DNA of 64,000 bases, taken from a virus. Its lineage: Duplodnaviria > Heunggongvirae > Uroviricota > Caudoviricetes. Made by a program: the position numbers and the translations under genes. Of the stretch, positions 1-64,000 are shown one piece after another; within the stretch, counting starts at the first letter, position 1, and each line of letters starts with the position of its first letter. Location of the stretch: the IMG/VR virus record IMGVR_UViG_3300034283_001314; one strand, written 5' to 3'. The notes below the pieces were generated by a model. The model worked only from the letters and a program-made list of their open reading frames with translations. It did not search any database and was not told the origin of the DNA.

Positions 1-2
1 AC

Positions 3-539
3 TTTAGTAAATCAAAGAAATATCCTGTAATGGTGGAGTGGTGGGAAACAAAAGCAAAAGTAGCATGTGAAAAACCATTAGCTAGAAAGGATAACTTTAA
101 ACCAGATCCACAATTACCAAATGAAACTAATATTGGACAGGATTATGTAGGTAGTGGATTCGATAGAGGTCATTTGATGCCGGCAAAGAGTAACCAATGC
201 CAAACTCAGCAAGTTCAGGATGAGTGTTTCTATTATTCAAATATGGCAGCACAATACCATAGATTAAATGCAGGTGATTGGAAATCATTGGAAACCCTAA
301 CAAGAGAAATTGCATCTAAGCAAGACTCAGTTCACATATGGGCAGGAAATGTAGGTGAGATTAAAAGAATAGGTAAAGTAGCAGTTCCTAAACAATGTTG
401 GAAAGTGGTATACACTAAGAAATCAAATGAATGGATGGCATTTATATTTGAGAACGATTTATCAAATCCGGATGGAATAAATAATAATAAAGTTGACTTA
501 GTTGATGTAGAAAAATTGACTGGGTTGAAGTTTAAATAA
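3..539 (+). CDS. DNA/RNA non-specific endonuclease (His-Me finger, DRGH family), 5' end probably truncated by window edge
   Basis: Frame is open to the window start. 'GSGFDRGHLMPA' matches the DRGH catalytic motif of Serratia NucA/EndoG-type nucleases. Confidence 0.7.
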   Translation, partial: FSKSKKYPVMVEWWETKAKVACEKPLARKDNFKPDPQLPNETNIGQDYVGSGFDRGHLMPAKSNQCQTQQVQDECFYYSNMAAQYHRLNAGDWKSLETLTREIASKQDSVHIWAGNVGEIKRIGKVAVPKQCWKVVYTKKSNEWMAFIFENDLSNPDGINNNKVDLVDVEKLTGLKFK

Positions 540-544
540 GTTTT

Positions 545-1177
545 ATGGAAAATGAAGGTTTCTTTCCCAATTTGGATGAAACACCAAAAAAAAGAAAGGG
601 AAAAAGTTGGTCAACTGGCACAACTAAAAGAGGATTAGGTGCAAGACCGTTGTTAGAGACGGAAATTAAAGAAGCACAATCAAAATCACGTTCGGCATTC
701 GAAACAGCTAGAACATTGGGAGTATCGTATAACACATATAAGAAGTATGCAAAACTATACGATATATTTGATGTAAATTATAATCCTGCAAATATACCGA
801 TTGAACGCAGGTTGAATTTGAATGTAGGTAAATATCCATTGGCAGATATCTTACAAGGGATGTATCCACATTATCCTATTATCAAATTAAAGAAACGATT
901 GTTAAAAAATGGTGTGTTCCCTACTGAATGTACTTGTTGTGGATTTGATGAGGTTAGAATTACGGATGGAAAATCACCTTTACTATTAGATTTTTTAGAT
1001 GGTGATTGGACAAATCATAGAATAGAGAATCTAAGGTTCTTATGTTATAATTGTTTCTTTCTATTGATAGGTAAGAGAAAGATACCTAAAAACGGACAAT
1101 TTGTAGAACAGGGTATTACAGGCGATGAAGATGATAATGAAGTAGAAGATATTGAAATTGAAGATGAAGAAATTTAG
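545..1177 (+). CDS. HNH-type endonuclease-like protein with acidic C-terminal tail
   Basis: 'CTCCGF...LDGDWTNHRIENLRFLCYNC' shows an HNH-like Cys/His/Asn pattern. The C-terminal tail is D/E-rich. Confidence 0.5.
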   Translation: MENEGFFPNLDETPKKRKGKSWSTGTTKRGLGARPLLETEIKEAQSKSRSAFETARTLGVSYNTYKKYAKLYDIFDVNYNPANIPIERRLNLNVGKYPLADILQGMYPHYPIIKLKKRLLKNGVFPTECTCCGFDEVRITDGKSPLLLDFLDGDWTNHRIENLRFLCYNCFFLLIGKRKIPKNGQFVEQGITGDEDDNEVEDIEIEDEEI

Positions 1178-1186
1178 TAAATAAGA

Positions 1187-1218
1187 TTTGGAAAATTCAG
1201 AAATTTAAGTTATCTTTA
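1187..1218 (+). promoter_or_regulatory. Bacteroidetes-type sigma-A promoter (TTTG -33, TATCTTTA -7)
   Basis: TTTG at 1187-1190 and TATCTTTA at 1211-1218 with 20-nt spacing, about 25 nt upstream of the ATG at 1243. Confidence 0.4.
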
Positions 1219-1242
1219 ATTATAAACAAAAACAATAAAGTT

Positions 1243-1470
1243 ATGGCAAAGTATTATGAAGTACAAGTTACAATGCACCACGAAGTAGATAATGGTAAGG
1301 GTGTAAGTAAAGTAAAGAAAACAAAAGAAAATTATTTAGTAGATGCAATGAGTGTAACTGAAGCAGAAGCTAGAGTAGTTAAATTATTCACCGATGCGGC
1401 AATCAATGTAGATTACGAAGTGACAGGTGCAAAAGAAAGTAAAATTATTGAAGTAGTAACTGCTGAATAA
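1243..1470 (+). CDS. hypothetical protein
   Basis: ATG-initiated ORF co-oriented with the operon. The stop overlaps the next start (TAATG). Confidence 0.5.
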   Translation: MAKYYEVQVTMHHEVDNGKGVSKVKKTKENYLVDAMSVTEAEARVVKLFTDAAINVDYEVTGAKESKIIEVVTAE

Positions 1471-1718
1471 TGGAAAAGGAAATTAAAGAACAAAAAATAC
1501 AAGTTCTTAAAAGAGTTCCACCTGGTGATAGATGGGTAATGGCGGATGGTAAAAATTCGGCAGTATACCCATCTCTTACCGATGCATTAGAAGCTTGGTA
1601 TCAATTTAGAGGAGATACACAATTCTTTATGGATGCTCGTAAAGGGACGGTTGAAATTATCAAACAAGAAGAAGTAGAAAAACCTACAAAGAAATTCTCA
1701 CTATATGGCGAAGAATAA
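1470..1718 (+). CDS. hypothetical protein
   Basis: Compact co-directional ORF. Confidence 0.5.
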   Translation: MEKEIKEQKIQVLKRVPPGDRWVMADGKNSAVYPSLTDALEAWYQFRGDTQFFMDARKGTVEIIKQEEVEKPTKKFSLYGEE

Positions 1719-2082
1719 TAGAAAAACAATATTTTGTGACATTGATGGTACATTGGTATTTCAGTTTCCCTTTGATGAATTTGATGAAAACAAAGTAGAA
1801 GTTCTACCGGGTGTTGCAGAAAAAATCAAAGAATGGAAAGAAGCAGACCATTATATTGTTTTAACTACTGCAAGACCTGAAGAAATGAGAGAGGGTACTA
1901 CTAAACAAATGAAATTAGCAGGTATTCACTTTAATCAATTAGTAATGGGTATAGGTAGAGAGGAAAGATACCTTATAAACAATAACGAAAAACTAACACC
2001 TGAGATTAATAGAGCAATTGGTATTTCAGTAAAAAGAGATGGTGGATTTACGGATATAGATTTCAAATCAATTGGATTATGA
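1705..2082 (+). CDS. HAD-superfamily hydrolase-like protein
   Basis: N-terminal 'IFCDIDGTLVF' matches the DxDGT motif I of HAD phosphatases. Confidence 0.5.
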   Translation: MAKNNRKTIFCDIDGTLVFQFPFDEFDENKVEVLPGVAEKIKEWKEADHYIVLTTARPEEMREGTTKQMKLAGIHFNQLVMGIGREERYLINNNEKLTPEINRAIGISVKRDGGFTDIDFKSIGL

Positions 2083-2396
2083 GTTTTATAATAACGAGTA
2101 AATGTACGGATGTATGTGATGGTGGGTGTTTAACGGTTTGTCCTATGGATTGTATTCATGGACCTATCAATCCCACCGGTGCGGGGAAAGAGCTCGCAGA
2201 ATCAAAGGAAAAGGGGCTTAAAGGTATACAAATGTATATAAACCCTAATGATTGTATTGATTGTAGTGCTTGTATACCTGAATGTCCTGTTGACGCCATT
2301 GTTTCTAGTGAGGATGAGGCAATACAACTCGGTGAATATCAATCAGTTATAAAGAATTACGAATTTTTTGGCCTAAAATATTTGGAAAATCAATAA
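2079..2396 (+). CDS. 4Fe-4S ferredoxin
   Basis: 'CIDCSACIPECPVDAI' is a classic CxxCxxCxxxCP cluster motif. A second Cys cluster 'CTDVCDGGCLTVCP' lies near the N-terminus. Confidence 0.7.
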   Translation: MSFIITSKCTDVCDGGCLTVCPMDCIHGPINPTGAGKELAESKEKGLKGIQMYINPNDCIDCSACIPECPVDAIVSSEDEAIQLGEYQSVIKNYEFFGLKYLENQ

Positions 2397-2412
2397 ATCT
2401 TTCGTATCTTTA
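2381..2412 (+). promoter_or_regulatory. Bacteroidetes-type promoter
   Basis: TTTG at 2381-2384 and TTCGTATCTTTA with -7 at 2405-2412, spacing 20. Confidence 0.45.
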
Positions 2413-2452
2413 TGTTATACTTATATTTAATTATTAAACAAAACACAAAAAA

Positions 2453-2731
2453 ATGAGTACATTTGTAATTATAGTTATCGCATTAGCAGTGGCGGGTGCA
2501 TTAACTTACCTTTTAATGAAAAAAGGAAAAATTCAGGATTTAAACAATAATAACATTCCTGATGTAATTGAAGAAAAAGTTGCAGAAGTTAAAGAAACAG
2601 CAACTAATTTAAAAAATGATGTTAAAGCTAAAACTAAAAAAGCTAAACAAATCGTAGCTGAAGTTGCTAAGGTAGTAAAAACCGATGCAAAACCAAAGAA
2701 ATCAGCAAATAAGAAAAAAACCACTAAATAA
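2453..2731 (+). CDS. small membrane-anchored protein with Lys-rich tail
   Basis: N-terminal hydrophobic helix 'FVIIVIALAVAGALTYLL'. The C-terminal tail is K-rich. Confidence 0.5.
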   Translation: MSTFVIIVIALAVAGALTYLLMKKGKIQDLNNNNIPDVIEEKVAEVKETATNLKNDVKAKTKKAKQIVAEVAKVVKTDAKPKKSANKKKTTK

Positions 2732-2763
2732 TTTGGTAGTTTCAAAAATAAAGTATATCTTTG
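2732..2763 (+). promoter_or_regulatory. Bacteroidetes-type promoter
   Basis: TTTG at 2732-2735 and TATCTTTG at 2756-2763, spacing 20. Confidence 0.4.
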
Positions 2764-2795
2764 ACTTATAAACAATTAAAAACTAAAAAAACAAC

Positions 2796-2972
2796 ATGAA
2801 AAAAGTGTTAGCAATTTTCGCTATCGCAGCTTTAGTAGCTTGTGGTGGTGCAACAACAACAGAAGTAGTAACTGATTCAACAGCAGTTCAAACTGATTCA
2901 ACAGCGGTTCAAACGGATTCAACCGCAGCAGTGGTAGAAACACCAACAACTGAAGCAGTAGAAGTTAAGTAA
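2796..2972 (+). CDS. small lipoprotein with TDSTAVQ tandem repeats (58 aa, below the ORF-track cutoff)
   Basis: 'MKKVLAIFAIAALVACGG' is a signal peptide with a lipobox Cys. It is followed by three TDSTAVQ repeats and is preceded by a promoter and followed by a terminator. Confidence 0.45.
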   Translation: MKKVLAIFAIAALVACGGATTTEVVTDSTAVQTDSTAVQTDSTAAVVETPTTEAVEVK

Positions 2973-2980
2973 ATTATAAA

Positions 2981-3007
2981 GGGGATAAGAAATTATCCCC
3001 TTTTTTA
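2981..3007 (+). terminator. rho-independent terminator
   Basis: GGGGATA-agaaat-TATCCCC hairpin followed by T6. Confidence 0.6.
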
Positions 3008-3025
3008 TTAAAGGAGTAACAATAG

Positions 3026-3463
3026 ATGATTAAATGGAAAAAAGAGATGCAAGAAAGTTACAATTTATACTTAGATGATATTAGAGAGCCTTCTCAATCA
3101 TTCAAAAAGAGTGGTGATAGTAGATACAATGATTTAAAATGGAACATTGTTAGATGTTATAGTGAATTTGTAGAAACAATAGCATTAAATGGTATTCCTA
3201 ATATCGTATCATTTGACCACGATTTAGGTGAGGAACATATTAACTACTATTTTGATAATGGTGGTAGAGAAAATCCTCCTGACCCATTAAAAGGTCACTT
3301 TACCGAAAAGACTGGATATGACTGTGCTAAGTGGTTGGTTGAGTATTGTAGTGAAAATGGTTTACCAATGCCAGAATACCTAATACATTCAGCAAATCCT
3401 GTGGGAAGTCAAAATATCCGTTTTATATTGGAAAATTACACTAAAAAACACCCATTTTCATAA
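3026..3463 (+). CDS. hypothetical protein
   Basis: ORF preceded by a strong SD-like 'AAAGGAGTAACAAT' sequence. Confidence 0.55.
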   Translation: MIKWKKEMQESYNLYLDDIREPSQSFKKSGDSRYNDLKWNIVRCYSEFVETIALNGIPNIVSFDHDLGEEHINYYFDNGGRENPPDPLKGHFTEKTGYDCAKWLVEYCSENGLPMPEYLIHSANPVGSQNIRFILENYTKKHPFS

Positions 3464-3536
3464 CTAGTTGATTATCAATGAGTTACGATATTAGAAAAAA
3501 ATCTAATGTGTAAATGATTGATTGTCAACGATTTTA
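3461..3536. repeat. dyad operator-like repeats (TTGATnATCAA core), 2 copies
   Basis: 'gttgattatcaatgagttac' and 'gattgattgtcaacgatttt' are members of a repeat family seen at 6 loci in the window. Confidence 0.5.
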
Positions 3537-3554
3537 AAAAAACTTTCCAAAAAG

Positions 3555-3586
3555 TTTGGCGGTTTCAAAATAATGTCGTATCTTTG
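3555..3586 (+). promoter_or_regulatory. Bacteroidetes-type promoter (GTCGTATCTTTG class)
   Basis: TTTG at 3555-3558 and TATCTTTG at 3579-3586, spacing 20. Confidence 0.5.
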
Positions 3587-3642
3587 GTATATATCCAAAT
3601 TGATAAAGATATATCCACACACACATTATATAATCTTTTAAT

Positions 3643-3909
3643 ATGACAGTTATGAGTAAACTACCAAAAAATCTTAAAATGATTAGTTGTCCCAAATGTT
3701 TAGGTAAAATGCCTGAATTGAGATTAACTAAATTCGGTTATCGTTTTTGTATTAATTGTTCCACTACACAAAGAGTTGGTGGTGTTGCAATTGCAAATCA
3801 TAAGACGGGTAACGAAATACAAATTATGCCTATGGAACAAGCAAATAGATTATACAAGTTGTCACAAAGACAAGGGTATGGTGTTTGTAAAGGTATGAAA
3901 CATAATTAA
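3643..3909 (+). CDS. C4 zinc-finger protein (TraR/DksA-like)
   Basis: 'CPKCLGK...CINCS' forms a CxxC...CxxC zinc ribbon. Confidence 0.45.
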   Translation: MTVMSKLPKNLKMISCPKCLGKMPELRLTKFGYRFCINCSTTQRVGGVAIANHKTGNEIQIMPMEQANRLYKLSQRQGYGVCKGMKHN

Positions 3910-3938
3910 TAATATTTAACTTTTTAATTCTAAACAAA

Positions 3939-3964
3939 TGTGGAGCCACCACACTAAAAACTGG
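3939..3964 (+). promoter_or_regulatory. conserved hairpin plus A-rich element upstream of a start codon
   Basis: TGTGG-agcca-CCACA hairpin followed by CTAAAAACTG. A near-identical element is at 9135-9160, and both lie about 21 nt before an ATG. Confidence 0.35.
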
Positions 3965-3974
3965 AAAAACACGT

Positions 3975-4145
3975 ATGACTACTTTAAAGTCTAAATTTGA
4001 ATTTATTTCAAACCAATTAAACGAAGCATTAACTAGCGCTAACACTACAACTTCTGAACAAAAGAAAGCGTATTATTTAAGTAGAGCTTTGTACTATTCA
4101 CAAAGATTGAATACATTAGCACAAAGAGCTAAGATTTCTGCATAA
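3975..4145 (+). CDS. small hypothetical protein (56 aa)
   Basis: ATG ORF below the 60-aa cutoff that fills the gap between genes. The stop lies in the loop of a hairpin. Confidence 0.3.
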   Translation: MTTLKSKFEFISNQLNEALTSANTTTSEQKKAYYLSRALYYSQRLNTLAQRAKISA

Positions 4146-4202
4146 TTTGCAGATAAACTAAGATAGTTTGGAACATGTAGGGGTTCAATTCCCCTACTAT
4201 CT
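4137..4202 (+). other. tandem hairpins; the second resembles a tRNA acceptor/T-arm minihelix
   Basis: TCTGCA-taatt-TGCAGA hairpin. It is followed by AGATAGT...AGGGG-TTCAATT-CCCCT-ACTATCT, which has a T-loop-like TTCAATT loop flanked by a 7-bp acceptor-like stem. Confidence 0.35.
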
Positions 4203-4234
4203 TCATATTTATTAAACACTAAAACATAAAGAGT

Positions 4235-6325
4235 ATGGGCTGGTATGACAGTTTTAAAACAGGTACATTAGATTACCTTACAAAAGGTAGTTATTCAAAA
4301 CAAAAAAAGAAATCTGCAAGTTCATTTTGGGCAGATGAGTGGAGCCAGTACGATACTCCTACTACCTATTGGAGTGGTGGTGAATGGAAAACACAACAAC
4401 TTTCCAAAGTAGAAAATAGTACGGCAGAGTTACTTAAACTTAACGCACACAAAAGAGCAATCTCTAACTTTGTAAACATTCTTACAAATAAAAACATTCC
4501 TGTTACATTTGCTAAGAAAGGTGATTCATATACGGATGGTAAATCCGTAGTATTATCAGCTGAGGTTAAACCTGATAAGTTTGACGTTGCAGTAGGTTTA
4601 GCATTGCACGAAGCATCACACATTGTTCTTACAGACTTTGAATTGATGCCTAAGTATAATGCACCTAAAGATATGTTCAATCAGTTTGCAGTTGCAGCTG
4701 GTAAGGACCCTCAAAATTTAGATAGTGTAGAATATCATCTAAACAAAGATAACTTATTTGATGTAGTTAAATCATTGGTAAACTTTGTAGAGGATAGAAG
4801 GATTGATCAATACATCTACAATACTTGTCCAGGTTATAGAGATTATTATAGAGCATTGTATGATGAGTATTTCTATGATACTACTATTGATAAGGGATTG
4901 CAAAGTGATGAATATACGGATGAAACATTACAATCGTATATGTTCCGTATCATTAATATCACAAACAGCAATAGTGACCTTAGTAAGTTAAAAGGTTTGA
5001 AAGAAATTTATCAAATCTTAGACCTTAAAAACATCAATAGGTTAAAATCAACTAAAGATTCATTAGAGGTAGCAGAAAAGATTACTAATACTATTCTAAA
5101 AAACATTAGTATTGAGTTATCCGAAAAACCACAAAATGGAAATGGTGAAGGTGAAGGTGGTGAACCACAAGAAATTGATGATTTGGGAGAAAACTTTGAA
5201 ATTACACAAGGTGATGATAGTGGTGATAATTCATGTACAGGCGTTAAATTATCTAAAAATGCTAAGGCACAATTAGATAAAGCTATTAAGAAACAAAAAG
5301 ATTTCGTAAACAATAATCTTAAAAAGAAAGCCTTAACTAAGAAAGAAAATGATACACTAGACCAAATTGATAAGAGTGGAACTACAATGGAAAATGTAGG
5401 TGATACTAAATTGGAAAATGGTGGACATATTCCAGTAGTTCAATGTATGGTTTCTAAGAAAATGACAGAATCATTGATGCAAGATAGAGAGTTTCCATTT
5501 GCATATTGGAGTGATTATGATAATAAGTTTCACAACTGGAATGAGGAAACATTACGCAGAGGTATTATAATGGGTACTATTTTAGGTAAGAGAATTGCTG
5601 TTCGTAGTGAGGAAAGAGAAACAATCAATCCACGTCAAAAGAATGGTAGAATTGATAAGAGAATGGTAGCGGCATTGGGGTATGATTATGTAAATGTATT
5701 CTCTCACAAAGAAGTAGATAAATTCAAAAAGGTAATGTTACATATTACTATTGATGGTAGTGGTAGTATGAGTGGTAGGAATTGGAATGACTCATTGGCA
5801 TTAGCAATTGCAATTTGTAAAGCAGGTTCAATGGTTAGTAACTTGAATGTGCAGGTATCTATTAGAGGTACTTGGGGTAACAAACCTTACATATGTATTG
5901 CGTATGATAGTAGAGTTGACAAGTTTGAGAAAGTAAAAAGATTGTTCCCTGCTTTACAAGCAAATGGTACAACACCTGAGGGTTTAACATTCCAAGCTAT
6001 TATGAAACACTTTGTAGAAAGTACAAAAGATATGGATAGTTATTTCTTAAACATATGTGATGGTGAGCCTACCTTCTCAAACGATCAGGTAAGTTATGGT
6101 GGCCAAAATGCAGTTCTGCATACTAAGAAAATGGTAAACCAAATTAGAGAAATGGGTATCAATGTAATGAGTTACTTTGTAAGTGAGGGTGGTGGTAGTA
6201 GTTGGGGTAGTAGTTCAAAGGATAAATTCAAACAAATGTATGGTAGTGACAGTAGATTCATAGATGTTACACAAATCGTACCAATTACAAAGACATTGAA
6301 CGAGTTATTTATGAAAAAAGGGTAA
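4235..6325 (+). CDS. von Willebrand factor A (vWA) domain protein, CobT-like partner of an AAA+ ATPase
   Basis: MIDAS motif 'HITIDGSGSMSG' (DxSxS). It is a large protein encoded immediately upstream of a MoxR/CobS-like ATPase. Confidence 0.75.
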   Translation: MGWYDSFKTGTLDYLTKGSYSKQKKKSASSFWADEWSQYDTPTTYWSGGEWKTQQLSKVENSTAELLKLNAHKRAISNFVNILTNKNIPVTFAKKGDSYTDGKSVVLSAEVKPDKFDVAVGLALHEASHIVLTDFELMPKYNAPKDMFNQFAVAAGKDPQNLDSVEYHLNKDNLFDVVKSLVNFVEDRRIDQYIYNTCPGYRDYYRALYDEYFYDTTIDKGLQSDEYTDETLQSYMFRIINITNSNSDLSKLKGLKEIYQILDLKNINRLKSTKDSLEVAEKITNTILKNISIELSEKPQNGNGEGEGGEPQEIDDLGENFEITQGDDSGDNSCTGVKLSKNAKAQLDKAIKKQKDFVNNNLKKKALTKKENDTLDQIDKSGTTMENVGDTKLENGGHIPVVQCMVSKKMTESLMQDREFPFAYWSDYDNKFHNWNEETLRRGIIMGTILGKRIAVRSEERETINPRQKNGRIDKRMVAALGYDYVNVFSHKEVDKFKKVMLHITIDGSGSMSGRNWNDSLALAIAICKAGSMVSNLNVQVSIRGTWGNKPYICIAYDSRVDKFEKVKRLFPALQANGTTPEGLTFQAIMKHFVESTKDMDSYFLNICDGEPTFSNDQVSYGGQNAVLHTKKMVNQIREMGINVMSYFVSEGGGSSWGSSSKDKFKQMYGSDSRFIDVTQIVPITKTLNELFMKKG

Positions 6326-6340
6326 AAAACACCAAAAAAC

Positions 6341-6413
6341 CTAACTGGTTGAGTATCAACAAGTTATGCATAACAATAAAATGGGGTGCATAACTCGTTG
6401 ATTACTAACCACT
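6341..6413. repeat. dyad operator-like repeats, 2 copies
   Basis: 'aactggttgagtatcaacaagttatgcataac' and 'gcataactcgttgattactaacc'. Confidence 0.5.
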
Positions 6414-6423
6414 TAAAAATATA

Positions 6424-6455
6424 TTTGGTAGATTGGCAAAAAAGTTGTATCTTTG
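6424..6455 (+). promoter_or_regulatory. Bacteroidetes-type promoter
   Basis: TTTG at 6424-6427 and TATCTTTG at 6448-6455, spacing 20. Confidence 0.5.
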
Positions 6456-6511
6456 ATATAATCAAATGAGTAGAAATATAAACAATAAACAATAAACATT
6501 AAATTTCAGTT

Positions 6512-7738
6512 ATGAGTAAAAAAATGCAAAACGCAGAGTTCGGTTACACACAAGAGTGTTACAAAGTAGACAACATTAAATCTCGCTTCAACCTTGTTAA
6601 TACAATGGGTGAAGTTGCAGATGATTCAACGATTGTAGGTAGTTCAATGAGAAAGAGAGCACATACAAACGGAAAAGCAATTAGAGGACACATCAATAAG
6701 AATGGTGTGAAAACATATCGTATGGTAGAAATGCAAGAATATACGGATATGTTGGTTAAGCCGATGAATACGGATATCGCAGAAACTATCGTAGAAAATC
6801 CAACGGAGCATAAAGATGTTATTGATTTCATCCACAAAGACGGTATGGAGTTGAAACCTGCTAACTTAATTATGAACGAATTAAAGTGGAAATACTTATT
6901 GCGTTCAGCAGTTAGAGCTCGTAATATTATGATGACAGGACCGGCTGGTAGTGGTAAAACAATGGCAGCTAAAGCATTAGTAAGTGCATTGAAACGCCCT
7001 TTCTTTTACTTTAACTTAGGTGCTACACAAGACCCGAGAGCAGCTTTGATTGGTAACACACACTTTAACAAATCGACTGGTACATACTTTAGTGAATCAG
7101 CATTCATTAAAGCAATTAAGACACCTTATGCAGTTGTATTGTTAGATGAGTTGAGTAGAGCACATCCAGAAGCTGCTAATATCTTAATGACGGTATTAGA
7201 CCAAACACAAAGATACTTACGATTAGATGAGCAAGATAATTCACCAATCGTTGAGGTAGCAAAAGGTGTTACGTTTGTAGCAACCGCGAATATCGGCTCG
7301 GAATATACTGCAACACGTGTTATGGATAGAGCGTTGTTAGACCGTTTTGTAACTATTGAGGTAGATACACTAAACGCAGATCAAGAATATCAGTTATTAA
7401 ATATGTTGTATCCTGATACCAATCAAGAGGATTTGAAAGCAGTAGCTGAAATTGCATCTCACACACGTGACCAAGTAAAAAGTGAGGTTGGTAAATTAAC
7501 AACGGCAGTATCTACTCGTATTTCAGTAGAGATGGCAGGTTTGTTATATGATGGTTTCAACTTATTAGAAGCAGCAGAAGTAGCAATCTTTCCATTCTAT
7601 TCGCAAGATGGTGGTATGGATAGTGAACGTACATATATTAAACAATTAGTTCAAAAATACATCCGTGACGAGAATGATGGTGAAAAGTTATTCAACGAAG
7701 TGACAGAAGATGCTAATGATGATACGATAGTGTGGTAG
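6512..7738 (+). CDS. AAA+ ATPase, MoxR/CobS-like
   Basis: Walker A 'TGPAGSGKT' and Walker B 'VVLLDELSRAHPE'. Neighbours a vWA protein, as in phage CobS/CobT-like pairs. Confidence 0.8.
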   Translation: MSKKMQNAEFGYTQECYKVDNIKSRFNLVNTMGEVADDSTIVGSSMRKRAHTNGKAIRGHINKNGVKTYRMVEMQEYTDMLVKPMNTDIAETIVENPTEHKDVIDFIHKDGMELKPANLIMNELKWKYLLRSAVRARNIMMTGPAGSGKTMAAKALVSALKRPFFYFNLGATQDPRAALIGNTHFNKSTGTYFSESAFIKAIKTPYAVVLLDELSRAHPEAANILMTVLDQTQRYLRLDEQDNSPIVEVAKGVTFVATANIGSEYTATRVMDRALLDRFVTIEVDTLNADQEYQLLNMLYPDTNQEDLKAVAEIASHTRDQVKSEVGKLTTAVSTRISVEMAGLLYDGFNLLEAAEVAIFPFYSQDGGMDSERTYIKQLVQKYIRDENDGEKLFNEVTEDANDDTIVW

Positions 7739-7749
7739 ATATGTTATGA

Positions 7750-7834
7750 GGGTAGAGTTCATACTCATACTCATAACTGGCTCTACCCAATATTAACTCG
7801 ATAGGGGTGCATTCTGCATCCCTATCATTTTTTT
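7750..7834 (+). terminator. tandem stem-loops with rho-independent terminator
   Basis: GGGTAGAG...CTCTACCC hairpin whose loop contains (CATACT)x2.6. It is followed by GATAGGG-13nt-CCCTATC and T7. Confidence 0.6.
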
Positions 7835-7853
7835 AATTTTAAAACATAAACAT

Positions 7854-8504
7854 ATGCCGAATTGGTGCTTAAATAGATTGACAGTAAGTGGTGATAAACA
7901 TGAGATTAACAAATTCAAAGAACTTACATTAGTTAAACCGGAGAAAAGTAGTGAACTGAATTTTACTATGGAAGTTTTATATCCTACTCCAACGGAATTA
8001 TTAGAACAAACATCACCTGCAATGTGGCGTGGTGACGAACTGGATGTTGAAGGTAAGTTGGAATTTGAAAAGAAGATAGAAGAAATTAAAGAAAAGTATG
8101 GATATACTGACTGGTATAATTGGAGAGTAGATAAGTGGGGTACTAAATGGGATGCAGCAGAAAGTTGTATATGTGATGATACGGATGAATTATTTGTAGT
8201 AGAATACGATACAGCATGGGCACCTAATATTGCTTGGGTTCAATATGTAGCAAAAGCATTTCCTGCATTACAATTTACTTTGACCTTTGAAGAACCCAGT
8301 ATGAACTTTTGTGGTATATACGAAGTGAAAGGTGAAAATGAGGACCTAATGGAAGGTGAATTAGAATATGTAGATGAAGAAACAGGTAGACAGGTTTACT
8401 ATGATGGTGAAATTGAAAAGTATCGTTATAGTGACACGAATGAAATCGCAGGTACTGAAGATGAAGACTTTTGGCCTGAAATGAGAAACCCTTTTAATAA
8501 CTAA
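7854..8504 (+). CDS. hypothetical protein (N-terminus MPNWCLNRLTVSG)
   Basis: ATG ORF, acidic, with no recognisable motif. Confidence 0.55.
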   Translation: MPNWCLNRLTVSGDKHEINKFKELTLVKPEKSSELNFTMEVLYPTPTELLEQTSPAMWRGDELDVEGKLEFEKKIEEIKEKYGYTDWYNWRVDKWGTKWDAAESCICDDTDELFVVEYDTAWAPNIAWVQYVAKAFPALQFTLTFEEPSMNFCGIYEVKGENEDLMEGELEYVDEETGRQVYYDGEIEKYRYSDTNEIAGTEDEDFWPEMRNPFNN

Positions 8505-8513
8505 ACAAACACA

Positions 8514-9116
8514 ATGGCATTAACTAAAAACGTAACGGCATTCATTAATCATGTGAAAGGACATTGTAAAGAAGTAGGTATTAAATATGATGTTCGTCCT
8601 GTAAAGTATTTGGTATTAAGTGGCAATATAAGATGTAGTGGTTACTTTTGTGAAGAAACTATGAAATTAGTAGTAGCAGGTAAAAGTAAAGATTGGTTGG
8701 GTATATTAGTACACGAATACGCACATCTAACACAATGGCAAGATAAGAGCACTAACATATGGAAAACCGGCTCGACTGGAGTGACAAATTTAGATGATTG
8801 GTTAGGTGGTAAGAAAATTCGTAGTGTTAAGAAAGCAATAGAATGGAGTAGAGATTTAGAATTGGATAATGAGAAACGTGCAGTAAAACTAATTAAAAAA
8901 TGGCAACTACCGGTAGACCTTAACGATTACATTAAAAAAGCAAACGCATATATTCAGTTCTACAATTATATGAGATACTCAAAGAGATGGAGTAGACCAG
9001 GCAACGCACCATATAGTAACAAAGCTATTTATGAAGCGATGCCACCTAATTTTAGAATGAACTACAAAAAAATGAGTGACAAGTATTTAAAATTATACAA
9101 AGAACAAAATATATAA
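8514..9116 (+). CDS. putative HExxH zinc metallopeptidase-like protein (DUF955/ImmA-like)
   Basis: 'ILVHEYAHLTQW' carries the HExxH motif. Confidence 0.4.
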   Translation: MALTKNVTAFINHVKGHCKEVGIKYDVRPVKYLVLSGNIRCSGYFCEETMKLVVAGKSKDWLGILVHEYAHLTQWQDKSTNIWKTGSTGVTNLDDWLGGKKIRSVKKAIEWSRDLELDNEKRAVKLIKKWQLPVDLNDYIKKANAYIQFYNYMRYSKRWSRPGNAPYSNKAIYEAMPPNFRMNYKKMSDKYLKLYKEQNI

Positions 9117-9134
9117 AGATTTTTTTTAAAACGA

Positions 9135-9160
9135 AGTGGAGACACCACTATAAAAATTGA
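9135..9160 (+). promoter_or_regulatory. conserved hairpin plus A-rich element (second copy)
   Basis: AGTGG-agaca-CCACT followed by ATAAAAATTG, 21 nt before the ATG at 9170. Confidence 0.35.
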
Positions 9161-9169
9161 ATTATAAAC

Positions 9170-10453
9170 ATGGCTAAAACCAAAAAAACCGGACCTGTAT
9201 CCATTAGGCAACTGACAGGTGGTAAAAAGGGAGAACCAATTATTCCTAAAATAACTGCTCCAATAGGGAGTTATGAATTGGTAGACATTAATGAAGTATT
9301 GGATAATCCAGGACAAGTGATTTATGTAGATACATCACGTGAATTAGGTGAAACTCCACAAGAAGCATTAATTAATCATTATGCAACACTTGCAGAAAGT
9401 ATAGAACAAACTGGATTAGAACAAATACCTGTTGTCTTTAGGTTTAAAGATGGGACACTATGTTTTAAGTCCGGTATGACAAGACGAGAGGTGTTAAGAC
9501 GTATGGGAGCAACTCATATACCAATAACGATTATTGATAGAATGGATATTACATACGATGAATATACAAATAGTCCAGAACATTGGTTTGACAAATACAC
9601 CGATACAGCATCCTCTAATATTATGGATACTGAAAGGAAAAAGGAGATTAATCAGTATAAACAAATGCTGGTAATAGAAGATGATCATAAAAAGAAATTT
9701 GGTAAACCATTATCAATTGATAATTTTAATAAAGCACTTACAATGACTGGATTAACACAGGATTTGTATGATAAGTTTCAGGCGGTACAAACCGAATGGC
9801 CAGAAATGTATGACAAATTGTTAATATTAAAAAAGACAGTTATACCAGCTTATAAAGAACTTTTACAAAAGAGAAAGCAACAAGCTAAAACAAAGAAAGC
9901 AAATCCTGCAGGATTTGGATTAGTAGATAAACAAATTATGAAAAAAATCCTAAATGCAGTAGCGGGATTAATGTTTGAATTGAATGAAGTAAAACTAATG
10001 ACGAATGGTTTAAATCATGATTTCTTAAACTTAATTCAAACTAATATTAGAGGTGGATTATTACATGAAGCAATTGTTCATTCATTTAAACACATTATGA
10101 ATGATGCAAACCCAGACCATTCATGGGAAGCATATGATAATATGACATATGATTTATTAAGTACCGGTATTGGACTTGAAATTGATGTTAAAACAAGAAT
10201 CTTAGGTAGTAAAGATTGGACATGTAAAGCAAACAATATTAAAAGTGGATTTTATCTATTTGTTGAAGCAAATGATGATATGACACAATGGTTTGTAGCA
10301 TATGGATATACTAAAGCAGAGGATTGGGATAAGAAAAATACAATGGGCATGTATAATACTAAAACTTTAGCAAAGAATATCGGTAAGAATATGAATATAC
10401 TTATTGGTAATATTGACAGTAAAGGAAAATTATATACACATCCAATTCAATAG
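9170..10453 (+). CDS. ParB/sulfiredoxin-like N-terminal domain protein
   Basis: N-terminal segment '...IPVVFRF.DGTL.FKSGMTRREVLRRMG' resembles the ParB nuclease-domain GxRR box. The C-terminus is unknown. Confidence 0.4.
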   Translation: MAKTKKTGPVSIRQLTGGKKGEPIIPKITAPIGSYELVDINEVLDNPGQVIYVDTSRELGETPQEALINHYATLAESIEQTGLEQIPVVFRFKDGTLCFKSGMTRREVLRRMGATHIPITIIDRMDITYDEYTNSPEHWFDKYTDTASSNIMDTERKKEINQYKQMLVIEDDHKKKFGKPLSIDNFNKALTMTGLTQDLYDKFQAVQTEWPEMYDKLLILKKTVIPAYKELLQKRKQQAKTKKANPAGFGLVDKQIMKKILNAVAGLMFELNEVKLMTNGLNHDFLNLIQTNIRGGLLHEAIVHSFKHIMNDANPDHSWEAYDNMTYDLLSTGIGLEIDVKTRILGSKDWTCKANNIKSGFYLFVEANDDMTQWFVAYGYTKAEDWDKKNTMGMYNTKTLAKNIGKNMNILIGNIDSKGKLYTHPIQ

Positions 10454-10460
10454 AAACAAA

Positions 10461-10487
10461 GGGGGACAGAAATGTTCCCCTTTTTTT
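10461..10487 (+). terminator. rho-independent terminator
   Basis: GGGGGACA-gaaa-TGTTCCCC followed by T7. Confidence 0.65.
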
Positions 10488-10519
10488 GTTAATCACATTA
10501 TTTATTAGTATATTTAAGT

Positions 10520-10804
10520 ATGGAATTTAATAAGACAGATGAGGAACTAAAACAAATGTCAGATGATGAATTGTTTGCTTATTTAGATGCCAAAGCAGCA
10601 CATTTAAAGAAGTATACTGCACCCTTAAGCAATTGGCATGTTAAACGATATTCTCACATTGGAGAAGCAGTAAGTAAAACGGATAGAGGAACGGATGAAG
10701 TGTTCGCAGATGGGTTGTATGATAGTTTAAAACCGATTATAGAGGCAAATGATAGTGAATCATTTAATAGAATGGCAGATAAAATTAAAAAGAGAAATAA
10801 ATAA
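10520..10804 (+). CDS. hypothetical protein
   Basis: ATG ORF after a terminator. Confidence 0.5.
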   Translation: MEFNKTDEELKQMSDDELFAYLDAKAAHLKKYTAPLSNWHVKRYSHIGEAVSKTDRGTDEVFADGLYDSLKPIIEANDSESFNRMADKIKKRNK

Positions 10805-10989
10805 TGGGATTTAATCACTGTCACATACCTAATATCTCAGCAGTAATGTGGGAATTAGAAACACATGGAATTGAAAAGTTTGTAAAATTATATACATCCT
10901 ATGATTCCTATGGTGGTGATAGTGAAGCAATACAATTTATAGAACAAACATTAAAACAATATTATGAGCAAGCAACAACTATCAACTAA
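10804..10989 (+). CDS. hypothetical protein
   Basis: Short ORF with a start overlapping the upstream stop (TAATG). Confidence 0.4.
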   Translation: MGFNHCHIPNISAVMWELETHGIEKFVKLYTSYDSYGGDSEAIQFIEQTLKQYYEQATTIN

Positions 10990-11257
10990 TGAACCAATTG
11001 ATGTTACACATGATGAAGATTATGTATATGAACAATATCTAACACAAGAAAAATTGAATGAGGAGTATTGGCAGCATAAGGCAAATGAAACTATTGAAAC
11101 TATTAATTCAATATACGATAATAGATTTTGTTATGCAGATGTAATTGCCGCGGTTATGGAAGTGACAGGTGATGAAGAATTTACAGAATCAGTAGGAAAT
11201 AAGTTGAATGAATTGTATGTTAGGAGATTGACATTTGATGCATACCAAAATAAATAA
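10964..11257 (+). CDS. hypothetical protein
   Basis: ATG ORF. Confidence 0.45.
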   Translation: MSKQQLSTNEPIDVTHDEDYVYEQYLTQEKLNEEYWQHKANETIETINSIYDNRFCYADVIAAVMEVTGDEEFTESVGNKLNELYVRRLTFDAYQNK

Positions 11258-11259
11258 TT

Positions 11260-11679
11260 ATGGGTTACAATAGATTTAGATGGTGGACAAAAGGAAAGAA
11301 AAAGAATCCTTTACCGGAACATTATCCATTATCACAAAAAATTCAGAATGGTGATTATGATTATTCGTATATGTTTGCAGAAGCTAAAGAGATGAGAGAT
11401 ACTGCTCAGAAAGTATATCAACAAACATACGATAACTATGGTGGAACTGATGAAAAGAATAGGATTGAAGTTTCGTTAGAAGCATCTCAAATGAAAAGAA
11501 TAAAAGCAATTAAGTTGGAGTTAGAAGCTAACAAAGATGAGCAGAATATACTTTACAAATTGAGGAGAGATTTAACTAAAACATTCGGTATAGATTTGTG
11601 GAATGAGGCAATGGAAAAAGTAGATGGTGATTTATTAGATTTATATACTTACTATAAAAAGAATGCAGTTAAAGATTAA
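11260..11679 (+). CDS. hypothetical protein
   Basis: ATG ORF. Confidence 0.5.
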   Translation: MGYNRFRWWTKGKKKNPLPEHYPLSQKIQNGDYDYSYMFAEAKEMRDTAQKVYQQTYDNYGGTDEKNRIEVSLEASQMKRIKAIKLELEANKDEQNILYKLRRDLTKTFGIDLWNEAMEKVDGDLLDLYTYYKKNAVKD

Positions 11680-12913
11680 GTTTTCAGAAATAAGAGGTGA
11701 CTTTGGCATTAAGGATTTAGATCTCTACTCAACGGAAAGTAGAGAATCATATATCCGACAAGGTCACATGAAACAATTTATATTTTCAGTTCAGAAATAC
11801 GGAGATATAGAATTTATAGAGGATGAGGAAGTATATTGTTTATTTTATACTGAATCAATTTCATCTGCAATACCTCACTTTATCAATTTAGATAAGAGTA
11901 AGGATATATTACATAAACTTAGGACCGGTGTTATAAAGAAGTTCATATTCTATGGTGAGGATATGGACTTTCTTACTGTCGCTGGTCCTGTGCCAGGATT
12001 AGTTCAACAATTAAACCATTTCTTTGGTGAGCATATTGATAAGGTTTGGATTAGTATAGCTAGTAAAAACTGGTCGCATGATTGGGGTAATATTAATGTG
12101 GTATATAACTTAGGATGTTTACCTTACTTTATTGAGAACAATATTGAAAAGATAGAGGAGGAAAATATCATAGTAGATAGTTCTAAAGCAGAAAAGCATT
12201 TTTATACAACCAACAATCAACCGAGAGAAGCTAGGATGCATTTGTATAAGCACTTATTGGATAATAGGATGATGAGTAAGTGTGAAGCAAGTTTCTTTTT
12301 TAGATATTGGGATGATGGAAAGAAGTATATTACATATAGTGACAGAGAAAGAGATGGTGCAAAGAAATTACTACCAGATATAGATGATGAATTTCAGTTT
12401 CCTGTTAGAGTATTTGAGAATGAATTAGAGGGTGGACACTATTATAATTGTAAGTGGGTAAACTTTGAAAAGAACAATAATGCATTGATAGATGTTGTAA
12501 TAGAAACCTTAAGTGATGGTGTTGATTTTTGTTCACTTACCGAAAAGACATTTAGACCTATTATATGTAAGAAACCATTTTTAGTATTTGGTTCAGCCGG
12601 TCTATATAGAGGATTAGAGGAAATGGGATTCAAACTATTTCCAGGATTATATGATGCTGATATATTAGATGATACTACTGAATTTAACGAGATAATGGAT
12701 GAGTTACGACATGAGGATAATGCAAAGGTAGTTTTCTATGAGAGGAGATTTAATAAGTTTCTAAAGATATTAGATAGATTAGCAGAAATGGATATAGAAC
12801 AATTAAGAGAATTAGTAGATGAAACTTGGTTTAATTGTGAGTATAATTATAACGTCTTATTACACATAATTAAAAAAGAAAAAGAGGATACTATTAAGTT
12901 GTTTTCATTATGA
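11663..12913 (+). CDS. putative glycosyltransferase, fucosyltransferase-like (GT10-type motif)
   Basis: C-terminal 'VVIETLSD...SLTEKTFRPIICKKPFLVFG...FKLFPG' parallels the GT10 'FxFENS...YxTEK...IPIYWG' motif. Four paralogs exist in the window. Confidence 0.45.
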   Translation: MQLKIKFSEIRGDFGIKDLDLYSTESRESYIRQGHMKQFIFSVQKYGDIEFIEDEEVYCLFYTESISSAIPHFINLDKSKDILHKLRTGVIKKFIFYGEDMDFLTVAGPVPGLVQQLNHFFGEHIDKVWISIASKNWSHDWGNINVVYNLGCLPYFIENNIEKIEEENIIVDSSKAEKHFYTTNNQPREARMHLYKHLLDNRMMSKCEASFFFRYWDDGKKYITYSDRERDGAKKLLPDIDDEFQFPVRVFENELEGGHYYNCKWVNFEKNNNALIDVVIETLSDGVDFCSLTEKTFRPIICKKPFLVFGSAGLYRGLEEMGFKLFPGLYDADILDDTTEFNEIMDELRHEDNAKVVFYERRFNKFLKILDRLAEMDIEQLRELVDETWFNCEYNYNVLLHIIKKEKEDTIKLFSL

Positions 12914-14016
12914 TTGTAAGATGTTTTAAATATGAACCAAATAGTGAATTAGTTTTCAATGAACAACCACAGTTAGATAATTACCATATTAAACTAAAAC
13001 AGGATGAAGATGTCTTAGTAATTCACATAATGGATAATTCGCCAAATCCAAACATTAATCTAATTGAGGAATTTATTAGAAAAATAAACATCAACAAAGT
13101 AGTAATAGATTTTACATCAGTTGAGTGTTATGTTCAAAAAAGTGTAGTAGAAGAATTAGAAAAGAGATTAGCTCGTTTCACACTTAGAATATTGACAGTT
13201 AATATTGTTAATAACGAATACAAATCACATATCTTTTTTCCTACACATGCATTTCAATTATTACATAAATTTGATGAATTAATTGATCCTATATTTGAAA
13301 TACAAACAAAGGTTTTAGCTACAAAGAAACGATTAAAGAAGTATCTATTTTTAAATCACCATCTTAGAACGGAGAGGTTTAAGATATTTGAATCATTATA
13401 TAAAAACAATAACCTAAATGATGGTTTGGTTAGTTTTAATTGGACGTTAGAACATAACGAATTTGTAGCATCACAATATTCGGTATCTATGGATGATTTA
13501 GAATACATCAAAAATTCAGATGCATATTCTATACTACCTATTGAATTGGATGGTAGTAATGAAATAGCACGTACATTTGATAATAATATAACAGGTATAC
13601 AAAATCCTGTCTATTTCTCACCACCTAATACAAACATTACACATTACTTTAATGTATACTTTGAAATAATAACTGAAGGATTTAGTAGTAATACACCATT
13701 TCATCCGTATGTCGATAGAACAAATCTATTGCATTATTCCGAAAAGATTTACAAACCATTATTATTCGGTGTTCCCTTTTGTTTTTGGGGACCGGAAAAT
13801 ACATTAGAGGAATTTAAAAAGTATTTAGGATTTAAGTTTGATTGTCCATTATACTATTCAAATGTTGGATATGATTTAAACCAATTTTGTGATAAAGTAA
13901 ACGAATTATCTAACTTATCATATAAAGAATTACACACATTGTATTATCAGTATATTGATGATATTAAACATAACCAACAAACATTAATAAACTATTTAAA
14001 AAACATAACAATATGA
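12910..14016 (+). CDS. putative glycosyltransferase, fucosyltransferase-like (GT10-type motif)
   Basis: 'YFEIITEG...HYSEKIYKPLLFGVPFCFWG' matches the FEN(S)/TEK/IPIYWG-like pattern. Confidence 0.45.
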   Translation: MIVRCFKYEPNSELVFNEQPQLDNYHIKLKQDEDVLVIHIMDNSPNPNINLIEEFIRKININKVVIDFTSVECYVQKSVVEELEKRLARFTLRILTVNIVNNEYKSHIFFPTHAFQLLHKFDELIDPIFEIQTKVLATKKRLKKYLFLNHHLRTERFKIFESLYKNNNLNDGLVSFNWTLEHNEFVASQYSVSMDDLEYIKNSDAYSILPIELDGSNEIARTFDNNITGIQNPVYFSPPNTNITHYFNVYFEIITEGFSSNTPFHPYVDRTNLLHYSEKIYKPLLFGVPFCFWGPENTLEEFKKYLGFKFDCPLYYSNVGYDLNQFCDKVNELSNLSYKELHTLYYQYIDDIKHNQQTLINYLKNITI

Positions 14017-14417
14017 CAGAAAGAAAGTATTTACCAACCCTAAGTGAATTAATTGATAGATTAAGTATCGTTCAATTAAAAGAAGTATTTATTGCAGAAC
14101 ATAAAGCAGAATACGGACAGGAAATTAAAGATATAGTAAATGATATTCAAATTTTATTAGATGAGAATAAAAGTGTAGTGACCGCAGAAACTATTAGAGC
14201 AATTGTAGTATTATCACAAATGAACTTACATATTTGGCACAACGAATCAAACTATCGTAAGGGAATTAGAGATGGCAACAATTTAGAATTAACACATGGT
14301 ATCAACGGAATTAGAAATACTGCAAAGAATAAGATACAAGAAGTTAATGGTGGTAGAAAAGATTACAAGATAGATTGTTTAGCAGCAGAATTTAAGGATT
14401 GGGAGATTTCTTGGTAA
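14013..14417 (+). CDS. hypothetical protein
   Basis: ATG ORF overlapping the upstream stop. Confidence 0.5.
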   Translation: MTERKYLPTLSELIDRLSIVQLKEVFIAEHKAEYGQEIKDIVNDIQILLDENKSVVTAETIRAIVVLSQMNLHIWHNESNYRKGIRDGNNLELTHGINGIRNTAKNKIQEVNGGRKDYKIDCLAAEFKDWEISW

Positions 14418-14474
14418 AATAACCCAAAAATAGGGTAATATATTACAAAAAATCGTAATATTAACCCATTTTCA

Positions 14475-14590
14475 CAACTCATTGATTATCAACAAGTTAT
14501 AACTTATTGGTTTTCAATGGGTTATCTATGTCTATTAGATTTTTTTTATATATGAAAAAAACATATGCGTAACTGATTGATCCTCAATAA
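14475..14590. repeat. dyad operator-like repeat cassette (nearly identical to 22093-22205)
   Basis: 'aactcattgattatcaacaagttataacttattggttttcaatgggttat' plus 'gcgtaactgattgatcctcaat', about 50 nt of which are shared nearly verbatim with the cassette at 22.1 kb. Confidence 0.6.
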
Positions 14591-14619
14591 AAACTTTTAA
14601 AAATAGTTCAAAAATAGCA

Positions 14620-14649
14620 TTGTTAGTCAAAAATATCGTCGTATCTTTG
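14620..14649 (+). promoter_or_regulatory. Bacteroidetes-type promoter (GTCGTATCTTTG class)
   Basis: TTG at 14620-14622 and TATCTTTG at 14642-14649. The flanking 'cattgttagtc...aaa' is shared with the promoter at 22.2 kb. Confidence 0.5.
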
Positions 14650-14694
14650 GGTATATCCCAACAATGAGGGACTGGTATATAAAAAAATTATAAT

Positions 14695-15540
14695 ATGAAT
14701 ACAATGAAATTTACAACAATCGGTAATGCTAAAAAGGTAACGGGTTTATCTTATTTAGGTAGTGTAGCAAGTAGTTCAAAAATTGCTAAAGGTTTAAAGT
14801 ACAATGAAATGACTTACATTTTGTATCTTGCTCCTGCTGAACAAAGTGGTTACAATGTTTGTCCTGGTTCAACGGCTGAATGCAGAGAAGCTTGTTTAAC
14901 TGAAAGTGGACACAATAGAATTGATGTTAAGAAAAATGCAATCAACAAAGCTCGTATCAAAAAAACTAAATTGTTCTTTGAGCATAGAGAGTTCTTTATG
15001 GGTTGGTTAGTAACTGAAATTAATAAAGCTAGAAACGATGCCTTTGCTAAAGGATATACATTTTCAGTTCGTTTAAATGGGACATCGGATATTCAACCAA
15101 CATTATTTAAATTCAATGGTAAGGTGATTTTTGATGTATTTAACGAAGTGACATTTTATGATTATACTAAGGTTGCTAATCGTTTTAAGTTATTAAATAA
15201 GTATTCTAACTATGATTTAACTTATTCTTTTAGTGGTTACAATATGTTACAATCATTGGAGTTATTAGAAAATAATAAAGGTAGAGTTGCAATGGTATTT
15301 GAAGGTAAACAATTACCCAAATCATTTATGGGTTACAAAGTAATTGATGGTGATGAATACGATATGAGACACTTAGATGAGACGGGTGTAATTGTAGGAT
15401 TGAAGTTTAAGTTTGTTAGAACAAAGATTGATACTGCACATAACAAATTCATTATCCCTATGGATAGCAAGTTTAGTGTGTATGATGTAAACCCTTTGAT
15501 AACAAAAGCTGCTCAAAATAAATTGGCATTAGCTAAGTAA
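14695..15540 (+). CDS. hypothetical protein
   Basis: ATG ORF, first gene after the promoter. It contains a 'CPGSTAECREAC' Cys cluster. Confidence 0.55.
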   Translation: MNTMKFTTIGNAKKVTGLSYLGSVASSSKIAKGLKYNEMTYILYLAPAEQSGYNVCPGSTAECREACLTESGHNRIDVKKNAINKARIKKTKLFFEHREFFMGWLVTEINKARNDAFAKGYTFSVRLNGTSDIQPTLFKFNGKVIFDVFNEVTFYDYTKVANRFKLLNKYSNYDLTYSFSGYNMLQSLELLENNKGRVAMVFEGKQLPKSFMGYKVIDGDEYDMRHLDETGVIVGLKFKFVRTKIDTAHNKFIIPMDSKFSVYDVNPLITKAAQNKLALAK

Positions 15541-15541
15541 T

Positions 15542-15679
15542 ATGAAAACACATTATGAAAGAACTATCAAACGTACCGAACAAAAAGAAGCGGGTGCATT
15601 TGATGGTAGGTATAAACAAAAGATTGTACCTAACAAAAAAAGAAAAGCCGCTAAATTGTGGGCTCGTAAAAACAAATAA
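15542..15679 (+). CDS. small basic protein (45 aa)
   Basis: ATG 2 nt after the upstream stop. The protein is K/R-rich. Confidence 0.3.
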   Translation: MKTHYERTIKRTEQKEAGAFDGRYKQKIVPNKKRKAAKLWARKNK

Positions 15680-15690
15680 AATATAAAGAT

Positions 15691-15903
15691 ATGAAATTAG
15701 AATTGAATTTATTGGAATTGAATCAGTTGTATTATGCAACTAGTAAGTTAGTAGAACAAAATGAGTCTCACTTAAAAGAGTTGGGTACAAATATTAGTAG
15801 TATAGAATACTTTACTAATGAATTAAATAAATCAGTAGTGTTGAGAAATAAAATACAAACTAGTTTGTATGATGAAGTTAATAAATTAGATAACATAGAT
15901 TAA
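15691..15903 (+). CDS. hypothetical protein
   Basis: ATG ORF. Confidence 0.45.
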   Translation: MKLELNLLELNQLYYATSKLVEQNESHLKELGTNISSIEYFTNELNKSVVLRNKIQTSLYDEVNKLDNID

Positions 15904-15914
15904 ATAATAATATT

Positions 15915-16262
15915 ATGAGAGTAACTGATGAAAAAGCAATAGAGTATCTTAATGGTAACCCTATTGTAAAAAAGTTTATAGATGAAGTAAATGAAAAAAG
16001 AAAAGAATACTATAAAGGTAATTCTTTTATGGATGGAAAAACGGATTTGATTATTGAGATAGGTAACAAATATATTCGTTTATGGAGTGGGACTAGTTGT
16101 TGGGGTTTTATTAGTAGAGTGGATGGCGATTTGAAAGGTGCACCGATTAAGAAAGGTGATTTATTAAAACCAGCAACTTGGAAAGCACCAGCAAAACACG
16201 CTAGAGGTAACATAATAGATGGTACAGCAAGATGGAGTGAATACGGACCTGAATATCTTTAA
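15915..16262 (+). CDS. hypothetical protein
   Basis: ATG ORF. Confidence 0.5.
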   Translation: MRVTDEKAIEYLNGNPIVKKFIDEVNEKRKEYYKGNSFMDGKTDLIIEIGNKYIRLWSGTSCWGFISRVDGDLKGAPIKKGDLLKPATWKAPAKHARGNIIDGTARWSEYGPEYL

Positions 16263-16339
16263 TTAAAACAAACTATATGAATAGATTTATACCCTGGTAT
16301 CCAATCAACGAAGTAATTAAAAACATTAAAAGATAATAT

Positions 16340-17026
16340 ATGAGTATCAATAGAACAAAAAACTTTATAGCAACTATCCCAATGAAAAGTGAGGAGCAGG
16401 TTATAGAAATTAAAAAAGTATTAGAACAAATCTTTGGTTGGGTAGTATTGAAAGGTCGTCATAGTGACAGAAAATCCGTAGTTAAGAATTGGATGAAGTG
16501 GAAACAAAATGATGTACCTTGGAGATTAGCTCAGTATATTGATGTTTACTTACATCCTAAGAATCCAAACTATAATAGTACGAAAGGTATTCATAGACAG
16601 AATATGAAGTTAAATGATAATAGTGTTATTACTGCTCGTATGTTAGGTAATATGAAATTGAGTTTTGCAGATGGGCATTACAATACGATACAAAGTAAAG
16701 GTGGTACACCATATCAAGTAATAATGAATATGCATAACAAAACTTATCATAAAGTTGTAGTGACACAAACACCGAAAGTTCACCGAAATTCTAAAAAACC
16801 TTATGGTATGGTTGCTAAACAAATATGGCAGTTTATGAAAGTTAGACATGATGCTAGTTTTACCGAAATAAAAACTTATTATGATGTTGATATTAGAGGT
16901 AACAAAACTATGATTGATGGTGGTAGTTTTATTCATCATCACCAATCATTAAGAAAACCATCAACAAAGAGAGGTTGGTATTTAGCTAAAAAACCAAATG
17001 GTAGATACACATTAAATGTATGTTAA
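16340..17026 (+). CDS. hypothetical protein
   Basis: ATG ORF. Confidence 0.55.
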   Translation: MSINRTKNFIATIPMKSEEQVIEIKKVLEQIFGWVVLKGRHSDRKSVVKNWMKWKQNDVPWRLAQYIDVYLHPKNPNYNSTKGIHRQNMKLNDNSVITARMLGNMKLSFADGHYNTIQSKGGTPYQVIMNMHNKTYHKVVVTQTPKVHRNSKKPYGMVAKQIWQFMKVRHDASFTEIKTYYDVDIRGNKTMIDGGSFIHHHQSLRKPSTKRGWYLAKKPNGRYTLNVC

Positions 17027-17027
17027 T

Positions 17028-17231
17028 ATGAAAACATTTATAGTAATTTATTTAGTGTTAATGTTACCGGTAATCGGACAAGCACATACACTAATGAAAC
17101 AAAATATAACTGAGCAAGTTAGAAATACCTTCATCTATAATTTTAGAGTGTTTATAGTATTAATATTCTATACTCCGAGATGGTGGTGGTTATTCTTTAT
17201 AGGATTGATTGATAAATTTAAAAATAAATAA
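17028..17231 (+). CDS. small membrane protein
   Basis: Two predicted TM helices. The ATG at 17028 follows the upstream stop directly; the ORF-track start at 17016 overlaps the upstream gene. Confidence 0.4.
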   Translation: MKTFIVIYLVLMLPVIGQAHTLMKQNITEQVRNTFIYNFRVFIVLIFYTPRWWWLFFIGLIDKFKNK

Positions 17232-17232
17232 A

Positions 17233-17454
17233 ATGGCAATATACAACAATGAGATTGACCCAAATATAATAATGTGGGAGCAATTAGAAAAAGAAAGAAA
17301 CGAAACAATAGCAACACTAGAGTTTCAAGAATGGATGAAAGAATTAAATGTTTCTCAATCATATGAGGACCCTACATTAAAACATAATGCAGGTGATTTG
17401 ATGAGACAGTACGATATGAAAAAATATTCTAAATTAAACTTTAAACAAAACTAA
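17233..17454 (+). CDS. hypothetical protein
   Basis: Internal ATG (MAIYNN...) lies just after the upstream stop and is preferred over the overlapping track start at 17209. Confidence 0.45.
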   Translation: MAIYNNEIDPNIIMWEQLEKERNETIATLEFQEWMKELNVSQSYEDPTLKHNAGDLMRQYDMKKYSKLNFKQN

Positions 17455-17455
17455 T

Positions 17456-17863
17456 ATGAACATAGCATTAACAATAGAACAAGTAAAGATGATGAGCAAA
17501 GCCGGATTTCACAAAGAAGCATTAGATGAATGTGATAAGGCAATTGAGTATTTAGTAAAAGCAGAGAATGAGGGTAAATCATCCGTAGTGACATATTTAC
17601 CAATTTTCGGTGAACCTATTATGACTAGATACGGAGTAAGTAAAAGAGTAAACGGATATGATAAGAAAGAATCTAAAAACATTGAGTTTTGGAAAGATAG
17701 ATTCTTTGATTTGATATTGTTGTTTACGCAAAGATACAATAGAAAAATGGGAATTAAACCAAAGAAAGTAAAACCCTTTAAGAAAGGAAGTGTTGATAGA
17801 GTATATGCATCAAATGCAAGTTTTGGTTCAGCAGGACCTTCATATAGAAATTCATTAGATTAA
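17456..17863 (+). CDS. hypothetical protein
   Basis: ATG ORF. Confidence 0.5.
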   Translation: MNIALTIEQVKMMSKAGFHKEALDECDKAIEYLVKAENEGKSSVVTYLPIFGEPIMTRYGVSKRVNGYDKKESKNIEFWKDRFFDLILLFTQRYNRKMGIKPKKVKPFKKGSVDRVYASNASFGSAGPSYRNSLD

Positions 17864-17883
17864 TAAATAAAAACAAATAAATT

Positions 17884-18240
17884 ATGAAAGCGATTAAGAT
17901 TGATGCAAAAAATAGACAAGTTATTGAAGTAGATATTACATCTGACTACAATGATATTAACAAAGAGATTGGTTCTCAAATATTCACAATAGCACATTCG
18001 TTAAAGAAGCGTGATACTATTATGGTAGATGATGAGGGATTATATAATAATGATAATACTTTCTTTGTTTATAAAGGAGCACATCAGCCGTTTGCAGGTA
18101 ATGGTTTGATTGTAGGTTGTAATGCAAAAGGTGACACAGTTGATTGTAAGATTGATATCAACGAAGTGAAACAAAATGTAGAGTTTTACGATAGAAACAC
18201 ATTAGCTATGGCAATGGCATTTGGTAAAGTAAAATACTAA
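17884..18240 (+). CDS. hypothetical protein
   Basis: ATG ORF. Confidence 0.5.
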   Translation: MKAIKIDAKNRQVIEVDITSDYNDINKEIGSQIFTIAHSLKKRDTIMVDDEGLYNNDNTFFVYKGAHQPFAGNGLIVGCNAKGDTVDCKIDINEVKQNVEFYDRNTLAMAMAFGKVKY

Positions 18241-18241
18241 T

Positions 18242-18388
18242 ATGAGAACGTATTATGATGTAACATTAGTGACAATAAGTGGAGATAAGGTGGATATCAA
18301 AAAATTAACATATTCACAAATCGCACAATTAACATCTAATGCAGATTTAAATAGAATTATAATTAATAAAGAATATACTAAAAAATAA
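18242..18388 (+). CDS. small hypothetical protein (48 aa)
   Basis: ATG directly after the upstream stop; fills an otherwise empty 150-nt gap. Confidence 0.3.
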   Translation: MRTYYDVTLVTISGDKVDIKKLTYSQIAQLTSNADLNRIIINKEYTKK

Positions 18389-18392
18389 AGTT

Positions 18393-18770
18393 ATGGGATT
18401 AGATATGTATGCTTTTTCTACTAAAGCAAAACCGAAATCGGAAGTAGATTTTGAAACTAAGAATTTTAAACCAGAGGAAGTTCACTATTGGAGAAAGCAT
18501 CCAAACTTACATGGTTGGATGCAATCGTTATATGATTCAAAGGGTGGAACATCCGATAGTTTCAATGGTGATTGTGTTGTATTGGATAGTGAAGATTTAG
18601 ATAATTTAGAACAAGATATAAGAGATTATAATTTACCAGATACATCTGGTTTCTTTTTTGGACAAAGTAGTAATGGTGATGAAGAAATCAAAGATGATTT
18701 GGAGTTTGTTAGTAAAGCAAGGGAAGCAATCAAACAAGGTAAGACCGTATATTACACAAGTTGGTGGTAA
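18393..18770 (+). CDS. hypothetical protein
   Basis: ATG ORF. Confidence 0.5.
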   Translation: MGLDMYAFSTKAKPKSEVDFETKNFKPEEVHYWRKHPNLHGWMQSLYDSKGGTSDSFNGDCVVLDSEDLDNLEQDIRDYNLPDTSGFFFGQSSNGDEEIKDDLEFVSKAREAIKQGKTVYYTSWW

Positions 18771-18786
18771 AATTAAAATTTAAAAT

Positions 18787-19002
18787 ATGATTAAGAGTAA
18801 AAAACAAAAGTTAGGAATTGAAATTGATTTGACGGGACCGGATGGTAACGCATTTGTATTGATTGGTATGGCAAGTAGATTAGCTAAACAATTAGGTAAA
18901 GATGGTAGAGCCATTCAAAAAGAAATGATTGATGGTAATTACGAACATTTAGTAAACACATTCGATAAACATTTCGGAGAATTTGTAACCTTATATAGAT
19001 AA
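18787..19002 (+). CDS. hypothetical protein
   Basis: ATG ORF. Confidence 0.45.
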   Translation: MIKSKKQKLGIEIDLTGPDGNAFVLIGMASRLAKQLGKDGRAIQKEMIDGNYEHLVNTFDKHFGEFVTLYR

Positions 19003-19006
19003 CACA

Positions 19007-19339
19007 ATGAGATTCAAATCAAATCATCCACCATTTTCATACGAAGGAGTATTCAGTAACCAAAAGTATGTTATATGTAGTTCCGATGGAGATGGGTGGG
19101 TTAAAGTAGATAGACATTATAGTTGGAATGAATTAGAACCATTGTGGGATAAAATAGAATATGGTAAAACTAATGTAGTGACAAAAACTAAACGAAAAGA
19201 ATACAAAGTAAGTGGTAGTAAAGGAAATGTATATAAAGTAGTTAGTGATGAGGGCATTTGGAGTTGTAGTTGTCCCGCACATGGTTTCGGTAGAGGTAAA
19301 GATTGTAAACATATTATTCAAATAAAAAATAAAAAATAA
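19007..19339 (+). CDS. SWIM zinc-finger protein
   Basis: C-terminal 'WSCSCPAHGFGRGKDCKHI' matches CxCx(n)CxH. It is a paralog of 21244-21777. Confidence 0.5.
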   Translation: MRFKSNHPPFSYEGVFSNQKYVICSSDGDGWVKVDRHYSWNELEPLWDKIEYGKTNVVTKTKRKEYKVSGSKGNVYKVVSDEGIWSCSCPAHGFGRGKDCKHIIQIKNKK

Positions 19340-19344
19340 AAGTT

Positions 19345-19728
19345 ATGGGATGTTTTAGTTTTATATGTAAAGAGACTGGGTTGCCAGTTGCATCAGATTC
19401 ATTTAGTGGTGATGCGGTAAGATTGTACCTATTAAAAAATGGTGAGGTTATAGAGGAGATGCGAGGTCATTACGATTCATATGGTAGAGTATTCAAAGAC
19501 AAAACTTGTGAAGATTCGTTTGAATGGAAAATGCATTGGAGTGATGTATGTGATATGATGTTTAATGATAATCCAGGTGATGGTATTGCGGTAGTATTAG
19601 AAAAGTATTTTACAGGTAAGATACCAACAACACAAAGTGAAGGAGATCCTGACCAAGGATGGGGTGAATATAATGGTGGTGGTAAAAAAATTAAAGAACC
19701 AGCACATATTGTATATTTTAAAAAATAA
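19345..19728 (+). CDS. hypothetical protein
   Basis: ATG ORF. Confidence 0.5.
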   Translation: MGCFSFICKETGLPVASDSFSGDAVRLYLLKNGEVIEEMRGHYDSYGRVFKDKTCEDSFEWKMHWSDVCDMMFNDNPGDGIAVVLEKYFTGKIPTTQSEGDPDQGWGEYNGGGKKIKEPAHIVYFKK

Positions 19729-19731
19729 AAG

Positions 19732-19893
19732 ATGCAAGTAAAAGAAAGTAAAACAAATTGGCACTTTAGAATAAGTGTAGCTAAATCAATTTTAAGGATT
19801 ATAGCAGGTATCGCATTAGTGAATAGTTTACTGATTCCAGCCGGTTCATTTTTTATAGTGGCTGAGATATTAGGAATTATTGAGGAATTGTAA
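19732..19893 (+). CDS. small membrane protein (53 aa)
   Basis: ATG 4 nt after the upstream stop, with a hydrophobic C-terminal helix. Confidence 0.3.
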   Translation: MQVKESKTNWHFRISVAKSILRIIAGIALVNSLLIPAGSFFIVAEILGIIEEL

Positions 19894-19904
19894 AACTTAG
19901 TAGA

Positions 19905-20099
19905 ATGAAAAATACACTTAAACAACGAACTTACGAATGTAAATGTGGGGCATTAACAAAAGAATATCTTTGGGATAATGATTTGGATAACACAAAAGTT
20001 AAATGTTCGGATTGTTCAAAGTTATTAACTAAAAAGAATTTAGTAACACAAACTACAACCGATGCAGTAAGTATTAGAACACCAACAAAAAATAGATAA
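19905..20099 (+). CDS. small zinc-ribbon protein
   Basis: 'CKCG...CSDCS' forms a Cys4 ribbon. Confidence 0.4.
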   Translation: MKNTLKQRTYECKCGALTKEYLWDNDLDNTKVKCSDCSKLLTKKNLVTQTTTDAVSIRTPTKNR

Positions 20100-20102
20100 C
20101 AA

Positions 20103-20477
20103 ATGAAAAAAATATTTCCAAAGAAAGAAAGAGGACCAATGATGTTAATTGATAAGGTATTTACTATTCCATTATTTCATGCTAATACACAACAATATGT
20201 ATGTACCGAAGTTGTGGAATTAGGTAGTAGTACACATAGTAAAACATATGGATTATATTTCAAATGGTTACCAACATCATTTAGTGTACCTGAAATATTA
20301 AGAATGGACATTGAAATATACAAACAAAATATTAAACCATTTTTAGTTAGCATATCTTTGTATGAAAAAACAAATAGTGGAAACTATGTTGTAACTTGTA
20401 ATGGACATTTTGATGAAGATTACATATCAACGCCTGCAAAAATTCAAACTATGATTGAACGATTAATAAATAGATAA
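20103..20477 (+). CDS. hypothetical protein
   Basis: ATG ORF. Confidence 0.5.
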   Translation: MKKIFPKKERGPMMLIDKVFTIPLFHANTQQYVCTEVVELGSSTHSKTYGLYFKWLPTSFSVPEILRMDIEIYKQNIKPFLVSISLYEKTNSGNYVVTCNGHFDEDYISTPAKIQTMIERLINR

Positions 20478-20839
20478 TGAAAACAAAAACATATTTTAGT
20501 GAGTTCCGTGGTGACATTGCTGTTGCTATTTTAGGTAAAGATGATTATCGATACGGAGTGATGAAACCTTTATTCGATATGTGTGGTTTTGGTTTTGCTG
20601 AAACAAGTTCGGGTTGTGTATTCATTGATGGTGAAGTAAAACTAACCAAAGATGAATTGAAATGGGTAGAAGCACATGAAGTAGCACACATACTTTTAAA
20701 ACACACAAAGGAAAGAAACGATAATGATGAAATTGCAGCTGATATGTTTGCAATTATATTACTAAAAGATAAAGGATATACCAAAGCAGCACAATTGATA
20801 GAGGACAAATTTGAAGAAAGACATAAAAGAAAATTATAA
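20477..20839 (+). CDS. ImmA/IrrE-family (DUF955) metallopeptidase-like protein
   Basis: 'HEVAHILLKH...E..AADMFAIILL' matches HExxH...E..A..FA..LL. Confidence 0.5.
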   Translation: MKTKTYFSEFRGDIAVAILGKDDYRYGVMKPLFDMCGFGFAETSSGCVFIDGEVKLTKDELKWVEAHEVAHILLKHTKERNDNDEIAADMFAIILLKDKGYTKAAQLIEDKFEERHKRKL

Positions 20840-20842
20840 GTT

Positions 20843-21247
20843 ATGAATTACAATATAATACTTTCAATAGTAATGGTATGTTTACCTTACGAAATGGAAC
20901 GTGAAGAGTTACGAATCAATAAAATGATTGAAACGATTACTCCCGAAATAGTGACACTAACCACATATAAAGCAAATGTAGGAGAAACCGATAGTACACC
21001 AAATATAACTGCGAGTGGTTTTAAAATTACTAACCCAAAGAAACATAGAATAATTGCAGTTAGTAGAGATTTAAAAAAGAAATACAAATTCGGACAAAAG
21101 ATAAGAATAACAGGAGCCGGTAAATATGATGGCACGTATAGGGTACATGATGTAATGAACAAACGATATAGAAATAGAATTGATATATTAATTGGAGATA
21201 AAGATAAACAAACTAAATTAAACAAAATTAAAATATATAAGATATGA
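20843..21247 (+). CDS. 3D-domain protein (MltA-like cell-wall-binding domain)
   Basis: 'TASGFKIT...IIAVS...GQKIRITGAGKYDGTYRVHDVMNKRYRNRIDIL' resembles the 3D-domain pattern. Confidence 0.4.
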   Translation: MNYNIILSIVMVCLPYEMEREELRINKMIETITPEIVTLTTYKANVGETDSTPNITASGFKITNPKKHRIIAVSRDLKKKYKFGQKIRITGAGKYDGTYRVHDVMNKRYRNRIDILIGDKDKQTKLNKIKIYKI

Positions 21248-21777
21248 GAAGGCCAGAAAATTTCCACAAAATAGATAATGAAAGTTTACCAATAGGTAGT
21301 CAAATAGTAAATATAGATGTAAGCAAAGAAGGGTTTTTTGTTATGAATAATGGGATTGGTAATAGTTGGAATAATGTAGTTCTATTTGAAATGGATTGGG
21401 AAAACGAACAATACAATGTTAAGATATGTGTATTGGGTGAAGGAACGGATGGTTGGTATTTACATGAAAAACTGCCTATACCAAAATTTTTAATGAAAAC
21501 CGTAAATGCATTTAAAGAATTTGTATATAGTAATATGATGGATGTGGTATCTAAGGTAGATTTAACTAACATAGAACCTGATATGGCAGGAATAACTAAT
21601 GTAGATGTAGTAGAAGTTAAACATAATGTACAAAGTAGTTCAGGTCCTAATACAACATACGAAGTGACAGAAAATGTAGGTGGAATTTTTGATTTATGGA
21701 GTTGTAGTTGTCCTGCATTTATGTATAGTAAAGAAACACCACAAACGTGTAAACATATTAAATCAATTAAAAAATAA
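21244..21777 (+). CDS. SWIM zinc-finger protein (paralog of 19007-19339)
   Basis: C-terminal 'WSCSCPAFMYSKETPQTCKHI'. Confidence 0.5.
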   Translation: MRRPENFHKIDNESLPIGSQIVNIDVSKEGFFVMNNGIGNSWNNVVLFEMDWENEQYNVKICVLGEGTDGWYLHEKLPIPKFLMKTVNAFKEFVYSNMMDVVSKVDLTNIEPDMAGITNVDVVEVKHNVQSSSGPNTTYEVTENVGGIFDLWSCSCPAFMYSKETPQTCKHIKSIKK

Positions 21778-21781
21778 ACAT

Positions 21782-22054
21782 ATGAAACAATTTAAAGACT
21801 TGGAATTTAAACCACACCCAATGGCAGATGGATTGAATGGTATAATTAGCCGTATTGAATTTGATAATGGATTCGGTGCAAGTGTAGTAAAACATCAATA
21901 CTCTTATGGTGGTGATAGAGGCTTATATGAATTAGCAGTATTGGATAGTAATGGTGAAGTGCATTATGATAATTCAGTTGCTAATGGTGATGTGATTGGT
22001 TATTTAAGACCTGAAGATGTGACAGATGTAATGGAAAAAATACAAAAATTGTAG
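21782..22054 (+). CDS. hypothetical protein
   Basis: The ATG at 21782 follows the upstream stop; the ORF-track start at 21680 overlaps the previous gene. Confidence 0.45.
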   Translation: MKQFKDLEFKPHPMADGLNGIISRIEFDNGFGASVVKHQYSYGGDRGLYELAVLDSNGEVHYDNSVANGDVIGYLRPEDVTDVMEKIQKL

Positions 22055-22092
22055 TGTTCATATATTAAATAATCATAATATATGGATAAAAG

Positions 22093-22205
22093 CATAACTC
22101 ATTGATTATCAGCAAGTTATAAGTTGTTGGTTTTCAATGAGTTATAAATCTTTATGGCATTGGGTAATTATTAAGACGTAACTCGTTGATACTCAATAAA
22201 CAATC
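22093..22205. repeat. dyad operator-like repeat cassette (nearly identical to 14475-14590)
   Basis: 'aactcattgattatcagcaagttataagttgttggttttcaatgagttat' plus 'acgtaactcgttgatactcaat'. Confidence 0.6.
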
Positions 22206-22238
22206 TTTATTTTAGGTAAAAATAGTTTAAAAAAGGCA

Positions 22239-22268
22239 TTGTTAGTCCAATAAAAAGTCGTATCTTTG
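22239..22268 (+). promoter_or_regulatory. Bacteroidetes-type promoter (GTCGTATCTTTG class)
   Basis: TTG at 22239-22241 and TATCTTTG at 22261-22268. Confidence 0.5.
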
Positions 22269-22315
22269 ATTATTACCGACAGGATAAAACACGACACATA
22301 ATAAAAAATTATAAT

Positions 22316-22729
22316 ATGAACTATTATCAAATTGTAGCATTTGCACAAACCTTAAAATCTAAAAATATGAAAAGTAACAATGAGAATGCATTTATCAATG
22401 ATGCGTATGATGAAGAAAGTAAATTACACATTGAGTTTATGAGTGAAGTGAAACGACACGATTATTCTTATATGATGAGTGATGATGATAGAGTTTATAG
22501 AAACGGCCGTAGTGTTGAAAAACAAATTGAAGAAAAACTACACGCACTTATCAACATATGTAAATATGATGCAAGTGATTTGTTGGATGAAGTTCTAACC
22601 AATGTAAAACAAGAATACAATGATAGGGATAGTAACGGAGATGATTTAACACATAGAGTAATTAAAGGTTGGTTCAAACCTTATACTGAAACTGAAAGAA
22701 AATTATTCACATTAAACAACGATAGATAA
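22316..22729 (+). CDS. hypothetical protein
   Basis: ATG ORF after the promoter. Confidence 0.5.
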   Translation: MNYYQIVAFAQTLKSKNMKSNNENAFINDAYDEESKLHIEFMSEVKRHDYSYMMSDDDRVYRNGRSVEKQIEEKLHALINICKYDASDLLDEVLTNVKQEYNDRDSNGDDLTHRVIKGWFKPYTETERKLFTLNNDR

Positions 22730-22730
22730 T

Positions 22731-23840
22731 ATGAAACTAGATACAATATACAAAAAGACAAAGACAGGTGCAACGCAAGAATGGACAATTGAAGTAGTGG
22801 GTAACAAATACCGAACTCATAGTGGACAAGTTGGTGGTGCTATTACTACGAATGAATGGACAATTTGTTATGGTAAGAATGTAGGTAGAGCAAACGAAAC
22901 TACGGATAAAGAACAAACAATGGCAGAAGCCGTAGCAAAGAGAACAAAGAAGTTAGAGAGTGGTTACTTTGAGAATATCAAACACATTAACAAACAACAA
23001 TACTTTGAACCAATGTTGGCAAGTAAGTGGGAAGATAGTAAAGATAAGATTACTTACCCAATCTTTTCACAACCTAAGTTAGATGGTATTCGTTGTGTAG
23101 TGACAAAAGATGGTATGTTTAGTAGAAATGGTAAACCAATCATTTCAGCACCACATATTAGAAAGAGTTTGGATGATATATTTCAAGTATATCCTGAATT
23201 GATATTGGATGGTGAGTTATATGCTGACAAGTTCGCAAATGACTTTAATAAGATTGTATCGTTGGTAAAGAAAACTAAACCAAATGATACCGATTTGAAA
23301 GAAAGTAAAAAGAATATTCAGTATTGGATTTATGATTTACCTGATAACGATATACAATTTGGTGAAAGATGTGAAAGATTAAATGAGTTGTTTGAAAATT
23401 ACAATTCATTCAGTAAGCATTGTGTAGAAGTTGAAACTGAGATTTGTAATGATGAAGATGAAGTGATGGGGTTGTATGAGGAATATGTGGATAATGGATT
23501 TGAAGGTCAGATGTTACGATTGAATAAAGAGTATGAGAATAAGAGAAGTAAATCTTTAATGAAACATAAATCGTTTGTTGATGAAGAATATACTATTTTG
23601 GATATCGTAGAGGGTGAGGGTAATAGAACTGGAACGGCTGGTTATATGGTATTTGAAACGATTGAAGGTAAACGATTCAAATCAAATGTAAAAGGAACGT
23701 GGGATGAAACTGCCGAAATGTTAAAGAATAAAAAGAAACTAATAGGCAAGCAAGCAACGATTAAGTATTTCAATCTAACACCAGATGGAATACCTCGTTT
23801 CCCATATGTAATTAATATTGATAGAAACGAATACGAATAA
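22731..23840 (+). CDS. ATP-dependent DNA ligase (T7-like size)
   Basis: Motif I 'KLDGIR' (KxDG) followed by 'FEGQMLR...K.K'. Length is 369 aa. Confidence 0.7.
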   Translation: MKLDTIYKKTKTGATQEWTIEVVGNKYRTHSGQVGGAITTNEWTICYGKNVGRANETTDKEQTMAEAVAKRTKKLESGYFENIKHINKQQYFEPMLASKWEDSKDKITYPIFSQPKLDGIRCVVTKDGMFSRNGKPIISAPHIRKSLDDIFQVYPELILDGELYADKFANDFNKIVSLVKKTKPNDTDLKESKKNIQYWIYDLPDNDIQFGERCERLNELFENYNSFSKHCVEVETEICNDEDEVMGLYEEYVDNGFEGQMLRLNKEYENKRSKSLMKHKSFVDEEYTILDIVEGEGNRTGTAGYMVFETIEGKRFKSNVKGTWDETAEMLKNKKKLIGKQATIKYFNLTPDGIPRFPYVINIDRNEYE

Positions 23841-23841
23841 T

Positions 23842-24159
23842 ATGATAACGATAAAGAATATAGATAAAATAGTATCAATCAATTCACAAGATATTGAAGT
23901 GATGGATTGGAAACAAGAACCTGATTATTATCAATTTACATTTGAGCATGATAACATACATTCAACAACTTTCGTAGCTAAAATGAATAGACATCATGAT
24001 TGGGGTGATACCGATTCATATAGAATGAGATTATGGGATGGTATAAATAGTTCACCATTAGAATATAATTTTGGATTGCATGATATAGAAAATCCATTCA
24101 CATTACTCAACTACTTAAAAGATGTATTGTATGATTGGGATAATATAACAAACAAATAA
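23842..24159 (+). CDS. member of the ML(I/K)I(K/Q)N small-protein family
   Basis: Starts 'MITIKNIDKIV' at the ATG directly after the ligase stop. 'DYYQFTFEH' parallels 'DYYQFSIHS' in 37488. Confidence 0.45.
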   Translation: MITIKNIDKIVSINSQDIEVMDWKQEPDYYQFTFEHDNIHSTTFVAKMNRHHDWGDTDSYRMRLWDGINSSPLEYNFGLHDIENPFTLLNYLKDVLYDWDNITNK

Positions 24160-24162
24160 TTT

Positions 24163-24684
24163 ATGAGAGGTAAAGCAATATTCATAGACATAGATGGCCC
24201 ATTATCGTGGGGTAATTGGGGAGATGGTAAAGTGAAAATAATGGAAGGAACGATGAATGAGTTTACAATACCTTACGCATGGGACAGAGCCGATTGTGAA
24301 GCATTGAGTGAGATTATAAAACAAACTGATGCACAATTAGTAGTATCATCCGATTGGAGAAAACATTTTGGTTTTATTCAGTTGAGTATGATATTTGAAC
24401 ATTATGGTATTGGTAGGTGGAACTTATTGGATACTACAACAAACTTTAATCCTAAAAAGAAACTCAGTTCATCAATTCAATGGGATAGAGCATGTGAGAT
24501 TGAAATGTGGGTTAAGTCATTCAAACCTACCAATTGGATTTCTATTGATGATATGCAATTAAACTTTGGATATAAGTCATTAGGTATTCCACAATGGAGA
24601 CATGTACAAGTTGATGGTGATTTTGGATATGGTGGTAAGTTAAGAGATAAGGTTGATGAATGTATAACAAAATTAAATAGATAA
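24163..24684 (+). CDS. HAD-superfamily hydrolase-like protein
   Basis: 'IFIDIDGPL' matches DxD motif I. Confidence 0.45.
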   Translation: MRGKAIFIDIDGPLSWGNWGDGKVKIMEGTMNEFTIPYAWDRADCEALSEIIKQTDAQLVVSSDWRKHFGFIQLSMIFEHYGIGRWNLLDTTTNFNPKKKLSSSIQWDRACEIEMWVKSFKPTNWISIDDMQLNFGYKSLGIPQWRHVQVDGDFGYGGKLRDKVDECITKLNR

Positions 24685-24687
24685 CAA

Positions 24688-25038
24688 ATGAATTACAATA
24701 AAATAATAATCGGTATCTTATTTGGTATCTTAGGACAGATAGGAACGTTTCTACAATTACAAGGTAGTTACAAATATGGGTGGCATGAAAAGTATCAATG
24801 GTTAGTTATATTAGCCAGTTTACCTTTAGGGTGGATTTACATACAAAGTGTAAATGGACTTATAGTAGGATTTGGTGGACAGATATGGCCTTCGCGTTTG
24901 TTAGGATTTGGTATTGGTGTAATTATATTTACATTGATGTCACACTTTCTATTCAAAGAACCATTAGGTATGAAGAACGCATTATGTTTAGGTTTGGGAT
25001 TTGTTATAGTGGGTATTCAGTTATTTGTTAAAAATTAA
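24688..25038 (+). CDS. integral membrane protein
   Basis: Four predicted hydrophobic helices. Confidence 0.5.
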   Translation: MNYNKIIIGILFGILGQIGTFLQLQGSYKYGWHEKYQWLVILASLPLGWIYIQSVNGLIVGFGGQIWPSRLLGFGIGVIIFTLMSHFLFKEPLGMKNALCLGLGFVIVGIQLFVKN

Positions 25039-25041
25039 GAT

Positions 25042-26316
25042 ATGAAAAAAATTATATTAGGATTAATCGTAGTGACATTATTCGGATGTGAAAAAGTAGC
25101 ACCTGGAACATATATGTTTCCTAGAAATAAAAAAGAAGATGTAGTTACACAACCAATTCTACCTACAAATACTCAAATTGAAAAATTACCGAAAGGTTAT
25201 TATTTTGGTAAATCATCATACGAATTGAGAGTTGCACAAACCTATATTAATATAGATTCACTTAGAACTATATTTGGTATTAGAACTATTGGTGAATTTA
25301 AGGGTAATAATAATTTAGGATTCGTTTATGTTGATATGAACAACGATGGATTTGAAGATATATTTTATCCATATAGTACAGGTAGTGAAGTTAATTTAAA
25401 ACCAGAGGTTTTTATTTATTATGGTAACACATATATTAGAGATAATAGTATGTTACCAAATGATTATGTAGGAAATCAAAATACCAGAAAAACAATAGTG
25501 GGTGATTATAACAATGATAGTTTACCTGATTTGTTTTTAATTAATTCAGGATATGAAAATGTAAATACTCAACATTTTGCATTAGAAAAAAATACATTGT
25601 TATTAAGTGATAGAATTACAGGAAAATATAAGTTAGGTGATTTATCAATGTTAGGTAGAGATTTTTGGCATGGTGGTGCATCTGGCGATTTAAATGGTGA
25701 TGGTAATATTGATATTGTAATAAGTTCAGGTAAACCTGTATTATTATTAGGAAATGGAAAAGGGGGATTTACAAAGCAAAATATAGATTTTAAAAATGAT
25801 AATTTAGGTGCCTATATTACTATTGAAATAATGGATGTAGATAAAAACGGAACAAATGATATTATAATGACCGGTGATGAAGGACAGAGAAATAATAATT
25901 CAATAGCAAAATCTACTATATTATTTAATAACAATTTATCATTTCAAAAAGTAGATATAACTGAACCAAATATATTAGGATGGAAATTGGTTATGGATAT
26001 TGGATGTGAAGATATTGATAATGATGGTATTAAAGAAATATTTTTATGCAGAACGAGAGATAATACATCCGTTTGGTCTAATGGTTATTTAATTAACATT
26101 TATAAAAAAGTGGGAAATGGATATGAAGATGTTAGTGATAAATTTATAAAAAATAATAGATTTGTTGCAGGAGATAGAAACTATGCTGGATTTTGGATAT
26201 ATCAAATGACTCTTAAAAAAGAAAAAGATGGATTATATTCAATTAATGCATATGTTAGTGATAAAAGTACAGTCCAATATTGGAAACAAAATAGTATAAC
26301 AAAACAATTTGAATAA
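25042..26316 (+). CDS. lipoprotein with FG-GAP/VCBS-like calcium-binding repeats
   Basis: Signal peptide 'LGLIVVTLFGC'. Repeats follow: DMNNDGFEDIF, DLNGDGNIDIV, DVDKNGTNDII and DIDNDGIKEIF. Confidence 0.55.
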   Translation: MKKIILGLIVVTLFGCEKVAPGTYMFPRNKKEDVVTQPILPTNTQIEKLPKGYYFGKSSYELRVAQTYINIDSLRTIFGIRTIGEFKGNNNLGFVYVDMNNDGFEDIFYPYSTGSEVNLKPEVFIYYGNTYIRDNSMLPNDYVGNQNTRKTIVGDYNNDSLPDLFLINSGYENVNTQHFALEKNTLLLSDRITGKYKLGDLSMLGRDFWHGGASGDLNGDGNIDIVISSGKPVLLLGNGKGGFTKQNIDFKNDNLGAYITIEIMDVDKNGTNDIIMTGDEGQRNNNSIAKSTILFNNNLSFQKVDITEPNILGWKLVMDIGCEDIDNDGIKEIFLCRTRDNTSVWSNGYLINIYKKVGNGYEDVSDKFIKNNRFVAGDRNYAGFWIYQMTLKKEKDGLYSINAYVSDKSTVQYWKQNSITKQFE

Positions 26317-26486
26317 TGAGCAGATACGATAGATTATTATTAGAACAAGCAAGAGATTACTTTACTCGTAAACTTAAATTGTTAGAATCCTTAGATAAAC
26401 ATTTGACGGAAAAAGGTAACTTTACAAAAGGACAGCAAGATTTATTACGGAAACTTACAAATGATAATACTTATTCAAAAAAGTAA
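26316..26486 (+). CDS. small hypothetical protein (56 aa)
   Basis: ATG overlaps the upstream stop (TAATG). Confidence 0.3.
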   Translation: MSRYDRLLLEQARDYFTRKLKLLESLDKHLTEKGNFTKGQQDLLRKLTNDNTYSKK

Positions 26487-26491
26487 TACAT

Positions 26492-26689
26492 ATGAATTGG
26501 GAAAACAAATTAAAAGCAACTGGCTTCCTTTCACTTAAAAATAAAGATGGTGAAACATTTAGTTATATTAAATTAGATGATGCGGCAAAGATAGCTGAAA
26601 TGGCTTATAACGAAGCATTGGATAAATTAAAAGAAATTTATAAAACTGAAGCAGATATAGTTGATACGATTAAAGATTTAAGATTGTAA
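26492..26689 (+). CDS. hypothetical protein
   Basis: ATG ORF. Confidence 0.45.
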   Translation: MNWENKLKATGFLSLKNKDGETFSYIKLDDAAKIAEMAYNEALDKLKEIYKTEADIVDTIKDLRL

Positions 26690-27814
26690 ATGAAACTATT
26701 TTATTGTAATGGTTATGGTGATTTGGACTTTAGTAAGTTAGGATTTAACTTATACGATATTAAGTTAAATGATTATGATTACATAAAAGATATTGAATCT
26801 GGTGATGTATTATTTATTAAATTAGATGATATTGATATACTAAATCAATTAGTAAATCCTAAACTCAAAATTACTATATTTTTATTTATCAGTCATGAGT
26901 ATTGTAATGAACATCGTAGGATTGATATAATTAAAAACAAAAATGCTAATCATTCAATATGGTTCTTAACATCACATATAGATTTTTATTCTATTGATAA
27001 TGATATGAGTTTAGAAGCTAAGATGTTTCCATTCAAAGAAGCATTTTCAGATAAAGCATATATCAATTCAATTAATAGAAATAGAAAATACAATTTTTTT
27101 AATCGTTCTATTAATCTACGCAGACTAAAGACATTTGAGATTCTAAAAAAGAAAAATATAGAATTATTAGATTGTTATTTTACATTTGGAAACATTATCA
27201 AACACAATACATTTGGTGATATAGATACAATTAAAGATTTTGTAGAATTTAGAGATAAAAAAAATAAATTGGGGATTGATGCAGATTTTATTTCAAAGTA
27301 TAAGAATGAATTTAAGTTATACGAAAATAGAGAACAGGTTGAATTAGGAATTATACAGGCATCACATTCAAACGATATGTATGATACTATAAATGAACAA
27401 TCATTAGATTCATATGTATCAATGATAATTGAAAGTAGTGGTGATATGGATGATGATTATAGATTGACGGAAAAAACATTAAGAGCTTGGTTATGTAAAA
27501 ACATTTTCTTAACTTTACAATGTAAAGGATTTACCAAATTACTTAAACAAAATGGAATAGAAACATTTGAAGATGTATTTGGTTTAGATGAAAATTGGGA
27601 TGATTGTGAGGAATTAGAAAGAATAAATAAATTCATATCAGCTTTAGAATATATAAATGGATTATCAATAGCTAAAATAGCAAGAATATACAATAAAAAA
27701 GATATAGAAGATAGAATAGATAAAAACTATAATTTTATTATGAATAGTTTTAATGATGATACAATATTAGCTGAGTTAAAAAAGAAAATTGGTTATGAAA
27801 ATAATGTTCATTAG
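26690..27814 (+). CDS. putative glycosyltransferase, fucosyltransferase-like (GT10-type motif)
   Basis: 'MIIESSGD...YRLTEKTLRAWLCKNIFL' matches the motif. It is a close paralog of 47082-48227. Confidence 0.45.
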   Translation: MKLFYCNGYGDLDFSKLGFNLYDIKLNDYDYIKDIESGDVLFIKLDDIDILNQLVNPKLKITIFLFISHEYCNEHRRIDIIKNKNANHSIWFLTSHIDFYSIDNDMSLEAKMFPFKEAFSDKAYINSINRNRKYNFFNRSINLRRLKTFEILKKKNIELLDCYFTFGNIIKHNTFGDIDTIKDFVEFRDKKNKLGIDADFISKYKNEFKLYENREQVELGIIQASHSNDMYDTINEQSLDSYVSMIIESSGDMDDDYRLTEKTLRAWLCKNIFLTLQCKGFTKLLKQNGIETFEDVFGLDENWDDCEELERINKFISALEYINGLSIAKIARIYNKKDIEDRIDKNYNFIMNSFNDDTILAELKKKIGYENNVH

Positions 27815-28499
27815 TGACACACATGGTAGTCACGAGAAAATTGATAAATTATATGGTCAATTACCATATGTAGACATTATGATTCATAGTGGGGATTGTA
27901 GTAGATATGGTGAGTTTGCAGAAACCGATTTGTTTATGGATTGGTATTCAAAACAAAACGCTAAACATAAAGTATTGATAGCGGGTAATCATGATTTTGT
28001 ATTTCAAAACAAAGAAAGAACAAAACAATTATTAGAATTAAACCCATCAGTTACTTATTTAGAAGATGAGTATATTAATATTGATGGAATTGGTATATAT
28101 GGTTCTCCATGGTCACCTATCTATGGTATGTGGGCATTTATGAAACATAGAAACAATGATATGGATGAAGTGTGGAGGAAAGTTCCAACGGATGGTAGTA
28201 TTGATATTTTAGCAACACATACACCTAGATATGGTAGATTGGATATTAGTGTAAGAGGTAATTATAATGTAGGGTGTGAGATGTTAGCAAATAGAATCAA
28301 CGATATACACCCTAAGGTCCACGTATTTGGACACATACATGAATGTGGTGGAATGATTAAGGAAGAAACCGAAGTACCGGTAAAAGGTATGGTAAGTTTG
28401 AATGCATCCCTATTAGATATTAGATACGAATTAGCTAATCCAATATGGATATGGGACACTGAAACAAATGATTGGAGTTCAATAGAAATAAAAGAATAA
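27795..28499 (+). CDS. calcineurin-like metallophosphoesterase
   Basis: 'SDTHG', 'GDCS', 'GNHDF' and 'GHIHE' match MPP motifs. The ATG at 27795 is used because the track start at 27789 is TTG. Confidence 0.65.
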   Translation: MKIMFISDTHGSHEKIDKLYGQLPYVDIMIHSGDCSRYGEFAETDLFMDWYSKQNAKHKVLIAGNHDFVFQNKERTKQLLELNPSVTYLEDEYINIDGIGIYGSPWSPIYGMWAFMKHRNNDMDEVWRKVPTDGSIDILATHTPRYGRLDISVRGNYNVGCEMLANRINDIHPKVHVFGHIHECGGMIKEETEVPVKGMVSLNASLLDIRYELANPIWIWDTETNDWSSIEIKE

Positions 28500-28641
28500 G
28501 ATATGATAATGAGTTATGTGATAGGAATCGGTTGCAGCTTTATACTGGCTGCAATCGTTTCATTTTTTTGGGTAAGAGGTATTGATAATATGAAAGAAAA
28601 TCATCCTGATTATAAGGGTGAAGATTTTTTAAATTGGAGTG

Positions 28642-29307
28642 ATGATGAAAAATAAACTTTGGGTATTTGGATGTTCGTTATCAACTGGATTTAGAGGTGC
28701 AATAATGCCGTATGATGAAAAAGATACATGGGCAGGTAAATTGGCAAATAAATTAGGGTTAGAATTAGTTAATCAAGCACACGCCGGACAATGTAATTGG
28801 GTATCTATATTACAATTTATAGATAGAAGGGATGAAATCAAAAAAGGTGATATTGTGGTATTTGAATTTACTTTCTTTGATAGATTTAACATATATCCAA
28901 CAAGAGCACAATGGGGTGATTTAGAACATTTTTTTATTAAACATCAACAATCTTTAGTTGATGCAAATAAAGAATTGAGAGATTTAAATTTTAAATGGTT
29001 TGGTAAACAAGTACATCAATGGTGTAATGATACTGAAATCCCAATTTACCTATGGTCAGTTGAAGGACAGACTCATATTGATTTTAAACGATACTTTGAA
29101 AAATATAGATTTATACCTGCTCCTAACTATACAATAGAATCACCAAACTTTTCATTTTATTATAAATGGCAAGATTTACATCCTGAACAATGGTGTTTAG
29201 AAGATGATAGACATTTTGGTGAATTAGGACATGAGAGAATGGCAAATCATTTATTTGATTGTATTAAAAATGATATACAATATACTTATAAGAAACCTGT
29301 TGTATGA
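28642..29307 (+). CDS. SGNH/GDSL-family hydrolase
   Basis: Block I 'FGCSLS'. C-terminal 'DDRHFGELGHERMA' fits a DxxH block V. The ATG at 28642 is used because the track start is GTG. Confidence 0.5.
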   Translation: MMKNKLWVFGCSLSTGFRGAIMPYDEKDTWAGKLANKLGLELVNQAHAGQCNWVSILQFIDRRDEIKKGDIVVFEFTFFDRFNIYPTRAQWGDLEHFFIKHQQSLVDANKELRDLNFKWFGKQVHQWCNDTEIPIYLWSVEGQTHIDFKRYFEKYRFIPAPNYTIESPNFSFYYKWQDLHPEQWCLEDDRHFGELGHERMANHLFDCIKNDIQYTYKKPVV

Positions 29308-30035
29308 AAGTTTTAGTTATAGGAGATAGTTGTACGGATGTATTTGTATATGGCTATTGTAAACGATTATGTCCCGAAGGACCTATACCAATATTTGAAC
29401 CGAGTAGAACAATTACAAATATGGGGATGGCGGGTAATGTAGTTGCTAATCTTAAATCATTGGGTGCAGAGAAAGTTGAATTGGTTACTAACAAAGAACA
29501 AATAACAAAGACAAGATATGTTGAGGAAAAGGCAAATCATCTAATTATTAGAATTGATAGTAATGATAAGGTTAGTAATTCATTTGATATTAAAAGAGTT
29601 CCATTTGGTGATTATGATGCAGTAATTGTAAGTGATTACGATAAGGGATATTTAACATATGATGATTTAGAAAAAATATCAGAATCACATCCACTTACTT
29701 TTATTGATACCAAAAAACCAATAAACGATAAAATGAAAGGATACTCATTCATTAAGATAAATGAGTGGGAATGGGAACAATGTAAAGATGCAAATTACGA
29801 AGATTGGAATGATAAATTAATAGTTACAATGAGTGAAAGAGGTGCAATGTATAATGGTATAACGTATCCTGTAAACAATGATATTGAAGTAAGAGATTTA
29901 AGTGGTGCAGGTGATACATTTATGGCAAGTTTAGTAATTAGTTATTTAAAAACAACAAGTATAGAACGTAGTATTCAGTTTGCAAATGATTGTGCAACAA
30001 AAGTAGTTCAAAAAAGAGGAGTAGTTACACTATGA
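29304..30035 (+). CDS. PfkB-family carbohydrate kinase (HldE/RfaE domain-I-like)
   Basis: 'MKVLVIGD...PEGPIPI' resembles the HldE N-terminus. 'LSGAGDTF' is the ribokinase-family signature. Confidence 0.55.
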   Translation: MKVLVIGDSCTDVFVYGYCKRLCPEGPIPIFEPSRTITNMGMAGNVVANLKSLGAEKVELVTNKEQITKTRYVEEKANHLIIRIDSNDKVSNSFDIKRVPFGDYDAVIVSDYDKGYLTYDDLEKISESHPLTFIDTKKPINDKMKGYSFIKINEWEWEQCKDANYEDWNDKLIVTMSERGAMYNGITYPVNNDIEVRDLSGAGDTFMASLVISYLKTTSIERSIQFANDCATKVVQKRGVVTL

Positions 30036-30202
30036 CAGATACAATAATATCTAAACTAATTAAGGATAATTTAGTTATTGAAATAACTGATAATGGTATA
30101 ATATTATCAATTAATGAAATTAATTCAATTAAAATTAATTCAATTAATGATATTACAGATGATTTAATAGCTAAATTATTAGAAAACAACAATAATAGAT
30201 AA
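30032..30202 (+). CDS. small hypothetical protein
   Basis: ATG overlaps the upstream stop (ATGA). The track start at 29990 would overlap the kinase by 46 nt. Confidence 0.35.
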   Translation: MTDTIISKLIKDNLVIEITDNGIILSINEINSIKINSINDITDDLIAKLLENNNNR

Positions 30203-30240
30203 AATCTTTATATTTATAATAAACAAAAAAGGATAAGAAT

Positions 30241-30519
30241 ATGCTACATACTGATATGTTTGATTCATTTCAAATGCAAGACAAAAACGAAGTTTTAGTA
30301 AGTCAAAACAAATATGGTGTTTTGGTTCTAAATCAAAATAATGAGTGGATTCCTACTGAAATCTATGAAGAAGATTTTCCAAAATACAATGTAATATCTG
30401 ATATTTTAGATTACGAAAATGCTGAAGATTTAAAAGAAAGTGCAGAAGAATTAGCTACTGTAATTGCACCTATGTGGCCTTTAGTAGAAGAAGTTGATAA
30501 ATTCATACCAAGTATTTAG
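30241..30519 (+). CDS. hypothetical acidic protein
   Basis: ATG ORF. Confidence 0.5.
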   Translation: MLHTDMFDSFQMQDKNEVLVSQNKYGVLVLNQNNEWIPTEIYEEDFPKYNVISDILDYENAEDLKESAEELATVIAPMWPLVEEVDKFIPSI

Positions 30520-30549
30520 TTATAATACTAAATATTTAAACTTAATACG

Positions 30550-30587
30550 ATACCATTATTCAACTTTAGAATAGTGGTATTTTTTTA
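30550..30587 (+). terminator. rho-independent terminator
   Basis: ATACCATTATT-9nt-AATAGTGGTAT followed by T7. Confidence 0.6.
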
Positions 30588-30643
30588 TACAAAATATGTT
30601 CAATAATTTTTTGAATTTATTAAAAAAATAGTTATATTTGATT

Positions 30644-30877
30644 ATGAATATCTTTAGAAAAATAAAACAATTCTTTATACCGGAGTGGCACACCTTCCTT
30701 TTGAAGAATGATGATAAACTAGAATTAAGAGTATATCGTAATGGTATACGGGTTTCTTTTACTGATTTGTATAAAACAAAAAGAGGAAGTAAAATCTTAA
30801 AAGAATATTTAGATGAACAACAAAGAAAAGAAAGTGAAAGGAAGAAAAGTAATTCAAAAGAAAGTAAAGATTTATAG
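30644..30877 (+). CDS. hypothetical basic protein
   Basis: First ATG in the ORF, because the track start is TTG. Confidence 0.45.
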   Translation: MNIFRKIKQFFIPEWHTFLLKNDDKLELRVYRNGIRVSFTDLYKTKRGSKILKEYLDEQQRKESERKKSNSKESKDL

Positions 30878-30891
30878 AAAAACTACATAAT

Positions 30892-31092
30892 ATGTTTCTA
30901 TTAAATAGACAATTGATGCGGTTTAATGATAAATTATATATCGTTAAAAAAACAATCAATGCAGAACGAATACAAGATTTGGAATTGGCAAAAAAATACT
31001 ATGGGGCCGATTATGTATTAAGACCTAAAACATCCAACGATTATATATTTTTAGAAACAATAGAAGATTTAGAATATGAAACAACCACTTAG
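30892..31092 (+). CDS. hypothetical protein
   Basis: ATG ORF. Confidence 0.45.
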   Translation: MFLLNRQLMRFNDKLYIVKKTINAERIQDLELAKKYYGADYVLRPKTSNDYIFLETIEDLEYETTT

Positions 31093-31234
31093 TCAAAAAG
31101 ATATGTTATTAAAAAACATAATGAAATCGGAAAGTAAAGTACAAAACAAAATGGGTAAAACTACAACCAATGGTAAATTAAATACCAAAGGTAATATTGA
31201 TGTAAAGGCAAAGAATAGAAAATCACAATAATAT

Positions 31235-31265
31235 TTTGTATTTGTGGTAAAATGTAGTATCTTTA
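31235..31265 (+). promoter_or_regulatory. Bacteroidetes-type promoter
   Basis: TTTG at 31235-31238 and TATCTTTA at 31258-31265. Confidence 0.4.
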
Positions 31266-31269
31266 TGAT

Positions 31270-31524
31270 ATGAAGCAATGGAATAAAAAAGTTTTCTTAA
31301 AAACAATGTTTGATGTATTGAAAGATAGCGACTTTATGGAAGGCGTTATGTTAGAGTTATTGGAATTTTATAGAGATAATACGGATGAACAAAATAGATT
31401 AGAATTTGATGAAACTATGTTAGATGATTTACTTGAAAAGAGTATTGAACTAGAATGGTATGAGGTAAGTGCAAGATTACATAAACATATTCAAAATATT
31501 AATGAAAATGTCACTACAAATTGA
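31270..31524 (+). CDS. hypothetical acidic protein
   Basis: ATG ORF. Confidence 0.5.
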   Translation: MKQWNKKVFLKTMFDVLKDSDFMEGVMLELLEFYRDNTDEQNRLEFDETMLDDLLEKSIELEWYEVSARLHKHIQNINENVTTN

Positions 31525-31717
31525 TGAGGATGGATTCTATATAATAGATGATCCTAAACAAATGAAAGAATGGTATAGAATGACAGACCTTTCACATATA
31601 GAGAGGTTAGCATTAAAAAGTGAAATGAATCCCAAACCAAAGAAAGTGGTCAAAACCACAAAGAAAATAGAAACACCGGAACAAACGGATTTCGATAAAT
31701 GGTTTAATTATAAATAA
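31502..31717 (+). CDS. hypothetical protein
   Basis: Internal ATG (MKMSLQ) is used to reduce overlap with the upstream gene. Confidence 0.4.
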   Translation: MKMSLQIDEDGFYIIDDPKQMKEWYRMTDLSHIERLALKSEMNPKPKKVVKTTKKIETPEQTDFDKWFNYK

Positions 31718-31736
31718 TTAGTATTAAAAAGAAGTT

Positions 31737-32276
31737 ATGTTTGATAAGTTAGTAGATTTATTAGTTAGATTTAGTATGGATATATTACCATTTGTTATTG
31801 TAGAACAATGGAATGGTGCAGTACAATTAAGATATGGAAAGTTTATAAAAGTATTATATCCTGGTATTCATTTTAAGATACCATTTTTTGATTCTATTGT
31901 TGAATGTCCTGTTATTACACAGTCGGTCAACTTACCCTCACAAACCCTAACTACATTAGACGAACAAAGTATTGTATTGAAATCAATTATCAGATACAAA
32001 GTAAGTAACATACAAACTTATTTATTAGGTGTGATGCACGCAAACGATGTCCTAATTGATACGACACAAGGAATGATTAGAGATGTAGTAGAGTTAACAA
32101 CATGGGATGATTTGGTGGATGTGAACGAAACAATAACCAATAAAGTAAAAGAATATGTAGTAAGGTGGGGAATAGAAGTCGAAGCAGTAACAATAACAGA
32201 TTTGGGAATTGTAAAAAGTTTCCGTATATTTGGAGATGAAGGGCATAAAACAACAATATTACCAACCGATATATAA
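31737..32276 (+). CDS. SPFH/band-7 (stomatin/prohibitin-like) domain protein
   Basis: '...QLRYGKF...PGIHFKIPFFDSIV...VNLPSQTLTTLD...VLKSIIRYKV' and 'GIEVEAVTITDL' match the SPFH core. Confidence 0.55.
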   Translation: MFDKLVDLLVRFSMDILPFVIVEQWNGAVQLRYGKFIKVLYPGIHFKIPFFDSIVECPVITQSVNLPSQTLTTLDEQSIVLKSIIRYKVSNIQTYLLGVMHANDVLIDTTQGMIRDVVELTTWDDLVDVNETITNKVKEYVVRWGIEVEAVTITDLGIVKSFRIFGDEGHKTTILPTDI

Positions 32277-32279
32277 CTT

Positions 32280-32471
32280 ATGGAAAAACAATACGCAAAA
32301 CAAATAATAGAATGGGCAGAAACAGCAAAAGAAACATTAACCCTTCGTAAAGAAATCATAATAGATGAAACTATAACTAATGAAAAATTAGGTGAGATAG
32401 TTCGTATGATGTATAACGCAAAAGTAAGAGCAGAAAACGATTCAATTGAAAGGTGTAAACAATTTATATAA
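32280..32471 (+). CDS. hypothetical protein
   Basis: ATG ORF. Confidence 0.45.
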   Translation: MEKQYAKQIIEWAETAKETLTLRKEIIIDETITNEKLGEIVRMMYNAKVRAENDSIERCKQFI

Positions 32472-33304
32472 TGAATAAACATAACATAGAAATAGTATAT
32501 AGTAATGGATGTTCACATAGTGCGGCCGGTGGATTAGAATTAGTTAGAACAATAGATGATAAAAAAACACTAATAACTGATGTTTATAAAGAAAAATATA
32601 ATGTAAGTTGGAAAACACAAGAAGATGCAACTTATATAGCACATTTAGCAACTTTATTAGGTGGAATTGAATATGTAGCAGATGCAGCAAGTGGTGGTGG
32701 TAGTGGTAGAGTAATTAGATTGGCATATGATTTTGTAAAAAGAAATTGGGATAAAAAAGATAAGTTATTTTTAGTTTTAGAGTTTCCATGTTTCTTCCAA
32801 CGAATGGATGTATTTTCAGTTAAATTAGATAGTTGGATGGTAGTAAATCAATCATTCAGTAATTCAGGCAGAAGAAATCATTTATACGCAACTAGAAAAT
32901 ACTTTTTAGATGAATTTAGTAGTGATACACAAAAAATAGATGGTGATAAAGAACTTACTACATATTTAGATAACTTTACTAGAATTGATGTTGAAGAACA
33001 AAAATTGATAAGAGAAATTGAAACATTTTTATCTTTTTTAAAATTCAATAATATTAAACACATATGGTTTGAAGGTGATAAAAGTATTCAAACCAAAATA
33101 AATCCTGATCTTTTAAAAGATGAATTGAGAATTTATGATGAACTTGGTTATCATAATGATTTCCATGGTTGGATAAGAAAACACAACCTAACTATAAAAG
33201 ATGAATTAGAAGGATTGAGTACCGATTTACATCCTGGTTATTTCGGACACAAAAAATTCGCAGATATACTATATGAACATATTAATAAAAAATATAATAT
33301 GTAA
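32471..33304 (+). CDS. SGNH/GDSL-family hydrolase
   Basis: 'IVYSNGCSHSAAGG' (block I) and 'STDLHPGYFGHKKFA' (DxHP...GH block V). Confidence 0.5.
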   Translation: MNKHNIEIVYSNGCSHSAAGGLELVRTIDDKKTLITDVYKEKYNVSWKTQEDATYIAHLATLLGGIEYVADAASGGGSGRVIRLAYDFVKRNWDKKDKLFLVLEFPCFFQRMDVFSVKLDSWMVVNQSFSNSGRRNHLYATRKYFLDEFSSDTQKIDGDKELTTYLDNFTRIDVEEQKLIREIETFLSFLKFNNIKHIWFEGDKSIQTKINPDLLKDELRIYDELGYHNDFHGWIRKHNLTIKDELEGLSTDLHPGYFGHKKFADILYEHINKKYNM

Positions 33305-33355
33305 CTGATATATAGAAAAAATATAATATGTTGAACCCTCTCAAACGCAATAGCA

Positions 33356-33386
33356 ATAGGTAGTCTTAAAAAACTACCTATTTTTG
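33356..33386 (+). terminator. rho-independent terminator
   Basis: ATAGGTAGT-cttaaaaa-ACTACCTAT followed by T5. Confidence 0.65.
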
Positions 33387-33417
33387 TTGGAAAAATGGGT
33401 ATTTTTTCGTATCTTTA
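33383..33417 (+). promoter_or_regulatory. Bacteroidetes-type promoter
   Basis: TTG at 33387-33389 and TATCTTTA at 33410-33417. Confidence 0.45.
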
Positions 33418-33442
33418 TATAGTAAACAATAAAGAATATAAT

Positions 33443-34012
33443 ATGAAAAACTTAATTATAATAGGACATCCTGATAAAAGAAGTTTTTGCTACAATGGTA
33501 TAATGAAAACTATTCAACAAACTTTAAAATTGAATAAAGAGGAAACATGTGTAGTTGATTTATACAAAGATAATATAACATTCCAATTTACAAAGGATAC
33601 TATCAAACGATATAAAGAGTTAATAACTTGGGCAGATAGAATTTATATTATATCTCCTGTTTGGTGGTTTAGATGTACACCGGCAATGGAAGCATTTTTT
33701 GACCAGATATTTACACCAGGTTTTGCATATAAGTTTACACCTGTTACAAAATTGTATGGATATCCAACACCTTTGTTAAGTAATAAGAAAGTTAGAACAT
33801 ATCTTACACATGGAGCACCTGCATTACCTGTATTAACTATGTATTTCAATTCAGTTAAACTTAGGTTGGTGATGGGTGTGTATTCATTTGTATTTGGTTG
33901 GTTTAAAACAAAGACTCGTCAATTTTGGAGTGTACCTTTTGTTTCTCAAAATGAAAGATTGGTATATTTGGAGAAAGTGAAAGAGGATATTAAGAAAGAT
34001 CTTAAATCATAA
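33443..34012 (+). CDS. flavodoxin-like fold NAD(P)H:quinone oxidoreductase-type protein
   Basis: 'MKNLIIIGHPDKRSF...IYIISPVWWFRCTPAMEAFFDQIF' is characteristic of Flavodoxin_2 (MdaB/KefF-like). The start is set downstream of the promoter. Confidence 0.55.
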   Translation: MKNLIIIGHPDKRSFCYNGIMKTIQQTLKLNKEETCVVDLYKDNITFQFTKDTIKRYKELITWADRIYIISPVWWFRCTPAMEAFFDQIFTPGFAYKFTPVTKLYGYPTPLLSNKKVRTYLTHGAPALPVLTMYFNSVKLRLVMGVYSFVFGWFKTKTRQFWSVPFVSQNERLVYLEKVKEDIKKDLKS

Positions 34013-34013
34013 T

Positions 34014-34556
34014 ATGAAGCAGTGGGTGTGTAGTATATGTAATGGTGATACATCTAATACTGATTATGATTATTTAATTGATTATGACCATATAAGTTGT
34101 CACTTAGGAGTATGGGGTGGAAAGGATGTACCAACACACAAAGATAAACTAAAAACCGGATTTATGAAAATAAAAGGTTGGGAAAAATTGAGTGGGTTTA
34201 CTTATAAAGGATATACAATCATCAATCCAATCCATAATGCAGAGGAAACAAAGTATATGGCAACAATATTAAATTTAAACTTACCACAAAAACCCAAATG
34301 GGAGTTATCGGTATTGACACCTACCCACAAATTTCTATCGGGTATGTCTAGAAATGCAGATACATTTTTTATATCAATGTGGGATGATAGAAAATTTAGT
34401 ACCACCCGCGAAATAACAAAACAAGGAATGAAGCAAATTTCATTTTTTAGAGTTACATTTGAGGAAATGATAGATGAAATATTGAAAATACAATTAACAT
34501 CAGCACCAACATATGGTAGCAGTTCATATCAAAACACACCAACAAATCCTTTTTAA
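34014..34556 (+). CDS. hypothetical protein
   Basis: ATG ORF. Confidence 0.5.
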   Translation: MKQWVCSICNGDTSNTDYDYLIDYDHISCHLGVWGGKDVPTHKDKLKTGFMKIKGWEKLSGFTYKGYTIINPIHNAEETKYMATILNLNLPQKPKWELSVLTPTHKFLSGMSRNADTFFISMWDDRKFSTTREITKQGMKQISFFRVTFEEMIDEILKIQLTSAPTYGSSSYQNTPTNPF

Positions 34557-34557
34557 T

Positions 34558-34824
34558 ATGAGATTCAAATATAAAATTAACTTAGAAATAGATGTAGATT
34601 TCGATGCACCTTTATTGGGTACTGATACTACAAAAGGCAAACGAAGCAGAACTGATATGATTGCAAAGGCGGCATTAGCTGAAATGATTAAATTCAAAAC
34701 TACGTCATATGTGGGGTTGGATAGACTGATTGATGAAGATAATTTAAAAGGAACAATCAAAGGTAGTATTATGTTACGTTCACATAAAATGTTAGATGAA
34801 GATAAAAAACTAAATAAGTTATGA
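34558..34824 (+). CDS. hypothetical protein
   Basis: ATG directly after the upstream stop. Confidence 0.45.
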   Translation: MRFKYKINLEIDVDFDAPLLGTDTTKGKRSRTDMIAKAALAEMIKFKTTSYVGLDRLIDEDNLKGTIKGSIMLRSHKMLDEDKKLNKL

Positions 34825-35060
34825 TAGTATTATTAATAGCATCATTTATGATAGGTTGGTTAGTTGGTGCAAAACAAGAACAAAAAAGACTTGCAAAATA
34901 TGGTACAATCGGTACAAAACCAAAAACACAAACCGATTATCAAAGAGAGCATGCAAAAATACCACCTTGTGTTGGACATGAATTAGAATCTCAAAAAGAA
35001 ATTGAGAAAGCAGATATTGATTTTATGTATAAGTGGATACGAGAAAAAAGCGGTAAATAA
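34821..35060 (+). CDS. small membrane protein
   Basis: N-terminal TM helix. Confidence 0.45.
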   Translation: MIVLLIASFMIGWLVGAKQEQKRLAKYGTIGTKPKTQTDYQREHAKIPPCVGHELESQKEIEKADIDFMYKWIREKSGK

Positions 35061-35329
35061 TGATAGTAATACAAAATAGTGAAGCAATTGTTAGACGTGA
35101 TTTAGAAGATGATTGGTATGTATTGAATATAAAGAAAGGTTACAATAAATACTACATTAATCTAACAAAATCCGGTGAAATGTTATTTAAAAATTGTGAG
35201 TTGAGTAGGCAAATGAATGAAGGAGGCAGTTATATGTTAAAATGTGGAACTGAATATATCTTATTAACTAAACCACAAATAGGTGATATGAAATATATTT
35301 TACAATGTTTAAATACTTTTATATGCTAA
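35060..35329 (+). CDS. member of the ML(I/K)I(K/Q)N small-protein family
   Basis: Starts 'MIVIQNSEAIV'. Confidence 0.45.
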   Translation: MIVIQNSEAIVRRDLEDDWYVLNIKKGYNKYYINLTKSGEMLFKNCELSRQMNEGGSYMLKCGTEYILLTKPQIGDMKYILQCLNTFIC

Positions 35330-35625
35330 CAATAAAGAACTACAATGTGATAAATGGAAGAACATTAGGTAACGATGGACATAAAATTGTAGGTGTTGAT
35401 GAATTACCAACACAATATACTATAATTTGTTATGATAATAAAAATCCAAGATTTACAATATGTTTAGAACGAATGGGTATCAATAATAATTATGAATTAT
35501 GGATGAGGCAACCATCACCAAAACCATCCCGTAGAGTTAAAACTAAAAGAATGTTTATACCAAAAGATGATATTAAAAACAAATGGATATTGTTAGAACA
35601 TATAGACGATTTACTACTTAAATAA
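35323..35625 (+). CDS. member of the ML(I/K)I(K/Q)N small-protein family
   Basis: The internal ATG gives 'MLTIKNYNVIN'; an alternative start is at 35305. Confidence 0.4.
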   Translation: MLTIKNYNVINGRTLGNDGHKIVGVDELPTQYTIICYDNKNPRFTICLERMGINNNYELWMRQPSPKPSRRVKTKRMFIPKDDIKNKWILLEHIDDLLLK

Positions 35626-35717
35626 TGTACGAAAAACAAACAATACTATATGTGGTGTGTATAATGATTGCATACATTTGGTATTTGTATGATACGAATA
35701 AAGATAAAAGAAAATAA
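35625..35717 (+). CDS. tiny membrane peptide (30 aa)
   Basis: TAATG overlap with the upstream stop; the peptide is one hydrophobic helix. Confidence 0.25.
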   Translation: MYEKQTILYVVCIMIAYIWYLYDTNKDKRK

Positions 35718-35718
35718 T

Positions 35719-35847
35719 ATGCATCCTTTTACAATAGTATTAATAATAGTGGGAATAGCAAATGGGTTGAATATATGGTATATGATTCGAAGTAGAAGAT
35801 TACACAATTTATGTATTAAAAGACGAAAAGAAAATAAAAAGAAATAA
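35719..35847 (+). CDS. small membrane peptide (42 aa) with basic tail
   Basis: A TM helix followed by an RRKENKKK tail, a holin-like architecture. This is speculative. Confidence 0.3.
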   Translation: MHPFTIVLIIVGIANGLNIWYMIRSRRLHNLCIKRRKENKKK

Positions 35848-35850
35848 TTT

Positions 35851-36111
35851 ATGATTAACCTAAATGAAATAATTAATGGTTGGGCAAATGTTATTAAAGA
35901 TAGAATAGGAACATTGGACCCGAATATAAAACAAATGGCAGAGAATAGATTGATATTATGTAATTCTTGTCATATGAGAATAGGGAATAGTTGTAGCACT
36001 AAAAATGTTGGAATAAACGAAATAACAAAAAAAGAAACAAACGGATGTGGATGTAATATATCTGCAAAAACTTTAAGTCCGGATAGTAAGTGCCCATTGA
36101 GTAAGTGGTAA
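35851..36111 (+). CDS. six-Cys small protein (paralog of 49828-50112)
   Basis: 'CNSCH...CS', 'GCGC' and a C-terminal 'CPLSKW'. The N-terminus 'EIINGWANVI' matches 'EIIGAWVISF' of the paralog. Confidence 0.45.
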   Translation: MINLNEIINGWANVIKDRIGTLDPNIKQMAENRLILCNSCHMRIGNSCSTKNVGINEITKKETNGCGCNISAKTLSPDSKCPLSKW

Positions 36112-36134
36112 TTAAATAATTTAAATTAAATAAT

Positions 36135-36356
36135 ATGAAAATAGAGTTTAGTATGTTCAGTAATTTCAGGTCACTAATTGGATTTGAAATAGAACGCAAT
36201 GGTGCAGTTAGAAAAGATAAAAACGATAGTCCGGTATTTCAAAGGACAGTAGAAATTACAATTGGTTTCTTATTTGGATATCTGTCACTTAACTTTGATT
36301 TGGGAAATGCGGTATCAATAGAGAAATTAATTACCGAACATAAAGATTTGTTATAG
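36135..36356 (+). CDS. hypothetical protein
   Basis: ATG ORF. Confidence 0.45.
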   Translation: MKIEFSMFSNFRSLIGFEIERNGAVRKDKNDSPVFQRTVEITIGFLFGYLSLNFDLGNAVSIEKLITEHKDLL

Positions 36357-36357
36357 T

Positions 36358-36825
36358 ATGTTAAAGATTAAAAATAGTATATTAATATTTTCAATTATAC
36401 TAATATTCACATCTTGTCAAAAAAGAATTGATTATTCAACGGATATTAATAAGTTAAAAGCAGAGATAGAACTTTTAAAACAAAGTAATGTAAAATATGA
36501 AAATGATTTGAGTGTATTAAAAACACAAGTTAATCTATTTAAATTACAAATGGATTCTATAAAAATCCAAACGGATTCAATTCAAATAAAATTGAAAAAT
36601 GTAGACAAATCAATATCGAACATTTATACAATAATAGAAACTATTAATAAGTTAATGTTGGAAATTAATATAAAAATATATGATTTACAATATCAATTAG
36701 AACAAAATAGATTTGAATATTATAGAATAGTAAGTGCCTTAGTTGATATCATAGATAATATTGGTTTGTTAAACAGAGAAGTTTCAGGATTGATAGAGGC
36801 AGTTCAAAATCTACAAAAAAAATAA
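36358..36825 (+). CDS. coiled-coil lipoprotein
   Basis: 'SILIFSIILIFTSCQ' is a signal peptide with a lipobox. The remainder is predicted coiled-coil. Confidence 0.5.
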   Translation: MLKIKNSILIFSIILIFTSCQKRIDYSTDINKLKAEIELLKQSNVKYENDLSVLKTQVNLFKLQMDSIKIQTDSIQIKLKNVDKSISNIYTIIETINKLMLEINIKIYDLQYQLEQNRFEYYRIVSALVDIIDNIGLLNREVSGLIEAVQNLQKK

Positions 36826-36827
36826 CT

Positions 36828-37097
36828 ATGTTAACAATACAAAATCCACAAAAATTAATTGGGGAAAAATATAATGAAACATTTACTATCATTGGGGTTA
36901 AAGAACATAAACATCATTACGAATTTACATTAGGATATGATGCGAGTATAAAACCGGCAGTAGAAACAATATTACTACATAGAAAGCAAACCGATAACGG
37001 AATGTATGTAATGGAATACAATAGTAAAACACTTTGGTTAAACAAAGATGAATTTGATACGATAGATAAGATTATAATTTGTATGCAAACAATATAG
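36828..37097 (+). CDS. member of the ML(I/K)I(K/Q)N small-protein family
   Basis: Starts 'MLTIQNPQKLIG'. 'TIIGVKE' parallels 'TIAGVKE' in 37488. Confidence 0.5.
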   Translation: MLTIQNPQKLIGEKYNETFTIIGVKEHKHHYEFTLGYDASIKPAVETILLHRKQTDNGMYVMEYNSKTLWLNKDEFDTIDKIIICMQTI

Positions 37098-37107
37098 TAC
37101 ACTTTTT

Positions 37108-37143
37108 GGTGGGGCGGGGGTTGGGGGAAAAAAGTGTCGTTGG
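37108..37143 (+). other. G-rich island with G-quadruplex-forming potential (plus strand)
   Basis: GGTGGGGCGGGGGTTGGGGG...TGGG sits in otherwise roughly 30% GC intergenic DNA. Confidence 0.5.
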
Positions 37144-37176
37144 GAAATTTTTTTGATAGTATAAATCATATATACA

Positions 37177-37482
37177 ATGTTAATAATACAAAACATAGAT
37201 AAAATAAAAAGTAAATTACAACAAAAGGTAATCATTGAGGAATTTGAATTAGTATATAGATTCTACATTGATAACCCAAATTACTTAGGTGGCAAGAATG
37301 GTATATGGCAACCAATGAAGTGGGAAATTACATTGAGTAGAGTTCATCCACCTGATATAAATCATCCACATAGAAACTACTATCTATTATCAAATGGTAA
37401 AAAACAAATATGGTTACTACCAAATGAAATAACACTAGATAAGATAGTGGATAGTATTAAATTAATGGGATTCTTAAATTAA
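37177..37482 (+). CDS. member of the ML(I/K)I(K/Q)N small-protein family
   Basis: Starts 'MLIIQNIDKIKSKL'. Confidence 0.5.
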   Translation: MLIIQNIDKIKSKLQQKVIIEEFELVYRFYIDNPNYLGGKNGIWQPMKWEITLSRVHPPDINHPHRNYYLLSNGKKQIWLLPNEITLDKIVDSIKLMGFLN

Positions 37483-37487
37483 ACATA

Positions 37488-37832
37488 ATGCTGATAATAA
37501 AAAACATAGATAGAATAAAGCATAAGGTAATACAATTCGGTGGTGAGACATGGACGATAGCAGGTGTAAAAGAAGCTGGTTTGTTAGATGGTGATTATTA
37601 TCAATTCAGTATACATTCATTTTTTGGTAATAAGATGGTACATATATTTTTGAATAGAGAAACGAAAGGTGAAAAGCAGAAGGAGCAAGAGTATTATCAC
37701 TATGAGGGTAGAGGTGAATACTATGAATTGATAAGTAGCTGGGATAGTGATATGGTTACAATAAATAAAGAGTTATTAAGTAAGGAAGGATTATTAATGT
37801 TTATGCAAAAAATGTTAGAAACAATAAAATAA
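37488..37832 (+). CDS. member of the ML(I/K)I(K/Q)N small-protein family
   Basis: Starts 'MLIIKNIDRIKHK'. Confidence 0.5.
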   Translation: MLIIKNIDRIKHKVIQFGGETWTIAGVKEAGLLDGDYYQFSIHSFFGNKMVHIFLNRETKGEKQKEQEYYHYEGRGEYYELISSWDSDMVTINKELLSKEGLLMFMQKMLETIK

Positions 37833-37838
37833 GATACA

Positions 37839-38171
37839 ATGTTAAAGATACAAAATATAAATAAGATAAAAGGGTTGACAGTGAATGGTTGTAAAGTATT
37901 AGATATAGAATATAATACTATACAAAGAGGATATATTTTTACAATGGAAGATACACATGGTTTAAATTCAGAAAAAACAGGCCAGTTTTTAATTAAATTA
38001 TTAGATACCAATTATGAAGTAGATGAATATGAATTTTTTATAATGGGATGGAAGGTAGCAACTGAACGAAGTGTCACTAAAGAAAAAATCCGTAATATGA
38101 ATGGATTTGCAAATCAAATGTATGAACTGATTGAGAGAGGTGTTAAAGTTTTAAAAAGTTATAATAAATAA
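37839..38171 (+). CDS. member of the ML(I/K)I(K/Q)N small-protein family
   Basis: Starts 'MLKIQNINKIKGL'. Confidence 0.5.
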   Translation: MLKIQNINKIKGLTVNGCKVLDIEYNTIQRGYIFTMEDTHGLNSEKTGQFLIKLLDTNYEVDEYEFFIMGWKVATERSVTKEKIRNMNGFANQMYELIERGVKVLKSYNK

Positions 38172-38177
38172 AACCAT

Positions 38178-38501
38178 ATGTTAGTAATAAAGAATTGTGA
38201 AAAACTAAAAGGTGAGGAAGTCCTTAATTTTAGAACGGCGGAAAGGTATGAGATAGAAGGGATGTATGAAGATAGTGATTGTTATAAAATACATTTACGG
38301 TCCGTACATAAACCAATAGTAGATGAGGTATTTATACTATTAAGAAATAAAGTCCAAAACGAAAGCGGTTTTACATATAATTACTATACCCTATACAATA
38401 GTAATGAACCACAAAGCAGGCAGAATGTAACAATGGATATGATAAGATTAAAAGAAATGTTGTTACACTCAATAGAACAAATCTTAAAAATGAGAAACTA
38501 A
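38178..38501 (+). CDS. member of the ML(I/K)I(K/Q)N small-protein family
   Basis: Starts 'MLVIKNCEKLKGE'. Confidence 0.5.
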   Translation: MLVIKNCEKLKGEEVLNFRTAERYEIEGMYEDSDCYKIHLRSVHKPIVDEVFILLRNKVQNESGFTYNYYTLYNSNEPQSRQNVTMDMIRLKEMLLHSIEQILKMRN

Positions 38502-38506
38502 AAACA

Positions 38507-38779
38507 ATGTCGGTAGTAAAAATAATAATCATAATACTATTCAGTCTATTGAGTATAAAAGTAAAAGGACAGAGTATAGAGAAACAAAACGAAGATACAC
38601 TTACTCAATCAATATACTATCAACACACTATCATAAACACAAAGAGAATAAGTGTGTATGGGTATAGTTCATATGATTTAAACTTTGGAGATGAGAGTGG
38701 TATAGGTATTGTATATAGTATAAGGTATAGAAATAAAAAAAAGAAACTAAAACAAATAAGATATGAATATAATAAATAA
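38507..38779 (+). CDS. small secreted protein
   Basis: N-terminal signal peptide 'VVKIIIIILFSLLSIKVKG'. Confidence 0.45.
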   Translation: MSVVKIIIIILFSLLSIKVKGQSIEKQNEDTLTQSIYYQHTIINTKRISVYGYSSYDLNFGDESGIGIVYSIRYRNKKKKLKQIRYEYNK

Positions 38780-38789
38780 AATCTCTAAT

Positions 38790-38942
38790 ATGGATGGGAT
38801 AGACGAATATATCCTATTAAGTAAAGAGAGTATAGATAGGTTAGTGAATGATAGTAAGAGACTGGATGATAAGAGCCAAAAGTTAATCGTACAAATGAGT
38901 AAATGGATGTATGATAACGATATGATTGAATACGAAGATTAA
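38790..38942 (+). CDS. small hypothetical protein (50 aa)
   Basis: ATG ORF filling the gap. Confidence 0.3.
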   Translation: MDGIDEYILLSKESIDRLVNDSKRLDDKSQKLIVQMSKWMYDNDMIEYED

Positions 38943-38954
38943 ATAAAAAATACA

Positions 38955-39239
38955 ATGTTAAGTTATAGTGAAGATTTTGATTCCATAATTCATGTAAGAG
39001 TAAACGGAGAAACAATTATGGAATTAGAGAGAATATATGAAGTAGATGAAAATAAAAATTCTTATAGTGAAGTAGTTAATCAATGTAGGTTAATGAACAT
39101 ATTGAATAAAAAGCAGAAAGGATATGTACGGATTGAGAATGTAGAGTTATGGCAGTGTATATGGTATAGGGATAGTGGAATGTATGAGGAAATTCGTCTA
39201 ACTACAATTAAAGTAAATAATAAAAGAAAAAGGGTATAA
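38955..39239 (+). CDS. hypothetical protein
   Basis: ATG ORF. Confidence 0.45.
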   Translation: MLSYSEDFDSIIHVRVNGETIMELERIYEVDENKNSYSEVVNQCRLMNILNKKQKGYVRIENVELWQCIWYRDSGMYEEIRLTTIKVNNKRKRV

Positions 39240-39242
39240 AGT

Positions 39243-39533
39243 ATGTTGATAATAAAAAACCTATATAAGATAAGACACCAACCGATAGTAGAAGGATGGA
39301 TAGTATTTGATGTAGGATTGATAAGTAATACATTGGAGTACGAATTTATTTTACACAATACAATAGGGAATGCAATACAACGGGTTTATTTAGAAAGAGT
39401 AAAATCGAATCATAGATGGTATAGGTTATATACGGAAAGGAGAGGCAAAAGATATGTTCAATTAGTAACGAAAGAAACAATACAAAATATAAAAGAATTA
39501 TTAGAACACATACAAGTAGTAGGAATAAATTAA
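39243..39533 (+). CDS. member of the ML(I/K)I(K/Q)N small-protein family
   Basis: Starts 'MLIIKNLYKIRHQ'. Confidence 0.5.
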   Translation: MLIIKNLYKIRHQPIVEGWIVFDVGLISNTLEYEFILHNTIGNAIQRVYLERVKSNHRWYRLYTERRGKRYVQLVTKETIQNIKELLEHIQVVGIN

Positions 39534-39553
39534 TAAAACAAAACAAAATAAAA

Positions 39554-39697
39554 ATGGAAAAGATTAAAAAGATTTGGAATTTAGTGTATGTACCAACGGC
39601 ATTTATTTTAGGTGGATTGAATATGTGGATAGGTGAAACGGGTATAGGTTGTCTATTTATTTTATTTGCAACGAATGAAACAATAAATAAAGATTAG
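39554..39697 (+). CDS. small membrane peptide (47 aa)
   Basis: ATG ORF with a TM helix. Confidence 0.3.
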   Translation: MEKIKKIWNLVYVPTAFILGGLNMWIGETGIGCLFILFATNETINKD

Positions 39698-39970
39698 AGG
39701 ATATCATAATAGCTAAAAGATATATCAATATACTAATATACATATTTTGATATATACATACATAATAATAAGGTCCGATGTATGATATTTTACCACTTAC
39801 TCCCACATTCACCCACAATTCAACACACATAAGGGATACAAAGAACTATCATATTAAATAAAACCTATTAAAGTAGTTTTCAGTCCTTATCCATTCACAT
39901 TGTCGGACCGCAAAATTTTTTAGGGAATATTTTTACATAGTTAGTTCACACAAAAAAGAAACCTTTAATA

Positions 39971-40002
39971 TTTGGTAGTGTAAAATAAATTTCGTATCTT
40001 TG
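39971..40002 (+). promoter_or_regulatory. Bacteroidetes-type promoter
   Basis: TTTG at 39971-39974 and TATCTTTG at 39995-40002, spacing 20. Confidence 0.5.
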
Positions 40003-40116
40003 GTATAACAGACTGGGACAGAATATAATACATAATATTCTCAATCGTTGCTAGTTACTCCTTTTTACCCTTTGATAAGTGCAACACCCGGTCTGTTTTT
40101 TATAAAAGCCAATTTA

Positions 40117-40476
40117 ATGAATATAAAAGAATTTAAAAGAAATCATGCATTGAGAGTAATGACTTGGTGCAAACACAATATAGGCCTGAATGGTAGGAGA
40201 CACTATTTACCTATATTAGAATGGCATAGTTCTGGCGAAGATTGTGGCGATTATGATTTTGAAGATAATATTATTTCGGTTTATAAATCGCAACACAATT
40301 CAGTTTTAGAAATTATTCATACCATAATTCACGAGTGGTGTCACTACAAACAAAGCAAACAAAAATATTATAAATTTGATGAAGAGCTTGGTTACAATAA
40401 AAATCCTTTAGAAATTCAGGCAGATAAAATTGCGAATGAATTAAAATTTAAATGTAGAAAAGATTTATTTTATTAA
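40117..40476 (+). CDS. DUF955/ImmA-like HExxH protein
   Basis: 'IIHEWCHYKQ...EIQADKIANEL'. The ATG at 40117 is used because the track start at 40048 is TTG. Confidence 0.4.
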   Translation: MNIKEFKRNHALRVMTWCKHNIGLNGRRHYLPILEWHSSGEDCGDYDFEDNIISVYKSQHNSVLEIIHTIIHEWCHYKQSKQKYYKFDEELGYNKNPLEIQADKIANELKFKCRKDLFY

Positions 40477-40560
40477 TTCTATCGTGACGTCCGACAAAAT
40501 GAATAAAAGTAAAGTAATCCCTTTACCGAATCCCGGAAAAGTAAAGTTATAGCTAGACTT

Positions 40561-40765
40561 TATAACTCATTGGAAATCAACCACTTAGAAAATCCCTATA
40601 AAATACTGATAATCAACGAGTTATAACTTGCTGATAATCAATTAGTTGTGTAAAGTACTGAAAATCAATCAGTTATGCAATCCGTTGATTATCAGCAAGT
40701 TATGTCCGGTCCTAACATATAACAAAAAAACATATATGTAACTTGTTGATTATCTATAAAAAACT
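40561..40765. repeat. cluster of at least 5 dyad operator-like repeats
   Basis: Examples are 'ctgataatcaacgagttataacttgctgataatcaattagtt' and 'ccgttgattatcagcaagttatg'. 'catatatgtaacttgttgattatctat' is shared with the copy at 14563. Confidence 0.6.
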
Positions 40766-40783
40766 TTTAAAAATAGTTTGCCC

Positions 40784-40818
40784 GTTTGCCTTTTGTATTA
40801 AAAAAAGTCGTATCTTTA
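40784..40818 (+). promoter_or_regulatory. Bacteroidetes-type promoter (GTCGTATCTTTA class)
   Basis: TTTG at 40785-40788 and TATCTTTA at 40811-40818. It is preceded by the conserved 'aaaacttttaaaaatagtt'. Confidence 0.5.
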
Positions 40819-40865
40819 TGTATTGAGTTGAGAGATTGACTCGTCACATTAAAAAAAAATTATAT

Positions 40866-41240
40866 ATGAATAGTAGATTAACAAACCAATTTAGTGAAGT
40901 GGCTTTCAATACTGCCAGAAATGAGAAACCCGTTTATTTAAATTTCGCGGCGAGTAAAATGAGTCAGGCAGTTAAACCTAATTCAGTAGTAGAATTTAAA
41001 GACTTTATGGGTCGTTCGCATAAGGTAGTATGTAAGAACAATACCGAAATTAAAAAGGCGATGGCTTTCTTTAGTGAATTGAAAAAAGAGTCTTTAGCTA
41101 TTACGCGTATTATCGCACAATATCCAATGAGTTACGGACAAGTAACAAAGAAATTTATTCCTGAAGTTAGACGTGAGTTGAAAGGTATTGGGTTAAATAA
41201 CAAAAGTATTGAAAAGGTCCTTATTATGTATTGGGCCTAG
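40866..41240 (+). CDS. hypothetical protein
   Basis: The ATG at 40866 is used because the track start at 40836 is TTG. Confidence 0.5.
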   Translation: MNSRLTNQFSEVAFNTARNEKPVYLNFAASKMSQAVKPNSVVEFKDFMGRSHKVVCKNNTEIKKAMAFFSELKKESLAITRIIAQYPMSYGQVTKKFIPEVRRELKGIGLNNKSIEKVLIMYWA

Positions 41241-41288
41241 TTCTTTGACATTTTGGTTTTTCTTTTTTTCACAAATTAAATTTTTTAT

Positions 41289-41384
41289 ATGATTACAATT
41301 TTAGAGTTTATGATTATCGCGGTTAGTACAATTTTTGTATACGCATTTATTAAGACAGTAGTAGAAACAATTAAAAGCAAATAG
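41289..41384 (+). CDS. tiny membrane peptide (31 aa)
   Basis: ATG ORF comprising one TM helix. Confidence 0.25.
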   Translation: MITILEFMIIAVSTIFVYAFIKTVVETIKSK

Positions 41385-41388
41385 TAGT

Positions 41389-41706
41389 ATGAATAGGAAA
41401 AAACGAATTGATAGAAATCATATCATATACGAATTAACTAACACAATCAACGGCAAACAATATTTAGGTATTACTCAAGCAATAGGTAGAAGGTTTAACT
41501 ATTCAGTTTTACGAAGATTTCAAAAACACGTTAGTAGAGCAAAGCAAGAAGATTGGGGCTGGGCGTTGTATAAGGATATGAGAAAATTTGGACCTGATGT
41601 TTATGATGTTTGTTTGATTGAAGTAGTGAGAGGTAAAGCAGAAGCACATAAAATAGAAACGGAATTATTACAACGATACGAATACAAATTAAATTCAACA
41701 CACTAA
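41389..41706 (+). CDS. GIY-YIG nuclease domain protein
   Basis: 'IIYELTNTINGKQYLGIT...RRF..H' matches the GIY...YIG...R signature. Confidence 0.55.
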   Translation: MNRKKRIDRNHIIYELTNTINGKQYLGITQAIGRRFNYSVLRRFQKHVSRAKQEDWGWALYKDMRKFGPDVYDVCLIEVVRGKAEAHKIETELLQRYEYKLNSTH

Positions 41707-41717
41707 AAAATAAAACA

Positions 41718-42005
41718 ATGAGTAAAAACGAATTAACAAACGAAGAACAAATAGCAATGCAATTATTTAGCGTAGTATGTGCAGTGTTACAAAGCAACCA
41801 CACGCCACTAATAACAACGGCGGCAACAATGCAAACTTTAGAAAAGATTTTCAATGAAGAAGATGGTCCCTTTATGGCAAATGAAAATTCACGACAAATG
41901 ACTGTAGCAATGATTGATATAGCTAATGGCATTATAAGAAAGAAAGAAAAGGAATTAAGGGCAGAAGAAGGAGCGGATATTTTAGGTAACATTAACTGGA
42001 ACTAA
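41718..42005 (+). CDS. hypothetical protein
   Basis: ATG ORF. The 3' end is followed by the GGACCGGTAACAA motif. Confidence 0.5.
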   Translation: MSKNELTNEEQIAMQLFSVVCAVLQSNHTPLITTAATMQTLEKIFNEEDGPFMANENSRQMTVAMIDIANGIIRKKEKELRAEEGADILGNINWN

Positions 42006-42050
42006 TAAAGGACCGGTAACAATAAACAAAAAACAATAAAACATAAACAA

Positions 42051-42491
42051 ATGAGTACAAAATTAAACAAAGTAAATTTCTATTTCGGACAAGCTAATAA
42101 TGGTCGTAATGCAAATGATGTATCGTTAAAACAAAGTGATATTAAACATTTTCAACCTGGTACGATTGTAGTAGAATTATATAAAGATAATGTATCGGAT
42201 GAATGGTACACTAATAAAATATTTGAAGTTAGTGGCAATGTATATAAAACAAATACAGCTGTGAATACCGGTACGACTGCCGATTATTGTTATTCGGTAC
42301 CTGTAAGGACTGTAATGGAATCTAAAAATAAAATCTATATTAAACAAATTGCTAAATCAACTGGTAATCGCAATTGGTCTGGCTTATGTTATGGTAATAC
42401 TTTATTAAATTTAAATAACGATAAAACGTCAAAAGATTTAATGTATAAAATGTATGAACGCATTGTAGGTCTAATGCTTAGAAACAAATAG
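42051..42491 (+). CDS. hypothetical protein
   Basis: ATG ORF. The 3' end is followed by the GGACCGGTAACAA motif. Confidence 0.5.
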   Translation: MSTKLNKVNFYFGQANNGRNANDVSLKQSDIKHFQPGTIVVELYKDNVSDEWYTNKIFEVSGNVYKTNTAVNTGTTADYCYSVPVRTVMESKNKIYIKQIAKSTGNRNWSGLCYGNTLLNLNNDKTSKDLMYKMYERIVGLMLRNK

Positions 42492-42535
42492 GACCGGTAA
42501 CAAAAATAAATTCTTTAAAAAATAAATAACACAAT

Positions 42536-43111
42536 ATGAAATTAACAGCACAACAATTTAGATCATTCAAAGGTATGACAAATGCAAACGGATTAGATAC
42601 AGCAATCGCAGTATACATAAACCACGCACATAAACAAAAGATAGCAGATATGGTCGCATCATTTGGTATTAATACAATAAACCAATTTTGTAAATTTAAT
42701 TTTGAAGAATACGAAATGAGCTTCGGTAAGTTAATAGCATTGACAGATTTGCAAACAGCATTAAAAAAGCATATGAAAAAGAAAGTAACAAAAGTAGTAG
42801 CAAAGCGTAAAGCAACAACAGCAAAGGTTGCAAAGAAGGCGGTAGCTAAGAAAGTAACAAAGAAACAAAGTATAAAAGAAAAACTATTTAACCAATATAA
42901 GGTAGTGACACAATATAGTGAAAACTTAATGCAAGATATCTATTCAGTAGTATATAGAACAAAGGAACTAAAAAGATTTGTAAACACTAACCTAGCTAAT
43001 AAGTACATAGAGCAAGAGGTCCTATTGAAGATGAACGAACACGCAGTGAAAGAGCCTAAGAAAATAAAAGGCATTACAAAAGAATTGAAAGAAGAATTTG
43101 AAACACTATAA
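42536..43111 (+). CDS. histone H1-like lysine/alanine-rich DNA-binding protein
   Basis: 'KKVTKVVAKRKATTAKVAKKAVAKKVTKK' is a low-complexity basic segment. Confidence 0.5.
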   Translation: MKLTAQQFRSFKGMTNANGLDTAIAVYINHAHKQKIADMVASFGINTINQFCKFNFEEYEMSFGKLIALTDLQTALKKHMKKKVTKVVAKRKATTAKVAKKAVAKKVTKKQSIKEKLFNQYKVVTQYSENLMQDIYSVVYRTKELKRFVNTNLANKYIEQEVLLKMNEHAVKEPKKIKGITKELKEEFETL

Positions 43112-43313
43112 AAAAATATTTGGCAAGGTATTGTAGCAGATTAACTACTCGAAGGCAGTATGCGAGAGTGAAGACTGGCCATAGTATTAGAAGATAAAAG
43201 GTTACCCTTGAACTAAACCATGTTTTTGAACCTTATCTAATATGATTATATAGTGAGCTACTACGAAGGACATATCACTAATGGCATAGTAAAAACGCAA
43301 GAAAAATAATTTT

Positions 43314-43344
43314 AACCGGGATGTTTCTACATTCCGGTTTTTTC
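43314..43344 (+). terminator. rho-independent terminator
   Basis: AACCGGGATGT-ttct-ACATTCCGGTT followed by T6. Confidence 0.6.
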
Positions 43345-43366
43345 ATGTCCTCTCAAAACCAATCAT

Positions 43367-43451
43367 AGCAAGGGTCCTATCCAATCACACACAAAGCAAT
43401 GCCAGCAAGGGTTTCATCGATTCGCCGCAAACGTAGTGCCAGCAAGGGTTT
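43367..43451. repeat. AGCAAGGGT direct repeats (3 copies) in a GC-richer noncoding island
   Basis: The copies are agcaagggtcc, gccagcaagggttt and gccagcaagggttt. Confidence 0.45.
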
Positions 43452-43601
43452 GGTGAGAGTGGAGATTCTCCATTTCTTGTAAGTCGACAAATTAAATTTT
43501 TTTTATATATGAACCAGGTACACACATATTGTTGGGTAAAAATTTTCACTCTAGGGAAATGATATATTTATAAAGGTAGTACCTTATTTAACAATGTTAT
43601 A

Positions 43602-44777
43602 ATGAAGAAAATAAATCTTTATCAAGATAGTAAAGAGTGCCTGTTTTGGACTCGTAGTGAATTTGAAGAATTAGAAAAGAAGTATCCTAAGAAATTTGAA
43701 TTAGATAAAGAACAACCATTTGTGTTTGAACATGGTGGGTATGAGTTTAGACAATATATTCGTAACACATTTATTAGGGAAGATACTGGGTTAGACCCAA
43801 CGATAGAACTGGGTGATATTAATATATTTGTACTGACGGGTACTTTCCCACTATATAAAGTGATGAACTTACTAAATGAGTTTGAAAAAAATCCAGAAAA
43901 AAAATTCATCCTTATAGATAAACATCCTGAAGATTATTGGTTATGTATAGAAGCTATGAATAGTAATGAGTTATACGAAAGGATAGCTGGTATGAATAAT
44001 GTGAGTGTGTTTTGGGATAATTTGGCTAAGTTTAACAATTTCCATTTCCTACCTAAGATGATGATGCATAGTTATCATAATGTACATCAGTTCAATGGTT
44101 TCTTTTTCTTTAATGGATATGAAATCTTTAAACACCATCCAAAGGACAAGAGGATTGGAATCCATATAAACAAACATATGATTGATAAGATTAGGTATTA
44201 TCTATATACTAACTTTAAACATAATACACATAATAAGTTATTCTTTACTAACAGGAAGGAATATAAACACAGCGTATTTGAATTAAACTTTATCGATTCT
44301 AATAATGCTGGTACTGAAAGAGAATGGTTCAATTTACAATTCTTAGACCAAACATTGAAATCAGATATAGAAATAGTATACGAAACCTTTTCCATACAAG
44401 CCCGTAGAGATACATCCCTTAAGTGGAATGAAAAGAGTATTAAACACCTTTTCTTAGGTAAACCATTTATACATAGTGACCCAACGGCACATTCCCTATT
44501 TAAAGTATATGGATTAGAACCGTATAGAAGTTTGTATACGGATGAGTTATGGGAACTATACTCTAATTGGGATATGAGGGATTTTTTAGTATTGAAAGAT
44601 GGGTGGGATAGTTATCTACCTCTATTACAACGAAATATAGAGTGGTTGTTAGATATGGAGGATAGTGAGTGGAAAGAAAGGTTAGAGCTTGCCAATACCC
44701 TTGCTATGAAGAACAAAGAGGTAGTAAACAATTTAGTGTATAATCATTCTCTATTACCTTACTTAGATATTTATTGA
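43602..44777 (+). CDS. putative glycosyltransferase, fucosyltransferase-like (GT10-type motif)
   Basis: 'IVYETFS...KWNEKSIKHLFLGKPFI...FKVYGLEP'. Confidence 0.4.
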   Translation: MKKINLYQDSKECLFWTRSEFEELEKKYPKKFELDKEQPFVFEHGGYEFRQYIRNTFIREDTGLDPTIELGDINIFVLTGTFPLYKVMNLLNEFEKNPEKKFILIDKHPEDYWLCIEAMNSNELYERIAGMNNVSVFWDNLAKFNNFHFLPKMMMHSYHNVHQFNGFFFFNGYEIFKHHPKDKRIGIHINKHMIDKIRYYLYTNFKHNTHNKLFFTNRKEYKHSVFELNFIDSNNAGTEREWFNLQFLDQTLKSDIEIVYETFSIQARRDTSLKWNEKSIKHLFLGKPFIHSDPTAHSLFKVYGLEPYRSLYTDELWELYSNWDMRDFLVLKDGWDSYLPLLQRNIEWLLDMEDSEWKERLELANTLAMKNKEVVNNLVYNHSLLPYLDIY

Positions 44778-44778
44778 T

Positions 44779-45456
44779 ATGGAAAATAAACAAACACTAT
44801 GGATATTTGGAGATTCTTTTTCTACTCCATTTAATGATAACACATTAGGTACTTGGGATGGAGATTATTGTAAATGGAAAGGATATGTTCCTAAATACTT
44901 TGGTGATATTATAGCAAAAGAATTAGAAGTAAATATACAACACTTTGGATATGGTGGCTCGGATAACGATACTATATTTGAAAGTATAATAAAACAAGCT
45001 CCTAAAATTAATAAAGGAGATTTAGTTATCATTGGTTGGTCCTCCATAGGTAGATTTAGATTAGTAAATAGGGAAAATAAATTCCAAACCGTTATACCTA
45101 GTTTTATTGATAAGTCATTGACCTGGTTTGATACCATTTCTAAATCTACAATAGAAGAGATATTAGTAAATAGAGATCATTATTTGTATAAAAAAGAATT
45201 ATATACAAAACTAGAGTTTTTAAATTTTTTATTTAATGATATGAAGTTAATACAATGGACTCCATTTAATTATGATGGAACTAAGATATTAGGATTTAAA
45301 GATATAAATACTATAATGATAGAAACTAATGGAGAATTAAAGGATGGACACTATTCCGAAATTGGACATATAGAGGTTTCTAAAAAGTTTATCACTATGT
45401 TTAATGATGATAAATTGAGAAATGATTCTAATAGATTATATATGCACTTAATCTAA
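44779..45456 (+). CDS. SGNH/GDSL-family hydrolase
   Basis: 'LWIFGDSFSTPF' (GDS block I) and 'DGHYSEIGHIEV' (block V). Confidence 0.55.
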   Translation: MENKQTLWIFGDSFSTPFNDNTLGTWDGDYCKWKGYVPKYFGDIIAKELEVNIQHFGYGGSDNDTIFESIIKQAPKINKGDLVIIGWSSIGRFRLVNRENKFQTVIPSFIDKSLTWFDTISKSTIEEILVNRDHYLYKKELYTKLEFLNFLFNDMKLIQWTPFNYDGTKILGFKDINTIMIETNGELKDGHYSEIGHIEVSKKFITMFNDDKLRNDSNRLYMHLI

Positions 45457-45548
45457 TATTGCCGTTATTTCATCCCACTCTCTTTTCCCCTATATTATTT
45501 TTTTATTTCAGTTTATTATCGTATATTAGTAGTATAAACTTAAACGAT

Positions 45549-46286
45549 ATGAATATAAAGGAATTCTCTCAGCCAACAATTCTTAAAGGTACTCAATACG
45601 GAATAACCGTTACAATCGAATTAAACCATAGTGATACTTCTATTGACGAAGTTATGGATGGTATGTTAACGATTGTAAAAGGTTTAGGGTATTTAGATAC
45701 TACCGTTAATGAATGGATTAAACAAAAGGCTAAGGATGTATATGATGATGAACACCAAATCGTTAAGGATGCTTTCGCTGAAGATTGGTTTGATGTGTTT
45801 AACGATGATGAAGATTACCCCGGACAATTTAAGGATTGGGAAAATGAAACACCTACCGAAGAAGAACTACCGACGGAATGTTGGTGTGGTAGTACCGATA
45901 GATGTGATTGTATAAGTGACCCTAATGATAATGATGAGTATGATGATTTTGTAGATTCTAATTGGGATGAAGAAAGAATTGATATCATTGGTCAAAATGG
46001 TAATGAAGGTACACATTATGGTTTGGCTACCGATGAAGATATTGAAGAATGTGAATTGAACGATAAACCACACTTTGATTGGAATGATGATGTAGATATC
46101 ATTTGGTTTGATGAAGATGAGTTTGATGATTATGGAATGAGAAAAATACCAAATGATAAACTCAAAGCCGCCGCACAACGATATAGTGACGAGGTGAAGG
46201 CAAAACATAAACCCGTTAAATTAGATAAGAGCAAGGTAGTAAGAGGAAAGATTAAAGACTTGAAAAATGGAAAAACCAAAGATTAA
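45549..46286 (+). CDS. acidic hypothetical protein
   Basis: The ATG at 45549 is used because the track start at 45459 is TTG. The protein is D/E-rich and contains 'CWCGSTDRCDC'. Confidence 0.45.
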   Translation: MNIKEFSQPTILKGTQYGITVTIELNHSDTSIDEVMDGMLTIVKGLGYLDTTVNEWIKQKAKDVYDDEHQIVKDAFAEDWFDVFNDDEDYPGQFKDWENETPTEEELPTECWCGSTDRCDCISDPNDNDEYDDFVDSNWDEERIDIIGQNGNEGTHYGLATDEDIEECELNDKPHFDWNDDVDIIWFDEDEFDDYGMRKIPNDKLKAAAQRYSDEVKAKHKPVKLDKSKVVRGKIKDLKNGKTKD

Positions 46287-46761
46287 AAAAACTAAACAAC
46301 AATTATTAAACGAACAATACATAATACCTACTTTATCTAATTATTGGATGAATGGATATGGTTCACTACAATATAGAGATAAAAATGGAAAAACTCAATA
46401 TTGTAAAAAGGTAGATGGTAAAAGTGGATTTGTTTGGATATATAAAGATGGTGAAAGAAAAGAATTTAATGTTCACCAATGGGCCGTTCAATTAATAGAA
46501 GGATTTTCCGAAGTAGCCGTTAAAAGGGATGTAAAGAATATACTTACATCTATTTACGATACTAATGTAGATGGTAGTGATAAGAGAAGAAAAGATGGAG
46601 TAGATAAAGGAGTAATGTCATCATTTAAATCACCCATTTTGGAAACAAAACCATTATCCGAATTACTAAATAAGAAAAAAGAAGAAGAAAAAAGATTGGC
46701 TGAATTAGAAGCTAAGTTAGTTTTTAAACCTAAAAATAAAAAAAGCAAAAAACGACATTAA
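46267..46761 (+). CDS. hypothetical protein with basic C-terminus
   Basis: ATG ORF. Confidence 0.5.
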   Translation: MEKPKIKKTKQQLLNEQYIIPTLSNYWMNGYGSLQYRDKNGKTQYCKKVDGKSGFVWIYKDGERKEFNVHQWAVQLIEGFSEVAVKRDVKNILTSIYDTNVDGSDKRRKDGVDKGVMSSFKSPILETKPLSELLNKKKEEEKRLAELEAKLVFKPKNKKSKKRH

Positions 46762-46762
46762 T

Positions 46763-46790
46763 CCCCCCTAATTCCGCCCCATCCCCCCTT
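46763..46790 (-). other. C-rich island on the plus strand, giving a G-quadruplex-capable sequence on the minus strand
   Basis: CCCCCCtaattCCgCCCCatCCCCCCC. Its reverse complement shares GGGGCGG with the island at 37.1 kb. Confidence 0.5.
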
Positions 46791-46804
46791 AAATTAAAAT
46801 AGTT

Positions 46805-47080
46805 ATGTTTGGAAATTTAATACCAACCCCACCACCAATTAGTAAACCAACATTAACATATTTACTACCTAAGCCAATCTTTGTGATGAGGTTTAGAAAT
46901 TCTATGAGTGATGGTGAGTTTAGATATACACAAGAACAAATACACAAATCGGATATGGCAAAGGAGTATCATATCATTGTGATTAAAAATGATAAAGATA
47001 AGGATGAGTTTGAAATGTTTAATACAGAGAAGGTAGAGAGACAGGAATGGAATAAGTTAATAAATAAAATAATTAAATAG
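46805..47080 (+). CDS. hypothetical protein
   Basis: ATG ORF. Confidence 0.45.
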   Translation: MFGNLIPTPPPISKPTLTYLLPKPIFVMRFRNSMSDGEFRYTQEQIHKSDMAKEYHIIVIKNDKDKDEFEMFNTEKVERQEWNKLINKIIK

Positions 47081-47081
47081 T

Positions 47082-48227
47082 TTGAATAAGATATTTGTAC
47101 AATCATCGGATACTTTAGATTTTACTCTATTGGGTGAATACTTTGATATTATTCCTTGCTACGAATATACTAACCCATATACACCCTTTATTGAGTTTGG
47201 TATAGATAATGGTGATGTTCTATTTCTGCACCAAGCATCCATAGAATCTGTCTATCCTTACATACCTAAAGATAAAGTGATAACTATCTATTGTTTTGAG
47301 TTTCATGAGATAATCTATCCCCACGTTAAAGAAAGGTTTAAAGAGTTATATTCCGATACACTAGCCCAATTATTTTTTATATCTACCGATTTGGAGATGG
47401 GTAAGTATGATTTAGGGTTTAAGTATACACTACCTGCATTTAGAAACTTGTTTAACATTCAACCTACACATAATACCGAAAGAAGTGTTAAGTATACCTT
47501 ATTTAACCAAAGTGTAAATTTTCGTAGGTTAAAGGTATTTGAATTACTTAAACGGTCTAACTTTGTAAAATCAATAGATTCAGCGGTTTCATTTGGTATG
47601 GTGTATATGAGTGTTCAGTTTGATGAAGTAAAGGGAATTAGAGATTACCTTGCAGCAAGAATAGATCAATTGAAATTTAAGGTTAAAGGAGTTGATATTG
47701 ATATTGATTACATAGAATCGTTTTCAAATGAATTTAACTTATTTGGATTTAATAGAGATACCATAAAAGAAGATATACAACATGGTGAACCAATTTATCT
47801 ACAATTAGATTCAGTAAATAAAATATCAAATGATTCATACATATCTTTTATTATTGAGAGTTGTGATGGTTCGTTTATAGATACGAGAATTACCGAAAAA
47901 ACTTTAAGAGCTATTTATTATAAGAATATATTTTTAGTTTTACAAAATGATAATATACACTCTCTTTTAAGAGATATTGGATTTAAAACATTTGAGGATA
48001 TATTTTATCTTAATGATGATTGGGATAAAATAAATGAAAATTATAAAATAGGTACATTTACCAAATGGATAAATTATATAAATGAATTATCAATTGAAAA
48101 GGTAAACGAACTTTATAATAGAGAGGATGTTCAACAAAGATTAGAACACAATTATAATTTATTATGTGAATTATTTAAAACACATAATTTAACAAATAAA
48201 ATAATATTAACAAATAAAACAAAATAA
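47082..48227 (+). CDS. putative glycosyltransferase, fucosyltransferase-like (GT10-type motif); apparent TTG start
   Basis: 'FIIESCDGSFIDTRITEKTLRAIYYKNIFL'. It is a paralog of 26690-27814, with conserved N-termini that force the TTG start at 47082. Confidence 0.45.
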   Translation: MNKIFVQSSDTLDFTLLGEYFDIIPCYEYTNPYTPFIEFGIDNGDVLFLHQASIESVYPYIPKDKVITIYCFEFHEIIYPHVKERFKELYSDTLAQLFFISTDLEMGKYDLGFKYTLPAFRNLFNIQPTHNTERSVKYTLFNQSVNFRRLKVFELLKRSNFVKSIDSAVSFGMVYMSVQFDEVKGIRDYLAARIDQLKFKVKGVDIDIDYIESFSNEFNLFGFNRDTIKEDIQHGEPIYLQLDSVNKISNDSYISFIIESCDGSFIDTRITEKTLRAIYYKNIFLVLQNDNIHSLLRDIGFKTFEDIFYLNDDWDKINENYKIGTFTKWINYINELSIEKVNELYNREDVQQRLEHNYNLLCELFKTHNLTNKIILTNKTK

Positions 48228-48228
48228 A

Positions 48229-48459
48229 ATGGCAAAGAAACAAGTTACACAAGAAGTAGAAGAAACACAAATTCAAGAACCACAATTTGAAGCTACACGT
48301 GTTAATTGGTATGAGTTTGATTGGGATAACAAAATTAATTCATTAGATGATATTAAGGTTATCTTTAAATCTTTAAGAATGACAGTAAGTGATAAGGCAG
48401 AAGACTTTGATACACTTAAAAAATACTTAAAAGAGGAAGTAGCTTACCAAACCAATTAA
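48229..48459 (+). CDS. hypothetical acidic protein
   Basis: ATG ORF. Confidence 0.45.
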   Translation: MAKKQVTQEVEETQIQEPQFEATRVNWYEFDWDNKINSLDDIKVIFKSLRMTVSDKAEDFDTLKKYLKEEVAYQTN

Positions 48460-48502
48460 TACTTTTCCATATATTTATTCCTAAACAAAGGAGTAACAAT
48501 TT

Positions 48503-48628
48503 ATGGCAAAGAAAGGTTCATTAACATCAACAAAGGTTTCATTCGGTTCCCGTAAAACAGGGTCAGCAAAGAAATCGTACAACAAACACAGTCCAAAGCC
48601 AAAAGCTTATAGAGGACAAGGAAGATAA
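48503..48628 (+). CDS. small basic protein (41 aa)
   Basis: Preceded by 'AAAGGAGTAACAAT', identical to the SD-like element before 3026. The stop overlaps the next ATG. Confidence 0.35.
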   Translation: MAKKGSLTSTKVSFGSRKTGSAKKSYNKHSPKPKAYRGQGR

Positions 48629-49434
48629 TGTTTAGTAGAGAAATTACAAATGATTACGGCTCTTATTCAAAAGAAGGAGAACAAACGGTCTTATTAAAGG
48701 GAACGTTTGATTCTAACTTTATTGAAATAGCCGTAATCAACCCTACTATTCCAGCTTACAAAGTATTTGATTCGGAAACAATTAATTTTGGTGTTGTTAT
48801 TGGTAATTCTACATACATACCATCTCATTTGTTTGAGCAACTTAAAACAGCGTTTGAAGAAGGTAATCCGTATTTTACACCAGATGATTTAATTACAATT
48901 CAATTAAATTTAGAAAATACTTTAAACTATATTAACTCAAAATACTATGAACAAACTATAACTAGTAAAGTTGATTATAAAGGAGTAGGTAGAGTAGAAC
49001 AATTAACAAATACTAATACCTCAACTGCAACTATTACAACTAGGAGTGGTTCTGTGAATGTATCACAACCAGCTACTATTACACTTAATACACCAGAACA
49101 AAAAGAAGTAGTGGATATTCAAGCAAATTTTACATCAACATTTAAAAGTAGATTAGAAGTAGCAGGAGTAGATGATATTTCATATGAATTTTTTATTGAT
49201 AATAATCCTGATACATTAAATGATAATAATATAATCGAATATATACGATTTGTATTTGAAGAAAAAAATTCAATAAGACCACGGGGTTCATTTAGGATTC
49301 AACAATACGAATTACCGAATGGTGAAGTAATTCAGGCAAATTTACCAGCTGAAACTAGAATAGTGGCTCCAGTAAGAGATAGAGTAACTAATGTTGATGA
49401 TTATCTAAGAGATGTAAATAGAGAAGGCTTGTAA
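48628..49434 (+). CDS. hypothetical protein (possible virion component)
   Basis: ATG ORF, T/S/N-rich, with no motif. Confidence 0.5.
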   Translation: MFSREITNDYGSYSKEGEQTVLLKGTFDSNFIEIAVINPTIPAYKVFDSETINFGVVIGNSTYIPSHLFEQLKTAFEEGNPYFTPDDLITIQLNLENTLNYINSKYYEQTITSKVDYKGVGRVEQLTNTNTSTATITTRSGSVNVSQPATITLNTPEQKEVVDIQANFTSTFKSRLEVAGVDDISYEFFIDNNPDTLNDNNIIEYIRFVFEEKNSIRPRGSFRIQQYELPNGEVIQANLPAETRIVAPVRDRVTNVDDYLRDVNREGL

Positions 49435-49443
49435 TATAATGTT

Positions 49444-49821
49444 ATGGATATTAACAAATTATTAAAACTAACTAATATGTACGCTAAAACCGATTGGAAA
49501 AAGTATTTTCACGAGGAATCCTCACCGGCGGTAAAGGAATATATAGAAACCAATGCAGATAGAATTTATCCATGGATACTAACTATAATTAAACAAGCGG
49601 TAGATGAAAAATTAGATGAAGTTGCTATTATAAAGTTTACTGATACTAAAATGTTTGCTACAATACAACGAAATGAATACACCGATTTGTTAAATAAAAT
49701 AATGGAACATTTTATAGAAAAAGAGGAATATGAGCAATGTGCACATATTAGAGATTTAATTACAACATTATCTATCCCACACATAAAACCAAAAAGAAAA
49801 TATACTAAGAGGGAAAGATAA
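49444..49821 (+). CDS. hypothetical protein
   Basis: ATG ORF. Confidence 0.5.
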   Translation: MDINKLLKLTNMYAKTDWKKYFHEESSPAVKEYIETNADRIYPWILTIIKQAVDEKLDEVAIIKFTDTKMFATIQRNEYTDLLNKIMEHFIEKEEYEQCAHIRDLITTLSIPHIKPKRKYTKRER

Positions 49822-49827
49822 ATTACT

Positions 49828-50112
49828 ATGAATAAAATAAGAGAAATAATAGGTGCATGGGTAATATCATTTAATCCTTCGCCTGAACAAAAAGAATTAG
49901 CAGAAAAACGATATGAGATATGTTTAGGATGTGAACATTATGGAAAAAAGAGACGAATTACACAAGATGAATATTGTAAACAATGTTTATGTTCTATTCA
50001 AAAAAAAGTATTTACAGAAAAAACAAAAGAATCATGTCCATTAAATAAATGGTCTGACATAGATAGTACATATATAGACACTATAAATAAAAAATCAAAA
50101 TCAATAATTTAG
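49828..50112 (+). CDS. six-Cys small protein (paralog of 35851-36111)
   Basis: 'CLGCEH', 'CKQCLC' and a C-terminal 'CPLNKW'. Confidence 0.45.
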   Translation: MNKIREIIGAWVISFNPSPEQKELAEKRYEICLGCEHYGKKRRITQDEYCKQCLCSIQKKVFTEKTKESCPLNKWSDIDSTYIDTINKKSKSII

Positions 50113-50158
50113 TATTATTTAGTAAATACGTATATTTATATAAAAGAAATAAAAAACT

Positions 50159-51685
50159 ATGAAGGCACTTATACTTGGAACCGATTTCTTAAAAGATTCG
50201 GAAGGAAACTTAAAAATAATTGAAACAAATACCAATGTTGATGTTCATAATCAAATTACAGAAGAACTTGATTGGGTTACATTTAAACAATTTTTAATAG
50301 ATAATTCTATTAATAATTTACATTTCATTTACACAGAGGGTAATTTCATTATAAATGAGAATATAGTTGATCGTAAAAATCCTGAATTTCCAAAGACTTC
50401 TTTAAAAGATAAAATGTCGGAAATCATGGAGGAGTTAAACGGAACATTCCAAATCCATATGCTTCCGAACGGTTCTGTTACCGTTCCACTTATTGAGGAT
50501 AATGATAATACTTTAATAATTAGAACATCGTATGATGCTACCGCAATTGTAGATGAAGAATATACTAAAGATAAGGTTAATTTTCATAGATTGATATCTA
50601 ATGAAACATATTCTACAAATTTTTATTATAGTTCATCTACTGATACAGAATTAAATATTGATAGACTAACCGATTTACATACAACAACCGGAAACGCTCC
50701 CAATTATATTGTAAAAACAAGATTACCACATAATGGGTATAATGTATATCCAAAATTTTACAAAATAGAATCTTTAGAAGATTTAGCAACATTGAAAAAT
50801 TCGGTTACCGATTTGGAATTTATTGAAGAATATCATCTAAATTCTGAAAATTTTGTAAATGAGAAAATTGGGGTAATTAGAAGTTTAGATATTTTATATG
50901 GTGGTAATTTAAGTTGTTTACATTTGGGCTCATATACGATGACTGCCGGTATTAAAAATAATCAATTTGAAACCACATATGATGAAACTGGTTTAATGAA
51001 TGCAGAAGGTAGAATTTTATGGATGACTAAGAATACAGATAGTATGTTATATTCAAAAAATTATATATTAGATGATGATACACCATTGTTATATCCTGAT
51101 AATGTACTAAAATCACCAAATGAAATTTTGGTAGGAGACACAATAAAAACTATCAAATTTGATTGGATTCCTGAAGATGAGGGTACAATTGATAACCCAA
51201 CATATCAGCCAAATGTTAACTCAGGTAGTTACAACACAGATTTAACAACATTCACAACCGGGTCAACTGAGGTGGTACATATAAGTGATACAATCAGAAA
51301 TACTGTAATGATTAGAGTTACATTAGAAAATGGTATAGTATATGAAGATTTACCAACATCTGTTATGTATATTGAAGAACATGATACATTAAGAACTACT
51401 TTTTCAGATACAAATAGATTTAGAGTAAATGACTCAATTGTATTTTATGATAGTAATAATACACTTATTAAATCTAAAATTACAAATTTAGAAATTGTTT
51501 ACGTTAATAGAAAAGTTTATGATTTAAACGTAGAACCAAGTGATATATATTTGAGTTTAGCCGATTCTACATTAGGATTATTTTTTGTACAACACAACGC
51601 ATGTTCTGCATTTTGTTATGGTGGATGCTTCCCCGCATACTATTGTGGTGGTTGTCCAAACTGTGAACAAGGATTTAAACTATAA
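50159..51685 (+). CDS. large hypothetical protein with Cys-rich C-terminus (possible fibre or receptor-binding protein)
   Basis: 508 aa. The C-terminus 'CSAFCYGGCFPAYYCGGCPNCEQG' has 6 Cys in 24 aa. Confidence 0.5.
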   Translation: MKALILGTDFLKDSEGNLKIIETNTNVDVHNQITEELDWVTFKQFLIDNSINNLHFIYTEGNFIINENIVDRKNPEFPKTSLKDKMSEIMEELNGTFQIHMLPNGSVTVPLIEDNDNTLIIRTSYDATAIVDEEYTKDKVNFHRLISNETYSTNFYYSSSTDTELNIDRLTDLHTTTGNAPNYIVKTRLPHNGYNVYPKFYKIESLEDLATLKNSVTDLEFIEEYHLNSENFVNEKIGVIRSLDILYGGNLSCLHLGSYTMTAGIKNNQFETTYDETGLMNAEGRILWMTKNTDSMLYSKNYILDDDTPLLYPDNVLKSPNEILVGDTIKTIKFDWIPEDEGTIDNPTYQPNVNSGSYNTDLTTFTTGSTEVVHISDTIRNTVMIRVTLENGIVYEDLPTSVMYIEEHDTLRTTFSDTNRFRVNDSIVFYDSNNTLIKSKITNLEIVYVNRKVYDLNVEPSDIYLSLADSTLGLFFVQHNACSAFCYGGCFPAYYCGGCPNCEQGFKL

Positions 51686-51712
51686 TTAAATAATTTATTT
51701 AAAAATAAAAAT

Positions 51713-51829
51713 ATGAAACCAAGAATAATTAAAAGTGAAATTGTTATAACTAACACAACCACAGACACAAACATAGCAACTATTATGCAAGAAGTTGCAA
51801 ATCTTATATATGTAGATGTAACACAATAA
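51713..51829 (+). CDS. small hypothetical protein (38 aa)
   Basis: ATG ORF between genes. Confidence 0.25.
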   Translation: MKPRIIKSEIVITNTTTDTNIATIMQEVANLIYVDVTQ

Positions 51830-51833
51830 TATT

Positions 51834-52658
51834 ATGAAACTATTTACCTTTGGTGATAGTTGGACGGAAGGTGTGGGTGGAAATCTAACCGAAGAATATG
51901 TTACGGATATACCAGAAGAAAGAACAATAATACGACAAAAATATTGTTGGCCAAAACACTTATCAGAGTTATTGAAGTGTGAAGTGCAAAATTATGGAGT
52001 GGGTGCTTTTTCAAATAATACAATATTTAATTCAATCTGTCACCAATTAAAAAATGAAATCATCACTAAAGATGATTTTGTTGTTATTATGTGGAGTTCA
52101 TCTTTGAGAGACAATTTACCATTTTTCCCAAACGAAGATTCTTTTCATATCTGGGGGGAGCGATATAAAAGTAAACAACATCTAATTAAATATATTTTTG
52201 ATGGTATTACTAGTAATAATATAAACTATAATAGAGCAGAAAAAGATTTTAGAGAATATTATATAACTAATTTGTTTAGTGATTCCTACTATAATATTAT
52301 AAATCAAAACTATATATTACATTTACAATTTATATTTAAACAAATGGGAATACAATATCTTTTTTGTGATGCATTTGATAATATGATTGGTAAAACTGTA
52401 ATTAGTGAAATTGATAATAGTAATTTAATTGATAATAGTAGATATTGGGGATTCAAAGAAAAAACATTTGCAGACTTTTTGATTGATTTAAAAAGGAGAG
52501 ATGTTTGGGAAGATAATAATTATTGGAGTCAATCGACATCTGGTAAACACCCAAGTAATAATGGATATCAGTTAATTGCGGAAGAATTATATAAATTTAT
52601 ATTAAATTCAAATTTACTGAAAAACGTTATGTGTAAAGATAAAAATTATTTAATATGA
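51834..52658 (+). CDS. SGNH/GDSL-family hydrolase
   Basis: 'LFTFGDSWTEGVGG' (GDSxxxG block I) and 'GKHPSNNGYQLIA' (block V). Confidence 0.55.
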   Translation: MKLFTFGDSWTEGVGGNLTEEYVTDIPEERTIIRQKYCWPKHLSELLKCEVQNYGVGAFSNNTIFNSICHQLKNEIITKDDFVVIMWSSSLRDNLPFFPNEDSFHIWGERYKSKQHLIKYIFDGITSNNINYNRAEKDFREYYITNLFSDSYYNIINQNYILHLQFIFKQMGIQYLFCDAFDNMIGKTVISEIDNSNLIDNSRYWGFKEKTFADFLIDLKRRDVWEDNNYWSQSTSGKHPSNNGYQLIAEELYKFILNSNLLKNVMCKDKNYLI

Positions 52659-53203
52659 TGGAATTTTCTATAAACAATTTTTTTTCAAAAGAAGAATGTA
52701 AATCTATTATAGAAATTGCCGATGCCATTGGTGTTAAATTTTCATATAATCCAAATGAAGTATGGGATTGTAAACGAATTTATGATGACAAATTCAAAGA
52801 AAATATTTTAAATAAACTAAAAACGAATTACCAAAATAATAATTTTAAATTGTGGTTTGATTTGAATGAATTTAAAATAAATGATGTTAATATTAGTTTG
52901 ACCAAATATTATGATAATAGATGGTTAGATTTACATTTAGATAGGATGTCTCAATTAACAACAGTTATAGTCCTTTCCGATGAATTTGATGACGGTAGAT
53001 TTGTATTATCTCCCAATAATGGTGATATTAATACAGCCGAAAAATATAATTTGCAAATTGGAGATGGTATTTCGTTTGATGGTAGTAAAGTATATCATGG
53101 TGTATTACCTGTTCATACAGGTATAAGATATGCTTTAAATATATGGATGACAAATACCGATTTTGAATATAAACCTTTAAAAATCAATAAAAGCATAATA
53201 TAA
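52655..53203 (+). CDS. 2OG-Fe(II) oxygenase (P4H-like small form)
   Basis: 'LHLDRM' (HxD), 'KVYHGV' (distal His) and 'GIRYALNIW' (Arg). Confidence 0.55.
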   Translation: MMEFSINNFFSKEECKSIIEIADAIGVKFSYNPNEVWDCKRIYDDKFKENILNKLKTNYQNNNFKLWFDLNEFKINDVNISLTKYYDNRWLDLHLDRMSQLTTVIVLSDEFDDGRFVLSPNNGDINTAEKYNLQIGDGISFDGSKVYHGVLPVHTGIRYALNIWMTNTDFEYKPLKINKSII

Positions 53204-53212
53204 AATATCACA

Positions 53213-53836
53213 ATGAAACCAAACATTTATATATGTGGAGATAGTTTTGTAGATTGGGATTTACCCGAAGTACATTGGACAGATTATTTATCTAATCATT
53301 ATAATGTTATTAAATTAGGAAAGTTTGGTTCGGATAATCATTCTATAATTTATCAAACGGGAAATATTCCAAACTATATAGATGGTGATAGACTTATAAT
53401 TGTATTTACGGCACCTGGTAGATTTCCAAGAAGATATTTTGGTGAACGTGATATAAATCATAATATAAAATATTTAAATTGGGAATGGTATAAAGATAAA
53501 TCTTTTGCAAAAAAACTATTAGATTTAAGAATATCAGAAACACAAAATTGGTTAGATGGAAATAGAGATAATGAAATATTATTTATTAAAAAATTAAAAT
53601 ATTTTTATGAAAATTATGAACCAATATTTGTAACATGGAATGATGATTTTTATGAAAAAACAAAAGAGTTTGTAGAATTAATAAAAGTAACTTCTATATC
53701 AGATGAAGGTGGTGACCCGATAGATTGGCATCCTGGACGGGTTGGGTGTTATGATTTTTATCTTAAACTACATAAATTTCTAAACATAGAAGAATCAATT
53801 ATAGAATTTGAAAATAAAAAAAATAAACTTATATGA
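53213..53836 (+). CDS. SGNH/GDSL-family hydrolase
   Basis: 'IYICGDSFVDW' (GDS) and 'IDWHPGRVG' (DxHP). Confidence 0.5.
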   Translation: MKPNIYICGDSFVDWDLPEVHWTDYLSNHYNVIKLGKFGSDNHSIIYQTGNIPNYIDGDRLIIVFTAPGRFPRRYFGERDINHNIKYLNWEWYKDKSFAKKLLDLRISETQNWLDGNRDNEILFIKKLKYFYENYEPIFVTWNDDFYEKTKEFVELIKVTSISDEGGDPIDWHPGRVGCYDFYLKLHKFLNIEESIIEFENKKNKLI

Positions 53837-54351
53837 AATTATCAATAGAAGATTTGATTTTTTTAAAATCCGAATTAAGTGTTACTAGAATAATGAATGA
53901 GGAAGACTTGGCGTATATAAAAGCATCTCACCCTCAATTATATTTTGCAACCCATCTTAAAAAAGATGAAGGGGTCTCTCTTTTTCCAAATAATAGTTGG
54001 GTTTATACTTTGGAAAATAAAAATTTAAATGAATTTATTTGTAATAAATTTGAAGAACCTATTGATAATTTATACATAATACATAGATTAATATATGGTG
54101 AAAATGGTTATGCTAAAAAACATAAAGATAGATTTACAACACATAAAACAATTAGTATTTTATTATCATCCGATTTTACCGGTGGGGAAATGTATATAAA
54201 TGATGAAGATGTGTCATTAACAAATGAAGGAGATTATGTTGTATTTAATGGTGGGAATGAATCACATGAAGTAAAAAAGATAATTAGTGGGGAGCGAGAT
54301 GTATTGATAATATGGTTTTCCAAAAAGAAAGCAAAATTTAGTATTATATGA
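53833..54351 (+). CDS. 2OG-Fe(II) oxygenase (P4H-like small form)
   Basis: 'KHKDRF' (HxD), 'ESHEV' and 'GERDVLIIWF'. Confidence 0.55.
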   Translation: MKLSIEDLIFLKSELSVTRIMNEEDLAYIKASHPQLYFATHLKKDEGVSLFPNNSWVYTLENKNLNEFICNKFEEPIDNLYIIHRLIYGENGYAKKHKDRFTTHKTISILLSSDFTGGEMYINDEDVSLTNEGDYVVFNGGNESHEVKKIISGERDVLIIWFSKKKAKFSII

Positions 54352-55010
54352 GAATTGCAATAGTGTGTAATGGTAGGAGTGGTTCCACATCAACGTTTTA
54401 TTATTTAAAGTGTTGTTTAGCTAGAGAACGTAAAAAATATGATTCTTTCTTTGAACCATTTAATTTTATAAATCCAGATAGAGAGGATACATACAACCAA
54501 CTAAAAACAATTGATGAAATAATAAATAAAAAAAACATATTAATAAAAACATTTATAGATAGTGATAATTACCCATATGAATCTTTTAAAAGTGTAGAAG
54601 ATTATTGGGAATGGTTTTATTCATTTTTTGATAAAATAATAGTATTAGAAAGAAAAAATAAAAGATTACAAGCCGAATCACTGGCCTATCATATTAGAAT
54701 ATCTAAAAATAAAACACCTTTACAAACTTGGCATACACAAAAATATTATGAATTAACAGAGGATGATGAGGATGCTGTAATAAAACTAACACATCATTTA
54801 GAATCAGAATCATTAGTGTTAAAATTTATTTCAGATAAAGGGTATCCACTATTTTATTATGAGGATATATTTGTTAATAAAGATATTGAAACGATAAAAC
54901 GTTTAAACGAATATTGTGAAATAGCATATAGTCAAATATGTATTGATGAGTGGATAAATTCTCCATATAAAAAAGTAAGAATAGAAGAAAAGTCAACTAA
55001 ATTAATATAA
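54348..55010 (+). CDS. sulfotransferase-like P-loop protein
   Basis: N-terminal 'IAIVCNGRSGSTSTFYYL' resembles the RSGST PAPS-binding loop of Sulfotransfer_3/NodH-type enzymes. Confidence 0.35.
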   Translation: MRIAIVCNGRSGSTSTFYYLKCCLARERKKYDSFFEPFNFINPDREDTYNQLKTIDEIINKKNILIKTFIDSDNYPYESFKSVEDYWEWFYSFFDKIIVLERKNKRLQAESLAYHIRISKNKTPLQTWHTQKYYELTEDDEDAVIKLTHHLESESLVLKFISDKGYPLFYYEDIFVNKDIETIKRLNEYCEIAYSQICIDEWINSPYKKVRIEEKSTKLI

Positions 55011-56074
55011 TGATAGATTTAAAACAATATGTTTGTACGGTTCCGTTTGAGGCATTAGAAATACATGAAAATAAAAATTTTATGTGTTGTGCAAGTTGGT
55101 TAAAAAAAGAATTACCCAATGGGGTTCCCATAAAAGAATTATGGAATTCAGATGAAGCAATTGAAATACGAAAATCTGTAATGGATGGTTCTTATCGTTA
55201 TTGTGATAAAACACAATGTCCATTTTTAGCTAGATTAATATCATTAAATAAAAGTATTTCCGGGCCAGTTATCCACATAGATAATTTGAGTGATGAAATG
55301 AAAACAAATTACGATAGACAAACTGGTATAATTCCAAATGGACCTAAAATAATTCAAATGTCATTCGATAGAACTTGTAATTATAAATGTCCATCATGTA
55401 GGGTTAATATGATTGTTGCAAATAGTGATAAAATAAAAAGTGTAAATCTTACAATAGAAGAAATAGAAAATGCATACTCCGATTCAATTGAAACAATTTA
55501 TTGTTCTGGAACAGCTGATCCATTTGCATCTGTTTCATATAGAAATTTTTTAAGAAATTTTAATCCAAAAAAATATCCAAATTTAAAATCAATCCATCTA
55601 CATACAAACGCCAGTTTGTGGAATGAAGAAATGTGGGATAGTATGCCAAATATACATAAATATGTTCACAGTTGTGAAATTAGTATTGATGCTGGTACTC
55701 AATATACTTACGAAAATGTAACAAGGTTGGGAGGCAATTGGGATAATCTGATCTCAAATTTAAATTTTATTTCAACTATAAAATCTTTACATAGTGTTAA
55801 ATGTTCTTTTGTCGCCCAACAATCAAATTATAATGAAATGGAAACATTTTTAAATTTAATATATTCTATATTCAAAAATAAAACTAAAGTCTTTTTTGGT
55901 AGGATAACAAATTGGGGAACATTTAGTGATGGTCAATTTAAATTAATTGATGTTGGTAATGATACACATCCAGAACATAAATTATTTTTAAAACAATTTA
56001 AAAAAGTTGCAACCAATCCATATGTTTTTCATAATATGTATGAATTAATTGATATGAAAAAAACATTACTATAA
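55010..56074 (+). CDS. radical SAM enzyme
   Basis: 'SFDRTCNYKCPSCR' matches the CxxxCxxC motif. The N-terminal region has additional Cys residues. Confidence 0.6.
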   Translation: MIDLKQYVCTVPFEALEIHENKNFMCCASWLKKELPNGVPIKELWNSDEAIEIRKSVMDGSYRYCDKTQCPFLARLISLNKSISGPVIHIDNLSDEMKTNYDRQTGIIPNGPKIIQMSFDRTCNYKCPSCRVNMIVANSDKIKSVNLTIEEIENAYSDSIETIYCSGTADPFASVSYRNFLRNFNPKKYPNLKSIHLHTNASLWNEEMWDSMPNIHKYVHSCEISIDAGTQYTYENVTRLGGNWDNLISNLNFISTIKSLHSVKCSFVAQQSNYNEMETFLNLIYSIFKNKTKVFFGRITNWGTFSDGQFKLIDVGNDTHPEHKLFLKQFKKVATNPYVFHNMYELIDMKKTLL

Positions 56075-56571
56075 TGGTGATTACACAAAATGTTTTATTT
56101 ACAAAATTAGAATGTGATTCTATAATTTGGCAAAATACAGATGTAACAAATTGGAATAAAAATGATAGAAAATATAAATCAATTTTATTAGAGTATTCAG
56201 ATGATACTGAATGGATCTTTTTAAAATTGAAAAATTTTGTTGAAGAATCAACAAATATAAAAATTACTAATTTAAAAAAGGTAATACATTTTCATAAATT
56301 TAATGAGATGGATTGGTTTGATAAACATAATGATGATAAAGATAATAGAATTTATGCAGTTGGTGTTTTGTTAAATAATGACTTTAAAGGTGGTGATTTT
56401 AAATTATATAATCCAGATGAAATAATATTAGATAAAGTTATTGGTAACACTTATACATTTGATGTAAGAATTGAACACGAAATAACACCTATACTTAAAG
56501 GAGAGCGATATTCATTACTTTGGTTTTTACAAAAAGAACATATTAAATTTAATACAAATAAATTATTATAA
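56074..56571 (+). CDS. 2OG-Fe(II) oxygenase (P4H-like small form)
   Basis: 'KHNDD' (HxD), 'RIEHEI' and 'GERYSLLWF'. Confidence 0.55.
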   Translation: MVITQNVLFTKLECDSIIWQNTDVTNWNKNDRKYKSILLEYSDDTEWIFLKLKNFVEESTNIKITNLKKVIHFHKFNEMDWFDKHNDDKDNRIYAVGVLLNNDFKGGDFKLYNPDEIILDKVIGNTYTFDVRIEHEITPILKGERYSLLWFLQKEHIKFNTNKLL

Positions 56572-56596
56572 CTAATTGATAATCAACAAGTTAGGA
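56568..56596. repeat. dyad operator-like repeat (single copy)
   Basis: 'ataactaattgataatcaacaagttagg'. Confidence 0.5.
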
Positions 56597-56613
56597 AAAA
56601 TACCCCAAAATAG

Positions 56614-56643
56614 TTGGTAAATTGAGAAAAAAGTCGTATCTTT
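56614..56643 (+). promoter_or_regulatory. Bacteroidetes-type promoter (GTCGTATCTTTA class)
   Basis: TTG at 56614-56616 and TATCTTTA at 56636-56643. Confidence 0.5.
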
Positions 56644-56668
56644 AAGTATAAACATTAAACTCTAAGAT

Positions 56669-57289
56669 ATGAAATTTTTATCCTTTTTAGGTATAATTCT
56701 AATACTTTCTAGTTGTGAAAAAAACGTAAGTGTTCCACCTACATTCACTCAACCCACATTTTCTTTTTCAATTGATTCGGCGTTAGTTGGTAATGGTACA
56801 AAGGCATTATCCAAAGATAAAAACGGATATTATCATTTACTAGTAGATACTAATTTATTACAAACATTCTCAAGAGTTACAGGTAAAGTTTTAGTAAATG
56901 GTAAACCAAACCCATTAGCACCCACTTTAGTTGAAAATGTTAGAGTAGAATGGAAAAGTTCACATTATTGGATATTGAATGTAGGACAACAAACTATAAG
57001 TGTATATAAAACATATTTCAACAAATATCAGGCAAAACTAAAAACCGTATTATTAGGTATTATGGTTGCACAACGAAGTGAGATTATTCCGACAGTAAAT
57101 CCAACATCATATCCATCAACTGAAACGGGTGAAGTAAATACCATAGTTGCACCAATTACTCTAATGAAAGGTGATACACTAATAATTACCGGCAAAGCAT
57201 TTTTCTCATATGCAGTTCCTAAAGATAAACTTTTTAGTACACCTAAATTAGATTCGATAGAAAAATCGATTCAAATAATTTGTGATTAG
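56669..57289 (+). CDS. lipoprotein
   Basis: 'MKFLSFLGIILILSSCEK' is a signal peptide with a lipobox. Confidence 0.55.
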   Translation: MKFLSFLGIILILSSCEKNVSVPPTFTQPTFSFSIDSALVGNGTKALSKDKNGYYHLLVDTNLLQTFSRVTGKVLVNGKPNPLAPTLVENVRVEWKSSHYWILNVGQQTISVYKTYFNKYQAKLKTVLLGIMVAQRSEIIPTVNPTSYPSTETGEVNTIVAPITLMKGDTLIITGKAFFSYAVPKDKLFSTPKLDSIEKSIQIICD

Positions 57290-57309
57290 GAAAAAAAGTT
57301 GTATATTTG
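57279..57309 (+). promoter_or_regulatory. Bacteroidetes-type promoter
   Basis: TTTG at 57279-57282 and TATATTTG at 57302-57309. Confidence 0.4.
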
Positions 57310-57313
57310 ATTT

Positions 57314-57613
57314 ATGATAACAATGCCACAAACACCTATTACGGATTACTCATTTAAAAAGTGGGGAGCTATAAAGATAGAAGAAACGGATGAAATTGAA
57401 CCATATTATTATTGGATTTTACCAATACCAATTGATGAGAATATACCCGATAGACCTACCTTAATATCTACTACGAATGATGAGTGGAAGATAATGGAAA
57501 TTAAAAAAGGTCAATATTTGGTAACACTATTTGATACTTTACCAATGTTAGAAACAGAAGAAGAAATTGAACTTTTATATAAAATATTAACTAAAGAAAA
57601 TTTAACGAAATGA
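57314..57613 (+). CDS. hypothetical protein
   Basis: ATG ORF. Confidence 0.5.
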   Translation: MITMPQTPITDYSFKKWGAIKIEETDEIEPYYYWILPIPIDENIPDRPTLISTTNDEWKIMEIKKGQYLVTLFDTLPMLETEEEIELLYKILTKENLTK

Positions 57614-58251
57614 TTTACAACGAAGATTGTTTAGATACACTTAATCGTAACTTAGAATACGATTACATTATAACATCACCACCTGATTTTGATGAGATTG
57701 GTGCAGATACTAAAAACATACAACCCTATATTTCTTTCTTAAAAGAAAGATTTAGTTTATTTAATCCTAAAAATAATGTAGTAACTATATTTGTTTCGGA
57801 TAGAAAGGCAGAAGGAACGGTCATTCAAAAACATAATATTATTTGTAGTATTATGAGTGATAATGGTTGGGTACTTAAATCACAAAAAATATGGGTAAAA
57901 AAGGAAGATACAATTGATATGTTCAGACATGGATATACATTTATTTTAACGTTTGGTAGAAATAATTCAAAACACCCATTATTACCCGATGTATTTAGTG
58001 AAAAATTTGTACCTGCTACACCTGAATATACTTATAATTTTTCACCTAATATTGTAAAACAATTTATTGAAAAATATACAAATAAAAATGAAATTGTGTT
58101 TGACCCGTTTATGGGTAGTGGAACTACGGCAATTGTATGTGTAGAACATAATAGAAAATATGTAGGTAGTGAAATTATTGAGGTAACCTGTAAGATTGCA
58201 GAAAATAGAATAAGTAAAATAAATAACGCAGATAAATTTTTTAAACTATAA
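57610..58251 (+). CDS. SAM-dependent amino-methyltransferase (N6A/N4C beta-class architecture) with atypical motif IV
   Basis: N-terminal 'YNEDCLDTL...DYIITSPPDF' is motif IV-like, reading SPPD instead of (D/N/S)PP(Y/F). C-terminal 'VFDPFMGSGTTAIVC' is motif I. Confidence 0.55.
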   Translation: MIYNEDCLDTLNRNLEYDYIITSPPDFDEIGADTKNIQPYISFLKERFSLFNPKNNVVTIFVSDRKAEGTVIQKHNIICSIMSDNGWVLKSQKIWVKKEDTIDMFRHGYTFILTFGRNNSKHPLLPDVFSEKFVPATPEYTYNFSPNIVKQFIEKYTNKNEIVFDPFMGSGTTAIVCVEHNRKYVGSEIIEVTCKIAENRISKINNADKFFKL

Positions 58252-58254
58252 ATT

Positions 58255-58962
58255 ATGACACAAAGAAAAAAGACAGCAGAAGAAATTAAAGCAAATTACG
58301 ATAAGTTTATTGCTATACTTAAAAAGTATTTTAAAGGAGACAGATTGGATAAATTACTTCATATGTATTCGGAAAACGAATTAGGTATGAATTTAGCAAT
58401 GTCTCCGGCAAGTGGTAGATTATTATATCACAATTGTTATGATGGGGGATATATTGACCATATTTTTAATGTATGTAAGAATGCATTGAAGATGAAAGAA
58501 TTATTTGTAGCACAGGGTGGTACAATTGATTTTGAAGATGAAGAATTAATGTTTTCGGCATTACATCACGATTTAGGTAAATTAGGTATTAAAGGACAAG
58601 TACATTATGTACCTAATACAAATAAATGGGAAATAGATAATAGAATGGATTACTATAAAAGAAATGATGAAATACCATTTATGACGATTACCGATAGAAC
58701 TTTCTTTACATTGAACCATTATGGAATTCAATATACAGAAAACGAATACTTTGGTATTAAACTTACCGATGGGTTATATGATGAAGATAATGAAAAATAT
58801 TTAAAGACATTTAATGTTAAGAATACATTACGTTCATCTATTCAATATATTTTACATTGGGGAGATTTTATGAGTACAATTATAGAAAGACAAGAAGAAT
58901 TGAAACTACAAGATAAGTCACAAAAAACTGACACGTTTTCACTTAATTTGGGTAAATTCTAA
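58255..58962 (+). CDS. HD-domain phosphohydrolase
   Basis: 'SALHHDLGKLG' matches the HD motif. Confidence 0.55.
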   Translation: MTQRKKTAEEIKANYDKFIAILKKYFKGDRLDKLLHMYSENELGMNLAMSPASGRLLYHNCYDGGYIDHIFNVCKNALKMKELFVAQGGTIDFEDEELMFSALHHDLGKLGIKGQVHYVPNTNKWEIDNRMDYYKRNDEIPFMTITDRTFFTLNHYGIQYTENEYFGIKLTDGLYDEDNEKYLKTFNVKNTLRSSIQYILHWGDFMSTIIERQEELKLQDKSQKTDTFSLNLGKF

Positions 58963-59038
58963 CAAAGTGTCAGTTTAACCATAATGGTATAGTATTTGAA
59001 CTATATAGAATATTATTAACAAAACAAAACATTAAATT

Positions 59039-59419
59039 ATGTATTTAGTAGATTACAGCAAATTATTTGAAGATTTTTTTGAAACCCCAAAAACAAGAGC
59101 AGCTAGTTCAACTCACAAACAAGTAGTAGTTGATGTAAACGAAGATATTTTACGAATTGGATTGGCGGTTCCTGGTCAAACAAAAGAAACATTAGAAATT
59201 ACAATTGAGGAAAACTTTATTAAAGTAAAATCAATAGAAAAAGAAACCGATGATAAAATTTGGAATGCAATTGCACTTCCGGTTGATGAATCGTTAAACA
59301 TTGGAACTAATTGGGACCTTAGTGCTACATTAGCAACCGTAAAGGATGGTATATTACATATCTCCTTACCTAAGAAAGAAGAAAAGAAGCCAAAAAAAGT
59401 ATCCATTAAAGTTGGATAG
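59039..59419 (+). CDS. small heat-shock protein (Hsp20/alpha-crystallin family)
   Basis: 'ILRIGLAVPG...ATVKDGILHISLPKKE' matches the alpha-crystallin domain with its C-terminal G.L.I.LPK. Confidence 0.65.
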   Translation: MYLVDYSKLFEDFFETPKTRAASSTHKQVVVDVNEDILRIGLAVPGQTKETLEITIEENFIKVKSIEKETDDKIWNAIALPVDESLNIGTNWDLSATLATVKDGILHISLPKKEEKKPKKVSIKVG

Positions 59420-59442
59420 TTCAGTTATATTTCGTATCTTTA
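59412..59442 (+). promoter_or_regulatory. Bacteroidetes-type promoter-like motif (TCAGTTATATTTCGTATCTTTA, identical to 62508-62529)
   Basis: TTG at 59412-59414 and TATCTTTA at 59435-59442. Oddly, it lies upstream of a terminator hairpin. Confidence 0.35.
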
Positions 59443-59443
59443 A

Positions 59444-59472
59444 GGGTAGTCACAAAAGACTACCCTTTTTTT
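59444..59472 (+). terminator. rho-independent terminator-like hairpin
   Basis: GGGTAGTC-acaaaa-GACTACCC followed by T7, 4 nt before the next ATG. Confidence 0.5.
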
Positions 59473-59475
59473 ATT

Positions 59476-60378
59476 ATGGCAGAATACTCACAAATATTAC
59501 CTCTTAGAACCGATATAAAGGTAGTAGACCAATTTGGATTCTTACCCCTATCAATTAATAGACCTACCAAAGAATCGAAGCTAAAGTGGCACGATGCATA
59601 CCTTAATGATGGTTTAGATGAACAACGTCGTAGTGACACATCCGAATATTTACCTGGTTATACATTCTCCGAATTCCACGCTGGATTGGCAGAACAAGTA
59701 TATAGGTTTTGGAGTATGCAAGGTAGTAAGATAGTTGACCCATTTGCGGGTAGAGTAACAAGAGGATTTGTTGCAACTAAATTAGGTAGAGATTATACTG
59801 GATTCGAAATTTCACCAAAGACATGGGAAAGAACACATAAACATTTTGATGCACATAATGTTCATCCACACATAATTAATAGTGATGGAACTTTAATGGA
59901 GGAAATTTCAGATAAAACCGCAGATTTAGTTTTTACTTGTCCACCTTACTTTAATTTAGAAAAATACGAATCAGTTCCTGGTCAATTAAGTGATGAGAAT
60001 AGATATGAATCATTTATGAGTAAGATTGATGTTTGTATTTCAAATTGTTATAGAGTTCTTAAAAGTGGAGCATTTGCATGTTGGGTTGTAGGTGATTTAA
60101 GGACTGGTGGTGAGTTTCAAAACTTTCATGGTGATGTAATCAATTCGTTTAAGAAGCATGGCTTTAATCAGCACGATATAGTTATACTAGAAAATATCTC
60201 ACCATTTGCAGCATTACAAATTGGAAAAACCGCAGCTAAACGATACACATCAAAAGTACATGAATACCTTTTAGTATTCCGAAAACCAGGTGATTATGAA
60301 ATACCAAAATATTGTTCACCGGATGTAATGGAGCAAGAAAACAAATTAGCAGAATTCTTTAATTATGATAGAAAATAA
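59476..60378 (+). CDS. SAM-dependent methyltransferase (amino-MTase-like) with atypical motifs
   Basis: Motif I-like 'VDPFAGRVTRG' and motif IV-like 'VFTCPPYF' (CPPY). Confidence 0.5.
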   Translation: MAEYSQILPLRTDIKVVDQFGFLPLSINRPTKESKLKWHDAYLNDGLDEQRRSDTSEYLPGYTFSEFHAGLAEQVYRFWSMQGSKIVDPFAGRVTRGFVATKLGRDYTGFEISPKTWERTHKHFDAHNVHPHIINSDGTLMEEISDKTADLVFTCPPYFNLEKYESVPGQLSDENRYESFMSKIDVCISNCYRVLKSGAFACWVVGDLRTGGEFQNFHGDVINSFKKHGFNQHDIVILENISPFAALQIGKTAAKRYTSKVHEYLLVFRKPGDYEIPKYCSPDVMEQENKLAEFFNYDRK

Positions 60379-61255
60379 ATTTCATACAATTCATTTTACA
60401 GGATGTTCTTTTACCGAAGGTGGTGGATTTGAAGATGGAAAACAACAATTAAAATCCGAATATAAAAAGAAATATGGATTTTTATACAAAAATGAAAAGG
60501 ATGTTTCATATCCTTCACTTTTACAATCAAAACTTAATTTAAAGATTATAAACGATGCTAAGAGTGGTAGTGGTATAGAAAGAACTATTCGTAAAATATG
60601 GGAATATATAAGAAAGCATAAATTAGAGCATGTTAAAAAAACTTTATTTATATTAGAAATGGCAGAAGCTGTTTCTAGATTAGAAGTGTTCTCAAATAAA
60701 TACAATAAATATTTAGTAGCAAATGTAGTATACGATTATAAAACAGGTAAAATCACCGATACACAAACTACATTAAATTGGATATACGGACCACAAATGG
60801 ATGAAGAATATAGAGATAATACACGAGAAGTTATTAGAGAATATTCAACATTGTTTGTAAATCCATATGAATACGATAAGAAAATACAAAATGAAATATT
60901 AGGATTATTTAGTTTTTTTAAGATGCATGATATACATTTCTATTATAGTGGAAATGTTAGTTTCGTTGATAATTTTGCAAAAAGAATATACAATGATATT
61001 GAGGAAACTAATCGATTAAACTTAATAATAAATGGAAAACCATATTTTAATTTTTATGAATTAGCACATTCAAATTTAATAAGAATATCGGATGAAGTTG
61101 GATTAGATATATCTACTGATGGACATCCTGGTGTTCAGGCACATCAAATGTGGGCAGAAGGAATTTACAATTTTTTACAAAATAAGTATTTAGATGATAC
61201 TTATGAATTAGATTATAGACAAAACAAAATTATTTCAACAAAAAATATAATATGA
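60365..61255 (+). CDS. SGNH/GDSL-family hydrolase
   Basis: 'IHFTGCSFTEGGG' (block I) and 'STDGHPGVQAHQMWA' (DGHP block V). Confidence 0.55.
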   Translation: MIENKFHTIHFTGCSFTEGGGFEDGKQQLKSEYKKKYGFLYKNEKDVSYPSLLQSKLNLKIINDAKSGSGIERTIRKIWEYIRKHKLEHVKKTLFILEMAEAVSRLEVFSNKYNKYLVANVVYDYKTGKITDTQTTLNWIYGPQMDEEYRDNTREVIREYSTLFVNPYEYDKKIQNEILGLFSFFKMHDIHFYYSGNVSFVDNFAKRIYNDIEETNRLNLIINGKPYFNFYELAHSNLIRISDEVGLDISTDGHPGVQAHQMWAEGIYNFLQNKYLDDTYELDYRQNKIISTKNII

Positions 61256-61437
61256 GATACAAAGTACAAATTAGACAAAACTTAGAAGCAATCGAAATTA
61301 GAACAAATTACTTAAAACAAGCAACGGAAGGTAGTAAACCAATTACTCCGAAAGATGCAATTAAGATGATTGATGAAATTTTATTCGCATTGGGAAAAGT
61401 TAATGATTTAATTGATTTAGAAAGAGAAGGTAATTAA
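61252..61437 (+). CDS. hypothetical protein
   Basis: ATG ORF. Confidence 0.45.
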   Translation: MRYKVQIRQNLEAIEIRTNYLKQATEGSKPITPKDAIKMIDEILFALGKVNDLIDLEREGN

Positions 61438-61438
61438 T

Positions 61439-62494
61439 ATGAATTGGTTAAAGTTCTTAGTTGGATTTTCAGCCCTAATTATTGCCGGATGTGCAGCATT
61501 CTTTTCGGTAACTGGGTTGGGTGTACTCTTTAGTGGAGCATCAACGGCAGTAATGGTGATGGCAGGCTCATTAGAGTTTGCTAAATTAGTGGCCGCAACC
61601 TACCTAAAACAGACTTGGGATGAGATTAAGGGGTTTAATAAGTGGTATTTAACGATTTCTGTGGGTATTCTTATGATGATTACTTCTGCCGGTATTTTTG
61701 GTTACCTCTCTAACGCTTTTCAGGCACAATCTTTACAATTACAGCAAGTAGATAGGGAAGTTTTAGTGTACTCTACTAAAATTGAGCAAAATACGGCTCA
61801 AATTACTCAACTTAACACTCAATTAGGACAATTATCATCAACTCAATCAACAATTTTAGAGAAAGGTAAGGTAAATTCACGTTTATTACGTTCAATAGAT
61901 AGTAAAGATAAGCAAGTTGCTACAATTAATAAGAAAATAGCTGATTTACAGGACCAAAACGCTAAAAATAACGATAAAATTAACGAAATTAAGATTGCAA
62001 ACTTAGATTTAGAGAAAGAAGTAGGTGGATTTCGTTTTATTGCCGAAGCATTTGGTATGGAATTGAAAAATGTTGTAAAATTCTTCATATTTTTGATTGT
62101 AATAGTGTTTGACCCTCTTGCAATTGCTCTAATTATCGCATTTAATGGATTAATTGGTAAAAATCAAAAGAAAAAAGAAGATATTATTGGTGAAATGGTT
62201 GAAAATAACCAAAAAATGGGATTATATGAGGTATATGGTGATAAAAAAGAAGATTTAGTAGAAAATACCCCTATCGTAGAAGAAATTGAAGAACCAAAGG
62301 AAATGGAAGAAACTCCTAAAAATGCATGGGAAGAACCTGGTTTTGATTGGGAAAATAGGAGTTCTTGGGTAAATAACCCAGCTGCCGTAAGATATTGGAT
62401 GAAAAATGGAGGAAGTATCGCAAAATACAACTCAATTTTCAGAAAATACATAAAAAACGATATGGATAACGATGATTTAACAAAAACCTACTAA
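61439..62494 (+). CDS. polytopic membrane protein with central coiled-coil
   Basis: Three to four N-terminal TM helices. A long Q/L-rich coiled coil follows, then a C-terminal TM helix. Confidence 0.55.
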   Translation: MNWLKFLVGFSALIIAGCAAFFSVTGLGVLFSGASTAVMVMAGSLEFAKLVAATYLKQTWDEIKGFNKWYLTISVGILMMITSAGIFGYLSNAFQAQSLQLQQVDREVLVYSTKIEQNTAQITQLNTQLGQLSSTQSTILEKGKVNSRLLRSIDSKDKQVATINKKIADLQDQNAKNNDKINEIKIANLDLEKEVGGFRFIAEAFGMELKNVVKFFIFLIVIVFDPLAIALIIAFNGLIGKNQKKKEDIIGEMVENNQKMGLYEVYGDKKEDLVENTPIVEEIEEPKEMEETPKNAWEEPGFDWENRSSWVNNPAAVRYWMKNGGSIAKYNSIFRKYIKNDMDNDDLTKTY

Positions 62495-62508
62495 AAAGTA
62501 GGTTTTTT
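62485..62508 (+). terminator. rho-independent terminator
   Basis: AACCTACT-aaaa-AGTAGGTT followed by T6. Confidence 0.6.
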
Positions 62509-62529
62509 CAGTTATATTTCGTATCTTTA
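62508..62529 (+). promoter_or_regulatory. -7 promoter element (TCAGTTATATTTCGTATCTTTA, identical to 59421-59442)
   Basis: TATCTTTA at 62522-62529, 13 nt before the ATG at 62543. There is no clear -33 TTG. Confidence 0.35.
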
Positions 62530-62542
62530 TAAAAATAACACT

Positions 62543-63445
62543 ATGAATTTAGGATATGCTTGTATTAATCTTTCTTTAGGTAAGAAAGTTACAACAAACC
62601 GAACAATGATTAAACGAACCTTTATTGATAAGGGATTAGATTATGTGTCGGATTTGGTATTGCAAAATGTTACAGACTTAGAAAAGATTATAGATTGGAA
62701 TGAGCAGAATAATATTAAGATGTATCGTATGAGTTCCGATATGATGCCTTGGGCTACTGAATATCAATTTAGTGAATTAAAGGATTGGAACGAAATATCT
62801 ATTATCCTTAAAAGATGTGGTGAGAAGGCAACAAAGTATGGACAAAGATTATCATTTCATCCAGGTCCGTTTAATGTATTAGTATCACCAAAAGAAAGTG
62901 TTGTACTTAATACTATTAACGATTTAGAAGTACATGGTAGACTTATGGATGCTATGGGATTATCACAAACACCCTACAATAAGATTAATATTCATTGTAA
63001 TGGTGTATATGGGGATAAACAAAGTGCAATGGATAGATTTATAACTAATTTCGGAAGACTCTCTAAATCGGTGCAAAATAGGCTTACAATAGAGAATGAT
63101 GATAAGGCAAGTATGTATTCCGTAAAAGATTTAATGTATATTCATCAAAAGATAGGTATTCCTATTGTATTTGATTATCATCACCACAAATTTTGTACAG
63201 GTGATTTAACCGAACAACAAGCATTAGAGTTAGCAATGAGTACGTGGCCTGACGATATAACACCAGCAGTTCATTATTCCGAATCTGCAGTTGGTAAAAA
63301 ACCACAAGCACATTCCGATTATATTTCTGAAACAATTAATACTTATGGTAATACCGTAGATATAATGGTAGAAGCTAAGAAAAAAGATTTAACAATTTTA
63401 AAATATAAACAAGAAAATTATGGCATACTCAGAAAAAGTGCTTGA
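62543..63445 (+). CDS. UV-damage endonuclease (UvdE/Uve1 family)
   Basis: The N-terminus 'MNLGYACINLSL' and the roughly 300-aa length fit UvdE TIM-barrel endonucleases. Confidence 0.55.
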   Translation: MNLGYACINLSLGKKVTTNRTMIKRTFIDKGLDYVSDLVLQNVTDLEKIIDWNEQNNIKMYRMSSDMMPWATEYQFSELKDWNEISIILKRCGEKATKYGQRLSFHPGPFNVLVSPKESVVLNTINDLEVHGRLMDAMGLSQTPYNKINIHCNGVYGDKQSAMDRFITNFGRLSKSVQNRLTIENDDKASMYSVKDLMYIHQKIGIPIVFDYHHHKFCTGDLTEQQALELAMSTWPDDITPAVHYSESAVGKKPQAHSDYISETINTYGNTVDIMVEAKKKDLTILKYKQENYGILRKSA

Positions 63446-63821
63446 TCATTACGCAAATCCTAAAAATGTAGGAACTTTAGATAAATCAAAGCAAAATGTA
63501 GGAACTGGTTTAGTTGGTGCACCAGAATGTGGTGATGTAATGAGATTGCAATTAGAAATTAATGATGGAATTATTACTGATGCAAAATTTAAAACGTTTG
63601 GTTGTGGAAGTGCAATTGCAGCTTCATCTTTAGCAACTGAGTGGTTAAAGGGTAAAACTTTGGATAAAGCAGTAGAATTAGATAATATGGATTTAGTAGA
63701 GGAATTATCACTACCACCGGTTAAAATACATTGTTCAGTATTAGCACAAGATGCAGTTAGAGATGCTATTAATGATTATAGAAAGAAAAACAATTTAGAA
63801 CCAATTAAATTTGAAGATTAA
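63420..63821 (+). CDS. iscU: Fe-S cluster assembly scaffold IscU/NifU-like
   Basis: 'LDHYANPKNVG...GAPECGDVMRLQL...FKTFGCGSAIASSS...HCSVLA' carries the three conserved Cys residues and matches the IscU core. Confidence 0.75.
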   Translation: MAYSEKVLDHYANPKNVGTLDKSKQNVGTGLVGAPECGDVMRLQLEINDGIITDAKFKTFGCGSAIAASSLATEWLKGKTLDKAVELDNMDLVEELSLPPVKIHCSVLAQDAVRDAINDYRKKNNLEPIKFED

Positions 63822-63830
63822 TGAAAGTAT

Positions 63831-64000
63831 TAATTACAGGTGTAGCGGGGCTATTAGGTAGTAGACTTGCAGATTATATAATTGAAAATATACCAAATGT
63901 AGAAGTAGTTGGGATAGATGATTTATCTGGTGGTTACAAAGAAAATGTGAATTCAAAAGTTACGTTTTGGGAAATGAACTTAGTAGAACATCCAATTGAA
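63831..64000 (+). CDS. NAD-dependent nucleotide-sugar epimerase/dehydratase (3' end truncated by window edge)
   Basis: 'MKVLITGVAGLLGSRLADYII...VVGIDDLSGG' is a Rossmann GxxGxxG N-terminus typical of RfbB/GalE-type enzymes. Confidence 0.55.

Follow-up and report, generated by a model that had tools for sequence, protein, structure and literature searches.

The seven genes between positions 51834 and 56571 of the window (the whole 64,000-nucleotide stretch of viral DNA analysed here) form the 3' arm of a mosaic module of tailoring enzymes that is found only in uncultivated jumbo phages and is organised around an ATP-grasp-Hint protein with a six-Cys tail (the anchor), to whose gene this cassette is conservedly linked. 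Tentatively, the module may hydroxylate and then decorate a Cys-rich peptide released by the Hint domain, a substrate suggested by the genomic context. The ORF list of the window contains exactly seven plus-strand ORFs over this interval, coordinates agreeing with those of the preliminary description, and the tight packing reported there is evident from junctions of 4-nt ATGA overlaps, 1-nt TAATG overlaps and one 9-nt gap, with a 97-nt spacer 3' of g7. The features of the locus are as follows.

44779-45456, plus strand: possible outlying member, third SGNH-like paralogue, C-terminus YMHLI
49828-50112, plus strand: E_94, small Cys-rich (zinc-ribbon-like) protein; tag KSKSII on a 19-aa C-terminal extension
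50159-51685, plus strand: anchor F_508, ATP-grasp-Hint-six-Cys-tail protein of 508 aa
51713-51829, plus strand: small conserved ORF of 38 aa, between the anchor and the first SGNH gene
51834-52658, plus strand: g1, SGNH/GDSL-fold protein of the DUF6071 family; tag KNYLI
52655-53203, plus strand: g2, 2OG-Fe(II) oxygenase of the P4H/PKHD clade (H94, D96, H148, R158); tag NKSII
53213-53836, plus strand: g3, divergent SGNH-like protein of a rare family; tag KNKLI
53833-54351, plus strand: g4, 2OG-Fe(II) oxygenase; tag KFSII
54348-55010, plus strand: g5, minimal (220 aa) PAPS-type sulfotransferase-fold protein; tag STKLI
55010-56074, plus strand: g6, radical SAM enzyme with an N-terminal twitch/SPASM-like auxiliary-cluster domain; tag KKTLL
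56074-56571, plus strand: g7, third 2OG-Fe(II) oxygenase and final gene of the block; tag TNKLL

Two N6/N4 DNA methyltransferases and an HD phosphohydrolase are encoded just downstream of the block, and a NAD-dependent sugar epimerase/dehydratase and a Methyltransf_24 protein immediately beyond the window's end.

The anchor combines two folds. Its N-terminus (about residues 1-300) is an ATP-grasp acid-amine-ligase-like domain of the GspS/YgiC-like type, enzymes of which join small acids and amines, and it is followed by a Hint domain (about residues 305-480) with the invariant H479-N480 at its C-terminal end and by a disordered, variable six-Cys framework tail at residues 481-508 (ACSAFCYGGCFPAYYCGGCPNCEQGFKL). 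The Hint domain keeps the C-terminal His-Asn and lacks an N-terminal nucleophile, so that cleavage would occur at the C-terminal end only. The His-Asn site is not a canonical splice junction, because the next residue is variable and a Cys stands at +2. Some relatives have another self-cleaving module after the tail, either a canonical Hint domain starting with Cys (P0217 and P0223; Intein_splicing, 1.5e-10) or a weak Peptidase_S74-like autocleaving domain (P0137 and P0178), which fits excision of the tail. Alternatively, the Hint domain could have only a structural role, with the tail serving as a zinc knuckle. The fusion of an ATP-grasp ligase with a Hint domain was found in neither BFVD nor the PDB, and the presence of Trp in the tail did not covary significantly with that of a halogenase-like gene (p = 0.12).

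Neither the anchor gene nor the small ORF upstream of the block had been noted in the preliminary description. This ORF is always located in the gap between the anchor and the first SGNH gene, was found in 17 of 17 distinct anchor-to-next-gene intergenic sequences and is likewise called as a gene in public assemblies; its product has 38 aa here versus 45-47 aa in relatives, with the consensus M..R(V/I)ERP.Q.IK..I.PLS..LK.K.A.AFQ.VV.KIKEKHL. E_94 matches PHROG 13558 at 1.7e-8 and is encoded directly 5' of the anchor in 36 of the 53 complete blocks, while its paralogue at 35851-36111 ends in CPLSKW, without the tagged extension. No RRE-like recognition domain, dedicated exporter or dedicated protease was found in the window.

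All seven enzymes and E_94 end in a shared tag, K-x-x-[LI]-[LI], which has no earlier description and was also absent from the preliminary one. It is carried by 8/8 block proteins versus 4/114 other ORFs of the window (Fisher p = 5e-10), the background rate being 2.4% of random internal 6-mers; in relatives, it ends 455 of the 572 ORFs (80%) located at most four genes from the anchor and 41/238 of those at least ten genes away. Selection on the tag acts on the protein: both AGY and TCN codons are used for its Ser and six different codons for its Leu, and it is kept where no downstream gene overlaps. In the model of g5 the tag residues have pLDDT below 50, which is consistent with disorder.

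Anchor relatives occur on at least 301 IMG/VR contigs, and the anchor is located directly 5' of the cassette in every relative locus with enough upstream flank. A census of 77 loci gave the layout [2OG, FAD-halogenase-like, 2OG, 2OG, ST2-like, E_94] on its 5' side and [small ORF, SGNH, 2OG, ST, rSAM or unknown 414-aa protein, ...] on its 3' side. Gene content differs between phages. The synteny around the anchor recurs even where the proteins share only about 30% identity. Chance does not account for the gene order: the same genes occur in related orders on dozens of independent viral contigs. The proposal of a dedicated modification cassette holds, the genes acting as one co-inherited unit, and the search of 185,579 bacterial and archaeal species genomes, in which no cassette was found, also favours it over capture of an intact host operon. 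The view that this is not a described phage module largely stands, as the anchor and the radical SAM enzyme have no homologue among 50,697 deposited phage genomes (INPHARED), with the exception that a looser cyanophage cluster has been described (Iyer et al. 2021, PMC7824862).

The three oxygenases are 2OG-Fe(II) hydroxylases of the prolyl-hydroxylase/PKHD (protein-hydroxylase) clade. PHROG 61 (2OG-Fe(II) oxygenase) is matched by g2, g4 and g7 at 1e-14, 3e-9 and 3e-10, respectively, and Pfam 2OG-FeII_Oxy_3 by g4 at 1.6e-6, above the cut-off. The facial triad H-x-D...H is present in all three, H-x-D...H...R being invariant across 31 sequences. In a profile search of the PDB, a PKHD hydroxylase and prolyl 4-hydroxylases were matched at 9e-13 to 1e-9, the profile being nearest to PKHD and prolyl or lysyl hydroxylases; Tet-like enzymes gave marginal matches only (7e-4 or weaker) and AlkB none. 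The nearest cyanophage homologues are ~30% identical and lack the tag; many 2OG oxygenase genes also accumulate in cyanophage islands.

The Ser/His catalytic motifs expected of SGNH proteins were found as well. In g1, which matches Pfam DUF6071 at 3e-7 (above the cut-off) and Lipase_GDSL at 1.7e-4, the GDS motif, Asn61 and His239 are invariant across 16 homologues, and its orthologues in relatives are 44-89% identical. The product of g3 gave no match in family library searches; its family profile aligned with that of g1 (hhalign 97.9%, E 4e-13, blocks I-III), it retains GDS...GxSN...DxH, the OafB SGNH domain and Lipase_GDSL are matched weakly, and the family is rare (53 representative clusters among 1.84 billion proteins). 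The outlying SGNH-like product shares 41.7% identity with a tagged 223-aa product encoded in the block of a relative (L012) and 30% with the g1 N-terminus. For g5 there was no direct match in family libraries, but homologues at 32-36% identity carry Pfam Sulfotransfer_1/_3, the profile matches the CurM sulfotransferase (2e-3) and the best matches of its AF2 model (pLDDT 89.6) are sulfotransferase folds; its motifs are an R10-S-G-S-T loop and R102...S111. All seven family guesses made initially hold up, those for g3 and g5 requiring profile and structure evidence.

The CxxxCxxC motif and extra N-terminal Cys-rich segment reported for g6 correspond to CNYKCPSC (C123, C127, C130) and to the invariant C9, C26, C27, C65 and C70. 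Over residues 7-288 it aligns with NCBIfam N_Twi_rSAM (NF033640; 3.6e-14), in which a Cys-rich twitch/SPASM-like domain likewise precedes the CxxxCxxC core; it is a distant relative rather than a member, as 52.7 bits is far under the curated cut-off of 170. The scan of the same 185,579 genomes yielded only four homologues, which are distant (32-37%) and accompanied by no other cassette gene; Pfam SPASM is found at the N-termini of bacterial homologues. In Jeongeupia, two homologues have genes for a Peptidase_C39-ABC exporter, HlyD, a GT2 protein, a methyltransferase and a HlyC acyltransferase as neighbours, surroundings that are bacteriocin/RiPP-like. The radical SAM enzyme is accessory, since it is present in just 10/53 complete blocks.

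Assembly of the block by duplication, as initially supposed, is poorly supported: the oxygenases are 26-29% identical pairwise, and the similarity of g1 and g3 is undetectable by BLASTP. The SGNH and 2OG copies are old paralogues, because each has its own orthologues in other phages. The interleaved order arose by insertion of a rare SGNH2-2OG pair and an extra 2OG gene into the commoner SGNH-2OG-ST-rSAM arm.

In the reading that we tentatively favour, the Hint domain would cut at its C-terminal end only, via Asn cyclisation, freeing a roughly 28-residue six-Cys peptide, and the tagged enzymes would tailor this peptide or the tail still attached to the anchor. The P4H/PKHD-type oxygenases would add hydroxyl groups, which the SGNH proteins might decorate by O-acyl transfer or removal and the sulfotransferase by O-sulfation with host PAPS; such pairing would explain the alternating order SGNH-2OG, SGNH-2OG, ST...2OG. 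The twitch radical SAM enzyme may perform a radical step, e.g. a Cys-derived cross-link, epimerisation or C-methylation, and the ATP-grasp domain may activate a carboxylate for amide formation, plausibly the tail C-terminus. The tag may be a short linear motif by which one shared partner, perhaps the anchor, recruits all of these enzymes, and in relatives with adjacent glycosyltransferases the product may also be glycosylated. P4H/PKHD-type oxygenases and a SPASM/twitch radical SAM enzyme favour polypeptide substrates; SGNH proteins, NodH-like and Sulfotransfer_2-like sulfotransferases and an FkbM methyltransferase fit glycan chemistry equally well.

The main rival, possible but rather doubtful, is that the cassette decorates a polysaccharide or protein-linked glycan, for instance host LPS or capsule, a glycan of flagellin type or one of the virion, by SGNH O-acetylation or de-acetylation, sulfation, hydroxylation and radical SAM sugar modification, the anchor ATP-grasp domain amidating uronic acid. 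Tagged blocks of three relatives (L027, L015 and L012) are flanked by a carbamoyltransferase, an APS kinase, a GT1+FkbM fusion, Methyltransf_24, GT9 and GT2, and the epimerase/dehydratase and Methyltransf_24 beyond the window's end point the same way, as do the weak match of the g3 profile to the SGNH domain of the O-antigen acetyltransferase OafB, the JGI name of g5 relatives (NodH LPS sulfotransferase), and bacterial g6 homologues flanked by two flagellin genes (L033) or adjoining Methyltransf_24 and Sulfotransfer_3 (L034). For the related cyanophage cluster, capsule decoration was among the interpretations put forward (Iyer et al. 2021, PMC7824862). However, the unifying tag of the block is missing from the adjoining glycosyltransferases and methyltransferases; the glycosyltransferases, APS kinase, carbamoyltransferase and halogenase of relatives have no homologue within the 64-kb window (tblastn), whose scanned flanking ORFs match no glycosyltransferase family; and the oxygenases fall in the protein-hydroxylase clade. 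The invariant Hint-HisAsn-Cys6 architecture and the bracketing of the tail by self-cleaving domains would also be left unexplained.

It is improbable that the product is a small-molecule secondary metabolite, hydroxylated, sulfated or acylated and derived from an amino acid or sugar, of the kind suggested for the 8-12 gene cluster of cyanophages, although an amide-forming role of the ATP-grasp domain would agree with the small acids and amines ligated by GspS/YgiC-like enzymes. An FAD halogenase-like gene, carbamoyltransferases and methyltransferases do occur in relatives, as in the cyanophage cluster (Iyer et al. 2021), but there is no sign of a scaffold-forming core enzyme such as an NRPS, PKS or cyclase, this reading does not account for a ligase fused with a Hint domain and Cys-framework tail, and the oxygenases and radical SAM enzyme point to polypeptides. 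A loose set of unrelated auxiliary genes in a hypervariable island, sharing no pathway, would agree with the differing gene content and the 2OG genes of cyanophage islands, but is very improbable and already disfavoured given the translational coupling, the synteny around the anchor recurring at only about 30% identity and the same tag on unrelated folds within the block only. DNA or nucleotide hypermodification is hardly credible despite the DNA methyltransferases and HD phosphohydrolase downstream and the oxygenase matches to PHROG 2297 (labelled 'DNA endonuclease'), as the oxygenases group with P4H/PKHD rather than Tet or AlkB, the block lacks a hydroxymethyl-base kinase, glycosylase-fold transferase or nucleotide-metabolism gene, and the HD gene after the block in relatives is untagged.

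Among RiPPs, the classes for comparison are radical SAM/SPASM-modified Cys-rich peptides (SCIFF/ranthipeptides and sactipeptides) and the ATP-grasp graspetides. As in their clusters, a gene-encoded Cys-rich peptide adjoins a SPASM/twitch radical SAM enzyme, an ATP-grasp enzyme and tailoring oxygenases, a variable core lies in conserved flanking sequence, and a g6 homologue of bacteria has C39-ABC/HlyD surroundings. Unlike in RiPP clusters, the putative core follows an enzyme-Hint fusion of 480 residues, as its C-terminal tail, instead of a short leader, release would use Hint Asn cyclisation rather than a leader peptidase, no RRE was found, and the recognition motif is apparently on the enzymes (the C-terminal tag) rather than the substrate.

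The variable 8-12 gene 'sugar- and amino acid-modification' cluster of cyanophages S-SSM6a and P-SSM2 encodes an amino-acid halogenase and more than one 2OG-Fe(II) hydroxylase, together with carbamoyltransferases and methyltransferases (Iyer et al. 2021, PMC7824862). The same enzyme types occur in relatives of the window (L027 and others), and function is likewise predicted only; however, its description includes neither an ATP-grasp-Hint anchor nor a C-terminal tag, and no SGNH protein, sulfotransferase or radical SAM enzyme (PMC7824862). The window lacks the halogenase and carbamoyltransferase. Hint autoprocessing is represented by the Hedgehog C-terminal domain, bacterial intein-like (BIL) domains and the pretoxin-HINT of polymorphic toxins. 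In contrast to these, the anchor has neither an N-terminal Cys, Ser or Thr nucleophile nor a +1 nucleophile, its N-terminal partner is an ATP-grasp ligase, and it would release a Cys-framework peptide of roughly 28 aa rather than a toxin domain.

Seven plus-strand ORFs were called at 51834-56571, just where the preliminary description had placed them, and motifs, profiles and a structure model of the fifth product agreed with the family proposed for each protein. Families and layout stood as described, whereas the gene of an upstream "anchor" protein, a small ORF following it and a C-terminal tag shared by the cassette enzymes had been overlooked. The genes concerned are:

49828-50112, plus strand: 94-aa Cys-rich ORF
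50159-51685, plus strand: anchor, 508 aa, with an ATP-grasp-like domain, a Hint domain and a six-Cys tail
51713-51829, plus strand: small ORF (38 aa; relatives have 45-47 aa), between the anchor and the first SGNH gene
51834-52658, plus strand: g1, SGNH protein
52655-53203, plus strand: g2, 2OG oxygenase
53213-53836, plus strand: g3, SGNH protein
53833-54351, plus strand: g4, 2OG oxygenase
54348-55010, plus strand: g5, sulfotransferase-like protein
55010-56074, plus strand: g6, radical SAM enzyme
56074-56571, plus strand: g7, 2OG oxygenase

The g1/g2, g3/g4 and g4/g5 junctions are ATGA overlaps, g5/g6 and g6/g7 are TAATG overlaps, and g2 and g3 are separated by a 9-nt gap. The window is AT-rich (G+C 25-35%), and its long ORFs are nearly all on the plus strand. 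GC skew is positive throughout 1-64000, with the cumulative skew climbing steadily; judged from sequence, strand bias and skew would fit one direction of replication or transcription over at least 64 kb. Phage-type genes (ATP-dependent DNA ligase, N6/N4 DNA methyltransferases, UvdE and HD hydrolase) and relatives on IMG/VR viral contigs reaching 334 kb identify the window as a fragment of a jumbo phage. No DNA similarity to 50100-56700 was found in 50,697 deposited phage genomes. Scans of the AT-rich window for sigma-70 promoters and terminators performed no better than on shuffled DNA, and Pfam, PHROG and NCBIfam scans of the ORFs flanking the block of tagged genes (42.5-49.8 kb and 56.7-61.3 kb) gave nothing usable.

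The three oxygenases g2, g4 and g7 all match PHROG 61. The HxD...H iron facial triad, on which their assignment as 2OG oxygenases depended, was found in all three, with H94, D96 and H148 (g2 numbering) invariant across a 31-sequence alignment, as is R158, the basic residue for the 2OG C5 carboxylate. Against the PDB, their profile matched PKHD hydroxylase 3dkq (9e-13) and PiuC, as well as the prolyl 4-hydroxylases of Bacillus, Chlamydomonas and PBCV-1 and procollagen lysyl hydroxylase 6ax6, while Tet-like enzymes were marginal only and AlkB did not match. These proteins probably belong to the protein-hydroxylase (P4H/PKHD) clade.

The Ser, Asn and His of the SGNH blocks are present in both g1 and g3, with g1 devoid of the DxxH Asp. 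In g1, G7-D8-S9 (block I, with Ser near the N-terminus), N61 (block III) and H239 (block V) are invariant in 16 homologues, with no Asp at His-3 (GKHP); the protein scores 22.3 bits against Pfam Lipase_GDSL, narrowly under the cut-off of 23.6, and 30.7 bits against DUF6071, exceeding the cut-off of 27. No match to g3 itself was obtained in Pfam, PHROG and NCBIfam scans, and an exhaustive search of 1.84 billion proteins yielded only 53 representative clusters of its family. The g3-family profile aligned with the g1 family by hhalign (97.9%, E 4e-13) over blocks I-III; the family conserves G9, D10, S11, D171 and H173 in the pattern GDS...GxSN...DxH, and 3 of 37 members show a weak Lipase_GDSL match. 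g3 is a genuine, though very divergent, SGNH protein.

For g5, no direct match was found in the family libraries, and a single-sequence PDB search was uninformative. Its full-length homologues (32-36% identity) carry Pfam Sulfotransfer_1/_3, and some are named NodH by JGI. The 5'-phosphosulfate loop R10-S-G12-S13-T14, as well as R102 and S111 (the 3'-phosphate Arg...Ser), are invariant in 66 sequences, and in the family profile the RSGST loop aligns with that of the CurM sulfotransferase. The AF2 model (pLDDT 89.6) gave TPST2, SULT1B1, Stf0 and SULT1E1 as best Foldseek matches, with modest E-values of 5e-4 to 4e-3 and TM of 0.36-0.57, and P-loop kinases ranked below sulfotransferases. Loop motif and modelled fold are those of a PAPS-dependent sulfotransferase, the predicted activity of g5. 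No APS kinase is encoded in the 64-kb window, and thus PAPS would need to come from the host.

The radical SAM enzyme g6 carries CNYKCPSC (CxxxCxxC), with C123, C127 and C130 and five more N-terminal cysteines invariant in 30 sequences. It scores 23 bits against Pfam Radical_SAM, under the cut-off of 29.5, although many close homologues do carry this annotation. A single-sequence PDB search was uninformative. The N-terminal twitch family NCBIfam NF033640 has a domain order in common with g6, which would work alike but falls outside the family by score (52.7 bits, the curated cut-off being 170). Pfam SPASM is located at the N-termini of bacterial homologues; no description of an N-terminal SPASM radical SAM enzyme was found in the literature.

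The cassette had been regarded as assembled by duplication, which the comparison of its genes does not support: g2, g4 and g7 are only 26-29% identical pairwise, g1 and g3 give no BLASTP alignment, and each oxygenase type has its own orthologues. Those in other phages are 46-92% identical for g2 and 53-87% for g4; g7 has orthologues of 34-36% identity in other lineages and near-identical copies in the closest relatives. Such low identity between paralogues rules out a recent tandem duplication. Among relatives, SGNH-2OG-sulfotransferase-radical SAM is the commonest downstream arm, the g3-g4 pair is rare, and g4-type genes can precede or follow the radical SAM gene. The alternating order thus arose as cassettes were inserted and old paralogues shuffled, not through local duplication.

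Wherever the upstream sequence of a related locus extends far enough, an anchor homologue precedes the cassette; in most cases a homologue of the 94-aa Cys-rich ORF stands in front of the anchor gene, which the small ORF always follows. The anchor has no sequence-level match in Pfam or the PDB, scans with Pfam, PHROG and NCBIfam were unhelpful, and BFVD contained only partial Hint matches. Its AF2 model (pLDDT 83, pTM 0.79) consists of two parts, and the Hint fold of splicing inteins is present. H479-N480 at the end of the Hint domain are invariant in 54 anchor sequences. At the Hint N-terminus (region Y302-D305), where position 1 was assigned from sequence and secondary-structure register rather than superposition, no Cys, Ser or Thr is conserved; the +1 residue after N480 is variable (A, S, G, P, Q), with Cys at +2. 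On these residues the anchor is not a splicing intein, yet it retains the dyad that C-terminal cleavage requires.

The tail following the Hint domain is disordered, with a conserved six-Cys framework and variable residues between the cysteines; identity at its non-Cys positions is 19-24%, compared with 38-48% over the remaining protein. Behind the tail, some homologues continue into a canonical Cys1 Hint domain (Intein_splicing, 1.5e-10), and others, P0137 and P0178, into a putatively autocleaving Peptidase_S74-like domain matched below threshold (E 0.14 and 0.02, respectively). The tail may thus be bracketed by self-cleaving modules, with the S74-like match as weak support. The anchor is encoded on at least 301 IMG/VR contigs, many of them 160-330 kb long; neither it nor the radical SAM enzyme has homologues in 50,697 deposited phage genomes, and no ATP-grasp/Hint phage protein was found described in the literature.

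The small ORF is present at its position in 17 of 17 distinct intergenic sequences examined and is conserved at the protein level, its consensus ending in ...KIKEKHL(S), with a very different sequence in the clade of the window. Its product could act as a chaperone or immunity factor, or be a second substrate. The 94-aa ORF has a paralogue (27% identity, E 2e-7) that lies 14 kb further upstream and stops at CPLSKW, without the 19-aa tagged extension. This gene and two further window genes with a bearing on the tag are:

35851-36111, plus strand: 86-aa paralogue of the 94-aa ORF
44779-45456, plus strand: third SGNH-like paralogue, 5 kb upstream of the block
60365-61255, plus strand: 296-aa ORF, ending TKNII, flanked by a DNA methyltransferase gene and an SbcC-like one; no family match

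A [KN]-x-x-[LI]-[LI] terminus is common to the 94-aa protein and the seven cassette proteins (KSKSII, KNYLI, NKSII, KNKLI, KFSII, STKLI, KKTLL and TNKLL). Only 4 of the 114 other ORFs called in the window end in two aliphatic residues (Fisher p = 5e-10), and the 296-aa ORF is one of these four tag-like C-termini outside the block. The third SGNH-like paralogue bears a degenerate tag, YMHLI, and shares 41.7% identity with a tagged block gene from a related locus (L012); the ORFs around it (43602-48227) have no family matches. In 77 non-identical related loci, the tag was found in 455 of 572 ORFs within 4 genes of the anchor and in 41 of 238 at a distance of 10 genes or more, the background in random internal hexamers being 2.4%. 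It is carried by several 2OG families, FAD halogenase-like proteins, two types of sulfotransferases, three types of SGNH proteins, radical SAM enzymes, FkbM methyltransferase, DUF6734 and unknowns. Glycosyltransferases adjoining the block are untagged, and the cyanophage 2OG homologues lack the tag.

Within the tag, Ser is encoded by AGY and TCN, Leu by six codons and Thr by several unrelated codons. The varied codons for Ser and Leu show selection at the protein level, and codon variety rules out a DNA-level repeat or recombination site. Neither is the tag a by-product of overlapping start codons, since 3 of 8 tagged genes have no overlapping downstream start and other coupled genes in the window are untagged; only the bias of the last codon to end in A (ATA 76% versus 43%) reflects the ATGA/TAATG overlaps. 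Tag residues in the g5 model have pLDDT below 50, as might be expected of a short linear motif. No description of such a tag was found in the literature.

The surroundings of the block are most complete in locus L027, and the following features were located there, in other related loci and in the window:

446-21059 of L027 (NCBI JACCEA011465770, a 315-kb contig): the fullest island among relatives
762-971 and 1592-1801 of L025, 2003-2215 of L026, 13309-13518 of L008: untagged ~70-aa ORFs with the C-terminus ...IKYGLK(K), scattered among tagged genes
57610-60378 of the window and 14030-19804 of L030: downstream of the block, two N6/N4 DNA methyltransferases, HD phosphohydrolase, HSP20 and UvdE, and further a NifU-like Fe-S scaffold protein and an NAD-dependent sugar epimerase/dehydratase

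In L027, the block is preceded, in order, by genes of a carbamoyltransferase, a 145-aa APS kinase and DUF2061; it includes FAD halogenase-like and Sulfotransfer_2-like genes, and is followed by a 908-aa GT1+FkbM fusion and Methyltransf_24, GT9 and GT2 genes. The APS kinase indicates that this phage may supply its own sulfate donor. A DUF2061 match was obtained for one of the ~70-aa ORFs, in L027, and no ORF of this kind was seen in the window. The NifU-like protein could serve the clusters of the radical SAM enzyme. Trp in the anchor tail was not significantly associated with the FAD halogenase-like gene (Fisher p = 0.12), and counter-examples exist.

When 185,579 cellular species were scanned, one genome apiece and with sensitivity limited to two peptide patterns, four radical SAM homologues of 32-37% identity came to light:

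Jeongeupia chitinilytica (L035), NZ_BMYO01000006, about 4500-14600: two N-terminal-SPASM radical SAM enzymes homologous to g6
Bdellovibrio MAG (L033), 7303-12122: 834-aa radical SAM fusion, its C-terminal part homologous to g6, between two flagellin genes
Eisenbacteria MAG: Methyltransf_24, radical SAM enzyme and DUF6473-Sulfotransfer_3, in this order
gammaproteobacterial MAG: two radical SAM enzymes and an aminotransferase

At these four loci, tblastn with the whole set of cassette proteins detected the radical SAM enzyme alone. An intact cassette in a host genome, the finding named beforehand as pointing to simple capture of a host LPS operon, was absent from this two-pattern scan, leaving such capture unsupported. 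In J. chitinilytica, the neighbours are a SelO-like protein, HlyC-type acyltransferase, GT2, Methyltransf_24, HlyD and a Peptidase_C39-ABC exporter, a bacteriocin/RiPP-like context with the look of an uncharacterised RiPP cluster for a glycosylated or acylated product, while the flagellin neighbours in Bdellovibrio suggest a role in flagellin modification. Cellular homologues of g6 occur in both peptide and glycan contexts.

The best reading, proposed tentatively, is that the Hint domain frees the Cys-rich tail and the tagged enzymes, recruited by their tags, tailor it. Release would proceed through Asn cyclisation; the 2OG hydroxylases would then create hydroxyl groups on the peptide, which the adjoining SGNH proteins and the sulfotransferase might acylate, de-acylate or sulfate, a scheme that would give the alternating gene order a functional reason. 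The twitch radical SAM enzyme would supply a radical modification, the ATP-grasp domain might activate a carboxylate, and the tag would bring the enzymes to a common partner. No block protein matched an RRE-type family in any library scan.

Tailoring of a glycan is the main alternative, judged somewhat less likely. It is favoured by the carbamoyltransferase, APS kinase, glycosyltransferases and methyltransferases among which relatives embed the block, and by a sugar epimerase/dehydratase and a methyltransferase just beyond the end of the window; a glycosylated peptide would bring the peptide and glycan readings together. Small-molecule synthesis, an unrelated collection of genes and DNA modification are less likely.

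A bolder form of the peptide reading, and an unlikely one at present, is that viruses carry a new ribosomal-peptide logic, combining a self-excising ATP-grasp-Hint precursor with C-terminal K-x-x-L-I docking tags borne by the enzymes. Hint Asn cyclisation would free the variable six-Cys peptide from its fusion to an ATP-grasp ligase, and the tag, not a leader peptide of the substrate, would recruit interchangeable hydroxylases, sulfotransferases, SGNH proteins, radical SAM enzymes, halogenase and methyltransferase. It might act as a plug-and-play docking code that lets phages swap cassettes.

Were a tailored Cys-rich peptide or glycopeptide its product, the module would represent a widespread virus-carried biosynthetic pathway (at least 301 IMG/VR contigs) with no counterpart in cultured phages. 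The tag would offer a directly testable case of enzyme recruitment across unrelated folds, and it is a simple bioinformatic handle, which already delimits the module better than homology and might be reused for engineering. With its cleavage dyad intact and no splicing nucleophiles, the anchor is a candidate natural self-releasing peptide precursor. Should the glycan alternative be true, the module would still count as one of the richest collections of enzymes for sulfation, hydroxylation and acylation carried by phages, with a bearing on the remodelling of cell or virion surfaces by giant phages.

No phage RiPP clusters were found described in the literature. The closest described phage module is a cluster in cyanophages that encodes a halogenase together with 2OG oxygenases, carbamoyltransferases and methyltransferases, predicted to produce a halogenated metabolite or capsule decoration (Iyer et al. 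2021, PMC7824862). The two have enzyme types in common, while the ATP-grasp-Hint-Cys6 anchor, the sulfotransferases and SGNH proteins, the twitch radical SAM enzyme and the tag are additions of the present module. The anchor shares the Hint fold and His-Asn of splicing inteins but differs from them in its nucleophiles; the module would work in a manner similar to RiPP clusters and to pretoxin-HINT release.
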